A DNA stretch of 41,030 nucleotides, taken from IMG/VR virus record IMGVR_UViG_3300021425_000072, positions 1-41,030 of that record; one strand, given 5' to 3'. Positions 1 to 41,030 of the stretch are shown piece by piece. How positions within the stretch are numbered: the first letter of the stretch is position 1; each line of letters starts with the position of its first letter. The translations under genes and the position numbers were made by a program. This DNA comes from a virus (Duplodnaviria > Caudoviricetes). The notes under the pieces are model-generated. The model had not been told where the DNA came from. It did not search any database and was given only the letters and a program-made list of their open reading frames with translations.

Positions 1-2139
1 GCAGATCAAAAAATTACTGCTATCACTATCAAAAATAATATTGATGGTGTGTATCGTGTATTTGGTTATGGTGATTATGATGTAGAGAAAGCACTTATCC
101 AACCTGTAAAATATTATAAGTTTGATGACGAGTATCAACTGCTCTTAAAGTTCTTGGATATCTGGCAAGCATATATGCCTGACGTGGTTACAGGTTGGAA
201 TGTACGTTTCTTTGATATTCCCTATCTTGTTAATCGTGTTGCTAAAATACTTGGTGTAGATCAGGCAAAGAAGTTCAGTCCTTGGGGCATGATTGACTAT
301 CGTGAAGTCACACGTATGAACAAAAAGGATATGACCTATGAGATTCAGGGTGTTGCCACTCTTGACTACCTTGAACTGTTTCAAAAATATGGATATGCTT
401 ATGGTAAGCAGGAATCGTATTCACTGAATCATATCTCGTATGTCGTGCTCGGTGAAAAGAAACTTTCCTATGAAGAAAGTGGTTCACTCAAAAACCTTTA
501 TGTTGATGACTTCCAAAAGTATATCGACTATAACATGAAAGATGTTCAACTCGTTGATCGTATTGAAGATAAGATGGGTTTGATTACATTGATCATGACC
601 GTGGCATATAAGGGTGGTGTAAACTACAGGGATGCTTTCGGTGTAACAGGTATATGGGAATCTATCATCTATCGTAAACTAAATCGTGATAAGATTGCTC
701 CACCTGCAGGTAAGTCTGACTCTGTAAAGGGTGGACAGTTTGCTGGTGGTTATGTTAAAGAACCTATGGTCGGTTCTCATGATTGGGTTGTTTCGTTTGA
801 CTTAAATAGTCTATATCCTAATATCATTGTACAGTGGAATATGTCCCCAGAAACTTTGAAAAGGGAAAATACTACAACCAGTGGTGTAGACCATTATCTA
901 CAGTTCTTCGGTACGGATAGCGATCCTATTCATCCTGTTGCTCGTCAAAAAGATTTGGCAGTTGCGACCAACGGTTCTACATACAGCAAAGAAAAAGATG
1001 GCGTTATCCCTAATCTGATTATCGAATATTATGATGATCGTCGGTCTGCTAAGAACCAGATGCTTGCTGCTGAACAGGCATATGAAAAAGAAAAGACGTA
1101 TGAACTAGAGAAAGAAATTAATCGACTACAAAACCAACAGATGGCGATTAAGATTCTTATGAACTCTTTGTATGGTGCACTTGGTAACCAATATTTTAAA
1201 TATTTTGATCTACAGGTTGCGGAGGGTGTAACTCTTACTGGTCAGATGGTTATCCAGTGGGCAGAACGTGCCATGAACAAAGCAATGAATGAGGTATTAA
1301 AAACCAATGGAAAAGATTACGTTATTGCTATTGATACCGATTCTCTTTATGTTAATTTCGCTCCCCTTGTAAAACAACTCAATCCTAAAGACCCTGTGAA
1401 GTTTCTTGACAAGATATGTCAGGAACACTTTGAACCTATCATCGGTAATTCATATAAAGATTTGTACAGTAAATTTAATTGTCACAAACCACGTATGGAA
1501 ATGGGTCGTGAGGTTATTGCGGATCGCGGTATATGGACTGCGAAAAAGCGATATATTCTGAACGTGCATAATAGTGAAGGTGTGCAGTATGCTGAACCGA
1601 AACTCAAGATCATGGGTATTGAAGCGATCAAATCCTCCACTCCAGAGGTTGTCCGAGATAAATTCAAAGAAATATTTAGGGTCATCATATCGGGCAACGA
1701 AAAGGATGCTCAGAACTTCATACAGAAATTCAAACAGGATTTCAAATCACTCCCACCCGAAGCAGTGGCATTTCCGAGGTCTGTCTCGAATATTACTGAC
1801 TGGAGTGATCGCAAAACTATTTACAAGAAGGGTACACCTATTCACGTTCGTGGGTCGCTCCTCTATAACAAAACGATAAAAGATTTTAAATTAAATAATA
1901 AATATGAACTCATTGTAAATGGTACAAGAATCAAATTCTGCTATCTTAAAATGCCAAACACACTCAAAGAAAATATCATCGCCTTTCCGGATGTTATTCC
2001 TAAAGAAGTGGCACTAGATAAGTTTGTAGATTATGAAAAGCAGTTTGATAAAACTTTTGTAGAACCACTTAAACCAATCCTCGATGCTATGAACTGGTCA
2101 ATCGAGGAACAATCAACACTGGAGGATTTTTTTGGATAA
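1..2139 (+). CDS. gp43: Family B DNA polymerase, T4 gp43-like (5' truncated by the window)
   Basis: Frame open from base 1. Exo motifs GWNVRFFDIPY and YNMKDV; polymerase motifs SFDLNSLYP, KILMNSLYG, DTDS and KKRY; C-terminal TLEDFFG clamp-binding-like tail. Confidence 0.98.
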   Translation, partial: ADQKITAITIKNNIDGVYRVFGYGDYDVEKALIQPVKYYKFDDEYQLLLKFLDIWQAYMPDVVTGWNVRFFDIPYLVNRVAKILGVDQAKKFSPWGMIDYREVTRMNKKDMTYEIQGVATLDYLELFQKYGYAYGKQESYSLNHISYVVLGEKKLSYEESGSLKNLYVDDFQKYIDYNMKDVQLVDRIEDKMGLITLIMTVAYKGGVNYRDAFGVTGIWESIIYRKLNRDKIAPPAGKSDSVKGGQFAGGYVKEPMVGSHDWVVSFDLNSLYPNIIVQWNMSPETLKRENTTTSGVDHYLQFFGTDSDPIHPVARQKDLAVATNGSTYSKEKDGVIPNLIIEYYDDRRSAKNQMLAAEQAYEKEKTYELEKEINRLQNQQMAIKILMNSLYGALGNQYFKYFDLQVAEGVTLTGQMVIQWAERAMNKAMNEVLKTNGKDYVIAIDTDSLYVNFAPLVKQLNPKDPVKFLDKICQEHFEPIIGNSYKDLYSKFNCHKPRMEMGREVIADRGIWTAKKRYILNVHNSEGVQYAEPKLKIMGIEAIKSSTPEVVRDKFKEIFRVIISGNEKDAQNFIQKFKQDFKSLPPEAVAFPRSVSNITDWSDRKTIYKKGTPIHVRGSLLYNKTIKDFKLNNKYELIVNGTRIKFCYLKMPNTLKENIIAFPDVIPKEVALDKFVDYEKQFDKTFVEPLKPILDAMNWSIEEQSTLEDFFG

Positions 2140-2527
2140 AACTAATTTTGAAATGGTCGGAGACTTTATGGAAACGTTCGGACAGGAAGTGAAAAAGGAT
2201 CCTGACTTTCCCAGCGAAGAAATTCAAAAACTAAGACTTGAGTTAATCGCCGAAGAACTAGAGGAGATGTGGGATGCGATTGAAAATAAAGACCTCGTCA
2301 GTGTTGCTGACGCTCTTACTGACATTTTGTATGTTACTTATGGTGCTGGTCATGCGTTCGGAATCGACCTTGATAGATGTTTCGCAGAGGTACAACGATC
2401 CAATATGAGCAAACTCGGTGAGGACGGCAAACCTATCTATAGGGAAGACGGTAAAGTTTTGAAAGGTCCAAATTATTCTGAACCAGACTTAAAAAACACT
2501 TTACTTTTTCCAGAAAACGTGATATAA
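2132..2527 (+). CDS. MazG/PRA-PH-like nucleoside triphosphate pyrophosphohydrolase (DR2231/dUTPase-like)
   Basis: EELEE...DALTD metal-binding helices and EVQRSNMSKL...DGKVLKGPNY; GGAGG RBS before the TTG start. Confidence 0.88.
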   Translation: MDKTNFEMVGDFMETFGQEVKKDPDFPSEEIQKLRLELIAEELEEMWDAIENKDLVSVADALTDILYVTYGAGHAFGIDLDRCFAEVQRSNMSKLGEDGKPIYREDGKVLKGPNYSEPDLKNTLLFPENVI

Positions 2528-2528
2528 T
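2500..2528 (+). promoter_or_regulatory. Early (sigma70-type) promoter before dam
   Basis: TTTACT-N17-TATAAT with extended TG. Confidence 0.8.
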
Positions 2529-2552
2529 ATATGCTCAAGATTGGAGTGTATT

Positions 2553-3398
2553 ATGGATTCATTGAAGCGACTGAAAACACCACTGAGATATCCAGGTGGA
2601 AAGTCTAGAGCAACTAAACAACTGGATAGTTACTTTCCGATTGTCGGTAACTATAGTAACTATCGTGAACCTTTTCTCGGTGGCGGTTCAGTCGCACTCT
2701 TTGTATCTAAAAAATACCCTAACCTAAATGTTTGGGTAAATGACAAATATTGGGAACTGTATAATTTTTGGAAGCATCTGCGTGATGATTCTATACACTT
2801 ACATAATGAAGTGATGTATCTTAAATCTGGTGCTAACTCAGACGAGAGTGCTAAAAGTCTATTCTTAGAATGTCGTGAAAAGATAAACACAGATATATCT
2901 GACTTTGAAAAGGCAGTTTGTTTTTATGTTATCAATAAATGCTCGTTCAGTGGTCTGACTCAATCGTCAGGATTCAGTCTTTCTTCTTCTCAAAGTAATT
3001 TCAGCATAAGAAGCATAAATACTTTATTAGAATATGCTGATATTATTAAGAACTGGAAAATTACTAATCTAGATTATTCTGATTTGCTTGATGATAGTCC
3101 TGATACCTTCGTATATCTTGACCCACCGTATGATATCAAAGATAGTTTGTATGGTAGGAAAGGTGATATGCATAAAGGGTTTGATCATGACTTATTTGCT
3201 GAACGATGTAACAAATCTTCATGTAGTCAATTAATATCTTATAATGCAGATGATAAAGTTACAGACCGTTTCGATGGTTGGAATATGGATGCATTTGATC
3301 TGACATATACTATGCGTTCGGTTGGTGACTATGTAAAAGAGCAAAAGAAACGCAAAGAACTTGTGATGTATAATTATGATATCTCTAACTATTTTTAA
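2553..3398 (+). CDS. dam: DNA adenine (N6) methyltransferase, Dam/D12 class
   Basis: LRYPGGKS, EPFLGGGSV (SAM binding), ND and catalytic YLDPPY; start moved to the ATG at 2553 after GGAG. Confidence 0.93.
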   Translation: MDSLKRLKTPLRYPGGKSRATKQLDSYFPIVGNYSNYREPFLGGGSVALFVSKKYPNLNVWVNDKYWELYNFWKHLRDDSIHLHNEVMYLKSGANSDESAKSLFLECREKINTDISDFEKAVCFYVINKCSFSGLTQSSGFSLSSSQSNFSIRSINTLLEYADIIKNWKITNLDYSDLLDDSPDTFVYLDPPYDIKDSLYGRKGDMHKGFDHDLFAERCNKSSCSQLISYNADDKVTDRFDGWNMDAFDLTYTMRSVGDYVKEQKKRKELVMYNYDISNYF

Positions 3399-4305
3399 AA
3401 ACATATTTGATAATAAAACTGACAAACGTATGGATTTCCCTGATTTCCCTGCGTTTGAAAAGTTCCTATATAAATTATCAGATGAAAACTTAGAGTCTAA
3501 AAAAGACGCAGTGTTAATGTCTCCTGCTGTTTACACTCCTGATACTACTCGTAAAAATGTTAATGTCATCGAGTGGGCAGGTTGGGCAGCAGTAGACGTT
3601 GACGATTATATTTGCAAGAAGGAACTAAAAGATGATTTGGTTGAACGTTTCGGTAGTCATTATTTCGTTTGCTATAGCACAGCTAGCAGCACGATACGTC
3701 AGGCAAAGTTTAGAATTGTCTTCCCACTTACGACATCGGTTGAACGAGACAAAATCAAGCACTTCTGGTTCGCTCTTAACTCAGAACTCGGCGACCTCGC
3801 AGATAAGCAGACTAAAGACTTATCAAGAATGTATTACATCCCTGCGAGGTATGCTGTCGCTCATAACTTTATTTTTTCTAATCGAGATGGTGATTATATT
3901 GATCCTAATCAATTAATGAGAAAGCATGCTTATGCAGAAAAATCAAATCTCAACTCCTTCTTTGACAGACTCCCCGAAGAAATTCAAAAAGAAGTCATCA
4001 AACATCGAAAAGAAAAACTTGACCAGACTGATGTTCAATGGTCGTCCTATCGTGATTGTCCCTTCTTCCCTCGCAATTTGGAAGCAGAATACAGATCGAT
4101 AAGTAACACTGGTTGGTACCATAAAATGTTTCAAATTATGGTATCAGTTGCTGGTAATGCTATCAAAAGAAAATATCCTATCAGTGCTGCCGAGATATCT
4201 AAGATGTGTCGTGAGTTAGATTCGGAAACTGGTAACTGGTATGCCCACCGTCCTATGGATAAAGAGGCAGATCGAGCGCTTGAATACGTCTATAAAAATA
4301 TGTAA
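3376..4305 (+). CDS. Putative archaeo-eukaryotic primase (prim-pol)-like protein
   Basis: DVDD acidic motif, YSTASS, KFRIVFPL, KDLSRMYYIP and a helical C-terminal region resemble AEP/prim-pol-type phage proteins. Confidence 0.6.
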   Translation: MISLTIFKNIFDNKTDKRMDFPDFPAFEKFLYKLSDENLESKKDAVLMSPAVYTPDTTRKNVNVIEWAGWAAVDVDDYICKKELKDDLVERFGSHYFVCYSTASSTIRQAKFRIVFPLTTSVERDKIKHFWFALNSELGDLADKQTKDLSRMYYIPARYAVAHNFIFSNRDGDYIDPNQLMRKHAYAEKSNLNSFFDRLPEEIQKEVIKHRKEKLDQTDVQWSSYRDCPFFPRNLEAEYRSISNTGWYHKMFQIMVSVAGNAIKRKYPISAAEISKMCRELDSETGNWYAHRPMDKEADRALEYVYKNM

Positions 4306-4334
4306 ACTTTTTTTCTTTTTATTTCATTTTTTCC

Positions 4335-4363
4335 TTTACTATTATCGAAAAGTATGATATAAT
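4335..4363 (+). promoter_or_regulatory. Early promoter
   Basis: TTTACT-N17-TATAAT, extended TG, T-rich upstream tract. Confidence 0.85.
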
Positions 4364-4399
4364 ATAAGGGTAGAGAGTTTTAATTGAGAGGAAAATATT

Positions 4400-4660
4400 A
4401 TGACTATTCATTCAACAAAGATTAATGATACAACTGGTGTTTGGTATTTGAACGCAGACTTCGGAGGTCTTTCACTTACAGCACGTGATGACGATCGTTT
4501 CTGGAGCAAAAGTGTTTCTGAGTTAGTTTCTTTTGTAAGAGAAAAGGGTCTAGCGACTACCGTTATGGGTGGTTCTTCTATGGACTTTGCTGCTGACGAA
4601 GGTTTCGCCGATGATGACGGTGCTGAGAAATTATGGCAGCAAGTTGTAGAGGCACTTTAA
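4400..4660 (+). CDS. Hypothetical early protein
   Basis: 86 aa ORF with GAGAGG RBS directly downstream of the early promoter at 4335-4363. Confidence 0.75.
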   Translation: MTIHSTKINDTTGVWYLNADFGGLSLTARDDDRFWSKSVSELVSFVREKGLATTVMGGSSMDFAADEGFADDDGAEKLWQQVVEAL

Positions 4661-4662
4661 TA

Positions 4663-4815
4663 ATGGATTATGATACAACTGAAGAAATAAAATTCTTAGG
4701 TATGACTATGACTGAGTTTCAAACTACTCCGATTCATAGGTATGATGAAGAAGATTGTGATTGTTATGGTTGTGCTACAATGCGCCATAAATGTTTGTAT
4801 GAAGATAAGGAATAA
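4663..4815 (+). CDS. Small hypothetical protein with CxCxxC motif
   Basis: ATG at 4663 just after the previous stop; 50 aa. Confidence 0.5.
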   Translation: MDYDTTEEIKFLGMTMTEFQTTPIHRYDEEDCDCYGCATMRHKCLYEDKE

Positions 4816-4816
4816 T

Positions 4817-5545
4817 ATGATGGAAAAGTTTTACGTTTATTTTGGTGAGTATATCGATTTGTTTAAGTCGCAAAGCACAGCACTTCCTTACAGGAAGGTT
4901 GGTTTCACTACTAACTTAGAACAACGCGAATATCAGTTGAATAGAACCAAAGGTCCAGTTGGTTATAGTTACATTGCTGCTTGGGAATGTCCTGACAAAC
5001 AGTCTATGCATGACCTAGAGTGGGTTGTACATAATTTTAATTCTGGTTCAAGGTGTGATAAGACTGAGTGGTTCGAAGATCCTGAGAATAATATTTTAGA
5101 TGAGATGGATGCCTATTGTAATCGTATGGGTTATCCTAGAGTTCCACTAGAAGGCAATGAAGTTGAGCAAAAGATTGTTCGAGAACGTGAATCTGCCAAT
5201 GAAATGATAAAACGTCTTGTTGGTATGGTAGATATCCCGAATAATTCTATTTGGATTAACTCTATTAGAAAAATAACACTTGATGGATTCCCTGCCTCTA
5301 AGTCTCCGATCGAAGTAATTCCTCAGAACCAAGTCTTGTCTATATATTTTAGAAATTCTGAATATGAGATTGATCAAGTGGCAGAGATGCTTAGTGTTTC
5401 AAAGGAATCTATAATTGTTTCTGGTGATAAGTTGAAATACAGTGCTCCAAGATACCATAGGGAAACTGATGAACGTAAAGTTGAAATTGTTCAAGAATAT
5501 ATGGAAAAGATAAAGAATTCACTTTACATAAATAACAATGTATGA
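4817..5545 (+). CDS. GIY-YIG superfamily (T5orf172/MUG113-like) nuclease, possible homing endonuclease
   Basis: FYVYF...KVGFTTNLEQR..QL, conserved E..VH and EWF; AAGGA RBS before ATG 4817. Confidence 0.7.
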   Translation: MMEKFYVYFGEYIDLFKSQSTALPYRKVGFTTNLEQREYQLNRTKGPVGYSYIAAWECPDKQSMHDLEWVVHNFNSGSRCDKTEWFEDPENNILDEMDAYCNRMGYPRVPLEGNEVEQKIVRERESANEMIKRLVGMVDIPNNSIWINSIRKITLDGFPASKSPIEVIPQNQVLSIYFRNSEYEIDQVAEMLSVSKESIIVSGDKLKYSAPRYHRETDERKVEIVQEYMEKIKNSLYINNNV

Positions 5546-5551
5546 TATAAT
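5523..5551 (+). promoter_or_regulatory. Early promoter before TET/JBP
   Basis: TTTACA-N17-TATAAT, extended TG. Confidence 0.85.
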
Positions 5552-5569
5552 AACTCATGGAGGATTTTC

Positions 5570-6919
5570 ATGTTTAATGAAGAAATGATTGATGGTATCC
5601 GAACCATCACAGCAACACGCAAAGTAGATTGTGAGCATCTACTCAATGAGTTTCTAGACGATACTCACTTTGATATGATTGTAGATGGTGATGCAGATTT
5701 TTATGCACCACCTGTTTCTACAGTTGATGGTGCGTTCAATAGCGAAGAGAATCTTGGATTTCGCTTTCGCAAGAACGTGTTTACCAAAGAAGAGATGGAT
5801 GGTGCCTATGATGGTTTGATCGGTGCTGCCACTTTATCAAACAATCGTGGTACGTCTACTGGAACTATCGGTACACAGAAGCAAGGCAATCGTGATTGGG
5901 TTTTCCCTTGGCAAGAAGATATTATGAAACTTCTGCAAAGTAATAATCTTGAAGGTAAAACACCTCAAGATATTATGGACGACTATGTAAAGAAAAACGG
6001 TGATCTTAATTTTCACTGGGACAAACGTGCGTCACTATGGCATCGTGGTAAGATTGCTCAGGCAGGATATGAGTATGACAACTTCTTTTTAAATCTATTA
6101 CAGAATGATCAACTTACTGTTGAAAAGATTAAAGAGATCAAGAAGTTCATTACAGATACAAAATATACAGCAGCAATCCACTCTGGTATCGCTGGGTTCT
6201 ATGATCGGTATCCTCGTATTCCATTTGGTCGTGCGACTAATTACACCGAGCAGAACATGGGTAAGTTTGAAAAGTGTTATCCATATATGCGTAAACTCAA
6301 CAGCATGTTTGCTGAACTGGTTCCTGAGAGATATGCACGTCAAAAGAAAGTTGCAGAAGCATTAGATAAACGGTTTATTGTAGCAGAAGATACTGCGTTT
6401 TCTACTATCACTGTAAACAAAAACTATCGTACAACTGCGCATCGTGACGGTGCTAACTATGTTCCAGGATTTTCTAATCTATCTACCGTTACTAAAGGTG
6501 ACATCGGTTGGGAAGGTGGTTTGTTTGTACTGCCAGAATATCGTGTAGCAGTTAATCTACGTCCAGGAGATGCGTTGCTAGTAAATAATGCTGGTATCAT
6601 TCATGGTAACACTGAACTGATTCCACCTGCTGGTCTTGATATTGAAGATATGGAACGTATCTCTATGGTGTCATATATGCGTGACGGTATGCAGGAACTC
6701 AAATCAAAAGAGTACGAAACTGCTCGCTATGAGTATGTTGAGTCTCGTCGACTGAATCCTGACCATCCACTACAACGCACTAAGTGGAACGGCATCAGCG
6801 AAGGTATGTGGGCAGAAGATGAGTGGAATGATTTCCTAGTCTCTAAAGGTATGATCGACGAAGATGGACTTGTAGGAAATAAAAAGGCAGAAGTATCTTC
6901 ACTTGATGACTTCTTTTAA
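5570..6919 (+). CDS. TET/JBP-family Fe(II)/2-oxoglutarate methylpyrimidine dioxygenase
   Basis: HxD (TAHRDGAN), LRPGDALL, distal H (IHGNT) and the Rx5-aromatic signature (RISMVSY); C-terminal SLDDFF. Confidence 0.88.
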   Translation: MFNEEMIDGIRTITATRKVDCEHLLNEFLDDTHFDMIVDGDADFYAPPVSTVDGAFNSEENLGFRFRKNVFTKEEMDGAYDGLIGAATLSNNRGTSTGTIGTQKQGNRDWVFPWQEDIMKLLQSNNLEGKTPQDIMDDYVKKNGDLNFHWDKRASLWHRGKIAQAGYEYDNFFLNLLQNDQLTVEKIKEIKKFITDTKYTAAIHSGIAGFYDRYPRIPFGRATNYTEQNMGKFEKCYPYMRKLNSMFAELVPERYARQKKVAEALDKRFIVAEDTAFSTITVNKNYRTTAHRDGANYVPGFSNLSTVTKGDIGWEGGLFVLPEYRVAVNLRPGDALLVNNAGIIHGNTELIPPAGLDIEDMERISMVSYMRDGMQELKSKEYETARYEYVESRRLNPDHPLQRTKWNGISEGMWAEDEWNDFLVSKGMIDEDGLVGNKKAEVSSLDDFF

Positions 6920-6920
6920 G

Positions 6921-6949
6921 TTTACTTTCTACTCGAATTATGATATAAT
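6921..6949 (+). promoter_or_regulatory. Early promoter before the nucleotidyltransferase-kinase
   Basis: TTTACT-N17-TATAAT; ATG starts 7 nt after the -10. Confidence 0.85.
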
Positions 6950-6955
6950 AGTGAT

Positions 6956-8404
6956 ATGATAAATTGTATAATTCCAAGTGCAGGTGCAGCATCTAGATTC
7001 AAAGATCTAGGTAAAGCATATCCGAAATCTTTGCTACCATACCATGGCAAACCGATCATACAGCATAACATCGAGAAGTTGTATGATCAGGTTGACATGT
7101 TCACCATCGTTGTCAAACGAAAATATCTCGATATGTATTCAGAGATACTCGGTATGTATCCTACATTTGATAAGGTTACATTGACCATTCCCGACGAATC
7201 TAAGAACGAAGGTCCACTTACCAGTGTTTGGTCGGGTCGTCGTGAATGTGATGACGTGCTTATCGTTCTATCCGATATCATTATCGAAGATGAAGTCAAA
7301 CTTGATAAACACTTTCTATCCTATCAAATAGTACATGACTGGGAACGGTGGTGCTTGGTTGCTCCAGGTATCGAACTGTTTGATAAACCTAAAGAACGTC
7401 CTGCGGTTGAAGAACTGTGGGCGTTGAATGGTTTGTATTATGTTTCGCAGGAGGACTTCCTTCATATCGGCGATATCATTAACAATCCTATCAACGAAGA
7501 AACTCAATTTTCTTTTTGGTTAAAAGATATTGATGATCTAGAACTTCATGAGTTTTCTGTTCGTGACTTTGGTACTCTTGAGGAATATATCAACGAGCGA
7601 AAAGTTCCTGCCTGTCGCCACTTCAATGAAATCATGAGTGACGAGTACACTGTGATCAAAAGTTCAAGCGATAAGAACAAGATCTATAAAGAATATGCTT
7701 GGTTTCAAAACATACCACCCATACTCAAACCATATACTGTAAGAACGTTTGGTATCCGTTACGAACCACAGTTTGCATATACTATGGAAGCAGTCGGTAA
7801 TCCTACATTGCGTGATTATTTGATATTTCTTGGACTAGATAATTTCTCAGACTTCCTGCGTGAGGTTCGTGGTTACATCGAGCGAGAACGACATTACAAA
7901 GGTGCTGGCGACTTCTTCAGAGAAGTCAAAACTAAAACGCATGATCGTATGAAAGTCATATTTGATTACGATAAGATTCAAAAGGTTTGTGGTATGCTTG
8001 ATGATCATGAAAAGATTATTAACCAGAACACCTCGATCATGCACGGAGATATGGTTGCCAGTAACATATTCTATAACGAAAGAACAAACGAAATTAAACT
8101 GATTGACCCAAAGGGTGACTTGTACGGTTCTTTCCTGTATGACCTAGCAAAACTCAATCAAACATTTACGACTCCATATGATTTTATCGATGGCGGTTTG
8201 TATGTTGATGATTATGTCTACAAGAACCACCAGAAAAAATACGAGGATCAGTGGAGACATTGGTTACATGAACACTATGGAGAGTTCGTAGAAACTATAG
8301 ATGTTCTCACTATTAGTCTGATGTGCAGTCTTATACCTTTACACTCAGATAATATAAAGAATCAAAAATTATATAAAGATTGGTGCGATGATATATTGCT
8401 TTGA
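6956..8404 (+). CDS. Sugar-phosphate nucleotidyltransferase fused to an APH/choline-kinase-like phosphotransferase
   Basis: N-terminal IIPSAGAASRF..PKSLL..GKPII and DFGTLEEY (NTP transferase); C-terminal HGDMVASNI, LIDPKG, YDLAKL (kinase). Confidence 0.88.
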   Translation: MINCIIPSAGAASRFKDLGKAYPKSLLPYHGKPIIQHNIEKLYDQVDMFTIVVKRKYLDMYSEILGMYPTFDKVTLTIPDESKNEGPLTSVWSGRRECDDVLIVLSDIIIEDEVKLDKHFLSYQIVHDWERWCLVAPGIELFDKPKERPAVEELWALNGLYYVSQEDFLHIGDIINNPINEETQFSFWLKDIDDLELHEFSVRDFGTLEEYINERKVPACRHFNEIMSDEYTVIKSSSDKNKIYKEYAWFQNIPPILKPYTVRTFGIRYEPQFAYTMEAVGNPTLRDYLIFLGLDNFSDFLREVRGYIERERHYKGAGDFFREVKTKTHDRMKVIFDYDKIQKVCGMLDDHEKIINQNTSIMHGDMVASNIFYNERTNEIKLIDPKGDLYGSFLYDLAKLNQTFTTPYDFIDGGLYVDDYVYKNHQKKYEDQWRHWLHEHYGEFVETIDVLTISLMCSLIPLHSDNIKNQKLYKDWCDDILL

Positions 8405-8729
8405 CTTAGATGACACAATCTGCTTTCCTAACCATGATGCAGAAACTACTCATGAAAAGTATGCTTTGGCAACTCCTAATGAAGAAGTCATCAGTGCGAT
8501 AAATAAACTAAAGGTTGGGAACACCATAATAATCTATACTGCTAGACGTATGTTAACTCATAATGGTGATCTAGATAAAATTTATAAAGACGTTGGTAAG
8601 GTTACAGTGGATTGGTTGAAGAAACATAACGTACCATACGATGATATAATATTTGGTAAACCATATGCCGATGTTTATGTCGACGACAAAGCACTCAATG
8701 TTGACAAAATTAAGACTTTACTTAATTGA
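8388..8729 (+). CDS. Capless HAD phosphatase (EcbF/BcbF capsule-biosynthesis phosphatase type)
   Basis: FDLDDTI, YTAR, GKP, YVDDKA motifs; 113 aa; overlaps the upstream gene. Confidence 0.88.
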   Translation: MIYCFDLDDTICFPNHDAETTHEKYALATPNEEVISAINKLKVGNTIIIYTARRMLTHNGDLDKIYKDVGKVTVDWLKKHNVPYDDIIFGKPYADVYVDDKALNVDKIKTLLN

Positions 8730-8745
8730 TAAAATATAGTATAAT
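8717..8745 (+). promoter_or_regulatory. Early promoter before the glycosyltransferase
   Basis: TTTACT-N17-TATAAT. Confidence 0.8.
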
Positions 8746-8750
8746 AAGGA

Positions 8751-9575
8751 ATGACAATGAAGATATTAATTCCGACATATAAACGTGAAGAAATGCAAAA
8801 GTGTTATTACGAAATGCCAGAGTCTATTCGTAAAAAGATTATTGTTTGCACGCATAGTGGTCGTGGTAAATTGTTACAAGAAAAAAACCCTGGAATGACT
8901 GTACATGAGTTCGAAGGTGAACTACAGATTCCGAAGGTTCGTCAAGCATGTTTAGAGTTTGATGAAAAGGTTTTAGTGATAGACGACCAATGTATATTCT
9001 GGAAGCGAAACTATGTTGAAGGTAAAATCAAGCATGTTCGCCTATCACAACCAGAAGAATATGAGCAAATGTTCGAAGAGATCGAACGTGAACTTGATGA
9101 TTACTTTTGGGTTGGTCCATCACCTAAAAGCAGCAACACTTTACATAAAGAAAGTCGCTCCGAGATCACTCGATCATATTCCTGCTATGGTTTGAACAGA
9201 GGTATGTTCAGAGAAGCAGATGTACGGTTTACTGGTCTAGAAGAAATCAATCCAACTGCTACTATCCTTGAAGATTTCTATGCCTTACTTGCTATGTTCA
9301 CTAAAGGTTATAAGAATCTTGTGTTACATGATTGGGTGTTTGACCATAAGCATGGAGCGAAGGGTGGCAACTCTGTACATAGAAGGAATGCTAATCAGGA
9401 TGAGTCTCAGAAAGAACTTATAAAATTGTTCCCTCAGTTTGTAAAACAATATGAAAAAGAAAATCCATCGTGGGTTGCCGAAGAAGGTTCTTCTACTCGT
9501 ACCGAAGTTCGAGTTGCTTGGAAAAAATCTTTTAAAGAAAAAGTTACTTCAGATCTTGAAGAGTTTTTTGGATAG
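8751..9575 (+). CDS. GT-A fold glycosyltransferase, TET/JBP-associated type
   Basis: ILIPTYKR N-terminal strand, VIDD, LEDF..LL.MF..G, GGN; lies in the TET/JBP cluster; C-terminal DLEEFFG. Confidence 0.8.
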   Translation: MTMKILIPTYKREEMQKCYYEMPESIRKKIIVCTHSGRGKLLQEKNPGMTVHEFEGELQIPKVRQACLEFDEKVLVIDDQCIFWKRNYVEGKIKHVRLSQPEEYEQMFEEIERELDDYFWVGPSPKSSNTLHKESRSEITRSYSCYGLNRGMFREADVRFTGLEEINPTATILEDFYALLAMFTKGYKNLVLHDWVFDHKHGAKGGNSVHRRNANQDESQKELIKLFPQFVKQYEKENPSWVAEEGSSTRTEVRVAWKKSFKEKVTSDLEEFFG

Positions 9576-9592
9576 ATTGGATATAAGTAATT

Positions 9593-10033
9593 ATGAAAAC
9601 AGGAATCACTGCATCTACATTTGACCTGCTACACGCTGGTCATGTACAAATGCTTCGAGAAGCAAAAGATCAATGTGAGTATCTTATTTGTGCTTTACAA
9701 ATAGACCCTTCTTTAGATCGTGCAGACAAAAACCCACCTGTTCAAACAATCGTAGAAAGGTTTATTCAATTATCAGCAATCAGATATGTTGATGAGGTAA
9801 TTCCCTATGCTACAGAAAAGGATCTTGAAGATATCTTGAATATGTATGATATAGATGTCAGGATAATAGGAGAAGAATATAAAAAGAAAACATTTACAGG
9901 TCGTGCTATTTGCTCAAAGCGAGGGATAGAAATTTATTACAACAAGAGAGATCACAGATTCTCTTCAAGTGATCTCAGGAAAAGAGTTTCCGACAGGGAG
10001 AATAAAAATGTCAAAGACATCAGTTTGGATTAA
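9593..10033 (+). CDS. Glycerol-3-phosphate cytidylyltransferase-like (TagD family)
   Basis: TFDLLHAGH (HxGH), ER..QL..IRYVDEV, RFSSSDLR. Confidence 0.85.
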   Translation: MKTGITASTFDLLHAGHVQMLREAKDQCEYLICALQIDPSLDRADKNPPVQTIVERFIQLSAIRYVDEVIPYATEKDLEDILNMYDIDVRIIGEEYKKKTFTGRAICSKRGIEIYYNKRDHRFSSSDLRKRVSDRENKNVKDISLD

Positions 10034-10160
10034 AGAACAGTTTGCAAAAGAATCACCACGCATTGTCACAGAGTATTCATTACAGAAACAGGTTGATGAA
10101 CTGTTGACTAGAGTAAAACAATTAGAAGAAGATATGGCATATAAGGTAAAGGAAGATTAA
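10008..10160 (+). CDS. Small coiled-coil hypothetical protein
   Basis: GGGAG RBS before ATG 10008; fills the gap before uvsX. Confidence 0.6.
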   Translation: MSKTSVWIKEQFAKESPRIVTEYSLQKQVDELLTRVKQLEEDMAYKVKED

Positions 10161-10163
10161 ATA

Positions 10164-11216
10164 ATGAGTATTATGGATAAACTGAAAAGCAATAGTAAAG
10201 TCAAGGCAACTGAAGTCTTGTCTGACTCTAAGTTTTTCAATGAAAAGGACATGGTGACTACCAGCGTTCCTATGATGAATGTTGCCTTATCAGGTGATAT
10301 TGACGGAGGACTTACTCCAGGACTTACAGTACTAGCAGGTCCATCTAAGCACTTCAAAACGAGTTTCGCTTTGATTATGGCAGCAGCATATCTCGAAAAA
10401 TATAAAGATGCTGTTATGTTATTTTATGATTCAGAGTTTGGTTCGCCTCAAGCATACTTTGAACAATATAATATTGATACATCACGAGTGTTGCATACAC
10501 CAATTACGAATGTAGAAGAACTCAAGTTTGACCTGATCGGGCAACTTGAGGGTTTAGATCGTGATGATAAAGTTATCGTTGTTATTGACTCTGTCGGTAA
10601 CTTAGCATCTAAGAAAGAACTTGAGGATGCTATCAACGAAAAGTCAGTTGCAGATATGAGTCGTGCTAAAGCATTAAAAGGTTTGTTCCGTATGACCACA
10701 CCTTATCTTGCTATGAAAAACATTCCACTGCTTGCGGTGAATCATACTTATATGGAAATCGGTTTATTCCCTAAAGCGATTGTATCGGGTGGTACAGGTA
10801 TCTATTACAGTGCAGATAACATTTGGATCCTTGGTCGTCAACAAGATAAGGTTGGCACAGAAATCAAGGGATATCATTTTGTAATCAACGTGGAGAAGTC
10901 TCGTTATGTTAAAGAAAAAACTAAGATTCCTATTTCCGTTTCTTGGGATGGTGGTGTGCAGCATTATTCTGGTTTGCTCTCCGTGGCACTTGATGGACAG
11001 TACGTGGCGAAACCTAGCAATGGTTGGTATTGTCGTGTCGATCGTAGCACTGGAGAAATGGTGGACCCCAAAGTCAGAGAAAAAGAAACTCTCACCGAAG
11101 AGTTCTGGAAACCAATCCTAGAAGAAACTGACTTTAAAGAGTTTGTAAAAGGTAAATTTGCTATCGGTGGTAATCTTTCTAATGCATTAGAAGATGTAGA
11201 TAACGATGCAGCATGA
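10164..11216 (+). CDS. uvsX: RecA-like recombinase UvsX
   Basis: AGPSKHFKT Walker A variant, YDSEFG, IDSVGNLASKKE, GGTGIYYSAD. Confidence 0.97.
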   Translation: MSIMDKLKSNSKVKATEVLSDSKFFNEKDMVTTSVPMMNVALSGDIDGGLTPGLTVLAGPSKHFKTSFALIMAAAYLEKYKDAVMLFYDSEFGSPQAYFEQYNIDTSRVLHTPITNVEELKFDLIGQLEGLDRDDKVIVVIDSVGNLASKKELEDAINEKSVADMSRAKALKGLFRMTTPYLAMKNIPLLAVNHTYMEIGLFPKAIVSGGTGIYYSADNIWILGRQQDKVGTEIKGYHFVINVEKSRYVKEKTKIPISVSWDGGVQHYSGLLSVALDGQYVAKPSNGWYCRVDRSTGEMVDPKVREKETLTEEFWKPILEETDFKEFVKGKFAIGGNLSNALEDVDNDAA

Positions 11217-11502
11217 GGAAAATGTAACGTACGAATTAGTCCCTAATCCTGTTCACGAACAGGCTTGGGGTGTTCGTATCCTCGAAGGAATGTATAACGA
11301 AACCACCTTACAGTATGGTGCGATTAGTTTCAACGAGGATGGATCTGACACCCTATCGTTTAATTTTGATATTGTAGAATCACCTGATCTTGAGTTATCT
11401 ACCGAAGATGAAGAACTGCAAATTTTTGCAGGTAAACTCCTAGAGCATATCATAACTAAAGCGATCGAAGCAGATGAACTTGAAATGCAAGAACGCGAAT
11501 AA
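11206..11502 (+). CDS. gp40-like head vertex assembly chaperone
   Basis: Small acidic ORF between uvsX and gp41, the T4 position of gene 40. Confidence 0.55.
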   Translation: MQHEENVTYELVPNPVHEQAWGVRILEGMYNETTLQYGAISFNEDGSDTLSFNFDIVESPDLELSTEDEELQIFAGKLLEHIITKAIEADELEMQERE

Positions 11503-11506
11503 TCAC

Positions 11507-11535
11507 TTTACTTTTACAATAGGATATGATATAAT
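11507..11535 (+). promoter_or_regulatory. Early promoter before gp41
   Basis: TTTACT-N17-TATAAT; ATG starts 7 nt after the -10. Confidence 0.85.
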
Positions 11536-11541
11536 AATTAA

Positions 11542-12921
11542 ATGCAAGCAAATATAGAACAAACAATACTAAGAAATATCCTAACAGATGAAAATTTTAT
11601 GCGGAAGGTTCTTCCCTTCATAAAGGCAGATTATTTTCAAGGTGTTTATAAATCACTGTTCAAAGAAGCAGCGAAGTATGTTGCAAAGTATAATCGCCTT
11701 CCTACTTCTGAAACACTTACTATTGAACTGCAAGAAACGACAAATATGTCGGACGATCAGTTTCGCGTTGCTATGGATATTGTTCCACAGTTATTCGCGA
11801 TTGAAACGATTGACGATAAATGGTTGGTTGATAGTACAGAAAAGTGGTGTCAGGATAGAGCAATCCATAATGCGATTATGGAATCAATCTCGATTATTGA
11901 CGGTAAACATGAATCACTAACTAAGGGAGCATTGCCTGATCTTTTATCTAAAGCATTGGGTGTTGCATTTGATACTAATGTCGGACATGACTACATCGAC
12001 AACTTCGAAGACCGATACGAATTCTACCATAAAGAGGAGTCCAGAATACCTTTCGATCTTGAATACTTTAACAAGATCACGAAGGGAGGAATACCTAATA
12101 AAACCCTTAATATTGCCCTTGCTGGTACTGGGGTTGGTAAGTCTTTATTTATGTGTCACGTTGCTTCAGGTGCTTTGGTGGATGGTAAGAACGTTCTTTA
12201 TATCACCATGGAAATGGCTGAGGAACGCATTGCGGAACGCATAGATGCGAATCTATTAAATGTTCCCATAGACCAATTACCAAATATGTCTAAGGATATG
12301 TATCGTACTAAAGTTGAAGATATCGCTCGTAAGACTACAGGTAAATTGATTGTTAAAGAATATCCTACTGGTTCTGCTCATGCAGGTCACTTCCGTGCGT
12401 TACTCAACGAACTGAAACTGAAACGTCAATTTGAACCAGATATCATCTTTATTGATTACCTAAATATTTGTTCAAGTTCAAGAATGAAAGGAATGGGTGG
12501 TGCTATCAATTCTTACAACTACATTAAGGCGATTGCAGAAGAACTTCGCGGTCTCGCGGTTGAGTTCGATGTCCCTGTATTTTCCGCCACCCAAACTACT
12601 AGGTCAGGCTATGGAAATAGTGATGTTGGTTTGGAAGATACGTCTGAGTCTTTTGGTTTGCCAGCTACAGCGGATCTCATGTTCGCTCTTATATCGACTG
12701 AGGAACTGGAGAAGATAGGGCAAATTATGGTTAAACAGTTGAAAAACAGGTACAATGATCCGACTCGTGATAAACGATTTGTTGTTGGCGTTGATCGTGC
12801 TAAGATGCGACTGTTTGATGTTGATGAAAATGAACAAACATTAACTGATGATACACCTGTGTTTGACAAATCTGAAATGCAAGAAAAAATGTCGAAGTTT
12901 AAAGATTTTACGGTGACATAA
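11542..12921 (+). CDS. gp41: Replicative DnaB-like helicase, T4 gp41
   Basis: AGTGVGKS, ITMEMAE, IDYLNI, SATQTTR, SESFGLPATAD, KQLKNRY. Confidence 0.97.
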   Translation: MQANIEQTILRNILTDENFMRKVLPFIKADYFQGVYKSLFKEAAKYVAKYNRLPTSETLTIELQETTNMSDDQFRVAMDIVPQLFAIETIDDKWLVDSTEKWCQDRAIHNAIMESISIIDGKHESLTKGALPDLLSKALGVAFDTNVGHDYIDNFEDRYEFYHKEESRIPFDLEYFNKITKGGIPNKTLNIALAGTGVGKSLFMCHVASGALVDGKNVLYITMEMAEERIAERIDANLLNVPIDQLPNMSKDMYRTKVEDIARKTTGKLIVKEYPTGSAHAGHFRALLNELKLKRQFEPDIIFIDYLNICSSSRMKGMGGAINSYNYIKAIAEELRGLAVEFDVPVFSATQTTRSGYGNSDVGLEDTSESFGLPATADLMFALISTEELEKIGQIMVKQLKNRYNDPTRDKRFVVGVDRAKMRLFDVDENEQTLTDDTPVFDKSEMQEKMSKFKDFTVT

Positions 12922-13154
12922 TGTTTATACAGATTTCAGATGAATATGCGCACGATATTATCATAACGAAATTACAAGAAGATTGGTTAGATATTAACGA
13001 TGATATCAAAATGATTTCTGCTATGAATCGTGCAGGTGAAACGAACATAAGTCTTGATAAATTCTATATGGTAAGAAATTCAATTAAGACCGTTCTTCGT
13101 TACCATATGGAAGAAGATTTATTTGAAGAATGGGAAGATGAGGCAGAAGGTTAA
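12921..13154 (+). CDS. Hypothetical protein
   Basis: 77 aa ORF, translationally coupled to gp41. Confidence 0.7.
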   Translation: MFIQISDEYAHDIIITKLQEDWLDINDDIKMISAMNRAGETNISLDKFYMVRNSIKTVLRYHMEEDLFEEWEDEAEG

Positions 13155-13157
13155 GAG

Positions 13158-13391
13158 ATGTCTATAAAAGAAATATCCCACCACTGGGGTGAACTAGAAT
13201 ATCAAGGAAGAGAAGCAATCGTTTATTTCGATACCAAAAAAGAATTGTTCTTTGTTGAATATTGGGAAGGTGGTAGTAAAATTTCTTCTAGAGAAATGGT
13301 TTCTAATCATGAAGATGGTGGCAGAGTAGTGCATAGTGCTAGATATGCAGAAGATGCCGCAGAAAATTATTGTTTGGGATATATACCATGA
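13158..13391 (+). CDS. Hypothetical protein
   Basis: 77 aa ORF in operon context; ends YAEDAAENYCLG. Confidence 0.7.
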   Translation: MSIKEISHHWGELEYQGREAIVYFDTKKELFFVEYWEGGSKISSREMVSNHEDGGRVVHSARYAEDAAENYCLGYIP

Positions 13392-13648
13392 TGAAAGAAC
13401 TTGATGCTCGTCAGCAACTAATGGTCATCACTATGGAAGAATGTGCAGAACTTCAACAGGTTTGTAGTAAAATTCTAAGACGTGGCACACTTGATGATGA
13501 GTATAGGGAAAAACTTTTACAAGAACTTGGTGATGTATATTGTATGATTGGTTTAATTCAAAAATATGATTTTGTTTCTTGGTCTGAAGTAGAAAATGCT
13601 GCAGCAGAAAAGGAAAAGAAACTTGAAAAGTGGAGTGATTTGATATGA
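13388..13648 (+). CDS. Small MazG-like NTP pyrophosphohydrolase
   Basis: MEECAEL.Q..SK..R...L.QELGDV; ATGA overlap start at 13388. Confidence 0.8.
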   Translation: MMKELDARQQLMVITMEECAELQQVCSKILRRGTLDDEYREKLLQELGDVYCMIGLIQKYDFVSWSEVENAAAEKEKKLEKWSDLI

Positions 13649-13779
13649 ATAAAATATTGAAACGTCTAGGTCTTAAAGATGAATATGGGTATGACGATAC
13701 AAGCATTGTAGGTTTTATTGTATTGTGGTCGGCATATGGTTATGGTTTATATGTATTAGTGATGGAGTTATTCACTTGA
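13645..13779 (+). CDS. Small membrane protein (44 aa, not in the ORF track)
   Basis: ATGA overlap; MNKILKRLGLKDEYGYDDTSIVGFIVLWSAYGYGLYVLVMELFT with one hydrophobic segment. Confidence 0.6.
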   Translation: MNKILKRLGLKDEYGYDDTSIVGFIVLWSAYGYGLYVLVMELFT

Positions 13780-14444
13780 AAGCAAGATTAATTAGTTACA
13801 GTCAAACAGCGGAGAATCTACATGTCGGTAAAGATATCCAAGAACTCATTGCGTATTGCGCCCGTGTCTCGAACCCCTCGAACCAAAATAACGAAAAAAC
13901 GTCCGAACGTTTATTATCCTATCTCGCAAAGCACCAGCACTGGTCGCCTTTCGAGATGGTGTCTGCTTGCATAGAAATAGAAACGACTCGTGATATTGCT
14001 CGGCAAATACTAAGGCATCGTTCGTTTTCGTTTCAGGAGTTTAGTCAACGATATGCAGACCCTACAGAAGATCTAGGGTTTGTTACAAGAGATGCACGTT
14101 TACAAGATACTAAGAACAGACAAAATTCAATTGAACTTGATAGTGAATCAGAACTTCACCACGACTGGATTTCAAAGCAGCAAGAAGTCATTGATAAATC
14201 AATTGAAACATATAATTGGGCAATCAAACAAGGTATCGCAAAGGAACAAGCTCGAGCAGTATTGCCAGAAGGATTGATAACAAGTCGTATGTACATGAAT
14301 GGAACTATTCGTTCATGGATTCATTTCATTGAACTTCGTTCTGGCAACGGAACTCAGAAAGAATGTCAAGATATTGCGATAGCATGTGCTAAAGCTATCA
14401 CCGAAATATTCCCACTGGCAGAGAAGTTCATTGCCAAGTCATAA
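13776..14444 (+). CDS. thyX: FAD-dependent thymidylate synthase
   Basis: HWSPFE, RQILRHRSFSFQEFSQRY, EQARAVLP; likely TTG start at 13776 after GGAG. Confidence 0.96.
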   Translation: MKARLISYSQTAENLHVGKDIQELIAYCARVSNPSNQNNEKTSERLLSYLAKHQHWSPFEMVSACIEIETTRDIARQILRHRSFSFQEFSQRYADPTEDLGFVTRDARLQDTKNRQNSIELDSESELHHDWISKQQEVIDKSIETYNWAIKQGIAKEQARAVLPEGLITSRMYMNGTIRSWIHFIELRSGNGTQKECQDIAIACAKAITEIFPLAEKFIAKS

Positions 14445-14610
14445 AGAAGCACATAGAGTTTTTTGGATGGTCAAAGGATCTTTCGATACTGTGACCGAAG
14501 AAACTGTGTTTGACTGCTATAATAGTTATACAAAAAGACTTTGGTATAACGAAGAAGCATATCGGTATGAAGATGGATTCGAAAAGGCATACGAAAAAAA
14601 GTTTAAATAA
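14431..14610 (+). CDS. Hypothetical protein
   Basis: ORF overlapping the thyX stop; probable TTG start. Confidence 0.55.
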   Translation: MPSHKEAHRVFWMVKGSFDTVTEETVFDCYNSYTKRLWYNEEAYRYEDGFEKAYEKKFK

Positions 14611-14624
14611 AACAAAAAAAAGTC

Positions 14625-14653
14625 TTTACTTCCTTGCAAAAGTATGATATAAT
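14625..14653 (+). promoter_or_regulatory. Early promoter before the cell wall hydrolase
   Basis: TTTACT-N17-TATAAT, A-tract upstream. Confidence 0.85.
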
Positions 14654-14686
14654 ATGTGTAATGAAATTGTCAGAAGAAGTGAAATA

Positions 14687-15229
14687 ATGTTAAAGTATCT
14701 CGCACCAATTATGGCAGTAGCATTTATCGGTGGTTTAGTCACTGGTAAATCTGCATTGGGTAAAGAAGCAATTGCTGCTACATACCATACTTCATTCAGT
14801 GAACAAAAATGCCTTGCAGATAATATCTATTGGGAGGCAAGAAACCAAGAAGTGAAGGGAATGATCGGTGTCGCTCTTACAACTCGCAATCGTGTTAACG
14901 ATGATCGCTTTCCTCATTCATACTGTGAGGTTGTTCAGCAAGGACCTACTAAACCATCGTGGAAAAACACTGACACTCTTATCCCTGTTAGGCATCGTTG
15001 CCAGTTCAGTTGGTATTGTGATGGTAAGTCTGATGACATTCCTGCTTATGATCTTGACGTTTATGAGTTTGCTCGGACCATCGCTTTTAAAATCTATAAT
15101 GGACATTTTGATGATTTTACCGTTGGTGCAACTCATTATCATGCCGACTATGTAAACCCTGAATGGGCATCATCGAAAACACAAACTATAGTAATTGACG
15201 AACATATCTTTTATAGATGGGAAAAGTGA
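14687..15229 (+). CDS. Cell wall hydrolase, SleB/Hydrolase_2 family
   Basis: CLADNIYWEAR, NRV, CQFSWYCDG, GATHYHADYVNPEW, HIFY; N-terminal hydrophobic segment. Confidence 0.92.
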   Translation: MLKYLAPIMAVAFIGGLVTGKSALGKEAIAATYHTSFSEQKCLADNIYWEARNQEVKGMIGVALTTRNRVNDDRFPHSYCEVVQQGPTKPSWKNTDTLIPVRHRCQFSWYCDGKSDDIPAYDLDVYEFARTIAFKIYNGHFDDFTVGATHYHADYVNPEWASSKTQTIVIDEHIFYRWEK

Positions 15230-15230
15230 A

Positions 15231-15557
15231 ATGAGAGAAAATCTAACTGCTGCACCGATTAGAATTAATAATGAACCGAGAAAAGTGAATACTGTTTATG
15301 GTAAAGAAACTTTGAATGTGAAAAGATGTCCTTGTTGCGATAAAGTTTTACCAATCACTGAATTTTATCAACACGGTGAAGGTAAAGCATCGGCATCAAA
15401 AGATAAAAAAGGAACACTTAGATCTATGTGCGTTACTTGCTATGACGGATATGTAGAAGTGGATGGGGAGTATCGCCAAAGAAAAGGTAGATACGATAAA
15501 CCGAACGATAGATATGTTCCTTCAAATAATTTAGAAAGTTTTTATGATGAAAAATAA
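15231..15557 (+). CDS. Hypothetical zinc-finger protein
   Basis: KRCPCC..VLPITEFY...CVTC; ends NLESFYDEK. Confidence 0.6.
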   Translation: MRENLTAAPIRINNEPRKVNTVYGKETLNVKRCPCCDKVLPITEFYQHGEGKASASKDKKGTLRSMCVTCYDGYVEVDGEYRQRKGRYDKPNDRYVPSNNLESFYDEK

Positions 15558-15927
15558 AAGTAAAGAAAAAATTGACAGAAAAACAGTCCGTGAACATTTA
15601 GGGTTAGATGCAATGAAATTGACACCAAGTGACTACTTCGATTCTAAGATCGATTATAAGTTCAACGAAGAAAAGTTAATTGATGAGTTTAAAAAATACA
15701 TTGACTCTACTTATGATGCACACTATTCCAAAGATAAATTTCAAGCAACTGAATTTATCGTTGACGGTGGTCATGGTATGGGTTTCTGTATTGGTAATGT
15801 TTTGAAATATGCACAGCGATATGGCAAAAAAGGCACCCATGAGGATGCCAGAAAAGATTTGTTAAAAGTCTTACACTATGGTCTTATCGCCTTATCCGTC
15901 CACGATTCATCTCGTCCCAACGAGTAG
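15544..15927 (+). CDS. DUF3310-like protein (T7 gp1.7 nucleotide-kinase-related)
   Basis: HY...GFCIGNVLKYAQRYGKK...DLLKVLHY pattern. Confidence 0.75.
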   Translation: MMKNKSKEKIDRKTVREHLGLDAMKLTPSDYFDSKIDYKFNEEKLIDEFKKYIDSTYDAHYSKDKFQATEFIVDGGHGMGFCIGNVLKYAQRYGKKGTHEDARKDLLKVLHYGLIALSVHDSSRPNE

Positions 15928-16024
15928 GAACTCTGTAATTACATTGGTCTGCCATATACACATTATGGAATAGTATAATAATCATTATAACTATCCATGC
16001 AATGACAGACCAAAATAAAAGCAT
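15884..16024 (-). CDS. Small membrane protein (46 aa, not in the ORF track)
   Basis: TAATG stop/start overlap with the 16024-16500 ORF; MLLFWSVIAWIVIMIIILFHNVYMADQC... Confidence 0.55.
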   Translation of the reverse strand: MLLFWSVIAWIVIMIIILFHNVYMADQCNYRVPTRWDEMNRGRIRR

Positions 16025-16500
16025 TATGTAATCAACACATAAGTAAACGCACCAATCATTGTGCCAACAATGACTATAAAAATGAGTGCTTGAAGTAATG
16101 CATCTTGTAGTTCTTTTGACTTCTTTGCTTTTTCTTTTCTAATCCGTAATGCTTCTTCTCTTGCTTCTTGAATACGTTTCGCTCTTAGATCAACGATAGA
16201 CTGCCACGTTCCTACACCGAAACGGTGGTCTATCATTGTTCTCATCTTTTGCATTTGTTCTTGTGCTAGTTTAGCATCAATAATTTCTTGGGCAACTGAC
16301 TTGATACCAAGTTGATCACCAACTCCACCGACACCTGCTTTTTTGGCACGTGCTTTTTGGCACTCTTCTTCACCTTTGAAGAGGTCTTCGATTGTATCAC
16401 CAATCTCACTAATATCTTTTACTGTATCAATGTTACTCTTTATAAAGTCCGTTGCTTGTTTGACAAGTGCTATACCTGTCAGCACTTCTGCGACTACCAT
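16024..16500 (-). CDS. Hypothetical coiled-coil protein with C-terminal TM anchor
   Basis: 158 aa with a C-terminal hydrophobic helix; downstream of the minus-strand TATAAATA at 16566-16573. Confidence 0.8.
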   Translation of the reverse strand: MVVAEVLTGIALVKQATDFIKSNIDTVKDISEIGDTIEDLFKGEEECQKARAKKAGVGGVGDQLGIKSVAQEIIDAKLAQEQMQKMRTMIDHRFGVGTWQSIVDLRAKRIQEAREEALRIRKEKAKKSKELQDALLQALIFIVIVGTMIGAFTYVLIT

Positions 16501-16565
16501 CTCGATCTACCTTTGAATAAGGGTTAGATATATGTCAAGGGGAAAATATAAATCACTCTCGATAG

Positions 16566-16573
16566 TATTTATA
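16566..16573 (-). promoter_or_regulatory. T4-type late promoter (minus strand)
   Basis: TATTTATA on plus equals TATAAATA on minus, upstream of ORF 16024-16500. Confidence 0.7.
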
Positions 16574-16582
16574 AAAAAATGG

Positions 16583-16618
16583 TTTACTTTTATGCCGATT
16601 TAGTTTATAATATAAATA
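16583..16618 (+). promoter_or_regulatory. Tandem early and late promoters before the BMP gene
   Basis: TTTACT(16583)-N17-TATAAT(16606) immediately followed by TATAAATA (16611-16618). Confidence 0.75.
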
Positions 16619-16646
16619 ATCTTTTAAATTCATAGGAGACAAATTT

Positions 16647-17660
16647 ATGAGAAAATATTTAATTGCTGCAGCAGCAGTAATGACAATGGCATGGGCAACG
16701 GTTGCTCAGGCAGATCCGTTTAAGGTTGGTTTCGTATATGTTGGACCAGTCGGCGATCATGGTTGGACATATATGCACGACAAAGGTCGTCAGCAAGTTG
16801 AAGAACACTTTGGTGATGCGGTTGAAACTGTATTTGTTGAATCAGTACCAGAAGGACCTGATGCCGAACGTGTAATGCGTGGTATGATTGCAGAAGGTGC
16901 GGACATGATCTTCACTACTTCTTTTGGTTATATGGAACAAACAGTAAAGGTTGCCAAAGAGAATCCTAATATCCTCTTTGAACATGCGACAGGTTATAAA
17001 ACAGCACCAAACCTTTCTGTATATTCCTCACGTTTTTATGAGGGTCGTTATGTACAAGGTGTAATTGCTGGTCATATGTCAAAGGCAGGCAAAGCTGGTT
17101 ATATTGCATCATTCCCGATTCCGGAAGTGATTCGTGGTATCAATGCTTTTTATCTCGGTGCAATCTCTGTAAATCCAGATTTTGATATTGACGTTGTATG
17201 GGTAAATACATGGTATGATCCAGGTAAAGAAGCAGATGCCGCAAAGGTTTTGATGGCAGGTGGTGCTGATATTATTACTCAGCATACAGATTCTCCTTCA
17301 CCTTTGGCAGCAGCATCTGCTAATGGTATTAAAGGTTTCGGTCAAGCATCAGATATGATTCAGTTTGCACCTGATACTCAATTGACTGCTATCCTTGATG
17401 AGTGGGGTCCATATTATATCGCACGTGTACAAGCAGCAATGGACGGTACATGGACTGAAACCAATACTTGGGGTGGTATGGACACAGGAATGGTTGATAT
17501 GGCACCAATGACAAATATGTCAGAAGATCTTGCTGCACATGCAGAGCATATTGCACATCATATCAAGACAGGTCACTTCAAACCATTTGGTGATCTAGAT
17601 GATGGTGCTCTTGCAACTATGATGGAATATGTCGACGGATTAGATGCGGCAAAACCCTAA
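16647..17660 (+). CDS. BMP/PnrA/Med-family ABC transporter substrate-binding protein (purine/nucleoside type)
   Basis: Signal peptide ending AQA; GFVYVGPVGDHGWT..HD.GR, FTTSFGY, FEHATGY, NTWYDPGKE, ITQHTDS. Confidence 0.93.
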   Translation: MRKYLIAAAAVMTMAWATVAQADPFKVGFVYVGPVGDHGWTYMHDKGRQQVEEHFGDAVETVFVESVPEGPDAERVMRGMIAEGADMIFTTSFGYMEQTVKVAKENPNILFEHATGYKTAPNLSVYSSRFYEGRYVQGVIAGHMSKAGKAGYIASFPIPEVIRGINAFYLGAISVNPDFDIDVVWVNTWYDPGKEADAAKVLMAGGADIITQHTDSPSPLAAASANGIKGFGQASDMIQFAPDTQLTAILDEWGPYYIARVQAAMDGTWTETNTWGGMDTGMVDMAPMTNMSEDLAAHAEHIAHHIKTGHFKPFGDLDDGALATMMEYVDGLDAAKP

Positions 17661-17667
17661 ATAGTAT

Positions 17668-18077
17668 TGTTCGATGAAGCAAATCGAAAGGTAAACTGGA
17701 CGGGGGTGCGATACCCCCCGCCTCCACCATAATGAGATTGAAATGAAAGCAAAAACTAGAAAAAAAATAAACAAAATAAATAAAAAAGAACAAAAAAGAT
17801 TAGGAAGTTCTAATGTTGTTCGTACAAAACATTTTGCTTATGGACAAAAAACTGGTGCTGCAAACAAGGGAAGATCTCTTTCCCAAGAAGAAATTGATCT
17901 CATTATGATGGGGGCGAAATAGGATCGACAGGTGCTGAATAGGTAAGTGGAGAACACGGTAGGTGACGACCGTAAATCGCACAAGACGTTAAATGCAAAC
18001 GATAACAATGCATATGGGGATTATGCTCTAGCAGCATAGTTACTCGGGGTGGGTACTACCTAGCAACAGAAGTGCCA
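17668..18077 (+). ncRNA. ssrA: Circularly permuted two-piece tmRNA (acceptor piece ~17668-17729; intervening segment 17730-17909; coding piece 17910-~18077)
   Basis: T-arm GGGGG-TGCGATA-CCCCC plus CGCCTCC-A-CCA (17702-17729) lies upstream of GGGGGCGAAATAGGATCGAC (17910). The two form a 7-bp acceptor stem with G3-U70. Tag frame 17995-18039 reads ANDNNAYGDYALAA*; 3' CCTAGCAACAGAA motif present. Outer ends approximate. Confidence 0.93.
17743..17922 (+). CDS. Basic 59 aa ORF inside the tmRNA intervening segment
   Basis: MKAKTRKKINKINKKEQKRLGSSNVVRTKHFAYGQKTGAANKGRSLSQEEIDLIMMGAK*; weak GAG-type RBS; stop lies inside the tmRNA coding piece. Confidence 0.55.
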   Translation: MKAKTRKKINKINKKEQKRLGSSNVVRTKHFAYGQKTGAANKGRSLSQEEIDLIMMGAK

Positions 18078-18095
18078 TTAATTTTTGGAGTTGCA

Positions 18096-18788
18096 ATGTA
18101 CGCAGTTGGAATATTTCTATTACAAATAGCAGCATACGTTTCTATTATACCAATGATAATGTATGCTGATTGGTATCACTATTTAATCGCTTTCTTCATG
18201 TATTTCATGAACGGATGTCTTGGTATGATTATGGGATACCATAGATTGCTGACGCACAGATCGTTTGAATGTCCTATCTGGTTTGAAAGATTTATTACTT
18301 TGTGTGCGACTATAGGTTTGACTGGACCTGCTATAGATTGGGTTGCTATTCATAAAGCACACCATAGGTTCGCTGATACTGAAAAAGACCCACATAGTCC
18401 AGATCATTTAGGTGTGTTCAGAGTTCACTTTCTTACCATGTTTGCTAAAGTGGATATAAAGTATGCAGGAAGATTACTTAGAGATAAATTTTTATTGTTT
18501 CAACGAAAGTTTTATTTTGTTCTTAATTTAATTTATGCTACTTTGCTATTTTTTGCTGACCCATTTGCATTGGTATATGCATGGTTGTTTCCAGCAGCAG
18601 TTCTCATATTATTAGGAACATCGGTTTTATCTATCAACCACAGGAATAACAAACCACATAATAGTATCATTCACGGTTTACTTACTTGGGGTGATGGATT
18701 CCACGAAACACACCATGATAATCCAAACAAAATAAGATTGCATAAATATGATATATGCGGTTATTTGATAGAGAAATGGTTTGCTTAA
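18096..18788 (+). CDS. Membrane fatty acid desaturase (delta-9 type)
   Basis: His boxes HRLLTH, HKAHH, HETHH; DPHSP; TM segments; ATG 18096 after GGAG. Confidence 0.92.
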   Translation: MYAVGIFLLQIAAYVSIIPMIMYADWYHYLIAFFMYFMNGCLGMIMGYHRLLTHRSFECPIWFERFITLCATIGLTGPAIDWVAIHKAHHRFADTEKDPHSPDHLGVFRVHFLTMFAKVDIKYAGRLLRDKFLLFQRKFYFVLNLIYATLLFFADPFALVYAWLFPAAVLILLGTSVLSINHRNNKPHNSIIHGLLTWGDGFHETHHDNPNKIRLHKYDICGYLIEKWFA

Positions 18789-18877
18789 AGTTTGGGTAAA
18801 TGCGAATCCAGTACCGTTCTGGAAGTTATATTATGCTTTTAAATACGGTATAGTGTTAGAAAGTTTACAGGAATTAG

Positions 18878-19597
18878 ATGAGTATTTGGAAAAAAAGAAC
18901 TGAACTGCCAGTCTTCAAACGATTAGAACAATTTAAGTTCGATCCAATTGAACTAGCATCAGCATATGAAGAGTTCTCTAATACTAAAACTTGGGATGGT
19001 TTGGGTAATGAATATGCTAGTTTATGTGAAACATACACAAGACTCCCGAAGATGTTTTTCAAAGAAGAAGAACTTAAAGATGTAGATTGTGTTTGTGATA
19101 TAGAATGGGAACAAGCTAGTTACCAACAACTATCATTGGTTGAATGGGATGAAGATTTTAGTTTAGACAAAAGAACTGAAAAGTCAGGAACTAGATGGGA
19201 CTCTACAGTCGCTAAAAGAGATGCTAAAGCAGATGAAAGATGGTTTCGAAAAAGAGTAAAAGATACACCAGATTATTTTAACTATGTCCTTGATACGATA
19301 GGCAAAGATATCGTCCATAGAACAAGATTTGCTAAATTAGCACCGAAGTCTGAAATAAAAGAACACATAGATTATAATACTGAGTATGGGATCCGTTTAC
19401 ATATACCGATCATCACGAATGAAAACGCAGTGTTTGGTGGTATCGGTCAAAACGGTAGAGAAGAGACCCACTTTCCAGCAGATGGAAGTGTTTGGTTTAT
19501 TAATCCTGGCGTTAAACATTGGGCAAAAAATGATGGTGATGAAGAACGTGTACATTTAATTATTTCAGTAGATAGTCAAGAGATATTGAATGCCTAA
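18878..19597 (+). CDS. Fe(II)/2OG oxygenase, aspartyl/asparaginyl beta-hydroxylase-like
   Basis: EHID...RLHIPIITN...KHWAKN...RVHLII. Confidence 0.85.
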   Translation: MSIWKKRTELPVFKRLEQFKFDPIELASAYEEFSNTKTWDGLGNEYASLCETYTRLPKMFFKEEELKDVDCVCDIEWEQASYQQLSLVEWDEDFSLDKRTEKSGTRWDSTVAKRDAKADERWFRKRVKDTPDYFNYVLDTIGKDIVHRTRFAKLAPKSEIKEHIDYNTEYGIRLHIPIITNENAVFGGIGQNGREETHFPADGSVWFINPGVKHWAKNDGDEERVHLIISVDSQEILNA

Positions 19598-20186
19598 GTT
19601 TTACCAAGAACTCAGCGATGAGTTTTCAAGTTTATGGTTGCCAAGATTCCGTTCGTTATATGATAAAGTACATGCTTCTCAAAACGCCCATCATGCTTAT
19701 TGGAAGTATGTTCTTCACCCAGATAGAATAAAATCCGATTATCTAAAAGACTTTCCATGGCTCACTGAAGTTCCTACATGGAATATAGATGAAAATTTAA
19801 TTATATTTTTTAAAAATAGTGGTAAAGACTACAACCATATAATGGCGCACAAAGATCCAGATAATGTTGTTTGGTCTATAACTATGCCATTATATGGTTG
19901 TGATAGTGATACAGTCACCACTTGGTTGAATCCCATAGAAAATGAAAATACATATCGGGCAGATGGATCTAAGGGGTATGATGATAATGTCGAAATGCTT
20001 GGTTGTGACTATAATGAAATCGAAAGTTATTCATTCAACGACAGAGCAATTATATTCAAAAGCGATGTTTGGCATAAAGCACGCACAAAGCACAACAGAG
20101 ATGAAACACGTGTATTAGCAAAACTATGGGTTCCAAATTTACAGTATGAATATATGCAAGAGGTTTTAGGTGAGCATTTATTATAA
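19590..20186 (+). CDS. Putative Fe(II)/2OG oxygenase
   Basis: AHKD...ITMPL...WHKA...TRV; paralog of the next ORF. Confidence 0.65.
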   Translation: MPKFYQELSDEFSSLWLPRFRSLYDKVHASQNAHHAYWKYVLHPDRIKSDYLKDFPWLTEVPTWNIDENLIIFFKNSGKDYNHIMAHKDPDNVVWSITMPLYGCDSDTVTTWLNPIENENTYRADGSKGYDDNVEMLGCDYNEIESYSFNDRAIIFKSDVWHKARTKHNRDETRVLAKLWVPNLQYEYMQEVLGEHLL

Positions 20187-20808
20187 ATTTCTCAGTGAAG
20201 AGTTTTCTGATTTGTGGATATCTAGAACCAGAGAACTGTATGATCATGCAATAGAAACTGGTCAATACAAAGAACTACACATGAAATATATTATTACTCC
20301 TACGCACATGCGTGAGTATTACATTGAAAAATTTCCTTGGTTAGATGACTTGCCCTTATATAATCCTAGAGAACATTCAGTTGTATTTTTTAGATTTAAT
20401 GGTTCAGACCCCGAAGTAAATCATTTTGAAGTGCATAAAGATCCGACCGAAGCTTGGGCAAATCTAAATGTACCAGTCTACAACTGTACAAAGGAAACTA
20501 GAACAGTGTGGGTAGAACCTATTGGTGAGGAATATAGTCAACACGAAGAAAGAGCAGGATCTCACATTATATCTGGACAAACGAACAGTGAACATTTGAG
20601 GTCATCATATAAAGAAGTCGAGACTATGCACATAACCGATAGAGCATGTTTATTTAAAGGGGACGAGTGGCATAAAGTAGAAGTTGATCATGATAGAGAT
20701 GAGTGGAGAGTCATGGCAAAATATTGGTCAAGGGAAAACGACTGGGATGATTTGATCAAAAAATATAGCGAGCATATTGATGAAGAATATAGCATACATA
20801 CCACTTGA
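20170..20808 (+). CDS. Putative Fe(II)/2OG oxygenase
   Basis: VHKD...LNVPV...WHKV...WRV; shares LS.EFS.LW..R.R.LYD and FPWL with 19590-20186. Confidence 0.65.
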   Translation: MSIYYKFLSEEFSDLWISRTRELYDHAIETGQYKELHMKYIITPTHMREYYIEKFPWLDDLPLYNPREHSVVFFRFNGSDPEVNHFEVHKDPTEAWANLNVPVYNCTKETRTVWVEPIGEEYSQHEERAGSHIISGQTNSEHLRSSYKEVETMHITDRACLFKGDEWHKVEVDHDRDEWRVMAKYWSRENDWDDLIKKYSEHIDEEYSIHTT

Positions 20809-21367
20809 TATTCCAAAATTTAATTTAGAATCAATTATAGAAAAATATAACTTCTATCCCCATCATCTTTATCCAGATGCTTGGGATTGTTTGCCAGTTT
20901 GCGGGAAAACTACTGATTGGAATCAGTCTGCATTTTATAAAGCATATGAAAATAGATATGACTCTGGAGAAGTGCATTGGAACATTCCGGAAATGAAACC
21001 AATCTTAGAATACTATCCAGGAGAGGTTACTCATGCTCAGGTATTAAATCAAAAAGCAAACATAGTCGCTCATAAAGACACTCCGATACTTCGTAAGCAA
21101 CCTGAACCAAATGGTTTTAAAATTCTTCTAAATAATATTTTAGAAAAAAGTTTCTATGTAAAAATAAATGGCAAAAGAATACACATAGAATTACCAAACA
21201 CAACTAATTGCTTTGCTATAAATGAACATGATATATTGCATGGAGCGACAATGCCTCAGCAAGAAAAATACATTGTGAGTTGTTTTGGTATTATAGACGA
21301 GGCAAAGCATAAAGAACTAATATCAAGAAGTGTAGAAAAATATGGCGAATATGCAATCTACTTCTGA
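20777..21367 (+). CDS. Putative Fe(II)/2OG oxygenase
   Basis: AHKD...FAINE..LHGA...K. Confidence 0.55.
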   Translation: MMKNIAYIPLDIPKFNLESIIEKYNFYPHHLYPDAWDCLPVCGKTTDWNQSAFYKAYENRYDSGEVHWNIPEMKPILEYYPGEVTHAQVLNQKANIVAHKDTPILRKQPEPNGFKILLNNILEKSFYVKINGKRIHIELPNTTNCFAINEHDILHGATMPQQEKYIVSCFGIIDEAKHKELISRSVEKYGEYAIYF

Positions 21368-21968
21368 TTATGGAATATTTCCTCTCGGTGATTATGACTT
21401 CGAGGAAACGACAGTCACATTATCAGAATATCCTGATGTGGTTGACCTTGGTATAGAGGTTGATGCCGATAGGTTATATCAAGAATATTTGAATATGAGA
21501 AAACCAAGTAAAGACCATTATTATCTCAGCATGAGTAAGAAATTTAAACTTGATGCAAAGAAAGTGATGGAAAATTTTGAAGAACTTGGATTTAAACAGG
21601 ATAATTATGGTGGGTATGGGTTTCAGAGAGCAGGTGAATATACAAAGAGCGTTTTAGATAGTTTACCTGTTAAGACATTTCGAAAACATTTTACTCTAGC
21701 AAAACCAGGATGGGTTACTAAGTTTCACTCCGATCATAAACAGTTTCAGAATCATGGATTTAGATTAGTTATACCAATGAACTGTGATGCCCATATAAAG
21801 TACAAAGAAAATGAATATAGACTTAAACGTGGATCGATGTACTTTTGGAATATTGTAAAGGAACATGCTGGTTGGAATCCAACCGATCAAGAACGTGTGA
21901 TCATTATGGCACAGATGAATAACGATAGGTTGATAAATGAAGGTAAATTGGTCAAGCAACTATTATGA
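21342..21968 (+). CDS. Fe(II)/2OG oxygenase, Asp/Asn beta-hydroxylase-like
   Basis: FHSD...RLVIPM...GSMYFWN...EHAGWN...ERV. Confidence 0.75.
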   Translation: MANMQSTSDYGIFPLGDYDFEETTVTLSEYPDVVDLGIEVDADRLYQEYLNMRKPSKDHYYLSMSKKFKLDAKKVMENFEELGFKQDNYGGYGFQRAGEYTKSVLDSLPVKTFRKHFTLAKPGWVTKFHSDHKQFQNHGFRLVIPMNCDAHIKYKENEYRLKRGSMYFWNIVKEHAGWNPTDQERVIIMAQMNNDRLINEGKLVKQLL

Positions 21969-22452
21969 TGATGTGACTATTCACAGATGTCAACCAGAAG
22001 ATATATTGACTGAAGAAATAGTGTTACGAATATTGGATGAATGTAATGATCATCCGAGACTTTGGTTTGAAGATCTTTCTAGTAAAAATTTATGGTATCT
22101 ATTAATTGCTACCGTGGATGGTAAACCAATATCAATATGTGGGTGTAGAGAAGATGGAAAAGTTTTATGTTATCTTTACACATTAAAAGAATATCGTAAT
22201 AAATATAGAGGAATCGCTCAAATAGACTATGTGCCTATTTTTATGGAAAATGCCATTACAGATAAAATATATTTAACTGTACATGACTATGATAAAAAGC
22301 ATAAAAGATTAGCAAAGGCATGGGATAGATTGATATCCTCTGGTATTCCTAGTGAGTTTCAACCCACTAGAGGTAAATGGAAATATAAAGGAATAAAGGA
22401 GTACAGAGGTGTTGACCAACACTGGTACGAACTGGATTATAAAAATATTTAA
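21937..22452 (+). CDS. Putative GNAT-fold protein
   Basis: DGKPISICG...LYTLKEYR..YRG resembles GNAT motif A. Confidence 0.45.
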   Translation: MKVNWSSNYYDDVTIHRCQPEDILTEEIVLRILDECNDHPRLWFEDLSSKNLWYLLIATVDGKPISICGCREDGKVLCYLYTLKEYRNKYRGIAQIDYVPIFMENAITDKIYLTVHDYDKKHKRLAKAWDRLISSGIPSEFQPTRGKWKYKGIKEYRGVDQHWYELDYKNI

Positions 22453-23218
22453 CAATGAATATGTTTTTCATTTAAGATTAATGTATTTGTTTAGCGTGCT
22501 GTCTGTGATAGCATGGTGTTATCTTGAACATGTCAGTGTTCTCGAGTTTATAGCAGTATTTTATGCTGGACTCACGTTCGCTCGTGTAGGTTCTGAAGCA
22601 GGATTCCATAGGTATTTCTCACATAAGTCGTACGAAACTACGAAGTTCAAAGAACGTGTTTTGTTGTGGTTGGGTACGGTAGCAGGAGTCGGAAGTTGTT
22701 TATCATGGGCGACGATGCATAGACTGCATCATAAAGACGCTGATACAGAAGATGATCCGCATAGTCCATATTTTGGCGGTTGGGTAAAACCATTCTTTGG
22801 CATACCTAGCACAAAAAATTACGATCACAAAATAACCAGAGATCTGCTTAGGGATTCACACCAAAGATTTACCCACAAACATTATTTCAAAATTAATATA
22901 GCATGGATACTTTTATTATCCGCAATATCATATGCGGTAGGAACTATGCTTCCTCTGATTATATTATTTTCTATGGCATCAATAAGTTTATGGTTGCTTT
23001 ATGGCATCACCAATACCATAGAACACAGGTTTGGTTACAGATCGTATGAAACTAAAGATGAAAGTAAGAACCAACCAATACTAAGATTATTGTTTCTTGG
23101 TGCTGGATTGCATAATAACCACCACTGGAAATCAAACTCACCGACATTCAATTTAAGAAAAAATTGGTGGGAGTTTGATTTTGATTATTTGATTATAAGG
23201 ACTTTGTTCGCAAAATGA
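22409..23218 (+). CDS. Second membrane fatty acid desaturase (delta-9 type)
   Basis: HRYFSH, HRLHH, DPHSP, HNNHH; TM segments; start uncertain. Confidence 0.92.
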   Translation: MLTNTGTNWIIKIFNNEYVFHLRLMYLFSVLSVIAWCYLEHVSVLEFIAVFYAGLTFARVGSEAGFHRYFSHKSYETTKFKERVLLWLGTVAGVGSCLSWATMHRLHHKDADTEDDPHSPYFGGWVKPFFGIPSTKNYDHKITRDLLRDSHQRFTHKHYFKINIAWILLLSAISYAVGTMLPLIILFSMASISLWLLYGITNTIEHRFGYRSYETKDESKNQPILRLLFLGAGLHNNHHWKSNSPTFNLRKNWWEFDFDYLIIRTLFAK

Positions 23219-24129
23219 ACGCACACTTCTTAGATATTGATATTCGTGATACAAATGGTCAAGATATCGCTGACATACTTAAAGAAAAGGTTATCGTTGT
23301 TTTAAAAAACCAAACGAAATCTACTGGGCATTTTACTAATTTCGTCAGTAAGATTGGTCCGATAGCAAACTGGCCACATATGGCATTTGATCCCATAACA
23401 GGTGAAGATAAACATTCATTCGATAAGTTCGTAAGTCCAGAAGAATGGGGTGACTGGGATACCTATCCAGTTCAAAGGGTGACTGGAGAAAAAGTAAATG
23501 GTAAAATGTCTGGTATATTCGGGAGCGGTAAACTAGACTGGCATGCTAATCTAAATGGTCCAACACGTGCAGACGGTGTTGCGTTACAAGGTTATAGAGA
23601 CTGTGAAAACACTTCAACAAGTTGGGTAAACACTAACAAAGCATATAATGAGATGCCACAAGAACTCATTGATAGGTGTGAAGGGGTGTATGCCGAATAC
23701 CAATATTCACCAGAAAACTGGGCAGGTGATGAAGAAACCGTCAACATGATTACTCAACATGTTCCTGGGAAGTTCCGAGGTCGTACGAAGTATAAGATGT
23801 GGTTGATTCAGGAAAATATTGCTGGATATAAAGGTGTATATTTCTACACCAATAACGACTGCAAAATTATTACAAACGATACCAAACTATATGATGATCT
23901 ATACGATCACATATTCCAAGAAAAATATATGTACACTCATATGTACGAAGTCGGGGATATTGTTTTAAGTGATCAGTTGCTAAGTTTGCACAAACGCGAT
24001 CAGAATGATGATGAAACTCTTTCAAAGAGAGTTCTTCATCGCATTACATTTGGATTATCTAATACTGATGATCGTAAATGGATTGAAGAAAAAAATATTA
24101 TTCATGACGAACCGTCAGAGATATTCTAG
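23215..24129 (+). CDS. TauD/TfdA-family dioxygenase
   Basis: WHAN (variant of HxD), T.WVN...AY..MP, YTH.YEVGDIVLSDQ..SLHKR...RVLHRIT. Confidence 0.82.
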   Translation: MNAHFLDIDIRDTNGQDIADILKEKVIVVLKNQTKSTGHFTNFVSKIGPIANWPHMAFDPITGEDKHSFDKFVSPEEWGDWDTYPVQRVTGEKVNGKMSGIFGSGKLDWHANLNGPTRADGVALQGYRDCENTSTSWVNTNKAYNEMPQELIDRCEGVYAEYQYSPENWAGDEETVNMITQHVPGKFRGRTKYKMWLIQENIAGYKGVYFYTNNDCKIITNDTKLYDDLYDHIFQEKYMYTHMYEVGDIVLSDQLLSLHKRDQNDDETLSKRVLHRITFGLSNTDDRKWIEEKNIIHDEPSEIF

Positions 24130-24526
24130 CATTGTCTACTTTCGTGACATCATGAGGAACGTCAATCTGAAGTGAGTGCCAAACTTTTTCTTGTACGCAA
24201 ACAGACTCGACTATCTGACCCATATCCCAAAATCTAGTTCGTACATTATTTCCTCCTGATTCAAACACATAGTTATATTTCACTCCTACGATACCAAGAT
24301 CGGTATGAACTGGAACTTTGTCTCTGATAACTTGATATCTTGTTAGGACTGGATAGTCAAAATATTCTTGAATATAATCAGCGAGTTCTTGGGGTGCAAC
24401 ATAACTAGCAAAAGTGTGGTCATAATCTTTGTGTGGAAATACATTTTCAAACTCTTGTATTTCTTTCAAAGATAAATCAAATAAAGAAGGAACTTCCGGT
24501 AAAAAGTCGACTTCTTTATAGTACAT
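24098..24526 (-). CDS. Putative Fe(II)/2OG oxygenase
   Basis: VHTD...KYNYV...WHSLQIDVPHDV...RISL. Confidence 0.65.
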   Translation of the reverse strand: MYYKEVDFLPEVPSLFDLSLKEIQEFENVFPHKDYDHTFASYVAPQELADYIQEYFDYPVLTRYQVIRDKVPVHTDLGIVGVKYNYVFESGGNNVRTRFWDMGQIVESVCVQEKVWHSLQIDVPHDVTKVDNARISLTVRHE

Positions 24527-24786
24527 TAATATGTCAACTTTTCTAGTTCAATAATGTTGCTTGTCGTAACAACATCATTGGCATCTAAAATTTCAACTTG
24601 ATATGATTCAAACGAACCTTCCGAATCAAAATGAACTTCGCATACCATATCCCCATTTGAATCATGGGGTGGAACAACTGAAATAATTCTTCCCTCGTCT
24701 TTGTATCTCTCGTGTACTATTCTCATATCATCACTCAATGGATCTTGATGACCTGATATGATTTTATGCCTAAACATAAATGCCAT
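24526..24786 (-). CDS. Hypothetical protein
   Basis: GGAGAG RBS before the ATG (MAFMFRHK); coupled to neighbours. Confidence 0.65.
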   Translation of the reverse strand: MAFMFRHKIISGHQDPLSDDMRIVHERYKDEGRIISVVPPHDSNGDMVCEVHFDSEGSFESYQVEILDANDVVTTSNIIELEKLTY

Positions 24787-25279
24787 GGTTCTCTCCTGTG
24801 CAACCAACTATGTGTATTCTTTTTTCAAATGATGCATTAACAAATGTATGTTTTTTTGTTGTATCAACATAATAGTGATTACCATCCGCTGGTATCCTTT
24901 TCACTTCATCTTCAATAACAAAAAAACAATCTGGATTAGTTATCAATGGTATGTGTATTCTAGGAGTTGGATCAACGTGATAAGAATAGCATTCTTTTGC
25001 TTTCATAACCATTACTCTTGACCTATACATTCCCAGTTCTTCTAGGACAGAATTTGTATAAACCAATCCACTAAACATAGGAACAACAAACTCTTTTTCT
25101 ATTTCTCTTACTAATTTTACTCTTTCTTCCATAGTACCATCATGGTCTTGTAGAAGCGACCCTGTTCCATATAGTGGATCAGTACAACCTTGTTTCGTTT
25201 GTAACATAACTTGATCGTGTTTTTGGAACTCATCTACAGAATCAAGTTCCATCAAAATTTTATCTATGTTTATGGGCAT
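24770..25279 (-). CDS. Fe(II)/2OG oxygenase, Asp/Asn beta-hydroxylase-like
   Basis: YHVD...RIHIPLITN...DTTKKHTFVN...RIHIV. Confidence 0.82.
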   Translation of the reverse strand: MPINIDKILMELDSVDEFQKHDQVMLQTKQGCTDPLYGTGSLLQDHDGTMEERVKLVREIEKEFVVPMFSGLVYTNSVLEELGMYRSRVMVMKAKECYSYHVDPTPRIHIPLITNPDCFFVIEDEVKRIPADGNHYYVDTTKKHTFVNASFEKRIHIVGCTGENHGIYV

Positions 25280-25710
25280 ACTGTAATATCTTTGACTCTA
25301 TGGGGTTGGTTCAAAACCCAATTTATAACTGAACAACAATAATCTATGTCCATCTTCTTAGCATCAATATCTTGTACTCTTGGAGAGTCAAAATATCCGA
25401 ATCTGATTATAGTTGTATTTATACCTTGATAGAACAGTTGCTCATTCGCTTTATCAAGAGCAAACTTTTCTATTTGGTATATATGGGGTTTATCCTTATC
25501 TTGATCAGGCGAGTTTGATCCTATGTTAATAATTCTTTTTCCAAGTTCTGCTGCTTCATACAACAGTTCTACCTGTTTGAATCCATCGTGTTTGCAGTTG
25601 ATAAACACTTCACATTCTTCAAGAGAACTGCAGTTCCCATAGTAGTCAGCAAGAGCAGATCCTAACCCTCTCCGTGTTCCAGTAATAAATTTTTTTTCAT
25701 TTTTTTTCAT
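25270..25710 (-). CDS. Minimal short-chain dehydrogenase/reductase-like protein
   Basis: ITGTRRGLG, FIN, IINIGS, YQIEK (YxxxK), IRFGYFDS; only 146 aa. Confidence 0.7.
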   Translation of the reverse strand: MKKNEKKFITGTRRGLGSALADYYGNCSSLEECEVFINCKHDGFKQVELLYEAAELGKRIINIGSNSPDQDKDKPHIYQIEKFALDKANEQLFYQGINTTIIRFGYFDSPRVQDIDAKKMDIDYCCSVINWVLNQPHRVKDITVCP

Positions 25711-25727
25711 TTTAATTGTTTTTTTTC

Positions 25728-25756
25728 TTTACTTCCTGCTAAAAGTATGATATAAT
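25728..25756 (+). promoter_or_regulatory. Early promoter
   Basis: TTTACT-N17-TATAAT, extended TG. Confidence 0.85.
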
Positions 25757-25784
25757 ATATAGGTAAACTAAAGAGAGAGAAAAA

Positions 25785-26078
25785 ATGAAATATACAGTTC
25801 ACCAAATTCGTAAAGATCGTAAATCTGAAAAAGAAGCAATGGATGCTAGATTCTTCGGTAAAGTCGATAAGTTGTTTTTCTTGACTGCTTATGATGAAGT
25901 CTGTACTATCGAAGCAGATGATCTTGATGAAGTATTCCAGATCGGTAACATCGGTCCAGAAGAAAAGATCGAGCGTTTAAATCGCATGCATTCAATCTCA
26001 GTTGGTGATGTTATCAGCAACGTGTATTGTGAGTGTTATGTAGTTAAAGATTTTGGTTTTGAAAGATTGGGAGCATAA
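25785..26078 (+). CDS. YodL-like early protein
   Basis: YTVHQ...LDEVF...N...HSISVGDVI...GF pattern. Confidence 0.55.
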   Translation: MKYTVHQIRKDRKSEKEAMDARFFGKVDKLFFLTAYDEVCTIEADDLDEVFQIGNIGPEEKIERLNRMHSISVGDVISNVYCECYVVKDFGFERLGA

Positions 26079-26080
26079 TT

Positions 26081-26266
26081 ATGAAAAAAGCAGAACACAT
26101 GATGTCATCAATGACTATGGGCAAACTCATCGCATACCAGAACGAGTATACTCGTCTATGCGAAAATACGAACCCATCAGCAGAATGCTTGGATCGTATC
26201 GGTCTACTCGAAATTATTTTTGAAAAAGTTGACTTGGGTAAAATTGGATTGATAGGGAGTGCATAA
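26081..26266 (+). CDS. Hypothetical early protein
   Basis: 61 aa ORF with GGAG RBS. Confidence 0.65.
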   Translation: MKKAEHMMSSMTMGKLIAYQNEYTRLCENTNPSAECLDRIGLLEIIFEKVDLGKIGLIGSA

Positions 26267-26455
26267 ATGAAAGACTATGCTTTTAAATATGGCGAACTGA
26301 AAGTCGCTGCTGAATTTCTTGCTCGCACGGCAAAAGAATCAGTTGAATATAACCCCAAGTTTCAAGACGGGACTGGGGTATATGAAAAACTTCTGATGAC
26401 TCAAGCAAATAGAATTTTAGATTTATTGGAAAATCATGAAACACCCAATCGCTAG
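26267..26455 (+). CDS. Hypothetical early protein
   Basis: 62 aa ORF with GGGAG RBS. Confidence 0.65.
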   Translation: MKDYAFKYGELKVAAEFLARTAKESVEYNPKFQDGTGVYEKLLMTQANRILDLLENHETPNR

Positions 26456-26708
26456 ATATTTGATGAGTGCTTATGCGTATTATGTTGAGGATACACCTCT
26501 CATCTCTGATATGGAGTTTGATAAACTTGCAAAATATATCAGGCATAATTACGATAAACTTGAGCACGTGCATAAACACCTCGTTACCATTGATGATCTA
26601 GAATCTGGTACTTACTTGGGTCAGTATCCCAATCGCGTAAAAAATGCGGTAAATCACTATCGTAAAACCATAAAGGGCACCACACCTTATGTGGATTGGG
26701 AAATATAA
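26436..26708 (+). CDS. Stand-alone protein resembling subdomain Ia of NAD-dependent DNA ligase
   Basis: AYYVEDTPLISDMEFDKL matches the YY...P.ISD.E(Y/F)D.L pattern. Confidence 0.65.
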   Translation: MKHPIARYLMSAYAYYVEDTPLISDMEFDKLAKYIRHNYDKLEHVHKHLVTIDDLESGTYLGQYPNRVKNAVNHYRKTIKGTTPYVDWEI

Positions 26709-26737
26709 AAAAAAATGAAATTAATTAAAAAAAAAGC

Positions 26738-26766
26738 TTTACTATTCCTGCAAAGTATGATATAAT
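26738..26766 (+). promoter_or_regulatory. Early promoter
   Basis: TTTACT-N17-TATAAT; shares AAAGTATGATATAATATAAGGGTAGA with the 4335 promoter. Confidence 0.85.
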
Positions 26767-26800
26767 ATAAGGGTAGAAAGTTTTGATTGAGGAGTTAAAA

Positions 26801-26971
26801 ATGAAAATCAAAGGTGCAATGAATATTTTGGAAAGACGTGCTGAGTTTTATGGTCAAACCGTTGAAACTCTAGTTGTGATGCTTGATAACGGATTTGATG
26901 AAATCTCACGAGTTATGGATGCATATAAAGTCTATAAATCATTTCATCTTAATAAGAAGGAGTTTGTATAA
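26801..26971 (+). CDS. Hypothetical early protein
   Basis: GAGGAG RBS; first gene after the promoter at 26738. Confidence 0.7.
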   Translation: MKIKGAMNILERRAEFYGQTVETLVVMLDNGFDEISRVMDAYKVYKSFHLNKKEFV

Positions 26972-27054
26972 TGCCGAACAGTATGGAAATGTTGTTTGCA
27001 GTAGTGATGACTGTGTTCTTCACTTTTATTTTAGTTTATTCGTTGATGATGTAA
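26971..27054 (+). CDS. 27 aa hydrophobic peptide (not in the ORF track)
   Basis: AAGGAG RBS, TAATG overlap; MPNSMEMLFAVVMTVFFTFILVYSLMM. Confidence 0.5.
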   Translation: MPNSMEMLFAVVMTVFFTFILVYSLMM

Positions 27055-27064
27055 GGAAAAGAAA

Positions 27065-28021
27065 ATGGCACATTTAGTTGAAACAATGGCATACGCAGGA
27101 GAAGTTCCATGGCACGGTCTTGGAGTTCCTGTATCAAATGATCTGACACCTGCTCAGATGCAACAAAAAGCAGGTCTTGATTGGGGTGTTCGCGAAGTCG
27201 AATCATTCGTAGAATTTGATGGTAAAAAAATGCCAACAGGTTTAAAATCTCTTGTCCGTGAAACTGACGGTAAGATCCTAACCAACGTTGGTGAGAACTG
27301 GAAACCTGTTCAAAACGATACAGCGTTTGAATTCTTTTCAGAGTATGTAATGCAGGGTGATATGGAAATGCACACTGCTGGTTCACTTCGTGATGGACGA
27401 ATGATCTGGGCACTTGCTAAAGTCAAGGACTCGTTTGAGTTGTTCAAGGGTGATCAGGTTGATTCCTATCTTCTGTTCTCAAACCCACATCAGTATGGTA
27501 AGACGATTGATATTCGTTTTACTCCTATTCGCGTTGTATGTAATAATACATTGACTCTATCGCTAGAGCAACGTGCCGAACGTTCTGTTCGTGTTGGTCA
27601 CCGTGCTGAGTTTGATCCTTCAATGGTCAAAGAGCAACTTGGTATTGCTACCGAAAAACTGCAAACATACAAAGAGATGGCACAGTTCCTCGGTTCAAAG
27701 AGATATTCTCAAGACAACGTTATTGAGTTTTTCAATACTGTTTTCCCACGTACTGCAGACAAACGTGTACAGGGTAAAGAATTGTCACTTGATACACTAT
27801 CTCGTAATGCACGTGGAGCATATGATGTTCTTGAGGTACAACCAGGAGCAAAGTATGCTGAGGGTTCTTGGTGGCAGGCATTTAATGCAGTCACTTATGT
27901 GACTGATCACTTACAGGGTAACAACGAAGACAATCGTTTGTACTCACAGTGGTTCGGTGGCAACCAAGTTCGTAAAGTAAATGCCTTAGAAAAGGCAGTA
28001 GAATATGCGGAGGTATCATAA
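27065..28021 (+). CDS. DUF932/DUF945-family phage/plasmid protein
   Basis: MAH.VETMAY.GEVPWHGLG, PVQN..AF.FF, TAGSL.DG, TPIRVVCNNTL. Confidence 0.9.
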   Translation: MAHLVETMAYAGEVPWHGLGVPVSNDLTPAQMQQKAGLDWGVREVESFVEFDGKKMPTGLKSLVRETDGKILTNVGENWKPVQNDTAFEFFSEYVMQGDMEMHTAGSLRDGRMIWALAKVKDSFELFKGDQVDSYLLFSNPHQYGKTIDIRFTPIRVVCNNTLTLSLEQRAERSVRVGHRAEFDPSMVKEQLGIATEKLQTYKEMAQFLGSKRYSQDNVIEFFNTVFPRTADKRVQGKELSLDTLSRNARGAYDVLEVQPGAKYAEGSWWQAFNAVTYVTDHLQGNNEDNRLYSQWFGGNQVRKVNALEKAVEYAEVS

Positions 28022-28401
28022 TGAAAAAGGTAATCGCAACAATCATGGTAATGGCAGCAACTCCTGCCATTGCCGAAACCACTCAGGATCACTACAAACA
28101 AGTTGTGGTTCAAACTCCATACACCATTCAGGTTTGTACGCAAGGCAATGGTAAATCTAACCTAAATAACTTTTTAGAAGGTGCTATCATTGGTGGAATT
28201 ATTGGTAACAATATTCCTGGTGAAAACGGTGGTGGTGCTTTGGGTGCCATTCTTGGTGGTGCTGTAAATACAGAAAACAACAAAGGCAACCAGTGTAGAA
28301 TGGAAACACGTTATGAAGAAGAATATAAAGAAGTCTATTCCCATAGCACTGTTACTTTTACTCACAATGGTCGCACATATAGTTTGAGGTTTAATAAATG
28401 A
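28021..28401 (+). CDS. Exported glycine-zipper protein
   Basis: Signal peptide; GAIIGGIIGN..GGALGAILGG. Confidence 0.75.
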   Translation: MKKVIATIMVMAATPAIAETTQDHYKQVVVQTPYTIQVCTQGNGKSNLNNFLEGAIIGGIIGNNIPGENGGGALGAILGGAVNTENNKGNQCRMETRYEEEYKEVYSHSTVTFTHNGRTYSLRFNK

Positions 28402-28598
28402 GTATGAGAAGTGTAGAAAGAGACGTTCGTGCAATGTCTCTTGGATTAGATGTTGTAAATGCTGAAATTGCACATTTAGAAAAAGCAAGACGTACAGATC
28501 GTGCTAGTAAAAAAAGACTATCACGTTTGCATGAAGCGAAAAGGCATCTAATCGAAAATCCAAAAGAATCACAGAAACTGATTGATAGGTTAAATTGA
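28398..28598 (+). CDS. Hypothetical protein
   Basis: 66 aa, ATGA overlap. Confidence 0.65.
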   Translation: MSMRSVERDVRAMSLGLDVVNAEIAHLEKARRTDRASKKRLSRLHEAKRHLIENPKESQKLIDRLN

Positions 28599-28762
28599 TG
28601 AAAGCACATAAACCTGAAATGATTGCCGCATGGGCACAACAAAATAAGATCGAAGGGTTTGAACAGTATGACCCCAAATGGCAAGAGAAGAATCGTATGC
28701 GTGCAATGAAATGGAGACTAAAGCAAGATGAGAGAAAAAACTCTGAAACTCAAAGAACATAG
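28598..28762 (+). CDS. Hypothetical protein (54 aa, not in the ORF track)
   Basis: TGATG overlap; MKAHKPEMIAAWAQQNKIEGFEQYDPKW... Confidence 0.6.
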   Translation: MKAHKPEMIAAWAQQNKIEGFEQYDPKWQEKNRMRAMKWRLKQDERKNSETQRT

Positions 28763-28790
28763 TATTAAACTTTTTAAGAAGGTAAAAAAA

Positions 28791-29228
28791 ATGGATCTAG
28801 GAAATCCCGTAATGACCGCACTTGTAGGACTTGTTATTTTCTACATTGGTCTCAAAACATTTTCAGGTGGCATGAAGTCTATGGGCAACATGGAACACCT
28901 CGCTTGGTTCACTGGTAATGTATTCTATATGTTTGCTGGTGGTATCATTATGACTCTACTCTGGCAATCATCATCTCTATCAACGACTGCAATTATTGCT
29001 CTTGTCGCATCAGGAGCGATACCATTACCTGCTGCTATTGCCGCAGTTTTAGGTGCTAACATAGGAACGACCGGAACTATCTGGTTGGCAGGTTTGCTTG
29101 TCTCGGATGGTATGCCGAAGGGCGATACTTTACGAATAGCAATGGCACATACTGGTGTCAATCTATTGATGGCAATGGCACTCCTACCATTCGTTGGGCG
29201 AATCGCCCAGTTCTTAGGACGATTTTAA
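28791..29228 (+). CDS. Na+/Pi cotransporter family (NptA/SLC34) single-repeat protein
   Basis: QSSS signature (LWQSSSLSTT) and GANIGTT; hydrophobic; probable start ATG 28791 after AAGG. Confidence 0.85.
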   Translation: MDLGNPVMTALVGLVIFYIGLKTFSGGMKSMGNMEHLAWFTGNVFYMFAGGIIMTLLWQSSSLSTTAIIALVASGAIPLPAAIAAVLGANIGTTGTIWLAGLLVSDGMPKGDTLRIAMAHTGVNLLMAMALLPFVGRIAQFLGRF

Positions 29229-29250
29229 GATCTCTACAATGCCAAGAAAA

Positions 29251-29273
29251 GCACCCTTCGGGGTGTTTTTTTT
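29251..29273 (+). terminator. Rho-independent terminator with C(UUCG)G tetraloop
   Basis: GCACCC-TTCG-GGGTGT followed by a T-run; preceded by an A-run, so possibly bidirectional. Confidence 0.9.
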
Positions 29274-29286
29274 GTTTACTTAAACA

Positions 29287-29294
29287 TATAAATA
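29287..29294 (+). promoter_or_regulatory. T4-type late promoter
   Basis: TATAAATA just after the terminator, heading the late gene block. Confidence 0.75.
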
Positions 29295-29332
29295 GGGTAA
29301 TATAATATAAACGAATCTAAAAAGGCAAAAAA

Positions 29333-30634
29333 ATGAAATCTCTAGTTTCTTTTATATCTGAAGGAAGTTTGACTCTTGGTGAAATCAACAAGTATGATTG
29401 GAGAATCAAACTCTTTATGCAAAAGTATAGCAATGGTGATCCATTTGAACTGACTGACGGTTCTTCTGGAATGATTGCTAAAAATACAGAACTAGAAGCA
29501 GTGATAAAAGCAGGAAAGCAACCACGTGGATTTAAGTTTGCACTCACCACTGGCAGAGAAATCAGTTTCAATGACATACTCAAATCAAAAGAATTTGGTG
29601 GAGGGACTTCAGGTTCTGGTGCTGGTGCAGCACAAACTGCTGCCGCAGAATCTGCTCAGTGCGTTTATGCTCAGTGCCTTTGGGATAATCCTAAAACGCT
29701 TTGGACCGAAGCAGAATTAAAGGCAGCATATACAAAAGTTGAAGTAGATACACCATTCGATGATATTATGAACTTATCAGAGGAATGGAGAGTATCTTCA
29801 ATTCTTGGAGCAAAAATACTCAAGCGAGGAATAGGTCGTAGAACCTATAAGTGGTATCGTGGCACTGGTGTTCAGTCTGATATGGAAGAACGTTTCAAGA
29901 CATTGAACACTGCCGCTGGTCGCCCATTCAATAATATTAATAAATGGACCCCTGCTGATATTTGGGTTCAAGCAACCGACTCTGCAGTGTACGACTGGGA
30001 TAGTTGTAAAACTTTGTCCTCACTAAATCAGATGCTCCTCAAAGCATATGCTGCTCGTGATGTCATGGGTATATCACTCAAAAAAATAGTGGGTAAAGCA
30101 AAGATTGTTCAAGTCAATTATAAAAAACCTTTCAAGTCTCCAGTGTTTACCAATGTTTCATTCGGAAAACGAGATTATTGGAAAGCAAAGGATGGATACC
30201 TAAACTTCAAAGGTGGTGAGATTCAGTTCAGAACCTTCCCAACTTTCCAAGCAGAAATCATTGGTGGTAAGGCAAAACACGGTAAAGTTTCTGGTGGTTC
30301 TGGTAGTGCTTCTTTGATGGGCAAGATGATGATCCAAGCAGGTGCTAATTCTATCGAAGATCAAAAAACTTTGGTGGCGATGTTCCGTAGGGATAGAGAT
30401 AAGTTTATGGCAAAGTGGTACGAAGCATATAATAAGTCACCAAACAAAGCAATGAAAAACGATGAGTTCTTAAAAGCAGCAGAAGGTAAAGACGATAATT
30501 GGTGTGTCTCAAAATATCTTGTAACAACACTTTTCAATAATATTAAAGGTAAAGAACAAGCATTCTTATCATTGATGTTTAGATATGCCTCTTCTGCCTC
30601 TCCCGATTCAGCAGTACACTTAAAGGTAAAATAA
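29333..30634 (+). CDS. Late protein with possible PD-(D/E)XK nuclease-like fold
   Basis: AES..C, WTPADIW...GISLKK; N-terminus MKSLVSFISE. Confidence 0.55.
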   Translation: MKSLVSFISEGSLTLGEINKYDWRIKLFMQKYSNGDPFELTDGSSGMIAKNTELEAVIKAGKQPRGFKFALTTGREISFNDILKSKEFGGGTSGSGAGAAQTAAAESAQCVYAQCLWDNPKTLWTEAELKAAYTKVEVDTPFDDIMNLSEEWRVSSILGAKILKRGIGRRTYKWYRGTGVQSDMEERFKTLNTAAGRPFNNINKWTPADIWVQATDSAVYDWDSCKTLSSLNQMLLKAYAARDVMGISLKKIVGKAKIVQVNYKKPFKSPVFTNVSFGKRDYWKAKDGYLNFKGGEIQFRTFPTFQAEIIGGKAKHGKVSGGSGSASLMGKMMIQAGANSIEDQKTLVAMFRRDRDKFMAKWYEAYNKSPNKAMKNDEFLKAAEGKDDNWCVSKYLVTTLFNNIKGKEQAFLSLMFRYASSASPDSAVHLKVK

Positions 30635-31335
30635 TGCCAGTTAATCAGTACATAGACAATGACGCAATTAATATCGCATCTGGTCGTGCAGTAAATCATA
30701 GGCATGTTCATAAGTTTGGATATAATCCTGATGCTAGTAATAATTATGAGGATATTTGGGCACAGGGTGGTCAGATTACTTTTGCTACAGCAGGTCATGT
30801 TGCCACTATCGCTAGTAATTTAGCAAATGCTGGTTCTGAAATCACCATTCAAGGACTGGACATAGATTATAATGAAATTGAAGAAGTGTTATTAATTGAT
30901 GGTTCGGGTAATGCCACTGGAACAAAACAGTTTCTTAGAATCAACCGTGCCTTTGTTTCAAACGATACTCCAACCGAAGCAGTCATGCGTATACAACTCA
31001 ATAGTGTGAATACTGCACGCATTGAAGTTGCCCATCAACAAACTATGCAAAACATTTATACAGTTCCAAAAGGTCATACTGCATATCTTCTTCAGTTAAG
31101 TGTTGGAATTCAATCAAAGGATAAAGATGGTGAGTTTAGACTTTATGTAAGAGAACATGGTGGTTCTTTCAGAACAAGAGACTTCTTAACTATGCAGACT
31201 AATTTTATAGAAAAGCACTATCCCATTCCATTAAAGTTTCCTGAAAAGACCGACATAAAGTTACAATGTAAACTTACTGGTGCTGATGCTGGTGTATCAG
31301 GAACTTTTGACTTAATATTGGTAAAAGGCAGATGA
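30634..31335 (+). CDS. Hypothetical beta-rich (probably virion) protein
   Basis: 233 aa, coupled; HKFGYN, FLRINRA, YTVPKG, FPEKTDI. Confidence 0.7.
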   Translation: MPVNQYIDNDAINIASGRAVNHRHVHKFGYNPDASNNYEDIWAQGGQITFATAGHVATIASNLANAGSEITIQGLDIDYNEIEEVLLIDGSGNATGTKQFLRINRAFVSNDTPTEAVMRIQLNSVNTARIEVAHQQTMQNIYTVPKGHTAYLLQLSVGIQSKDKDGEFRLYVREHGGSFRTRDFLTMQTNFIEKHYPIPLKFPEKTDIKLQCKLTGADAGVSGTFDLILVKGR

Positions 31336-32558
31336 GAGATTTTAACGAATTCATAACAGAACAAAAAAATACTCACATGACCCATATCGAGGACAAGGTT
31401 CTCTATGGGGGTGTAAACGGAACTAGAGAAGCGATCAATGCATTGAGGTCATTGCGCGATATGCTTGGAGGCGTGAAAGATGGTAGAGTTAGTGTTAAGT
31501 GGGACGGTGCTCCTGCTATCTTTGCTGGGACTGATCCTCGTGACGGGAAATTCTTCGTTGCTAAGAAAGGGATCTTTGCAAAGTCGCCGAAGGTATATAA
31601 AACTGACGAGGATATCGATGCTGACACTAGTGGCGATCTTGCTGACAAACTTAAACTTGCTCTTCAGCACCTTCCTTCAATAGGGATAAAAGGTATCATT
31701 CAGGGAGATTTTTTATTCTCATCTCCTGATGTAAAGACCGAAAAAATTAAGGGAGAGTCTTATGTCACGTTTCATCCGAATACGATTGTATATGCGATAC
31801 CTGCTGACCAAGATGCTGCCAAAGAAGTTAAAAAAGCAGAAATCGGTATCGTCTGGCACACCACGTATACAGGCACGTCATTTGAATCTCTAAAAGCATC
31901 ATATGGTGTAGATGTCAGCAAATTAAAGAAATCAAGCAAAGTATGGTCTCAAGATGCAATGTTACGCGATTTGACAAAAGTAACTATGTCAAAGGAGGAA
32001 ACAGATGAAGTTAATGCACTTCTTTCAGAAGCAGGTAAACTGTTCAATAAAATTAGTGGAACAACTCTTAGAGCACTTGAAGCGAATCAAGAACTTGCCC
32101 AACTCATTGAGCAATACAACAACACGTTTGTACGTCAAGGGTCAATCATTGGTAACACTAGGTCTCACACGAATGGTCTCGTTCGTTGGATCAATACTAA
32201 ATTTAAAAAAGAAATAGAAAAAAGAAAGTCTGATAAAGGTAAGGCGACTCAACAAAAGAAACTTGATGACCTCCTTGCATTTTTCTCAGCAGGAAATAAA
32301 CGTTCTTTAATCTCTATGTTTGACCTACAAAAGAAAATCGTATTAGCGAAACTGAAACTTATAAATAGTCTTAATAAACTATCAAAAGTCGACACCTTCT
32401 TGAAAACCACTAAAGGTTTCAAGGTAACTGGGGAAGAAGGTTATGTGGCAATTGATAGACTTGGTGGTGATGCAGTGAAAATTGTTGACCGTATGGAATT
32501 CTCATATGCCAACTTTTCACCCGATATATTAAAGGGATGGGATAAACCAGGAAGGTAG
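31332..32558 (+). CDS. Conserved T4-like protein with ATP-dependent ligase/covalent nucleotidyltransferase-like motifs
   Basis: KWDG (motif I), IQGD (III), EGYV (IV), VKIVDR (V). Confidence 0.65.
   Translation: MRDFNEFITEQKNTHMTHIEDKVLYGGVNGTREAINALRSLRDMLGGVKDGRVSVKWDGAPAIFAGTDPRDGKFFVAKKGIFAKSPKVYKTDEDIDADTSGDLADKLKLALQHLPSIGIKGIIQGDFLFSSPDVKTEKIKGESYVTFHPNTIVYAIPADQDAAKEVKKAEIGIVWHTTYTGTSFESLKASYGVDVSKLKKSSKVWSQDAMLRDLTKVTMSKEETDEVNALLSEAGKLFNKISGTTLRALEANQELAQLIEQYNNTFVRQGSIIGNTRSHTNGLVRWINTKFKKEIEKRKSDKGKATQQKKLDDLLAFFSAGNKRSLISMFDLQKKIVLAKLKLINSLNKLSKVDTFLKTTKGFKVTGEEGYVAIDRLGGDAVKIVDRMEFSYANFSPDILKGWDKPGR
32360..32367 (+). promoter_or_regulatory. Possible internal late promoter
   Basis: TATAAATA ~200 nt upstream of ORF 32563. 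Confidence 0.5.
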
Positions 32559-32562
32559 ACCG

Positions 32563-32937
32563 ATGGCAAAGATGTCATTCAAAGAATTCAATGCGCTTCA
32601 AGCAGAAGCACTTACCACCGCACAACGTATTCAACGTGGTCGGATGATGAAAAAGATCAAGCATAAAATTGCTCTTGGTCGTAAAAAAGCTGAAAGAAGA
32701 ACAGCAACTAAAGACACTCTTGAAAAAAGAGCACTTCGTCAAGCACGCACAAACATTTTCAAAAAACTCACCAAAGGCATCGATAAAGGTGAACTATCTT
32801 TCTCAAGGAGGCAAGAACTTGAGAAAAGACTCGGTTCTCCTACAATGAAACGTAAAATTGCAATGATTGCAAAACGTACATTTAAAGATGTTAGAAAAAA
32901 AGAAATTGAAAGAAAGCGTGCAAAGAGTGGCAATTAA
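32563..32937 (+). CDS. Highly basic hypothetical protein
   Basis: K/R-rich 124 aa; N-terminus MAKMSFKEF. Confidence 0.75.
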   Translation: MAKMSFKEFNALQAEALTTAQRIQRGRMMKKIKHKIALGRKKAERRTATKDTLEKRALRQARTNIFKKLTKGIDKGELSFSRRQELEKRLGSPTMKRKIAMIAKRTFKDVRKKEIERKRAKSGN

Positions 32938-34150
32938 TTCGTTTAAAAATTATCTTGTAGAAGAAGAGAAGACCGTTTATTTTACCTTTGGTAGAATGAA
33001 TCCTCCTACTATTGGTCATGAAAAACTGCTTGATGCAATATCAAAAGCAGCAGGGTCTAACCCATATAAAATTTATTTATCTCAGTCTCAAGATGCAGAT
33101 AAGAATCCTTTGGCGTACAAAGAAAAAGTAAAGATTGCTCGGAAGATGTTTCCTCGGCATGCTCGTAATATATTGGTTGATAGAGGTGCAAAAAATCTTC
33201 TAGAAGTTGCTAGTAAACTATATGAAAGTGGTTTCAAAAACATTGTAGGTGTAGTTGGTTCTGATAGAATTCGTGAGTTTGATACAAGAATCAAAAAATA
33301 TAATGGTGTTAAAGGTAGACACGGTTTCTACAACTTTGAAAAAATTACTATTATATCTGCTGGAGATCGTGATCCTGATGCAGATGGCGCAGCAGGTATG
33401 AGTGCAAGTAAGATGCGTGCTGCTGCAAAAGATAATGACTTTTCTACTTTCTCTCAGGGTTTACCGAAAGCAGTCAAGAATGCTGATGCTAAGAAAATTT
33501 ATAATTCAGTTCGTTCAGGCATGGGTCTCAGCGAACAAACGAATTTTAAAAATAGAATTCAATTAGAACCTGTTTCTGATATTCGCGAATCATATATGGA
33601 TGGTAAATTATTTGATATAGGTGACGAAGTTGTGATTAAAGGTCAAGGAATAGTTGCTGAAATTAAACACCTTGGTGCAAACTATGTTATAGTGGAGTCA
33701 AAGGGTGAGGTTTATAGAAAATGGTTGACTGATGTTGAAAAGGTTAATCCAAATGATGAAATTGAATATGAAGTGCATGATTTTGTTAAACTGAGTGAAG
33801 GTAGGGAAGACCCAGACATCGGTGATAAAAAAGGTTCACAACCTGCGCAGTACCATAAGGGATTAAAAAAATCTACGAAGCAAAGAAGAGATGCTCAGTT
33901 TAAAAAGCAAGCAAAAATGGATGATGATGATCCTGCTGCATATAAACCTGCTCCTGGTGATGCTACAGCGAAAACAAAACCAAGTAAACATACTAAAAAA
34001 TTCAAACAGATGTTTGGTGAACAAGATAGAGTTGATATGGCAAAAAAACGTATTGCACGTCAAAAGGCAGCAGCAGATAAACGCCATGATAGAATGTTAG
34101 ATCGTGCACGCCTGCGCGATGTTCAAAAGAAAAACAGGGAAACGTCATGA
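32927..34150 (+). CDS. Cytidylyltransferase/NMNAT-like HxGH nucleotidyltransferase with charged C-terminal extension
   Basis: FTFGRMNPPTIGHEKL, KNPL, VVGSDR, GMSASKMR; probable GTG start at 32927. Confidence 0.85.
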   Translation: MAINSFKNYLVEEEKTVYFTFGRMNPPTIGHEKLLDAISKAAGSNPYKIYLSQSQDADKNPLAYKEKVKIARKMFPRHARNILVDRGAKNLLEVASKLYESGFKNIVGVVGSDRIREFDTRIKKYNGVKGRHGFYNFEKITIISAGDRDPDADGAAGMSASKMRAAAKDNDFSTFSQGLPKAVKNADAKKIYNSVRSGMGLSEQTNFKNRIQLEPVSDIRESYMDGKLFDIGDEVVIKGQGIVAEIKHLGANYVIVESKGEVYRKWLTDVEKVNPNDEIEYEVHDFVKLSEGREDPDIGDKKGSQPAQYHKGLKKSTKQRRDAQFKKQAKMDDDDPAAYKPAPGDATAKTKPSKHTKKFKQMFGEQDRVDMAKKRIARQKAAADKRHDRMLDRARLRDVQKKNRETS

Positions 34151-34392
34151 TTAAATTCAGTCAGTTTAACGAAAACACTGAAGGATTAAAGAAGAAGGCA
34201 GAAAAGTCAGGTATGCCTCTCGGCATCTTGAAAAAGGTTTATAATCGCGGCATGGCGGCATGGAAAACTGGTCATCGTCCAGGAACTACACCACAGCAGT
34301 GGGGAATGGCGCGTGTTAATTCATTCGTAACTAAGTCCTCAGGCACTTGGGGTAAAGCAGACAAAGATTTAGCAGCAAAGGTAAGAGGATAA
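34147..34392 (+). CDS. Conserved small basic protein
   Basis: LKKVYNRGMAAW.TGHRPG.TPQQW..ARVNSF motif. Confidence 0.75.
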   Translation: MIKFSQFNENTEGLKKKAEKSGMPLGILKKVYNRGMAAWKTGHRPGTTPQQWGMARVNSFVTKSSGTWGKADKDLAAKVRG

Positions 34393-34393
34393 A

Positions 34394-35485
34394 ATGAAAT
34401 ATAGTCCTAAAGATATTAAAATGGCGATCGGTGTAGCATCAGATAAAAGATATGCTGGTGGCAATATGACTGGCGCAGTCAAAGCAATCGAAAAAATCAA
34501 AAAGGGATTGTCATCACATCCACAAGTTGCTGCAGTTCTTAAACGTCAAAACGAGCAAAAAATGAAAACCTTTGATGAACTAAGATCAGAACTTGCTGAA
34601 GGTAAAGCAGCAAACCCTGCACAACAAGCGGCAATCGCTATCGCTAAAAAGGAAAAAGAAAAATCTGTTAAAGAAAGAACAGAAGCAGATTGCGAAGGCA
34701 TGGTCTGTAAAAATTGTGGTGATAAGTTTGGTATGCCAACTGAAGGGAAGTGCATGTACGACTCAAAAGATCCAAATGGTGAGAATTGGATGCAAAAAGT
34801 CGATGAAGCAAATGAACTTGACGAGGCACAAAAACTTTTCATGTTCACAACGAAAGCAGAAGCACAAAAGAAAGCAAAAGAAATTGGCGGTAAAGTATTA
34901 GAATTAAAACGAGCAATGGATGGCAACATGTTTGCTGCTATTCATAAAGATCTAACTAAAAAGGCATTTAAAGAAGGCATTATTGGTAATCTAGTTAAAA
35001 AGACTGCCAAAGCAGCAGGTGGTGCGGTTGTTAATAGACTAACAACCAGTGGTCGTGCTAAAATTGCTCAAAAGAAAATTGATAAACATAAAACTAAACA
35101 AGACCAAAAAGATAAAATTTCACAAGCTAAAGCTGCTGGTAAATCTGCATTTGGATTTACTCAAAAACAACGAGCAGCAAATGCTACAAAGAAATTAGAT
35201 AAAATTGCTAAGAAAAAATCGGATCAGGAAACTATTCAAAGAGCAAAAGATTTGAAGAAAAAACCTCCTGTAACTGCTGAAGGTAAGAAAATGGATTCCG
35301 CAGCAATGAAACGTGCTATGGATGCTTTCAAAAAGCGTGGTGGTAAAATTAAGAAAGTTGCTCCTGGTAAGGCAGCAGGATATCATGGTAAAGATGATCC
35401 TGGTGCAGATGTACAAGGTATGATGGATCGTGGTGATACTAAGGGGTTCAATCGTAAGAAAAAAGTAAAGAGCATGGGTAAATGA
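34394..35485 (+). CDS. Lys/Ala-rich putative internal head protein
   Basis: Low complexity, many hydrophobic-x-E sites, internal MKTFDELRSELAE. Confidence 0.65.
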   Translation: MKYSPKDIKMAIGVASDKRYAGGNMTGAVKAIEKIKKGLSSHPQVAAVLKRQNEQKMKTFDELRSELAEGKAANPAQQAAIAIAKKEKEKSVKERTEADCEGMVCKNCGDKFGMPTEGKCMYDSKDPNGENWMQKVDEANELDEAQKLFMFTTKAEAQKKAKEIGGKVLELKRAMDGNMFAAIHKDLTKKAFKEGIIGNLVKKTAKAAGGAVVNRLTTSGRAKIAQKKIDKHKTKQDQKDKISQAKAAGKSAFGFTQKQRAANATKKLDKIAKKKSDQETIQRAKDLKKKPPVTAEGKKMDSAAMKRAMDAFKKRGGKIKKVAPGKAAGYHGKDDPGADVQGMMDRGDTKGFNRKKKVKSMGK

Positions 35486-35700
35486 AAACTTTCAAGGGGT
35501 TTTATGAAGCAATGAAGTTTGAAGTAGACATCGAAGGTTTACCGAAGGTCTATATGGATGGCAACTCTCCGTCTCAAGTAAAGGCACATCTTCGTAAACT
35601 CGTCAAACAACCTTCTATGATAAAGTCAGTAAGTCGAATGACAGATCATGACGTTAAAAAAACCTATAGAGATAAAGCACAGGGCAAAGAAGAATCATGA
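35482..35700 (+). CDS. Hypothetical protein
   Basis: N-terminus MKTFKGFYE. Confidence 0.7.
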   Translation: MKTFKGFYEAMKFEVDIEGLPKVYMDGNSPSQVKAHLRKLVKQPSMIKSVSRMTDHDVKKTYRDKAQGKEES

Positions 35701-36065
35701 AAAGGTTCAAAGAATATACTCTTGACTATGGTTCTGATGCTTCTGTAAAGAAAATGAAACAGATAACTCCTGGACAGAATGAAGAAAAAGATCCTCGTTT
35801 AAAAAAAGCAGGAGTGTCAGGTTTTAATAAAGCGAAGAGAACACCTGATCATCCAAAAAAGAGTCATATTGTTGTTGCTAAAGATGGTGACAAAATTAAG
35901 ACTATTCGTTTTGGTGAGCAAGGTGCTTCTACAGCAGGTGATCCTAAAAAGGGTGAGTCTGATAAGATGAAAAAGAAACGTGCATCATTCAAAGCACGTC
36001 ACGCAAAGAACATTAAAAAAGGTAAAATGTCCGCAGCATATTGGGCAGATAAAGAAAAGTGGTAG
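35697..36065 (+). CDS. Conserved basic hypothetical protein
   Basis: KSHIVVAK.G..IRFG...R.SFKARH...SAAYWA...W. Confidence 0.75.
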   Translation: MKRFKEYTLDYGSDASVKKMKQITPGQNEEKDPRLKKAGVSGFNKAKRTPDHPKKSHIVVAKDGDKIKTIRFGEQGASTAGDPKKGESDKMKKKRASFKARHAKNIKKGKMSAAYWADKEKW

Positions 36066-36070
36066 AATAA

Positions 36071-36529
36071 ATGGCTGCTAAGTTAAATGAAAACACCGAA
36101 GTAGCATTGCCGCTACGCAATATCATCAGTATGATTGCTGGCGCATCGCTTGCGACATGGGCATACTTTGGTATCGTAGAAAGATTAAACACACTCGAGA
36201 CAAACATCACTATGATGAAGTCTGATCTCGAAATGAATACAGAGTTTCGCATTAAATGGCCGCGAGGAGAAATGGGTTCACTACCTGCGGACAGTGAGCA
36301 GTTTATGTTGATTGAACACGTTGCAACCGAACTGGAAAAATTAACAGACGAAATAGAGGGTGGTCAAGCACCATTCGATCAACAACAAAAACTGCAGATC
36401 GAGTTTATGTTACAAAGAATTGAGCAGTTGGAAGCGACACACGAAAAGACCAGAAACGACATTATGGATCTGATTCATTCAAATAGTCAAATTTCATTGC
36501 CATCTGCAAATAAACATGAAGGACACTAG
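36071..36529 (+). CDS. Membrane-anchored coiled-coil protein
   Basis: N-terminal TM segment, heptad-rich remainder. Confidence 0.75.
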   Translation: MAAKLNENTEVALPLRNIISMIAGASLATWAYFGIVERLNTLETNITMMKSDLEMNTEFRIKWPRGEMGSLPADSEQFMLIEHVATELEKLTDEIEGGQAPFDQQQKLQIEFMLQRIEQLEATHEKTRNDIMDLIHSNSQISLPSANKHEGH

Positions 36530-36531
36530 AT

Positions 36532-36789
36532 ATGATTGTAGGGGAGTTTATCATATTATTAATGTTTTTTGGCGATCCGATTGGACTCAAAGAATATACT
36601 GTAAGGGATAGTTTGGGCGAGTGTATGAAAGCCAAAAGAACTATCGAAAGAAACATTCGTGGTGGTAAATCAAAAGAGCATAAGAGTACTTTGATATTAT
36701 CATGTCGTAAAATGGAAGTGGTAGTGGATGCAGATTATAGAATACTTGAATTCGTCAACACAGAAACCAATAAGATCAGGGTAAGGTAA
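36532..36789 (+). CDS. Hypothetical protein with two Cys
   Basis: 85 aa, hydrophobic N-terminus. Confidence 0.7.
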   Translation: MIVGEFIILLMFFGDPIGLKEYTVRDSLGECMKAKRTIERNIRGGKSKEHKSTLILSCRKMEVVVDADYRILEFVNTETNKIRVR

Positions 36790-37067
36790 TGGCTGATTTA
36801 ACCGCAGCACGGTTGGATAGAATCGAGGAAAAACTCGACAGATTAACTGATGCCATGGTTTCTATGGCAAGAGCAGAAGAAAAGATTAATGCCTTGAACG
36901 ATGATCACAATAGAATGTATGAACGACTAAATCGCTTGTCAATGAAATTAGATGATATAGAGAAAAAAGTTGATGATAATGCACGTACAGTGAATCTTAT
37001 AAATAAAATAGTATATGCGGCTGTAGTCGCAGCCGTTGGGACGTATGTTGCCCATATGTGGATGTAA
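36789..37067 (+). CDS. Coiled-coil protein with C-terminal TM helix
   Basis: RLDRIEEKLD.L heptads followed by a hydrophobic C-terminus. Confidence 0.75.
   Translation: MADLTAARLDRIEEKLDRLTDAMVSMARAEEKINALNDDHNRMYERLNRLSMKLDDIEKKVDDNARTVNLINKIVYAAVVAAVGTYVAHMWM
36998..37005 (+). promoter_or_regulatory. T4-type late promoter
   Basis: TATAAATA ~75 nt upstream of ORF 37080. Confidence 0.65.
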
Positions 37068-37079
37068 TAGGAGAATAAA

Positions 37080-38102
37080 ATGTCCAAACAATTAGTTGAA
37101 GCTATGGGTCGAGCATATCAAGAGATCCAAGAAGCAAAAGAAAAACAAAAAGAAAATAACTATATCTATGCTGCTAAGATGGCAAAGAAAAATGGTGACA
37201 AAACCTTTACTATCGGCGGTAAAGAATATGATGTCGATGAAGCATTGCAAAAAGAAGATAACACCAACGATAAGTCAGACGATGGTGACGGTCTTGATAA
37301 GGTGCAACCGAAAGCAGTAAAGAAAAAGTTCAAGAATCGTAAAGACAAAGACATCGATAATGATGGCGATGTTGATTCATCTGATGAATATTTACATAAG
37401 CGTCGTAAAGCAGTTTCTAAATCTCTCGATGAAGATGATGAAGAAGAAAACGGCAACGACGACGATAACGGTAACGATGACAACGGTGATGAAGAAGATA
37501 AAAAGAAAAAGAAAAAGAAGAACGGTGATTCAGACGGTGAAAAAGACGAAGTTGAAATGAATCCTAAAATGGAAGCAAAAGCATCTGACTATAAAGAAGT
37601 TGCTGTGATGAAGGGTAAAGGTGGAGCTCAGGTTAAAGTCGTAAAGGATAAGCAGGGCAATCACGTTGCTTTATTCTCAGGCAAAGGTTCTACTCAAGTT
37701 CCTATCAAGAAAATGGATAAGAAAGTCCTACAAAAGGCACTTGACAGTTTTTCTAAAAATGGTTTGCTTGGTAGCACTCTTTCTTCTATTGAAGAAAAAG
37801 CATCAATCCGCATGAGACTGACTTCATTCCTGAATGAAAAAAACAACCCTAATGCAGCAAAGGCAGAAAAACCTGAAGATGCTTTATCAGGCAAGGGTGC
37901 TAAGGATATGATGGCACCTGCTAAGAATCCTGAAGTAGATGATACCGAAGAAAAGGGTCATGACGATGCATCAAAGGCAGGAAAAGTAACTAAAGCGGCA
38001 GGTGGTCGTAGTAGTGGCGATGCTGTACGTTCTGGTGATCAAGGTGTTCGCAACCCTATCAAAAAGACTATGGAAGCATACGAAAATATGAAAGGCAAAT
38101 AA
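37080..38102 (+). CDS. Highly charged low-complexity late protein with EF-hand-like loop
   Basis: DIDNDGDVDSSDEYL, D/N/E tract followed by a poly-K tract; late promoter at 36998. Confidence 0.8.
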   Translation: MSKQLVEAMGRAYQEIQEAKEKQKENNYIYAAKMAKKNGDKTFTIGGKEYDVDEALQKEDNTNDKSDDGDGLDKVQPKAVKKKFKNRKDKDIDNDGDVDSSDEYLHKRRKAVSKSLDEDDEEENGNDDDNGNDDNGDEEDKKKKKKKNGDSDGEKDEVEMNPKMEAKASDYKEVAVMKGKGGAQVKVVKDKQGNHVALFSGKGSTQVPIKKMDKKVLQKALDSFSKNGLLGSTLSSIEEKASIRMRLTSFLNEKNNPNAAKAEKPEDALSGKGAKDMMAPAKNPEVDDTEEKGHDDASKAGKVTKAAGGRSSGDAVRSGDQGVRNPIKKTMEAYENMKGK

Positions 38103-38103
38103 T

Positions 38104-38496
38104 ATGGCAATCAGTCCTCCAAATTATCAAAAGGATGCTATCCCCACCCCTCGTGGGTGGACGCACCCTCGTACTGGTGAGTTGTTAAAGGCACAAAAAC
38201 TATCTGAACAACAGATTGGTGAGTATCTCGGTGAAGTTATCACATCTGCTCCACCAGAACCAATTGAAATAACAATCAATCCTGTTTCATTGACTGAATC
38301 TCCTACAACAGAAGAAGAGTTTATAGATGAAGTGATGATCGAACTGGATGAGGATGAATACTGGACAGAAGATGATCTAGACGGTATGAATAAAGAAGAA
38401 CTTGAAGAACTTGGTCGTGAATATAATATTGAATTAGATCGTCGTAAAACTAAATCAGTATTGGTCAAGGAATTGAAAGAAGTGATGTTTGAATAG
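38104..38496 (+). CDS. Acidic protein with C-terminal Rho-N/HeH-like helix-extension-helix
   Basis: MNKEELEELGREYNIELDRRKTKSVLVKEL. Confidence 0.7.
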   Translation: MAISPPNYQKDAIPTPRGWTHPRTGELLKAQKLSEQQIGEYLGEVITSAPPEPIEITINPVSLTESPTTEEEFIDEVMIELDEDEYWTEDDLDGMNKEELEELGREYNIELDRRKTKSVLVKELKEVMFE

Positions 38497-38511
38497 TTTA
38501 TACATATCATT

Positions 38512-38868
38512 ATGGAACTAAATGAAAAGAATATTTTGCTATATGCCTCACGACACTACTATAATCCAACCTTTTCGGATATAGAAGAATTTCACGAGGA
38601 TTTGAAAAGATTTAAATATATCAAGCGTTTGGTGAATAGGTATATCGAAAATGATAAACTTTCCGAACGCTTGATTTTAAATCATCTTATTGTTATATTT
38701 AATGTGTTTGGTGCAGAAGCAGCATTAAATATGTTACAAGTAAAATTAGATAAAGAGCATTGGTCAACGATAAAACCATTTTTAGTCTTTTTAAAATATA
38801 TAAGAAATGATCAGTTGACAGGGATCGAAATGGACCAAAAAGTCGTAGAGGTGTTAAGGAAAATATAA
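38512..38868 (+). CDS. Conserved T4-like hypothetical protein
   Basis: YA..HY.NP...EF.EDLKRFKYIKRL...RLILNH.I...NVFG. Confidence 0.8.
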   Translation: MELNEKNILLYASRHYYNPTFSDIEEFHEDLKRFKYIKRLVNRYIENDKLSERLILNHLIVIFNVFGAEAALNMLQVKLDKEHWSTIKPFLVFLKYIRNDQLTGIEMDQKVVEVLRKI

Positions 38869-39455
38869 TGGGAATATTAAAAAGAGCGGCAGATCTTGCA
38901 TACACCTTCCGATTTATTCGAATGTTGGTAATGAAGTGGGAAAGTTGGGACGCATACAAACTCGGTATTATTGATGAAAACGGTAAAAGAGACAAGACTG
39001 TAAAACTTGACGATGATGAAAAAAAATCTGCATATACTCCTTTTATTCGCCTCGCTGCTAACATTAAGCGGTTGTTACAAAAAGTTCCTGGAGGCGGGTC
39101 TAAGTTGGGAAGTTTCGCTGCCGCTCTATTCCTCATAAAAGAAAAATATGGGATGAATGATGAAAACCTTTCGCAGATATGTGAAAAGTTTGATGTTGAT
39201 GTTTTAGATATTTTGAATGAAAGTAACGAGTGGTTCGTTTTAAATGATAAGCAACTATCTCCTGGAGTATATTCTATTCGTGAAAATAAAATATTAAATT
39301 CGTCCTATGAAGAATTATGTTATGCAAAAGATAAAATCAAGGTAAGGGAAGATTCGTATCCTGTTGGTGATGTATTTGGTTTGGACATTTACGAAGGCAC
39401 TCATATAAAAACTAATCAAAAAATCTATTTCACAATCAGCGAGATTTACAAATGA
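38868..39455 (+). CDS. Conserved T4-like hypothetical protein
   Basis: D..YTFRF...L...W...AYKLGIIDENG...AYT.F.RL. Confidence 0.8.
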   Translation: MGILKRAADLAYTFRFIRMLVMKWESWDAYKLGIIDENGKRDKTVKLDDDEKKSAYTPFIRLAANIKRLLQKVPGGGSKLGSFAAALFLIKEKYGMNDENLSQICEKFDVDVLDILNESNEWFVLNDKQLSPGVYSIRENKILNSSYEELCYAKDKIKVREDSYPVGDVFGLDIYEGTHIKTNQKIYFTISEIYK

Positions 39456-39724
39456 AAAAGTTTAAACCGCATATGATGTACGATCCAAAAACAGGTAAAG
39501 GTTACAAAGCAGAAAAACCTGAAGATCATGTACGTATGGACAAGATGGGTTATACGCATGATAAACCTAAAGAAGCAAAAGAAGATACAACAACTGCTTC
39601 TATACCCAATCCTGCTCAAACTTCCATGGGACCATCTAAGTTCTTAGATCGAAGGTCTAAAAAGAAATTAAAACCTTTGAAAGCATTTAGAGATTACTAT
39701 GCAGAAAAAGGTATTGGACAATGA
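39452..39724 (+). CDS. Hypothetical basic protein
   Basis: 90 aa, ATGA overlaps at both ends. Confidence 0.7.
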   Translation: MKKFKPHMMYDPKTGKGYKAEKPEDHVRMDKMGYTHDKPKEAKEDTTTASIPNPAQTSMGPSKFLDRRSKKKLKPLKAFRDYYAEKGIGQ

Positions 39725-41030
39725 CCAGAAACAGAGACATAGCAAGAATGCTTGGGGCAACAGAATCAAAAAATGTTGGTAATGAGTCTTTGTTATTTGG
39801 GTCACCAGCATTAGATTCTGCGCAGGTCACAACAATTGCATCTGCTTCTGGAATGACCGTTTACAGTACTCTTGATTCTCTTCCCACATCTAGTTTGTCT
39901 GTTGGTGATCAAGCATACGTTTCTGGCAATCAAAGGATGTATATTTCCAATGGTTCTGGTTGGTATAATGTTGCACTCATTAATGCAACTCCGTCGTTAA
40001 CTCTCAGTCCTTCAGGAACTATTGCATTATCTGCTGAAGGTGTAGCACAGACAGTTACCGTTACTGCCGTTGATTCTGATAATGCTGATGCATCCCTTGT
40101 ACTAAGTGTAGAATCTGGTGGTGACTTCTTTAAACTTGCAACAGTGAGTCAAGATTCATCTGTATTCACTATTACACCAAGGTCTGAGGATTCAGCAACA
40201 GCACTAGGATTTGATGGTAGTGCTACACTTACATTCAAGGCATCAGACGGAATAGCATTTGGCACTGGCACAAATACTTTCACTCTAGCATTTTCTTCAA
40301 TCGTTGATAGTTCTTCTGATACTATGATTGGTGTAAAGGCAACAGGAAATACTCTTGCTAATACTAATAGAATAACATATCTCAATGCTTCTCAGACAGA
40401 AACAGCAGTAACAGAAACTGGTACAATAGACGCTGGTTCATTCTCACCTTATAAAGATGAATCCAAGGGATATTGTATCTCAACCACTACAAATGATTAT
40501 GCTATTGATACAGAGGCATCATTTGCATTTACTGGTGACTTTACATACGAAACGTGGATTAGAACAACTCAAACTACTGAAGGAATCTTCTTTTGTAACT
40601 ATCCAACTGGTAATTCAGCATTCAATGCGTTTAAATATGTTAGCGGTAGAATAAACATTGCATTTACATCAGGTAGTGTGGATGTTGCACAAACCACCGG
40701 ACAAGTAATTAATGATGGCGAATGGCATTGGGTTGTTATTGACAGATATAACAACAATGTTAAAATCTATGTTGATGGGGTAGATGTTAAATCACAATCA
40801 TTTTCTGAAAACTCAACAGATCTTGGTACATGGGTTATTGGTCAACACGGTAACTATACTTCAGGATATTTCCAAGCATTTGCTGACTATTTTGGAATGA
40901 GAGCGGTAACAGGGGCAAGTGTATATTCTAATGCTGCCTCACTTACAATGCCGACAGAGGCACCAGGAATACACAGTTCTGGTACTACTCAAGTTCTTAT
41001 GGGAACTGGTCAACCTTATATTGATAACTT
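39721..41030 (+). CDS. Virion/tail-fibre-like protein with LamG (concanavalin A-like) domain, 3' truncated
   Basis: Open from ATG 39721 to the window end; S/T/G-rich; GDQAYV..MYI.NGSGW, then GDFTYETWIR, NDGEWHWV, IYVDG. Confidence 0.8.
   Translation, partial: MTRNRDIARMLGATESKNVGNESLLFGSPALDSAQVTTIASASGMTVYSTLDSLPTSSLSVGDQAYVSGNQRMYISNGSGWYNVALINATPSLTLSPSGTIALSAEGVAQTVTVTAVDSDNADASLVLSVESGGDFFKLATVSQDSSVFTITPRSEDSATALGFDGSATLTFKASDGIAFGTGTNTFTLAFSSIVDSSSDTMIGVKATGNTLANTNRITYLNASQTETAVTETGTIDAGSFSPYKDESKGYCISTTTNDYAIDTEASFAFTGDFTYETWIRTTQTTEGIFFCNYPTGNSAFNAFKYVSGRINIAFTSGSVDVAQTTGQVINDGEWHWVVIDRYNNNVKIYVDGVDVKSQSFSENSTDLGTWVIGQHGNYTSGYFQAFADYFGMRAVTGASVYSNAASLTMPTEAPGIHSSGTTQVLMGTGQPYIDN

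What the first reader, a model, noticed from the sequence alone, without database searches (positions are those of the whole stretch)
5570..10033. Candidate new DNA hypermodification pathway: TET/JBP oxygenase plus glycosyltransferase with their own donor-synthesis module, in the T4 gp42/beta-gt slot
Seen: five consecutive genes encode a TET/JBP dioxygenase (HRD...H...Rx5Y), a nucleotidyltransferase-kinase fusion, a HAD phosphatase, a GT-A glycosyltransferase and a TagD-like cytidylyltransferase, all between gp43 and uvsX. Established: T4 places its modification genes (gp42 hydroxymethylase, beta-gt) in that interval; TET/JBP enzymes hydroxylate the methyl of 5mC or T in DNA, and associated GT-A enzymes glycosylate the product (as in base J). 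Inference: this phage oxidises a methylpyrimidine post-replicatively and attaches a sugar or polyol it activates itself through kinase, nucleotidyltransferase and phosphatase steps. A dedicated donor module suggests the adduct is not plain glucose and may be an undescribed base.
Basis: partly seen in the sequence, partly recalled or inferred. Interest (0 to 1): 0.9.

Follow-up and report, generated by a model that had tools for sequence, protein, structure and literature searches.

The report
Phage fructose-on-thymine DNA modification cassette
A T4-like phage carries four genes, found together in many other phages, that likely oxidise thymine in its own DNA and would attach a self-activated sugar to it; the sugar-activating enzyme resembles bacterial fructose-capsule proteins more than the known phage arabinose enzymes, so the predicted product is a fructose-bearing DNA base.

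Summary
The five ORFs are real and the domain calls hold. Four of them (TET/JBP, nucleotidyltransferase-kinase, HAD, TET-associated GT-A) form a recurring module: all four lie together in 27 of 80 related viral loci, in three gene orders, and in cultured phage DLP6. The TagD-like gene is not core (7 of those 27; absent from DLP6). The oxidised base is probably thymine: the closest TETs (81-84% identical) sit with hmU-kinase/amino-acid:DNA-transferase genes, and DLP6 has no C5-methyltransferase or ThyA-type hydroxymethylase. The donor genes have the layout of the published phage UDP-arabinose enzymes AfhE/AfhF. However, the kinase domain is much closer to the bacterial kinase/HAD/nucleotidyltransferase trio tied to fructose-containing glycans (27 of 27 TET-linked domains; median 137 versus 32 bits), and no arabinose-5-phosphate isomerase was found. 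Best guess: fructofuranosyl-hydroxymethyluracil, isobaric with base J (about 0.4; thymine plus some self-made furanose about 0.7). TET and GT carry the polymerase's C-terminal tail, probably for clamp binding. Verdict: new variant of a known kind, chemically untested; DLP6 virion DNA can test it directly.

The parts
5570..6919 (+). TET/JBP 5-methylpyrimidine dioxygenase, probably a thymine dioxygenase; ends in the same tail as gp43
   Evidence: PF12851 E 1.6e-17; HxD...H...R conserved; nested with AADT+kinase-linked TETs, FastTree support 0.998; tail
6956..8404 (+). Fusion of sugar-1-phosphate nucleotidyltransferase (aa 1-216) and APH-fold sugar-phosphate kinase (aa 219-482); AfhE-like layout, kinase closer to BcbE-type capsule/O-antigen proteins
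8388..8729 (+). HAD phosphatase of the EcbF/BcbF - AfhF group; overlaps the fusion gene by 17 nt
   Evidence: TIGR01689 E 2e-18, below cut-off; 34% identical to RB69p051, E 1e-14; 49-57 bits to Bcb-type versus 38-42 to AfhF-type HADs
8751..9575 (+). TET-associated GT-A glycosyltransferase; ends in the same tail as gp43
   Evidence: PF20691; R12, D78-D79, E174-D175 invariant in 20 sequences, matching the R...DDD...EDY/F motif quoted in the Pyle preprint; GT-A fold
9593..10033 (+). TagD-like cytidylyltransferase; a neighbour, not a core part of the module
   Evidence: present in 7 of 27 four-gene loci and in 14 TET contigs without the donor genes; no match in DLP6 or four IMG/VR records with the module (no positive control in that call)
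5523..5551 (+). sigma70-type promoter motif before TET
   Evidence: 10 matches in the window versus 0.03 expected; the pattern was read from these three sites, so the other 7 are the independent ones
6921..6949 (+). same promoter motif, 6 nt before the ATG of the fusion gene (would give a leaderless message)
8717..8745 (+). same promoter motif, 5 nt before the ATG of the GT
49..2139 (+). gp43 family-B DNA polymerase (N-terminus cut by the window edge); carries the tail shared with TET and GT
10164..11216 (+). uvsX, right border of the exchangeable cassette

Best explanation
The TET/JBP enzyme likely oxidises thymine in already replicated phage DNA to 5-hydroxymethyluracil, and the GT-A would attach to it a furanose that the kinase, phosphatase and nucleotidyltransferase are predicted to activate, most likely fructose taken from fructose-6-phosphate. 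Proposed steps, all inferred and ordered by analogy with AfhE/AfhF: (1) the kinase phosphorylates the anomeric OH of Fru-6-P to give Fru-2,6-P2; (2) the HAD removes the 6-phosphate; (3) the nucleotidyltransferase makes NDP-fructofuranose; (4) the TET makes hmU; (5) the GT forms fructofuranosyloxymethyl-uracil, same mass as base J. TET and GT probably ride the gp45 clamp through the tail they share with gp43, while the donor enzymes lack it. The likely purpose is protection from restriction. Shown here: genes, folds, catalytic motifs, co-occurrence, tree positions, tails, promoters. Not shown: any activity, the base, the sugar. Odds: DNA modification with a self-made donor about 0.9; thymine as acceptor about 0.8; fructose as the sugar about 0.5; jointly about 0.4.
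For: Module: of the 80 loci, 54 have a full-length fusion; 32 of 54 carry a TET, 27 carry all four genes, 15 carry a thymidylate-synthase-like gene instead, none carries both and 7 carry neither. It occurs in three gene orders, on at least four separate TET lineages, in DLP6 and in two further metagenome contigs. Thymine: nearest TETs L003, L004, L008 (81-84% identical; support 0.998) lie with ADDT + P-loop kinase genes; 29 of 52 TET contigs have that pair, which PMC8989533 and PMC13229309 link to T hypermodification. DLP6 has no PF00145 and no PF00303 match (RB69 control gave 2). By eye the core motifs resemble clade C1 T-dioxygenases such as 5mYOX197. Fructose: kinase domain scores 114.5 bits on a Bcb-type profile versus 20.8 on an AfhE profile; 27 of 27 TET-linked domains go the same way; path length 3.6-3.8 versus 7.4-7.6. 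The C-lobe motif is shared with Bcb-type and differs in AfhE. The trio lies in the E. coli O92 cluster, whose polysaccharide is titled a fructan in the reference list of PMC7685785. BcbE and BcbG knockouts lose capsule fructose (PMC13552107). No SIS isomerase in DLP6, Enterococcus phage 9183, G001 or G002 (1 of 5 records, the RB69 control). Tail: 3 of 134 window ORFs have it (gp43, TET, GT); across loci 20 of 24 gp43, 50 of 73 TET, 24 of 33 module GT, 0 of 70 fusion, 0 of 44 HAD, 0 of 17 CTase (slightly wider pattern).
Against: The phage kinases form their own clade (99.7/97), and its link to the Bcb-type clade is weak (76/41). AfhE sits on a long branch, so distance cannot fix the substrate. 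Identity to Bcb-type proteins is only about 26-28%. The layout (intact nucleotidyltransferase fused to the kinase, no separate BcbG) is that of AfhE. I had no P. multocida sequences: 'Bcb-type' rests on one HAD above the TIGR01689 cut-off, the gene trio and the O92 cluster. The O92 kinase gene was split in the fetched genome, so a 75%-identical cluster stood in. No paper I read gives biochemistry for BcbE/F/G. G001 and G002, which have the module, each encode a C5-methyltransferase elsewhere (2 of 5 records), and the window is only a 41-kb fragment. My local C5-MT probe missed two divergent methylases that Pfam found, so 'none near TET' is weak. No ParB was found in 5 records; ParB-less clade C1 enzymes were reported inactive in E. 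coli, and 5mYOX197 alone gave under 0.5% hmU. The GT's closest relatives (65%) go with a different donor set.
Confidence: 0.4

Rival explanations
1. Same pathway on thymine, but the donor is another universal pentose or ketose phosphate (xylulose-, ribulose-, ribose-5-P or sedoheptulose-7-P).
For: The phage kinases are a separate clade from both reference groups; no isomerase would be needed; the kinase half of the gene is exchanged between near-identical phages, 58-77% nucleotide identity against 93-100% in the flanking genes; close GTs pair with a BcbG-like NTase-HAD + cupin-like + phosphodiesterase-like set.
Against: The only sugar tied to the nearer reference group in the papers I read is fructose.
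Confidence: 0.2
2. The donor is UDP-D-arabinofuranose made as by AfhE/AfhF from host arabinose-5-phosphate, giving arabinosyl-hmU.
For: Same two-protein layout as RB69 gp52:53/gp51; HAD 34% identical to RB69p051; kinase piece E 1e-6 to RB69p052; RB69 keeps its module in the same gp43-uvsX interval; two AfhE-type phages show no isomerase within the 4 kb fetched; Gram-negative hosts make arabinose-5-P for Kdo (own knowledge).
Against: 0 of 27 TET-linked kinase domains score better on the AfhE profile; different C-lobe motif; no SIS gene in 4 of 4 module-bearing records searched.
Confidence: 0.17
3. The acceptor is 5hmC: a C5-methyltransferase elsewhere in the genome supplies 5mC, as in the Burke/Pyle systems, and the self-made sugar goes on cytosine.
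For: G001 and G002 encode the module and a C5-MTase; T-dioxygenases also oxidise 5mC in vitro (abstract); most of this genome is unseen.
Against: DLP6 (complete record) has the module but no C5-MTase; nearest TETs go with T-hypermodification genes; published 5mC-oxidising TETs have an adjacent C5-MT.
Confidence: 0.13
4. The GT and donor genes glycosylate a protein or host surface glycan, and the TET acts separately or is inactive.
For: Kinase, HAD and cytidylyltransferase have capsule/O-antigen relatives; phage surface-glycan clusters are described (PMC7824862).
Against: The GT is of the TET-associated family and has the polymerase tail; the full-length fusion goes with a TET or a thymidylate-synthase-like gene in 47 of 54 loci and never with both; 0 of 80 bacterial loci carry a TET or this GT.
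Confidence: 0.06

Closest known systems
AfhE/AfhF UDP-D-arabinofuranose module of phages HY126, RB69 (gp52:53, gp51, gp55) and DLP3 (PMC13326640, sections 25, 27)
   Same: Nucleotidyltransferase-kinase fusion plus HAD phosphatase beside DNA-modifying genes; detectable homology.
   Different: No isomerase; acceptor made by a TET after replication rather than by a dCMP hydroxylase; GT-A instead of GT-B; kinase on a distant branch with another C-lobe motif.
BcbE/BcbF/BcbG-type trio of fructose-containing capsules and O-antigens (P. multocida B/E, PMC13552107; E. coli O92)
   Same: Kinase domain and HAD are the nearest cellular relatives found; shared C-lobe motif.
   Different: The phage fusion keeps an intact nucleotidyltransferase signature and has no separate BcbG; the acceptor would be DNA; about 27% identity; separate clade.
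Phage T-dioxygenases, clade C1 (PMC13229309) and TET_JBP + kinase + AADT clusters (PMC8989533)
   Same: Catalytic motifs and, by eye, core sequence; sister TETs have the same kinase/AADT partners.
   Different: About 450 aa against about 300, with a long insert and a clamp-type tail; no ParB found; GT plus donor genes in place of kinase/AADT; none of the sequences I saw in the supplement is of this long type (part 2 of 4 read).
Phage C5-MT + TET + GT cytosine glycosylation (PMC8256090; bioRxiv 2023.12.21.572611)
   Same: TET followed by a GT-A with the same active-site motif; subclass II GTs depend on a partner enzyme for the donor.
   Different: No adjacent C5-MT; a three-step donor route instead of an epimerase; the preprint's main text has no hit for kinase, nucleotidyltransferase, pentose or fructose.
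Base J (JBP + JGT)
   Same: T to hmU to glycosyl-hmU with a GT-A; the predicted product has the same mass.
   Different: Base J uses host UDP-glucose; relatives L009/L010/L013 with a lone TAGT fit that version better (inference).

Membership tests
TET/JBP dioxygenases | PF12851 above cut-off with HxD...H iron ligands and 2OG-binding Arg | tested here: met
   63.6 bits versus 34.9; H291, D293, H345, R363 invariant
Phage T-dioxygenases (clade C1/C2) | No neighbouring C5-MT; association with T-hypermodification genes | tested here: met
   the local C5-MT probe has limited sensitivity, and 2 of 9 records searched have a distant C5-MT
Phage T-dioxygenases (clade C1/C2) | Tree placement with tested 5mYOX enzymes | not tested
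   their sequences were only seen in a supplement and compared by eye
Phage T-dioxygenases (clade C1/C2) | T to hmU activity on DNA | not testable with these tools
   needs an assay
ParB-dependent subclass | Co-encoded ParB | tested here: not met
   0 of 5 related records have PF02195; none among the window proteins scanned; the window's genome is incomplete
TET-associated GT (TAGT, GT-A) | PF20691 above cut-off, GT-A fold, R...DD...ED motif | tested here: met
   29.1 versus 27.5 bits
AfhE/AfhF UDP-arabinose module | NTase-kinase fusion plus HAD | tested here: met
AfhE/AfhF UDP-arabinose module | Kinase inside the AfhE clade | tested here: not met
AfhE/AfhF UDP-arabinose module | Phage arabinose-5-phosphate isomerase | tested here: not met
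   (RB69 control positive); no SIS hit in the window or module loci
BcbE/F/G fructosylation trio | HAD above the TIGR01689 cut-off | tested here: not met
   66.5 versus 162 bits; RB69p051 scores 49.5
BcbE/F/G fructosylation trio | Kinase inside the bacterial capsule clade | tested here: inconclusive
   nearer than AfhE, but a separate clade with weak joining support; true BcbE not in the tree
BcbE/F/G fructosylation trio | Separate BcbG-type nucleotidyltransferase | tested here: not met
   no BcbG-profile hit of 45 bits or more in the window or four-gene loci; the role would be filled by the fused domain

The most novel reading that the evidence does not exclude
These phages carry a ketose on their DNA: fructofuranosyl-hydroxymethyluracil, a mass twin of base J, made at the replication fork by clamp-tethered TET and GT enzymes from an NDP-fructose that a capsule-type kinase/phosphatase/nucleotidyltransferase route supplies. 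The cassette is one interchangeable option behind a conserved TET, and the same donor route also serves pre-replicative cytosine pathways.
Probability: 0.35. Interest if true: 0.85.

Novelty: new variant of a known kind. Interest (0 to 1): 0.66.

Why it matters
If true, it adds a new sugar class to DNA chemistry, and one that a mass-only screen would file as base J. It would also give a compact two-protein handle on how fructose is activated for bacterial capsules and O-antigens, which the papers I read address only genetically. Whatever the sugar, one TET lineage is shown to swap whole chemistries behind it (furanose donor, lone GT, Galf mutase + GT, amino-acid transferase, inositol genes), and a cultured phage, DLP6, makes the prediction directly testable.

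Tried and rejected
Five-gene pathway with CDP-polyol: rejected, the cytidylyltransferase does not track the module and has close relatives in 22 phage records. Single operon: rejected, three promoters. Plain AfhE/AfhF orthology: my first guess, lowered. The tree was the quick version and warned of long branches; rebuilt it with 32 rows (30 of the 86, picked as representatives, plus two E. coli proteins). No solved AfhE or BcbE structure turned up by sequence or fold, so no active-site comparison was possible; absence there shows nothing. True P. multocida BcbE was not among the 80 genome loci returned. The metagenome scan gave only 3 full-length matches of 79 loci, one being the window's own contig. 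The DLP6 paper reports an 18-enzyme digest, but the result sentence is garbled in the held text. No clamp-tail complex model was obtained, so binding rests on the motif. Not-in-print claim: nine answered full-text searches plus one search showed no paper describing this four-gene module or a fructosylated DNA base. Iyer et al. 2013 was not held; Mahler 2025, He et al. and Michael 2021 were not looked up and are known only as cited. The Pyle preprint's supplements (closed) may list DLP6, and the PNAS 2026 dataset already tallies APH (75-80 contigs) and NTP-transferase domains near 5mYOX genes.


Full report
Observation. The five ORFs are present as described. Pfam, PHROGs and NCBIfam give Tet_JBP, a nucleotidyltransferase with a weak choline/MTR-kinase signal, an EcbF-BcbF-type HAD, a TET-associated glycosyltransferase and a TagD-like cytidylyltransferase. 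AlphaFold models confirm two domains in the fusion (1-216 nucleotidyltransferase, Z 22.8; 219-482 APH-fold kinase, Z 17.5) and a GT-A fold for the GT (Z 12.8). Catalytic motifs are intact in alignments. The context is a T4-like replication region (gp43, uvsX, gp41, thyX). The held genome is only the window itself.

What belongs together. A scan with the fusion alignment returned the best 80 of 252 confirmed viral loci. With local profiles, 54 of 80 have a full-length fusion; 32 of these 54 have a TET, 27 have TET, fusion, HAD and GT together, 15 have a thymidylate-synthase-like gene (usually with a GT-B-like gene) instead, none has both and 7 have neither. Many contigs are near-duplicates, so these are not independent counts. 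The independent evidence is three gene orders and at least four separate TET lineages. Cultured Stenotrophomonas phage DLP6 has GT-HAD-fusion-TET in a row; its record calls the TET an SNF2 protein and omits the HAD. Two further metagenome contigs repeat the window's order. The cytidylyltransferase is in 7 of the 27 four-gene loci, in 14 TET contigs without donor genes, and was not found in DLP6 or four IMG/VR records with the module. I therefore drop it from the core.

An exchangeable cassette. Close relatives keep TET (74-84% identical) and uvsX but change what lies between: AADT + P-loop kinase (L006-L008), the same with inositol-1-phosphate synthase (L003, L004) or with GATase and GNAT (L011), an unassigned 348-aa ORF + UDP-galactopyranose mutase (L005), or a lone TAGT (L009, L010). 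Of 52 distinct TET contigs, 29 have AADT + kinase, 12 another TAGT, 2 the mutase and 2 the donor genes.

Acceptor base. The window's TET is nested with L003, L004 and L008 (support 0.998). PMC8989533 (passages) reads such TET + kinase + AADT contigs as thymine oxidisers, and PMC13229309 (parts 1, 2, 4, 5 of 7) shows T oxidation for clades C1 and C2. By eye the core resembles the C1 sequences in its dataset, but ours is about 150 residues longer. DLP6 has no C5-methyltransferase, ParB or ThyA-family gene, which leaves T as the obvious substrate there. Against: G001 and G002 encode a C5-MTase elsewhere (2 of 9 records searched; four of the nine are 30-46% fragments), my local methylase probe missed divergent members, and ParB-less C1 enzymes were reported inactive in E. 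coli.

Donor. PMC13326640 (sections 25, 27, 28, 29) describes AfhE (arabinose-5-P kinase + UDP-arabinose pyrophosphorylase) and AfhF (HAD). The window has that layout and detectable homology to RB69's genes, so the chemistry is very likely anomeric phosphorylation, removal of the terminal phosphate and nucleotidylation. The kinase, however, is far from AfhE: 11-13 bits against 44-68 for capsule-type and RSL1 proteins, 76 and 66 bits for two E. coli O-antigen-cluster proteins. With four-sequence profiles of each group, 27 of 27 TET-linked kinase domains prefer the capsule type (medians 137 and 32), and tree distances are 3.6-3.8 versus 7.4-7.6. The C-lobe motif is shared with the capsule type only. 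In bacteria this kinase comes with a HAD (71 of 80 loci) and a BcbG-like nucleotidyltransferase (78 of 80), and no SIS gene was seen within 5 kb (0 of 80). The trio lies in the O92 cluster, a fructan according to a reference title in PMC7685785 (passages). BcbE and BcbG knockouts lose capsule fructose, and BcbF was predicted to take part (PMC13552107, passages). Fructose-6-phosphate needs no isomerase, which fits its absence from DLP6, Enterococcus phage 9183, G001 and G002. Limits: the phage kinases are their own clade (99.7/97) with weak support for joining the capsule clade (76/41), AfhE is long-branched, true BcbE was not available, and that the capsule-type kinase is BcbE is partly recalled. 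Fructose is therefore the leading guess, not a result.

Coupling to replication. Only 3 of 134 window ORFs end in L[DE]xF[FLY]: gp43, TET and GT. Across loci the tail is common on gp43, TET and GTs and absent from the donor enzymes and the cytidylyltransferase. That a gp43 C-terminal tail binds the gp45 clamp is my own knowledge of T4/RB69; earlier scan notes raised the same idea. TET, fusion and GT each follow a sigma70-type motif found 10 times in the window against 0.03 expected, which suggests early expression.

Novelty. The parts and the kind of pathway are published (PMC8256090 passages; Pyle preprint passages; PMC13229309; PMC13326640). Ten full-text searches showed no description of this combination or of fructose on DNA; Iyer 2013 was not held, and the preprint's supplements were closed. 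Other papers seen: PMC11780129, PMC11924219, PMC7901785, PMC5349666, PMC7824862 (passages only). Verdict: new variant of a known kind; thymine plus a self-made furanose about 0.7, fructose specifically about 0.4; interest 0.66.

Noticed in passing
window 7520-8400 versus L001: The kinase half of the fusion gene is 58-77% identical in DNA to a phage whose flanking genes are 93-100% identical; alleles of this domain appear to be exchanged by recombination.
   Followed up: partly
L023:6165-8822, L024:2311-3467, L025:275-1940: GTs 65% identical to the window's GT sit beside a TET with a different putative donor set: BcbG-like nucleotidyltransferase-HAD fusion (L023), a small cupin-like ORF and a phosphodiesterase-like ORF (the last two named by eye; no Pfam or NCBIfam hit).
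   Followed up: partly
L039:8721-9953, L046:12165-13451: In loci where the donor genes go with a thymidylate-synthase-like gene and a GT-B-like gene, a divergent C5-cytosine methylase follows directly (PF00145, E 1e-18 and 5e-11).
   Followed up: no
L019:5908-12439 (Enterococcus phage 9183): A related HAD + fusion pair lies with a thymidylate kinase, a thymidylate-synthase-like gene and a GT-like gene in a phage of a Gram-positive host, with no SIS isomerase in the genome; a second cultured test case for the sugar.
   Followed up: partly
L150:4855-13249 (Ralstonia phage RSL1): Capsule-type kinase and separate nucleotidyltransferase lie with an APS kinase, a sulfotransferase-like gene and a hydroxymethyltransferase; possibly a sulfated sugar on DNA.
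   Followed up: no
L003:9745-14045, L004, L022, L132: TET + AADT + kinase cassettes that include inositol-1-phosphate synthase.
   Followed up: no
L018:9961-10281 and 10268-11959 (DLP6): The HAD ORF is unannotated in the GenBank record, and the fusion (AAY80_029) was called a ModA ADP-ribosyltransferase in the genome paper.
   Followed up: yes
window 18072-25279: A run of about ten short genes with three Asp/Asn-hydroxylase-like and one TauD-like 2OG-Fe oxygenase and a fatty-acid desaturase; several neighbours look similar but have no Pfam hit.
   Followed up: no
window 16647-17660 and 28728-29228: Host-like transport genes: a Bmp/PnrA-family ABC substrate-binding protein and a Na+/Pi cotransporter domain.
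   Followed up: no
window 16611, 29287, 32360, 36998: Four T4 late-promoter octamers on the + strand, none near the modification genes.
   Followed up: no

Follow-up and report, generated by a model that had tools for sequence, protein, structure and literature searches.

The window, that is, the whole 41,030-nt stretch of viral DNA analyzed in this work, is a fragment of a T4-like marine phage with an estimated contig completeness of 23% (CheckV). Among its 35 scanned ORFs are genes for a DNA polymerase, a UvsX-like recombinase, a DnaB-like helicase, thymidylate synthase and an endolysin, and the public runs containing the window sequence are labeled as marine or seawater metagenomes wherever an organism is stated. 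The locus of interest carries a tmRNA gene, matched by the Rfam models tmRNA_permuted (RF04321; positions 17668-18039, 116 bits at a cut-off of 47) and alpha_tmRNA (RF01849; positions 17607-18082, 94 bits at a cut-off of 50), and is a member of the permuted alpha-type tmRNAs; ARAGORN made no tmRNA call at this locus. The acceptor stem is tRNA-Ala-like: positions 17910-17916 pair with 17719-17725, and the stem includes the G3-U70 pair, the discriminator A17726 and the encoded CCA at 17727-17729. Since the CCA ends at 17729 and the 5' strand of the acceptor stem begins at G17910, the nucleotides between them constitute the intervening segment (IVS). The gene resembles the permuted tmRNAs of alphaproteobacteria (RF01849, RF04321) in the order of its parts (acceptor piece, IVS, coding piece), in the CCA, in the G3-U70 pair and in the alpha-type tag, and differs from them in that its IVS is 180 nt long and protein-coding. 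RNase P cleavage and 3' processing are established for permuted tmRNAs generally, according to the available text of the tmRNA database paper (PMC11915505), and in the window the RNase P cut site at 17909/17910 was placed from the Rfam alignment. No smpB gene was found on the 23%-complete contig, and host SmpB is therefore assumed. The coordinates of all features are collected in the table.

The CTAAATA heptamer just 5' of the tmRNA may be a variant of the T4 late promoter. The same motif occurs in the sister phage L086, and TATAAATA is found at a like place in L122, a locus with a close homolog of the gene described below, and in the cultured phage Melnitz. Scans of the locus for sigma-70 promoters and terminators returned nothing above chance; a small hairpin at 17868-17884, within the ORF, has a terminator-like score on the minus strand that does not exceed chance either, and is partly kept in L122. 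RNA runs reach the locus as assembled contigs, and those of X15 and X16 give no ends, strand or level. One contig of X15 extends over 17854-18018 and so bridges the inferred cut; it has a single difference and is consistent with an uncut precursor or with DNA carry-over. In X16 the coverage is confined to 17927-18077, after which the contig diverges. Located 3' of the tmRNA, at positions 18072-24129, is a block encoding an Asp/Asn-hydroxylase-type oxygenase, a TauD-like dioxygenase and a desaturase-like membrane protein, the last of which was called by eye and has no Pfam match.

Table. Features of the tmRNA locus in the window
Feature	Position	Strand	Basis
Upstream gene, Bmp-family ABC substrate-binding protein	16647..17660	+	Pfam PF02608, E 9e-49
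CTAAATA, possible T4-type late-promoter variant just 5' of the tmRNA	17657..17663	+	motif list; inferred
tmRNA acceptor piece (T-arm, 3' acceptor strand, encoded CCA 17727-17729; 5' end approximate)	17668..17729	+	RF04321 and RF01849 alignments
Intervening segment (IVS), 180 nt	17730..17909	+	sequence and Rfam alignment
Closing stem, 5' arm; overlaps the would-be ribosome-binding region	17730..17741	+	predicted fold
59-codon gene, basic peptide of an unnamed phage family	17743..17922	+	homologs, dN/dS 0.15
Closing stem, 3' arm; also codes for peptide residues 51-55	17894..17905	+	predicted fold
tmRNA coding piece (5' end = inferred RNase P site; 3' end approximate)	17910..18082	+	Rfam alignment
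Borrowed TAG stop, coding-piece nucleotides 11-13; part of the alpha_tmRNA consensus	17920..17922	+	Rfam consensus line
Tag reading frame, 14 codons, alpha-type, ends ALAA	17995..18039	+	sequence and Rfam alignment

A small gene in the intervening segment and its protein family

The ORF noticed in the preliminary description occupies 167 nt of the 180-nt IVS, and overlaps the tmRNA coding piece by 13 nt: its last Met codon has G17910 as third base, and the TAG runs to 17922. Its nesting in the IVS, its end inside the coding piece and its very basic product (pI 10.7; 16 Lys and Arg against 4 Asp and Glu residues) were all confirmed, and it follows from the sequence itself that a cut at the inferred site would remove the stop codon. 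Among 20,000 dinucleotide shuffles, only 79 yielded an ATG-initiated ORF that fills 167 nt or more of the IVS. The comparison of the window ORF with its L122 homolog over 46 codons gave pS of 0.52, pN of 0.12 and dN/dS of 0.15 (Fisher p = 6e-6), a value from a single pair that reports selection since the common ancestor and not necessarily at the present day. Four DNA runs, each from a different study, also cover the ORF; the pieces listed show 0-1 differences, with neither a frameshift nor a stop among them. The preliminary description had allowed for an A-rich spacer open by chance; with respect to conservation, this explanation is ruled out by the family of homologs, the shuffle test and the dN/dS value, and sequence comparison indicates that the IVS ORF is a real protein gene under purifying selection.

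The homologs form a family that had no name. A word-index search gave seven proteins among eight candidates, an HMMER library search gave 25 representatives (taken at 50% identity) with E ≤ 0.001, and a second profile search gave 139 clusters at E ≤ 0.001 among 7989 scored candidates. The members share the core K-x-I-x2-E-x2-RLGSS-x-VV-x-T-x2-F-x3-Q-x-FG-x-A, of which T28, F31, Q35 and G38 are conserved in 140-141 of the 142 aligned proteins. The Lys-His pair of the window peptide (K29-H30) is found in 21 of these 142. Thirteen protein variants at about 90% identity or more retain the full frame, a count drawn from a protein database, where broken copies cannot appear. No significant match for the family was obtained in Pfam, PHROGs, NCBIfam or the PDB sequences. 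At the DNA level, a related-locus search by close alignment returned nothing in viral or metagenome contigs, and tblastn with a central family member gave no match in 50,697 phage records. A pattern built on the core was found at no viral locus and at two metagenome loci; one of these is the window's own record, so that L122 is the single independent close homolog with DNA.

AlphaFold models of the peptide (pLDDT 79 and 84; pTM 0.44 and 0.41) contain helices at residues 3-20 and 48-58 joined by an extended loop, and the peptide is accordingly described as a predicted helix-loop-helix without a compact core, a shape that suggests folding on a partner. Foldseek gave no hit at E ≤ 0.001, the best VIA-align Z was 2.5 and the ESM Atlas returned no match; such fold searches say little for a peptide whose model has no compact core. 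The likely partner of the peptide is a nucleic acid or nucleoprotein machine, which it would contact by way of the basic N-terminal helix and the conserved T-x2-F-x3-Q-x-FG-x-A motif. That this target would be the ribosome or RNA, as charge and size alone would have it, is a tentative assignment toward which we lean less than away from it.

Many relatives of the peptide are encoded far from any tmRNA. A motif scan of viral contigs detected 27 loci, 19 of which hold family members by HMM; within the 2.5-kb flanks, an Rfam match was found near none of the 27. The 25 neighbor proteins collected from nine loci include endolysins, holins, RusA-like resolvases, a DnaD-like loader, a methyltransferase and an HNH nuclease; these distant members belong to phage modules for lysis or replication, with no tmRNA gene close by, and their surroundings give no hint of a role in translation. 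One member was found in an alphaproteobacterial MAG, adjoining insertion-sequence-like genes. At L150:3647-4170 (-), in an alphaproteobacterial MAG, a member is followed by a gene resembling the C-terminal extension of the proteins P0026, P0052 and P0079, and the two modules therefore occur both fused and split. The IVS ORF of the viral locus L035 shares an N-terminal motif with P0027, P0039 and P0088, which are longer members of the window peptide family.

Intervening segments as a slot for small genes

The two ends of the window IVS pair with each other in a 12-bp stem, absent from the preliminary description, that extends the acceptor stem (fold z-score -6.1, matched by none of 200 shuffles). 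The 5' arm of this closing stem is predicted to be paired in three forms of the RNA, namely the full precursor, the excised IVS and the product of the RNase P cut alone. On a transcript ending at 17850, which stands for nascent RNA, the arm is predicted to be unpaired, and the leader is A-rich; no clear Shine-Dalgarno sequence precedes the start codon at 17743. The excised IVS is predicted to be a poor mRNA, because its ribosome-loading region stays paired. Closing stems are general, as a stem of at least 7 bp was found in 115 of the 122 unique long viral IVSs versus 6.5% of shuffles.

Scans of viral contigs for permuted tmRNA genes covered 120 of about 760 loci without a length filter, and, in further scans, 119 of about 150, 120 of about 260, and 32 loci. 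In the unfiltered scan, where 116 of the 120 loci could be parsed, 43 IVSs were at most 40 nt long, 28 were of 41-99 nt and 45 were of at least 100 nt. Pooled with the window and L122, 389 of the 393 loci were parsed, yielding 276 unique IVSs. A long ORF, defined as one covering 60% of the IVS or 40 codons, is present in 170 of the 219 unique viral IVSs of at least 95 nt; these ORFs fall into 44 BLAST families, among which single-member families may be chance ORFs, and the IMG/VR contigs may include some cellular DNA. The ORFs of most families tend to begin 7-23 nt beyond the CCA, on the 5' arm of the closing stem or immediately past it. The IVS is best read as a stem-closed cargo slot for small genes.

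The contents of this slot are diverse. The commonest cargo is a hydrophobic ORF of 38-49 residues that ends at a TGA before the cut (L031, L042, L047, L175, L180 and 40 more unique IVSs); at the start of many of these IVSs there is a strong Shine-Dalgarno-like motif, together with a short ORF for an acidic product that overlaps in another frame. Three more very basic IVS peptides belong to unrelated families, at L207:711-854 (-), L153:725-889 (-) and L035:1211-1405 (-); their stops lie on both sides of the cut, and the L207 peptide matches phrog_16066. The IVS ORF at L168:691-861 (-) matches Pfam DUF6356 above the cut-off.

In the alphaproteobacterial control, a tmRNA match over the cut-off was obtained in 146 of 151 genomes, a tally that takes in one unpublished genome, with seven matches outside those listed. 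The model span was at most 343 nt among the matches listed, versus 372 nt in the window, and the IVS had a median of 34 nt and a maximum of 73 nt in 29 of the best-scoring 30 loci, a choice of loci that favors short IVSs. When 401 genomes were searched with a pattern for 81-141 nt IVSs, four matched, two of which have 133-nt IVSs with candidate frames of 33-38 codons. Among cultured phages, the Methylophilales phage Melnitz (MZ577097) has a 142-nt IVS in which a GGAG motif precedes an unannotated ORF (L270:1385-1549, within the annotated ssrA). This ORF comprises 54 codons, 41 of them inside the IVS, belongs to a family other than the window's and stops about 42 nt into the coding piece. The IVS of Pelagibacter phage Mosig is 44 nt long.

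The slot can also be empty. In L086 the IVS is only 3 nt, and the alignment with the window over 17448-17731 (76%) takes in the end of the Bmp gene common to both phages, the CTAAATA motif and the acceptor piece. Public-run contigs likewise skip 170-177 nt at the window IVS, and the contig of run X17 jumps from 17730 to 17908. L122 has an IVS of 377 nt (L122:3891-4267) in a permuted tmRNA gene of its own, where the close homolog ends at its own TAA. Behind it, in tandem, lies a second gene that belongs to a different family; this is a membrane-type ORF with a relative in the IVS of L016. The TAA of L122 aligns in identical register to the borrowed TAG of the window, so that the junction yields a C-terminus of the same length.

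Conservation of the gene did not extend to its stop position. Of 22 close homologous proteins, nine end otherwise than the window peptide: 13 have the tmRNA-type TAG end, five an own stop, three another tail and one a read-through. The proteins P0005, P0018 and P0019 are 81% identical and keep the residues encoded by both closing-stem arms with a different tail; because of this tail, they may be flanked by RNA other than the usual alpha-type coding piece.

The position of stops was further assessed by a frame test, in which an ORF without its own stop meets, depending on its frame, the TGA just before the cut, the TAG at nucleotides 11-13 or a deeper stop. Own stops occur in 16 of the 44 IVS ORF families, TAG in 12, TGA in nine and deeper stops in 12, with five families mixing stop classes. 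The ratio of the three borrowed-stop classes, TAG:TGA:deeper, is 12:9:12, as chance predicts (chi-square p = 0.76). It is 11:8:9 when each family is assigned to its majority class, and 7:8:6 (p = 0.87) for families with several members or a Shine-Dalgarno-like motif; a smaller first count gave 8:6:6 in 29 families. The counts of 8:6:6 and 12:9:12 rule out a stop inside the tmRNA as an enriched design, and stops past the cut are neither favored nor purged; the test comprises few, automatically clustered families, some of which are probably chance ORFs, and would not reveal a sensor role confined to a single family.

Purifying selection also acts on another family, of 35-36 residue IVS peptides (L012, L014, L057, L061, L062, L077, L116 and others), in which 10 of 11 members have the same in-tmRNA TAG ending. 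In all 15 pairs from the six members tested, pN was lower than pS (Fisher p from 1e-5 to 0.05), and by sequence this family would be the best candidate for a conserved non-stop arrangement. Retention of TAG in 13 of the 22 close homologs and in 10 of these 11 peptides also fits selection for the ending; descent explains it in both families, since TAG belongs to the alpha_tmRNA consensus.

Expression and possible roles of the spacer gene

The reading that we favor, and consider fairly probable, is that a real gene under selection occupies the window IVS; it was probably captured from a mobile pool of phage genes, is probably translated from nascent RNA and probably just borrows the first in-frame stop of the tmRNA. 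Capture is suggested because 19 of the 27 viral motif loci are family members and none of the 27 has an Rfam match. The transcript would originate at the upstream gene or at the late-promoter-like motif (17657), and its unpaired, A-rich start region would stay exposed until synthesis, about 150 nt further on, has reached the 3' arm of the closing stem. In this interval ribosomes would load, and they would terminate at the TAG if the RNA is still uncut. Folding of the closing stem and of the tRNA-like domain would then end initiation, as the stem would hide the ribosome-loading region, and RNase P together with 3' processing would release the two tmRNA pieces and destroy the message; one transcript would thereby serve as mRNA first and as tmRNA precursor second. 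Any IVS gene would lose its message on processing, irrespective of where it stops. What a borrowed stop adds would be only a side loss, which may be tolerated, when a ribosome caught in the middle of the ORF at the RNase P cut reaches a non-stop end and its peptide is tagged. The junction was probably kept as it leaves the protein with the length of the own-stop form, and the odd position of the stop is likely a tolerated accident of this junction and not a built-in sensor.

Rescue factors of the ArfA/BrfA type are made from non-stop mRNA, bind non-stop ribosomes, recruit a release factor and contact the mRNA entry channel with a KH motif, and their level rises without ssrA. The preliminary description had proposed a selected feedback of the ArfA type, in which the cut message is non-stop, so that the peptide is normally tagged and degraded, and accumulates and acts on ribosomes if processing or rescue fails. 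We regard this as improbable. The geometry permits it, with the stop 11-13 nt past the inferred cut, and the same ending is kept in 13 of the 22 close homologs and in nearly all members of the 35-36 residue family. Like ArfA of E. coli and BrfA of B. subtilis, the window peptide is also small and basic, and its stop would be removed by processing. It contains a Lys-His pair, and ArfA and BrfA share a KH motif according to the accessible text of PMC8012679. However, the L122 homolog sits in an IVS with its own stop, the 19 members at viral motif loci have no tmRNA nearby, stops past the cut are not enriched, the excised IVS is predicted to be closed to ribosomes, and the Lys-His pair is confined to 21 of 142 members. 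The full-length and cut forms would differ by four residues, whereas ArfA and BrfA lose about ten or more; for these two, as described in the same text (PMC8012679), the truncated form is the one normally made and lacks a long tail, the cut being made by RNase III or replaced by an internal terminator, in contrast to the predicted RNase P cleavage at a tRNA-like structure in the window. The window peptide has no such long destabilizing C-terminal tail, and non-stop expression is not a trait of its family.

Membership in the ArfA family itself is rejected on the comparison of the family members and on the lack of PF03889 matches: Pfam gave none for 23 family members, and the contig gave none at E ≤ 1. 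The missing similarity does not exclude an analogy, because ArfA, BrfA and ArfT are unrelated to each other, as stated in the accessible part of PMC8012679. We give little credence to the still broader proposal of the tmRNA precursor as a self-sensing transcript, with RNase P cutting behind translating ribosomes, new tmRNA tagging the peptide of its own spacer and the peptide acting as a new, unrelated rescue modulator that builds up only under overload of host tRNA processing or trans-translation in the course of infection. If it were true, about half of the IVS gene families, those with members stopping past the cut, could be dosed alike.

Another explanation sees the ORF as a translational brake: ribosomes reading to the borrowed stop would melt the closing stem and the acceptor strand, delay RNase P and thereby time the tmRNA, the function of the peptide being a separate matter. 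The 3' stem arm and the initial 13 nt of the acceptor stem do fall within the last nine codons, and the clustering of ORF starts shortly behind the CCA in most families (7-23 nt) would suit such a role. We nevertheless doubt it strongly, since the sister phage L086 manages with no ORF at all, the class of stops ahead of the stem, with 16 families, is no rarer than any other, and conservation of the amino acids argues that the protein itself matters. Least probable of all is that the gene, functional at one time, was recently stranded in the spacer as a passenger and survives as an untranslated relic frame: the lack of a clear Shine-Dalgarno sequence and the paired loading region in the folded RNA would agree with this, but the 13 variants hold the full frame (in a protein database blind to broken copies), the DNA runs list no frameshift or stop, and the leader is predicted to be unpaired and A-rich on nascent RNA.

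A two-piece tmRNA in Melnitz and 53 phage tmRNA structures, 50 of them aquatic, were presented in PMC9004378, the main text of which, where accessible, has no occurrence of the word "intervening". The available text of the tmRNA database paper describes a tRNA gene and a repeat inside IVSs; the word ORF is absent from its main text, and a term search of its supplement gave no match (PMC11915505). The accessible portions of PMC3978253, PMC4131195 and PMC3997798 contain no IVS ORF. A literature search for protein-coding IVSs in phage tmRNA, with most subscription papers lying outside its range, found no paper. ORFs in the IVSs of Rickettsiales tmRNA genes have reportedly been noted, Mao et al. 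in 2009 being the likely source. If so, the likeness consists in a protein-coding IVS in an alpha-type permuted tmRNA, and the difference in that the slot described here is viral and swaps among dozens of unrelated genes. New in this work are the IVS peptide family, the frame test and the unannotated IVS ORF in Melnitz, and the window tmRNA is new in carrying a selected protein gene in its spacer.

The spacer of permuted tmRNA has been treated as discarded RNA, and its genes have been passed over by gene callers and curators, as in Melnitz. As the IVS is a common slot for small genes in marine phages, one transcript likely serves there as an mRNA first and as a tRNA-like precursor afterwards. 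The cultured phage Melnitz makes it possible to test the competition of translation and RNase P on one RNA, and the tagging by tmRNA of a peptide encoded in its own precursor. The window locus adds a previously unnamed family of small proteins, together with a count arguing that the geometry of a stop inside the tmRNA is mostly due to chance.
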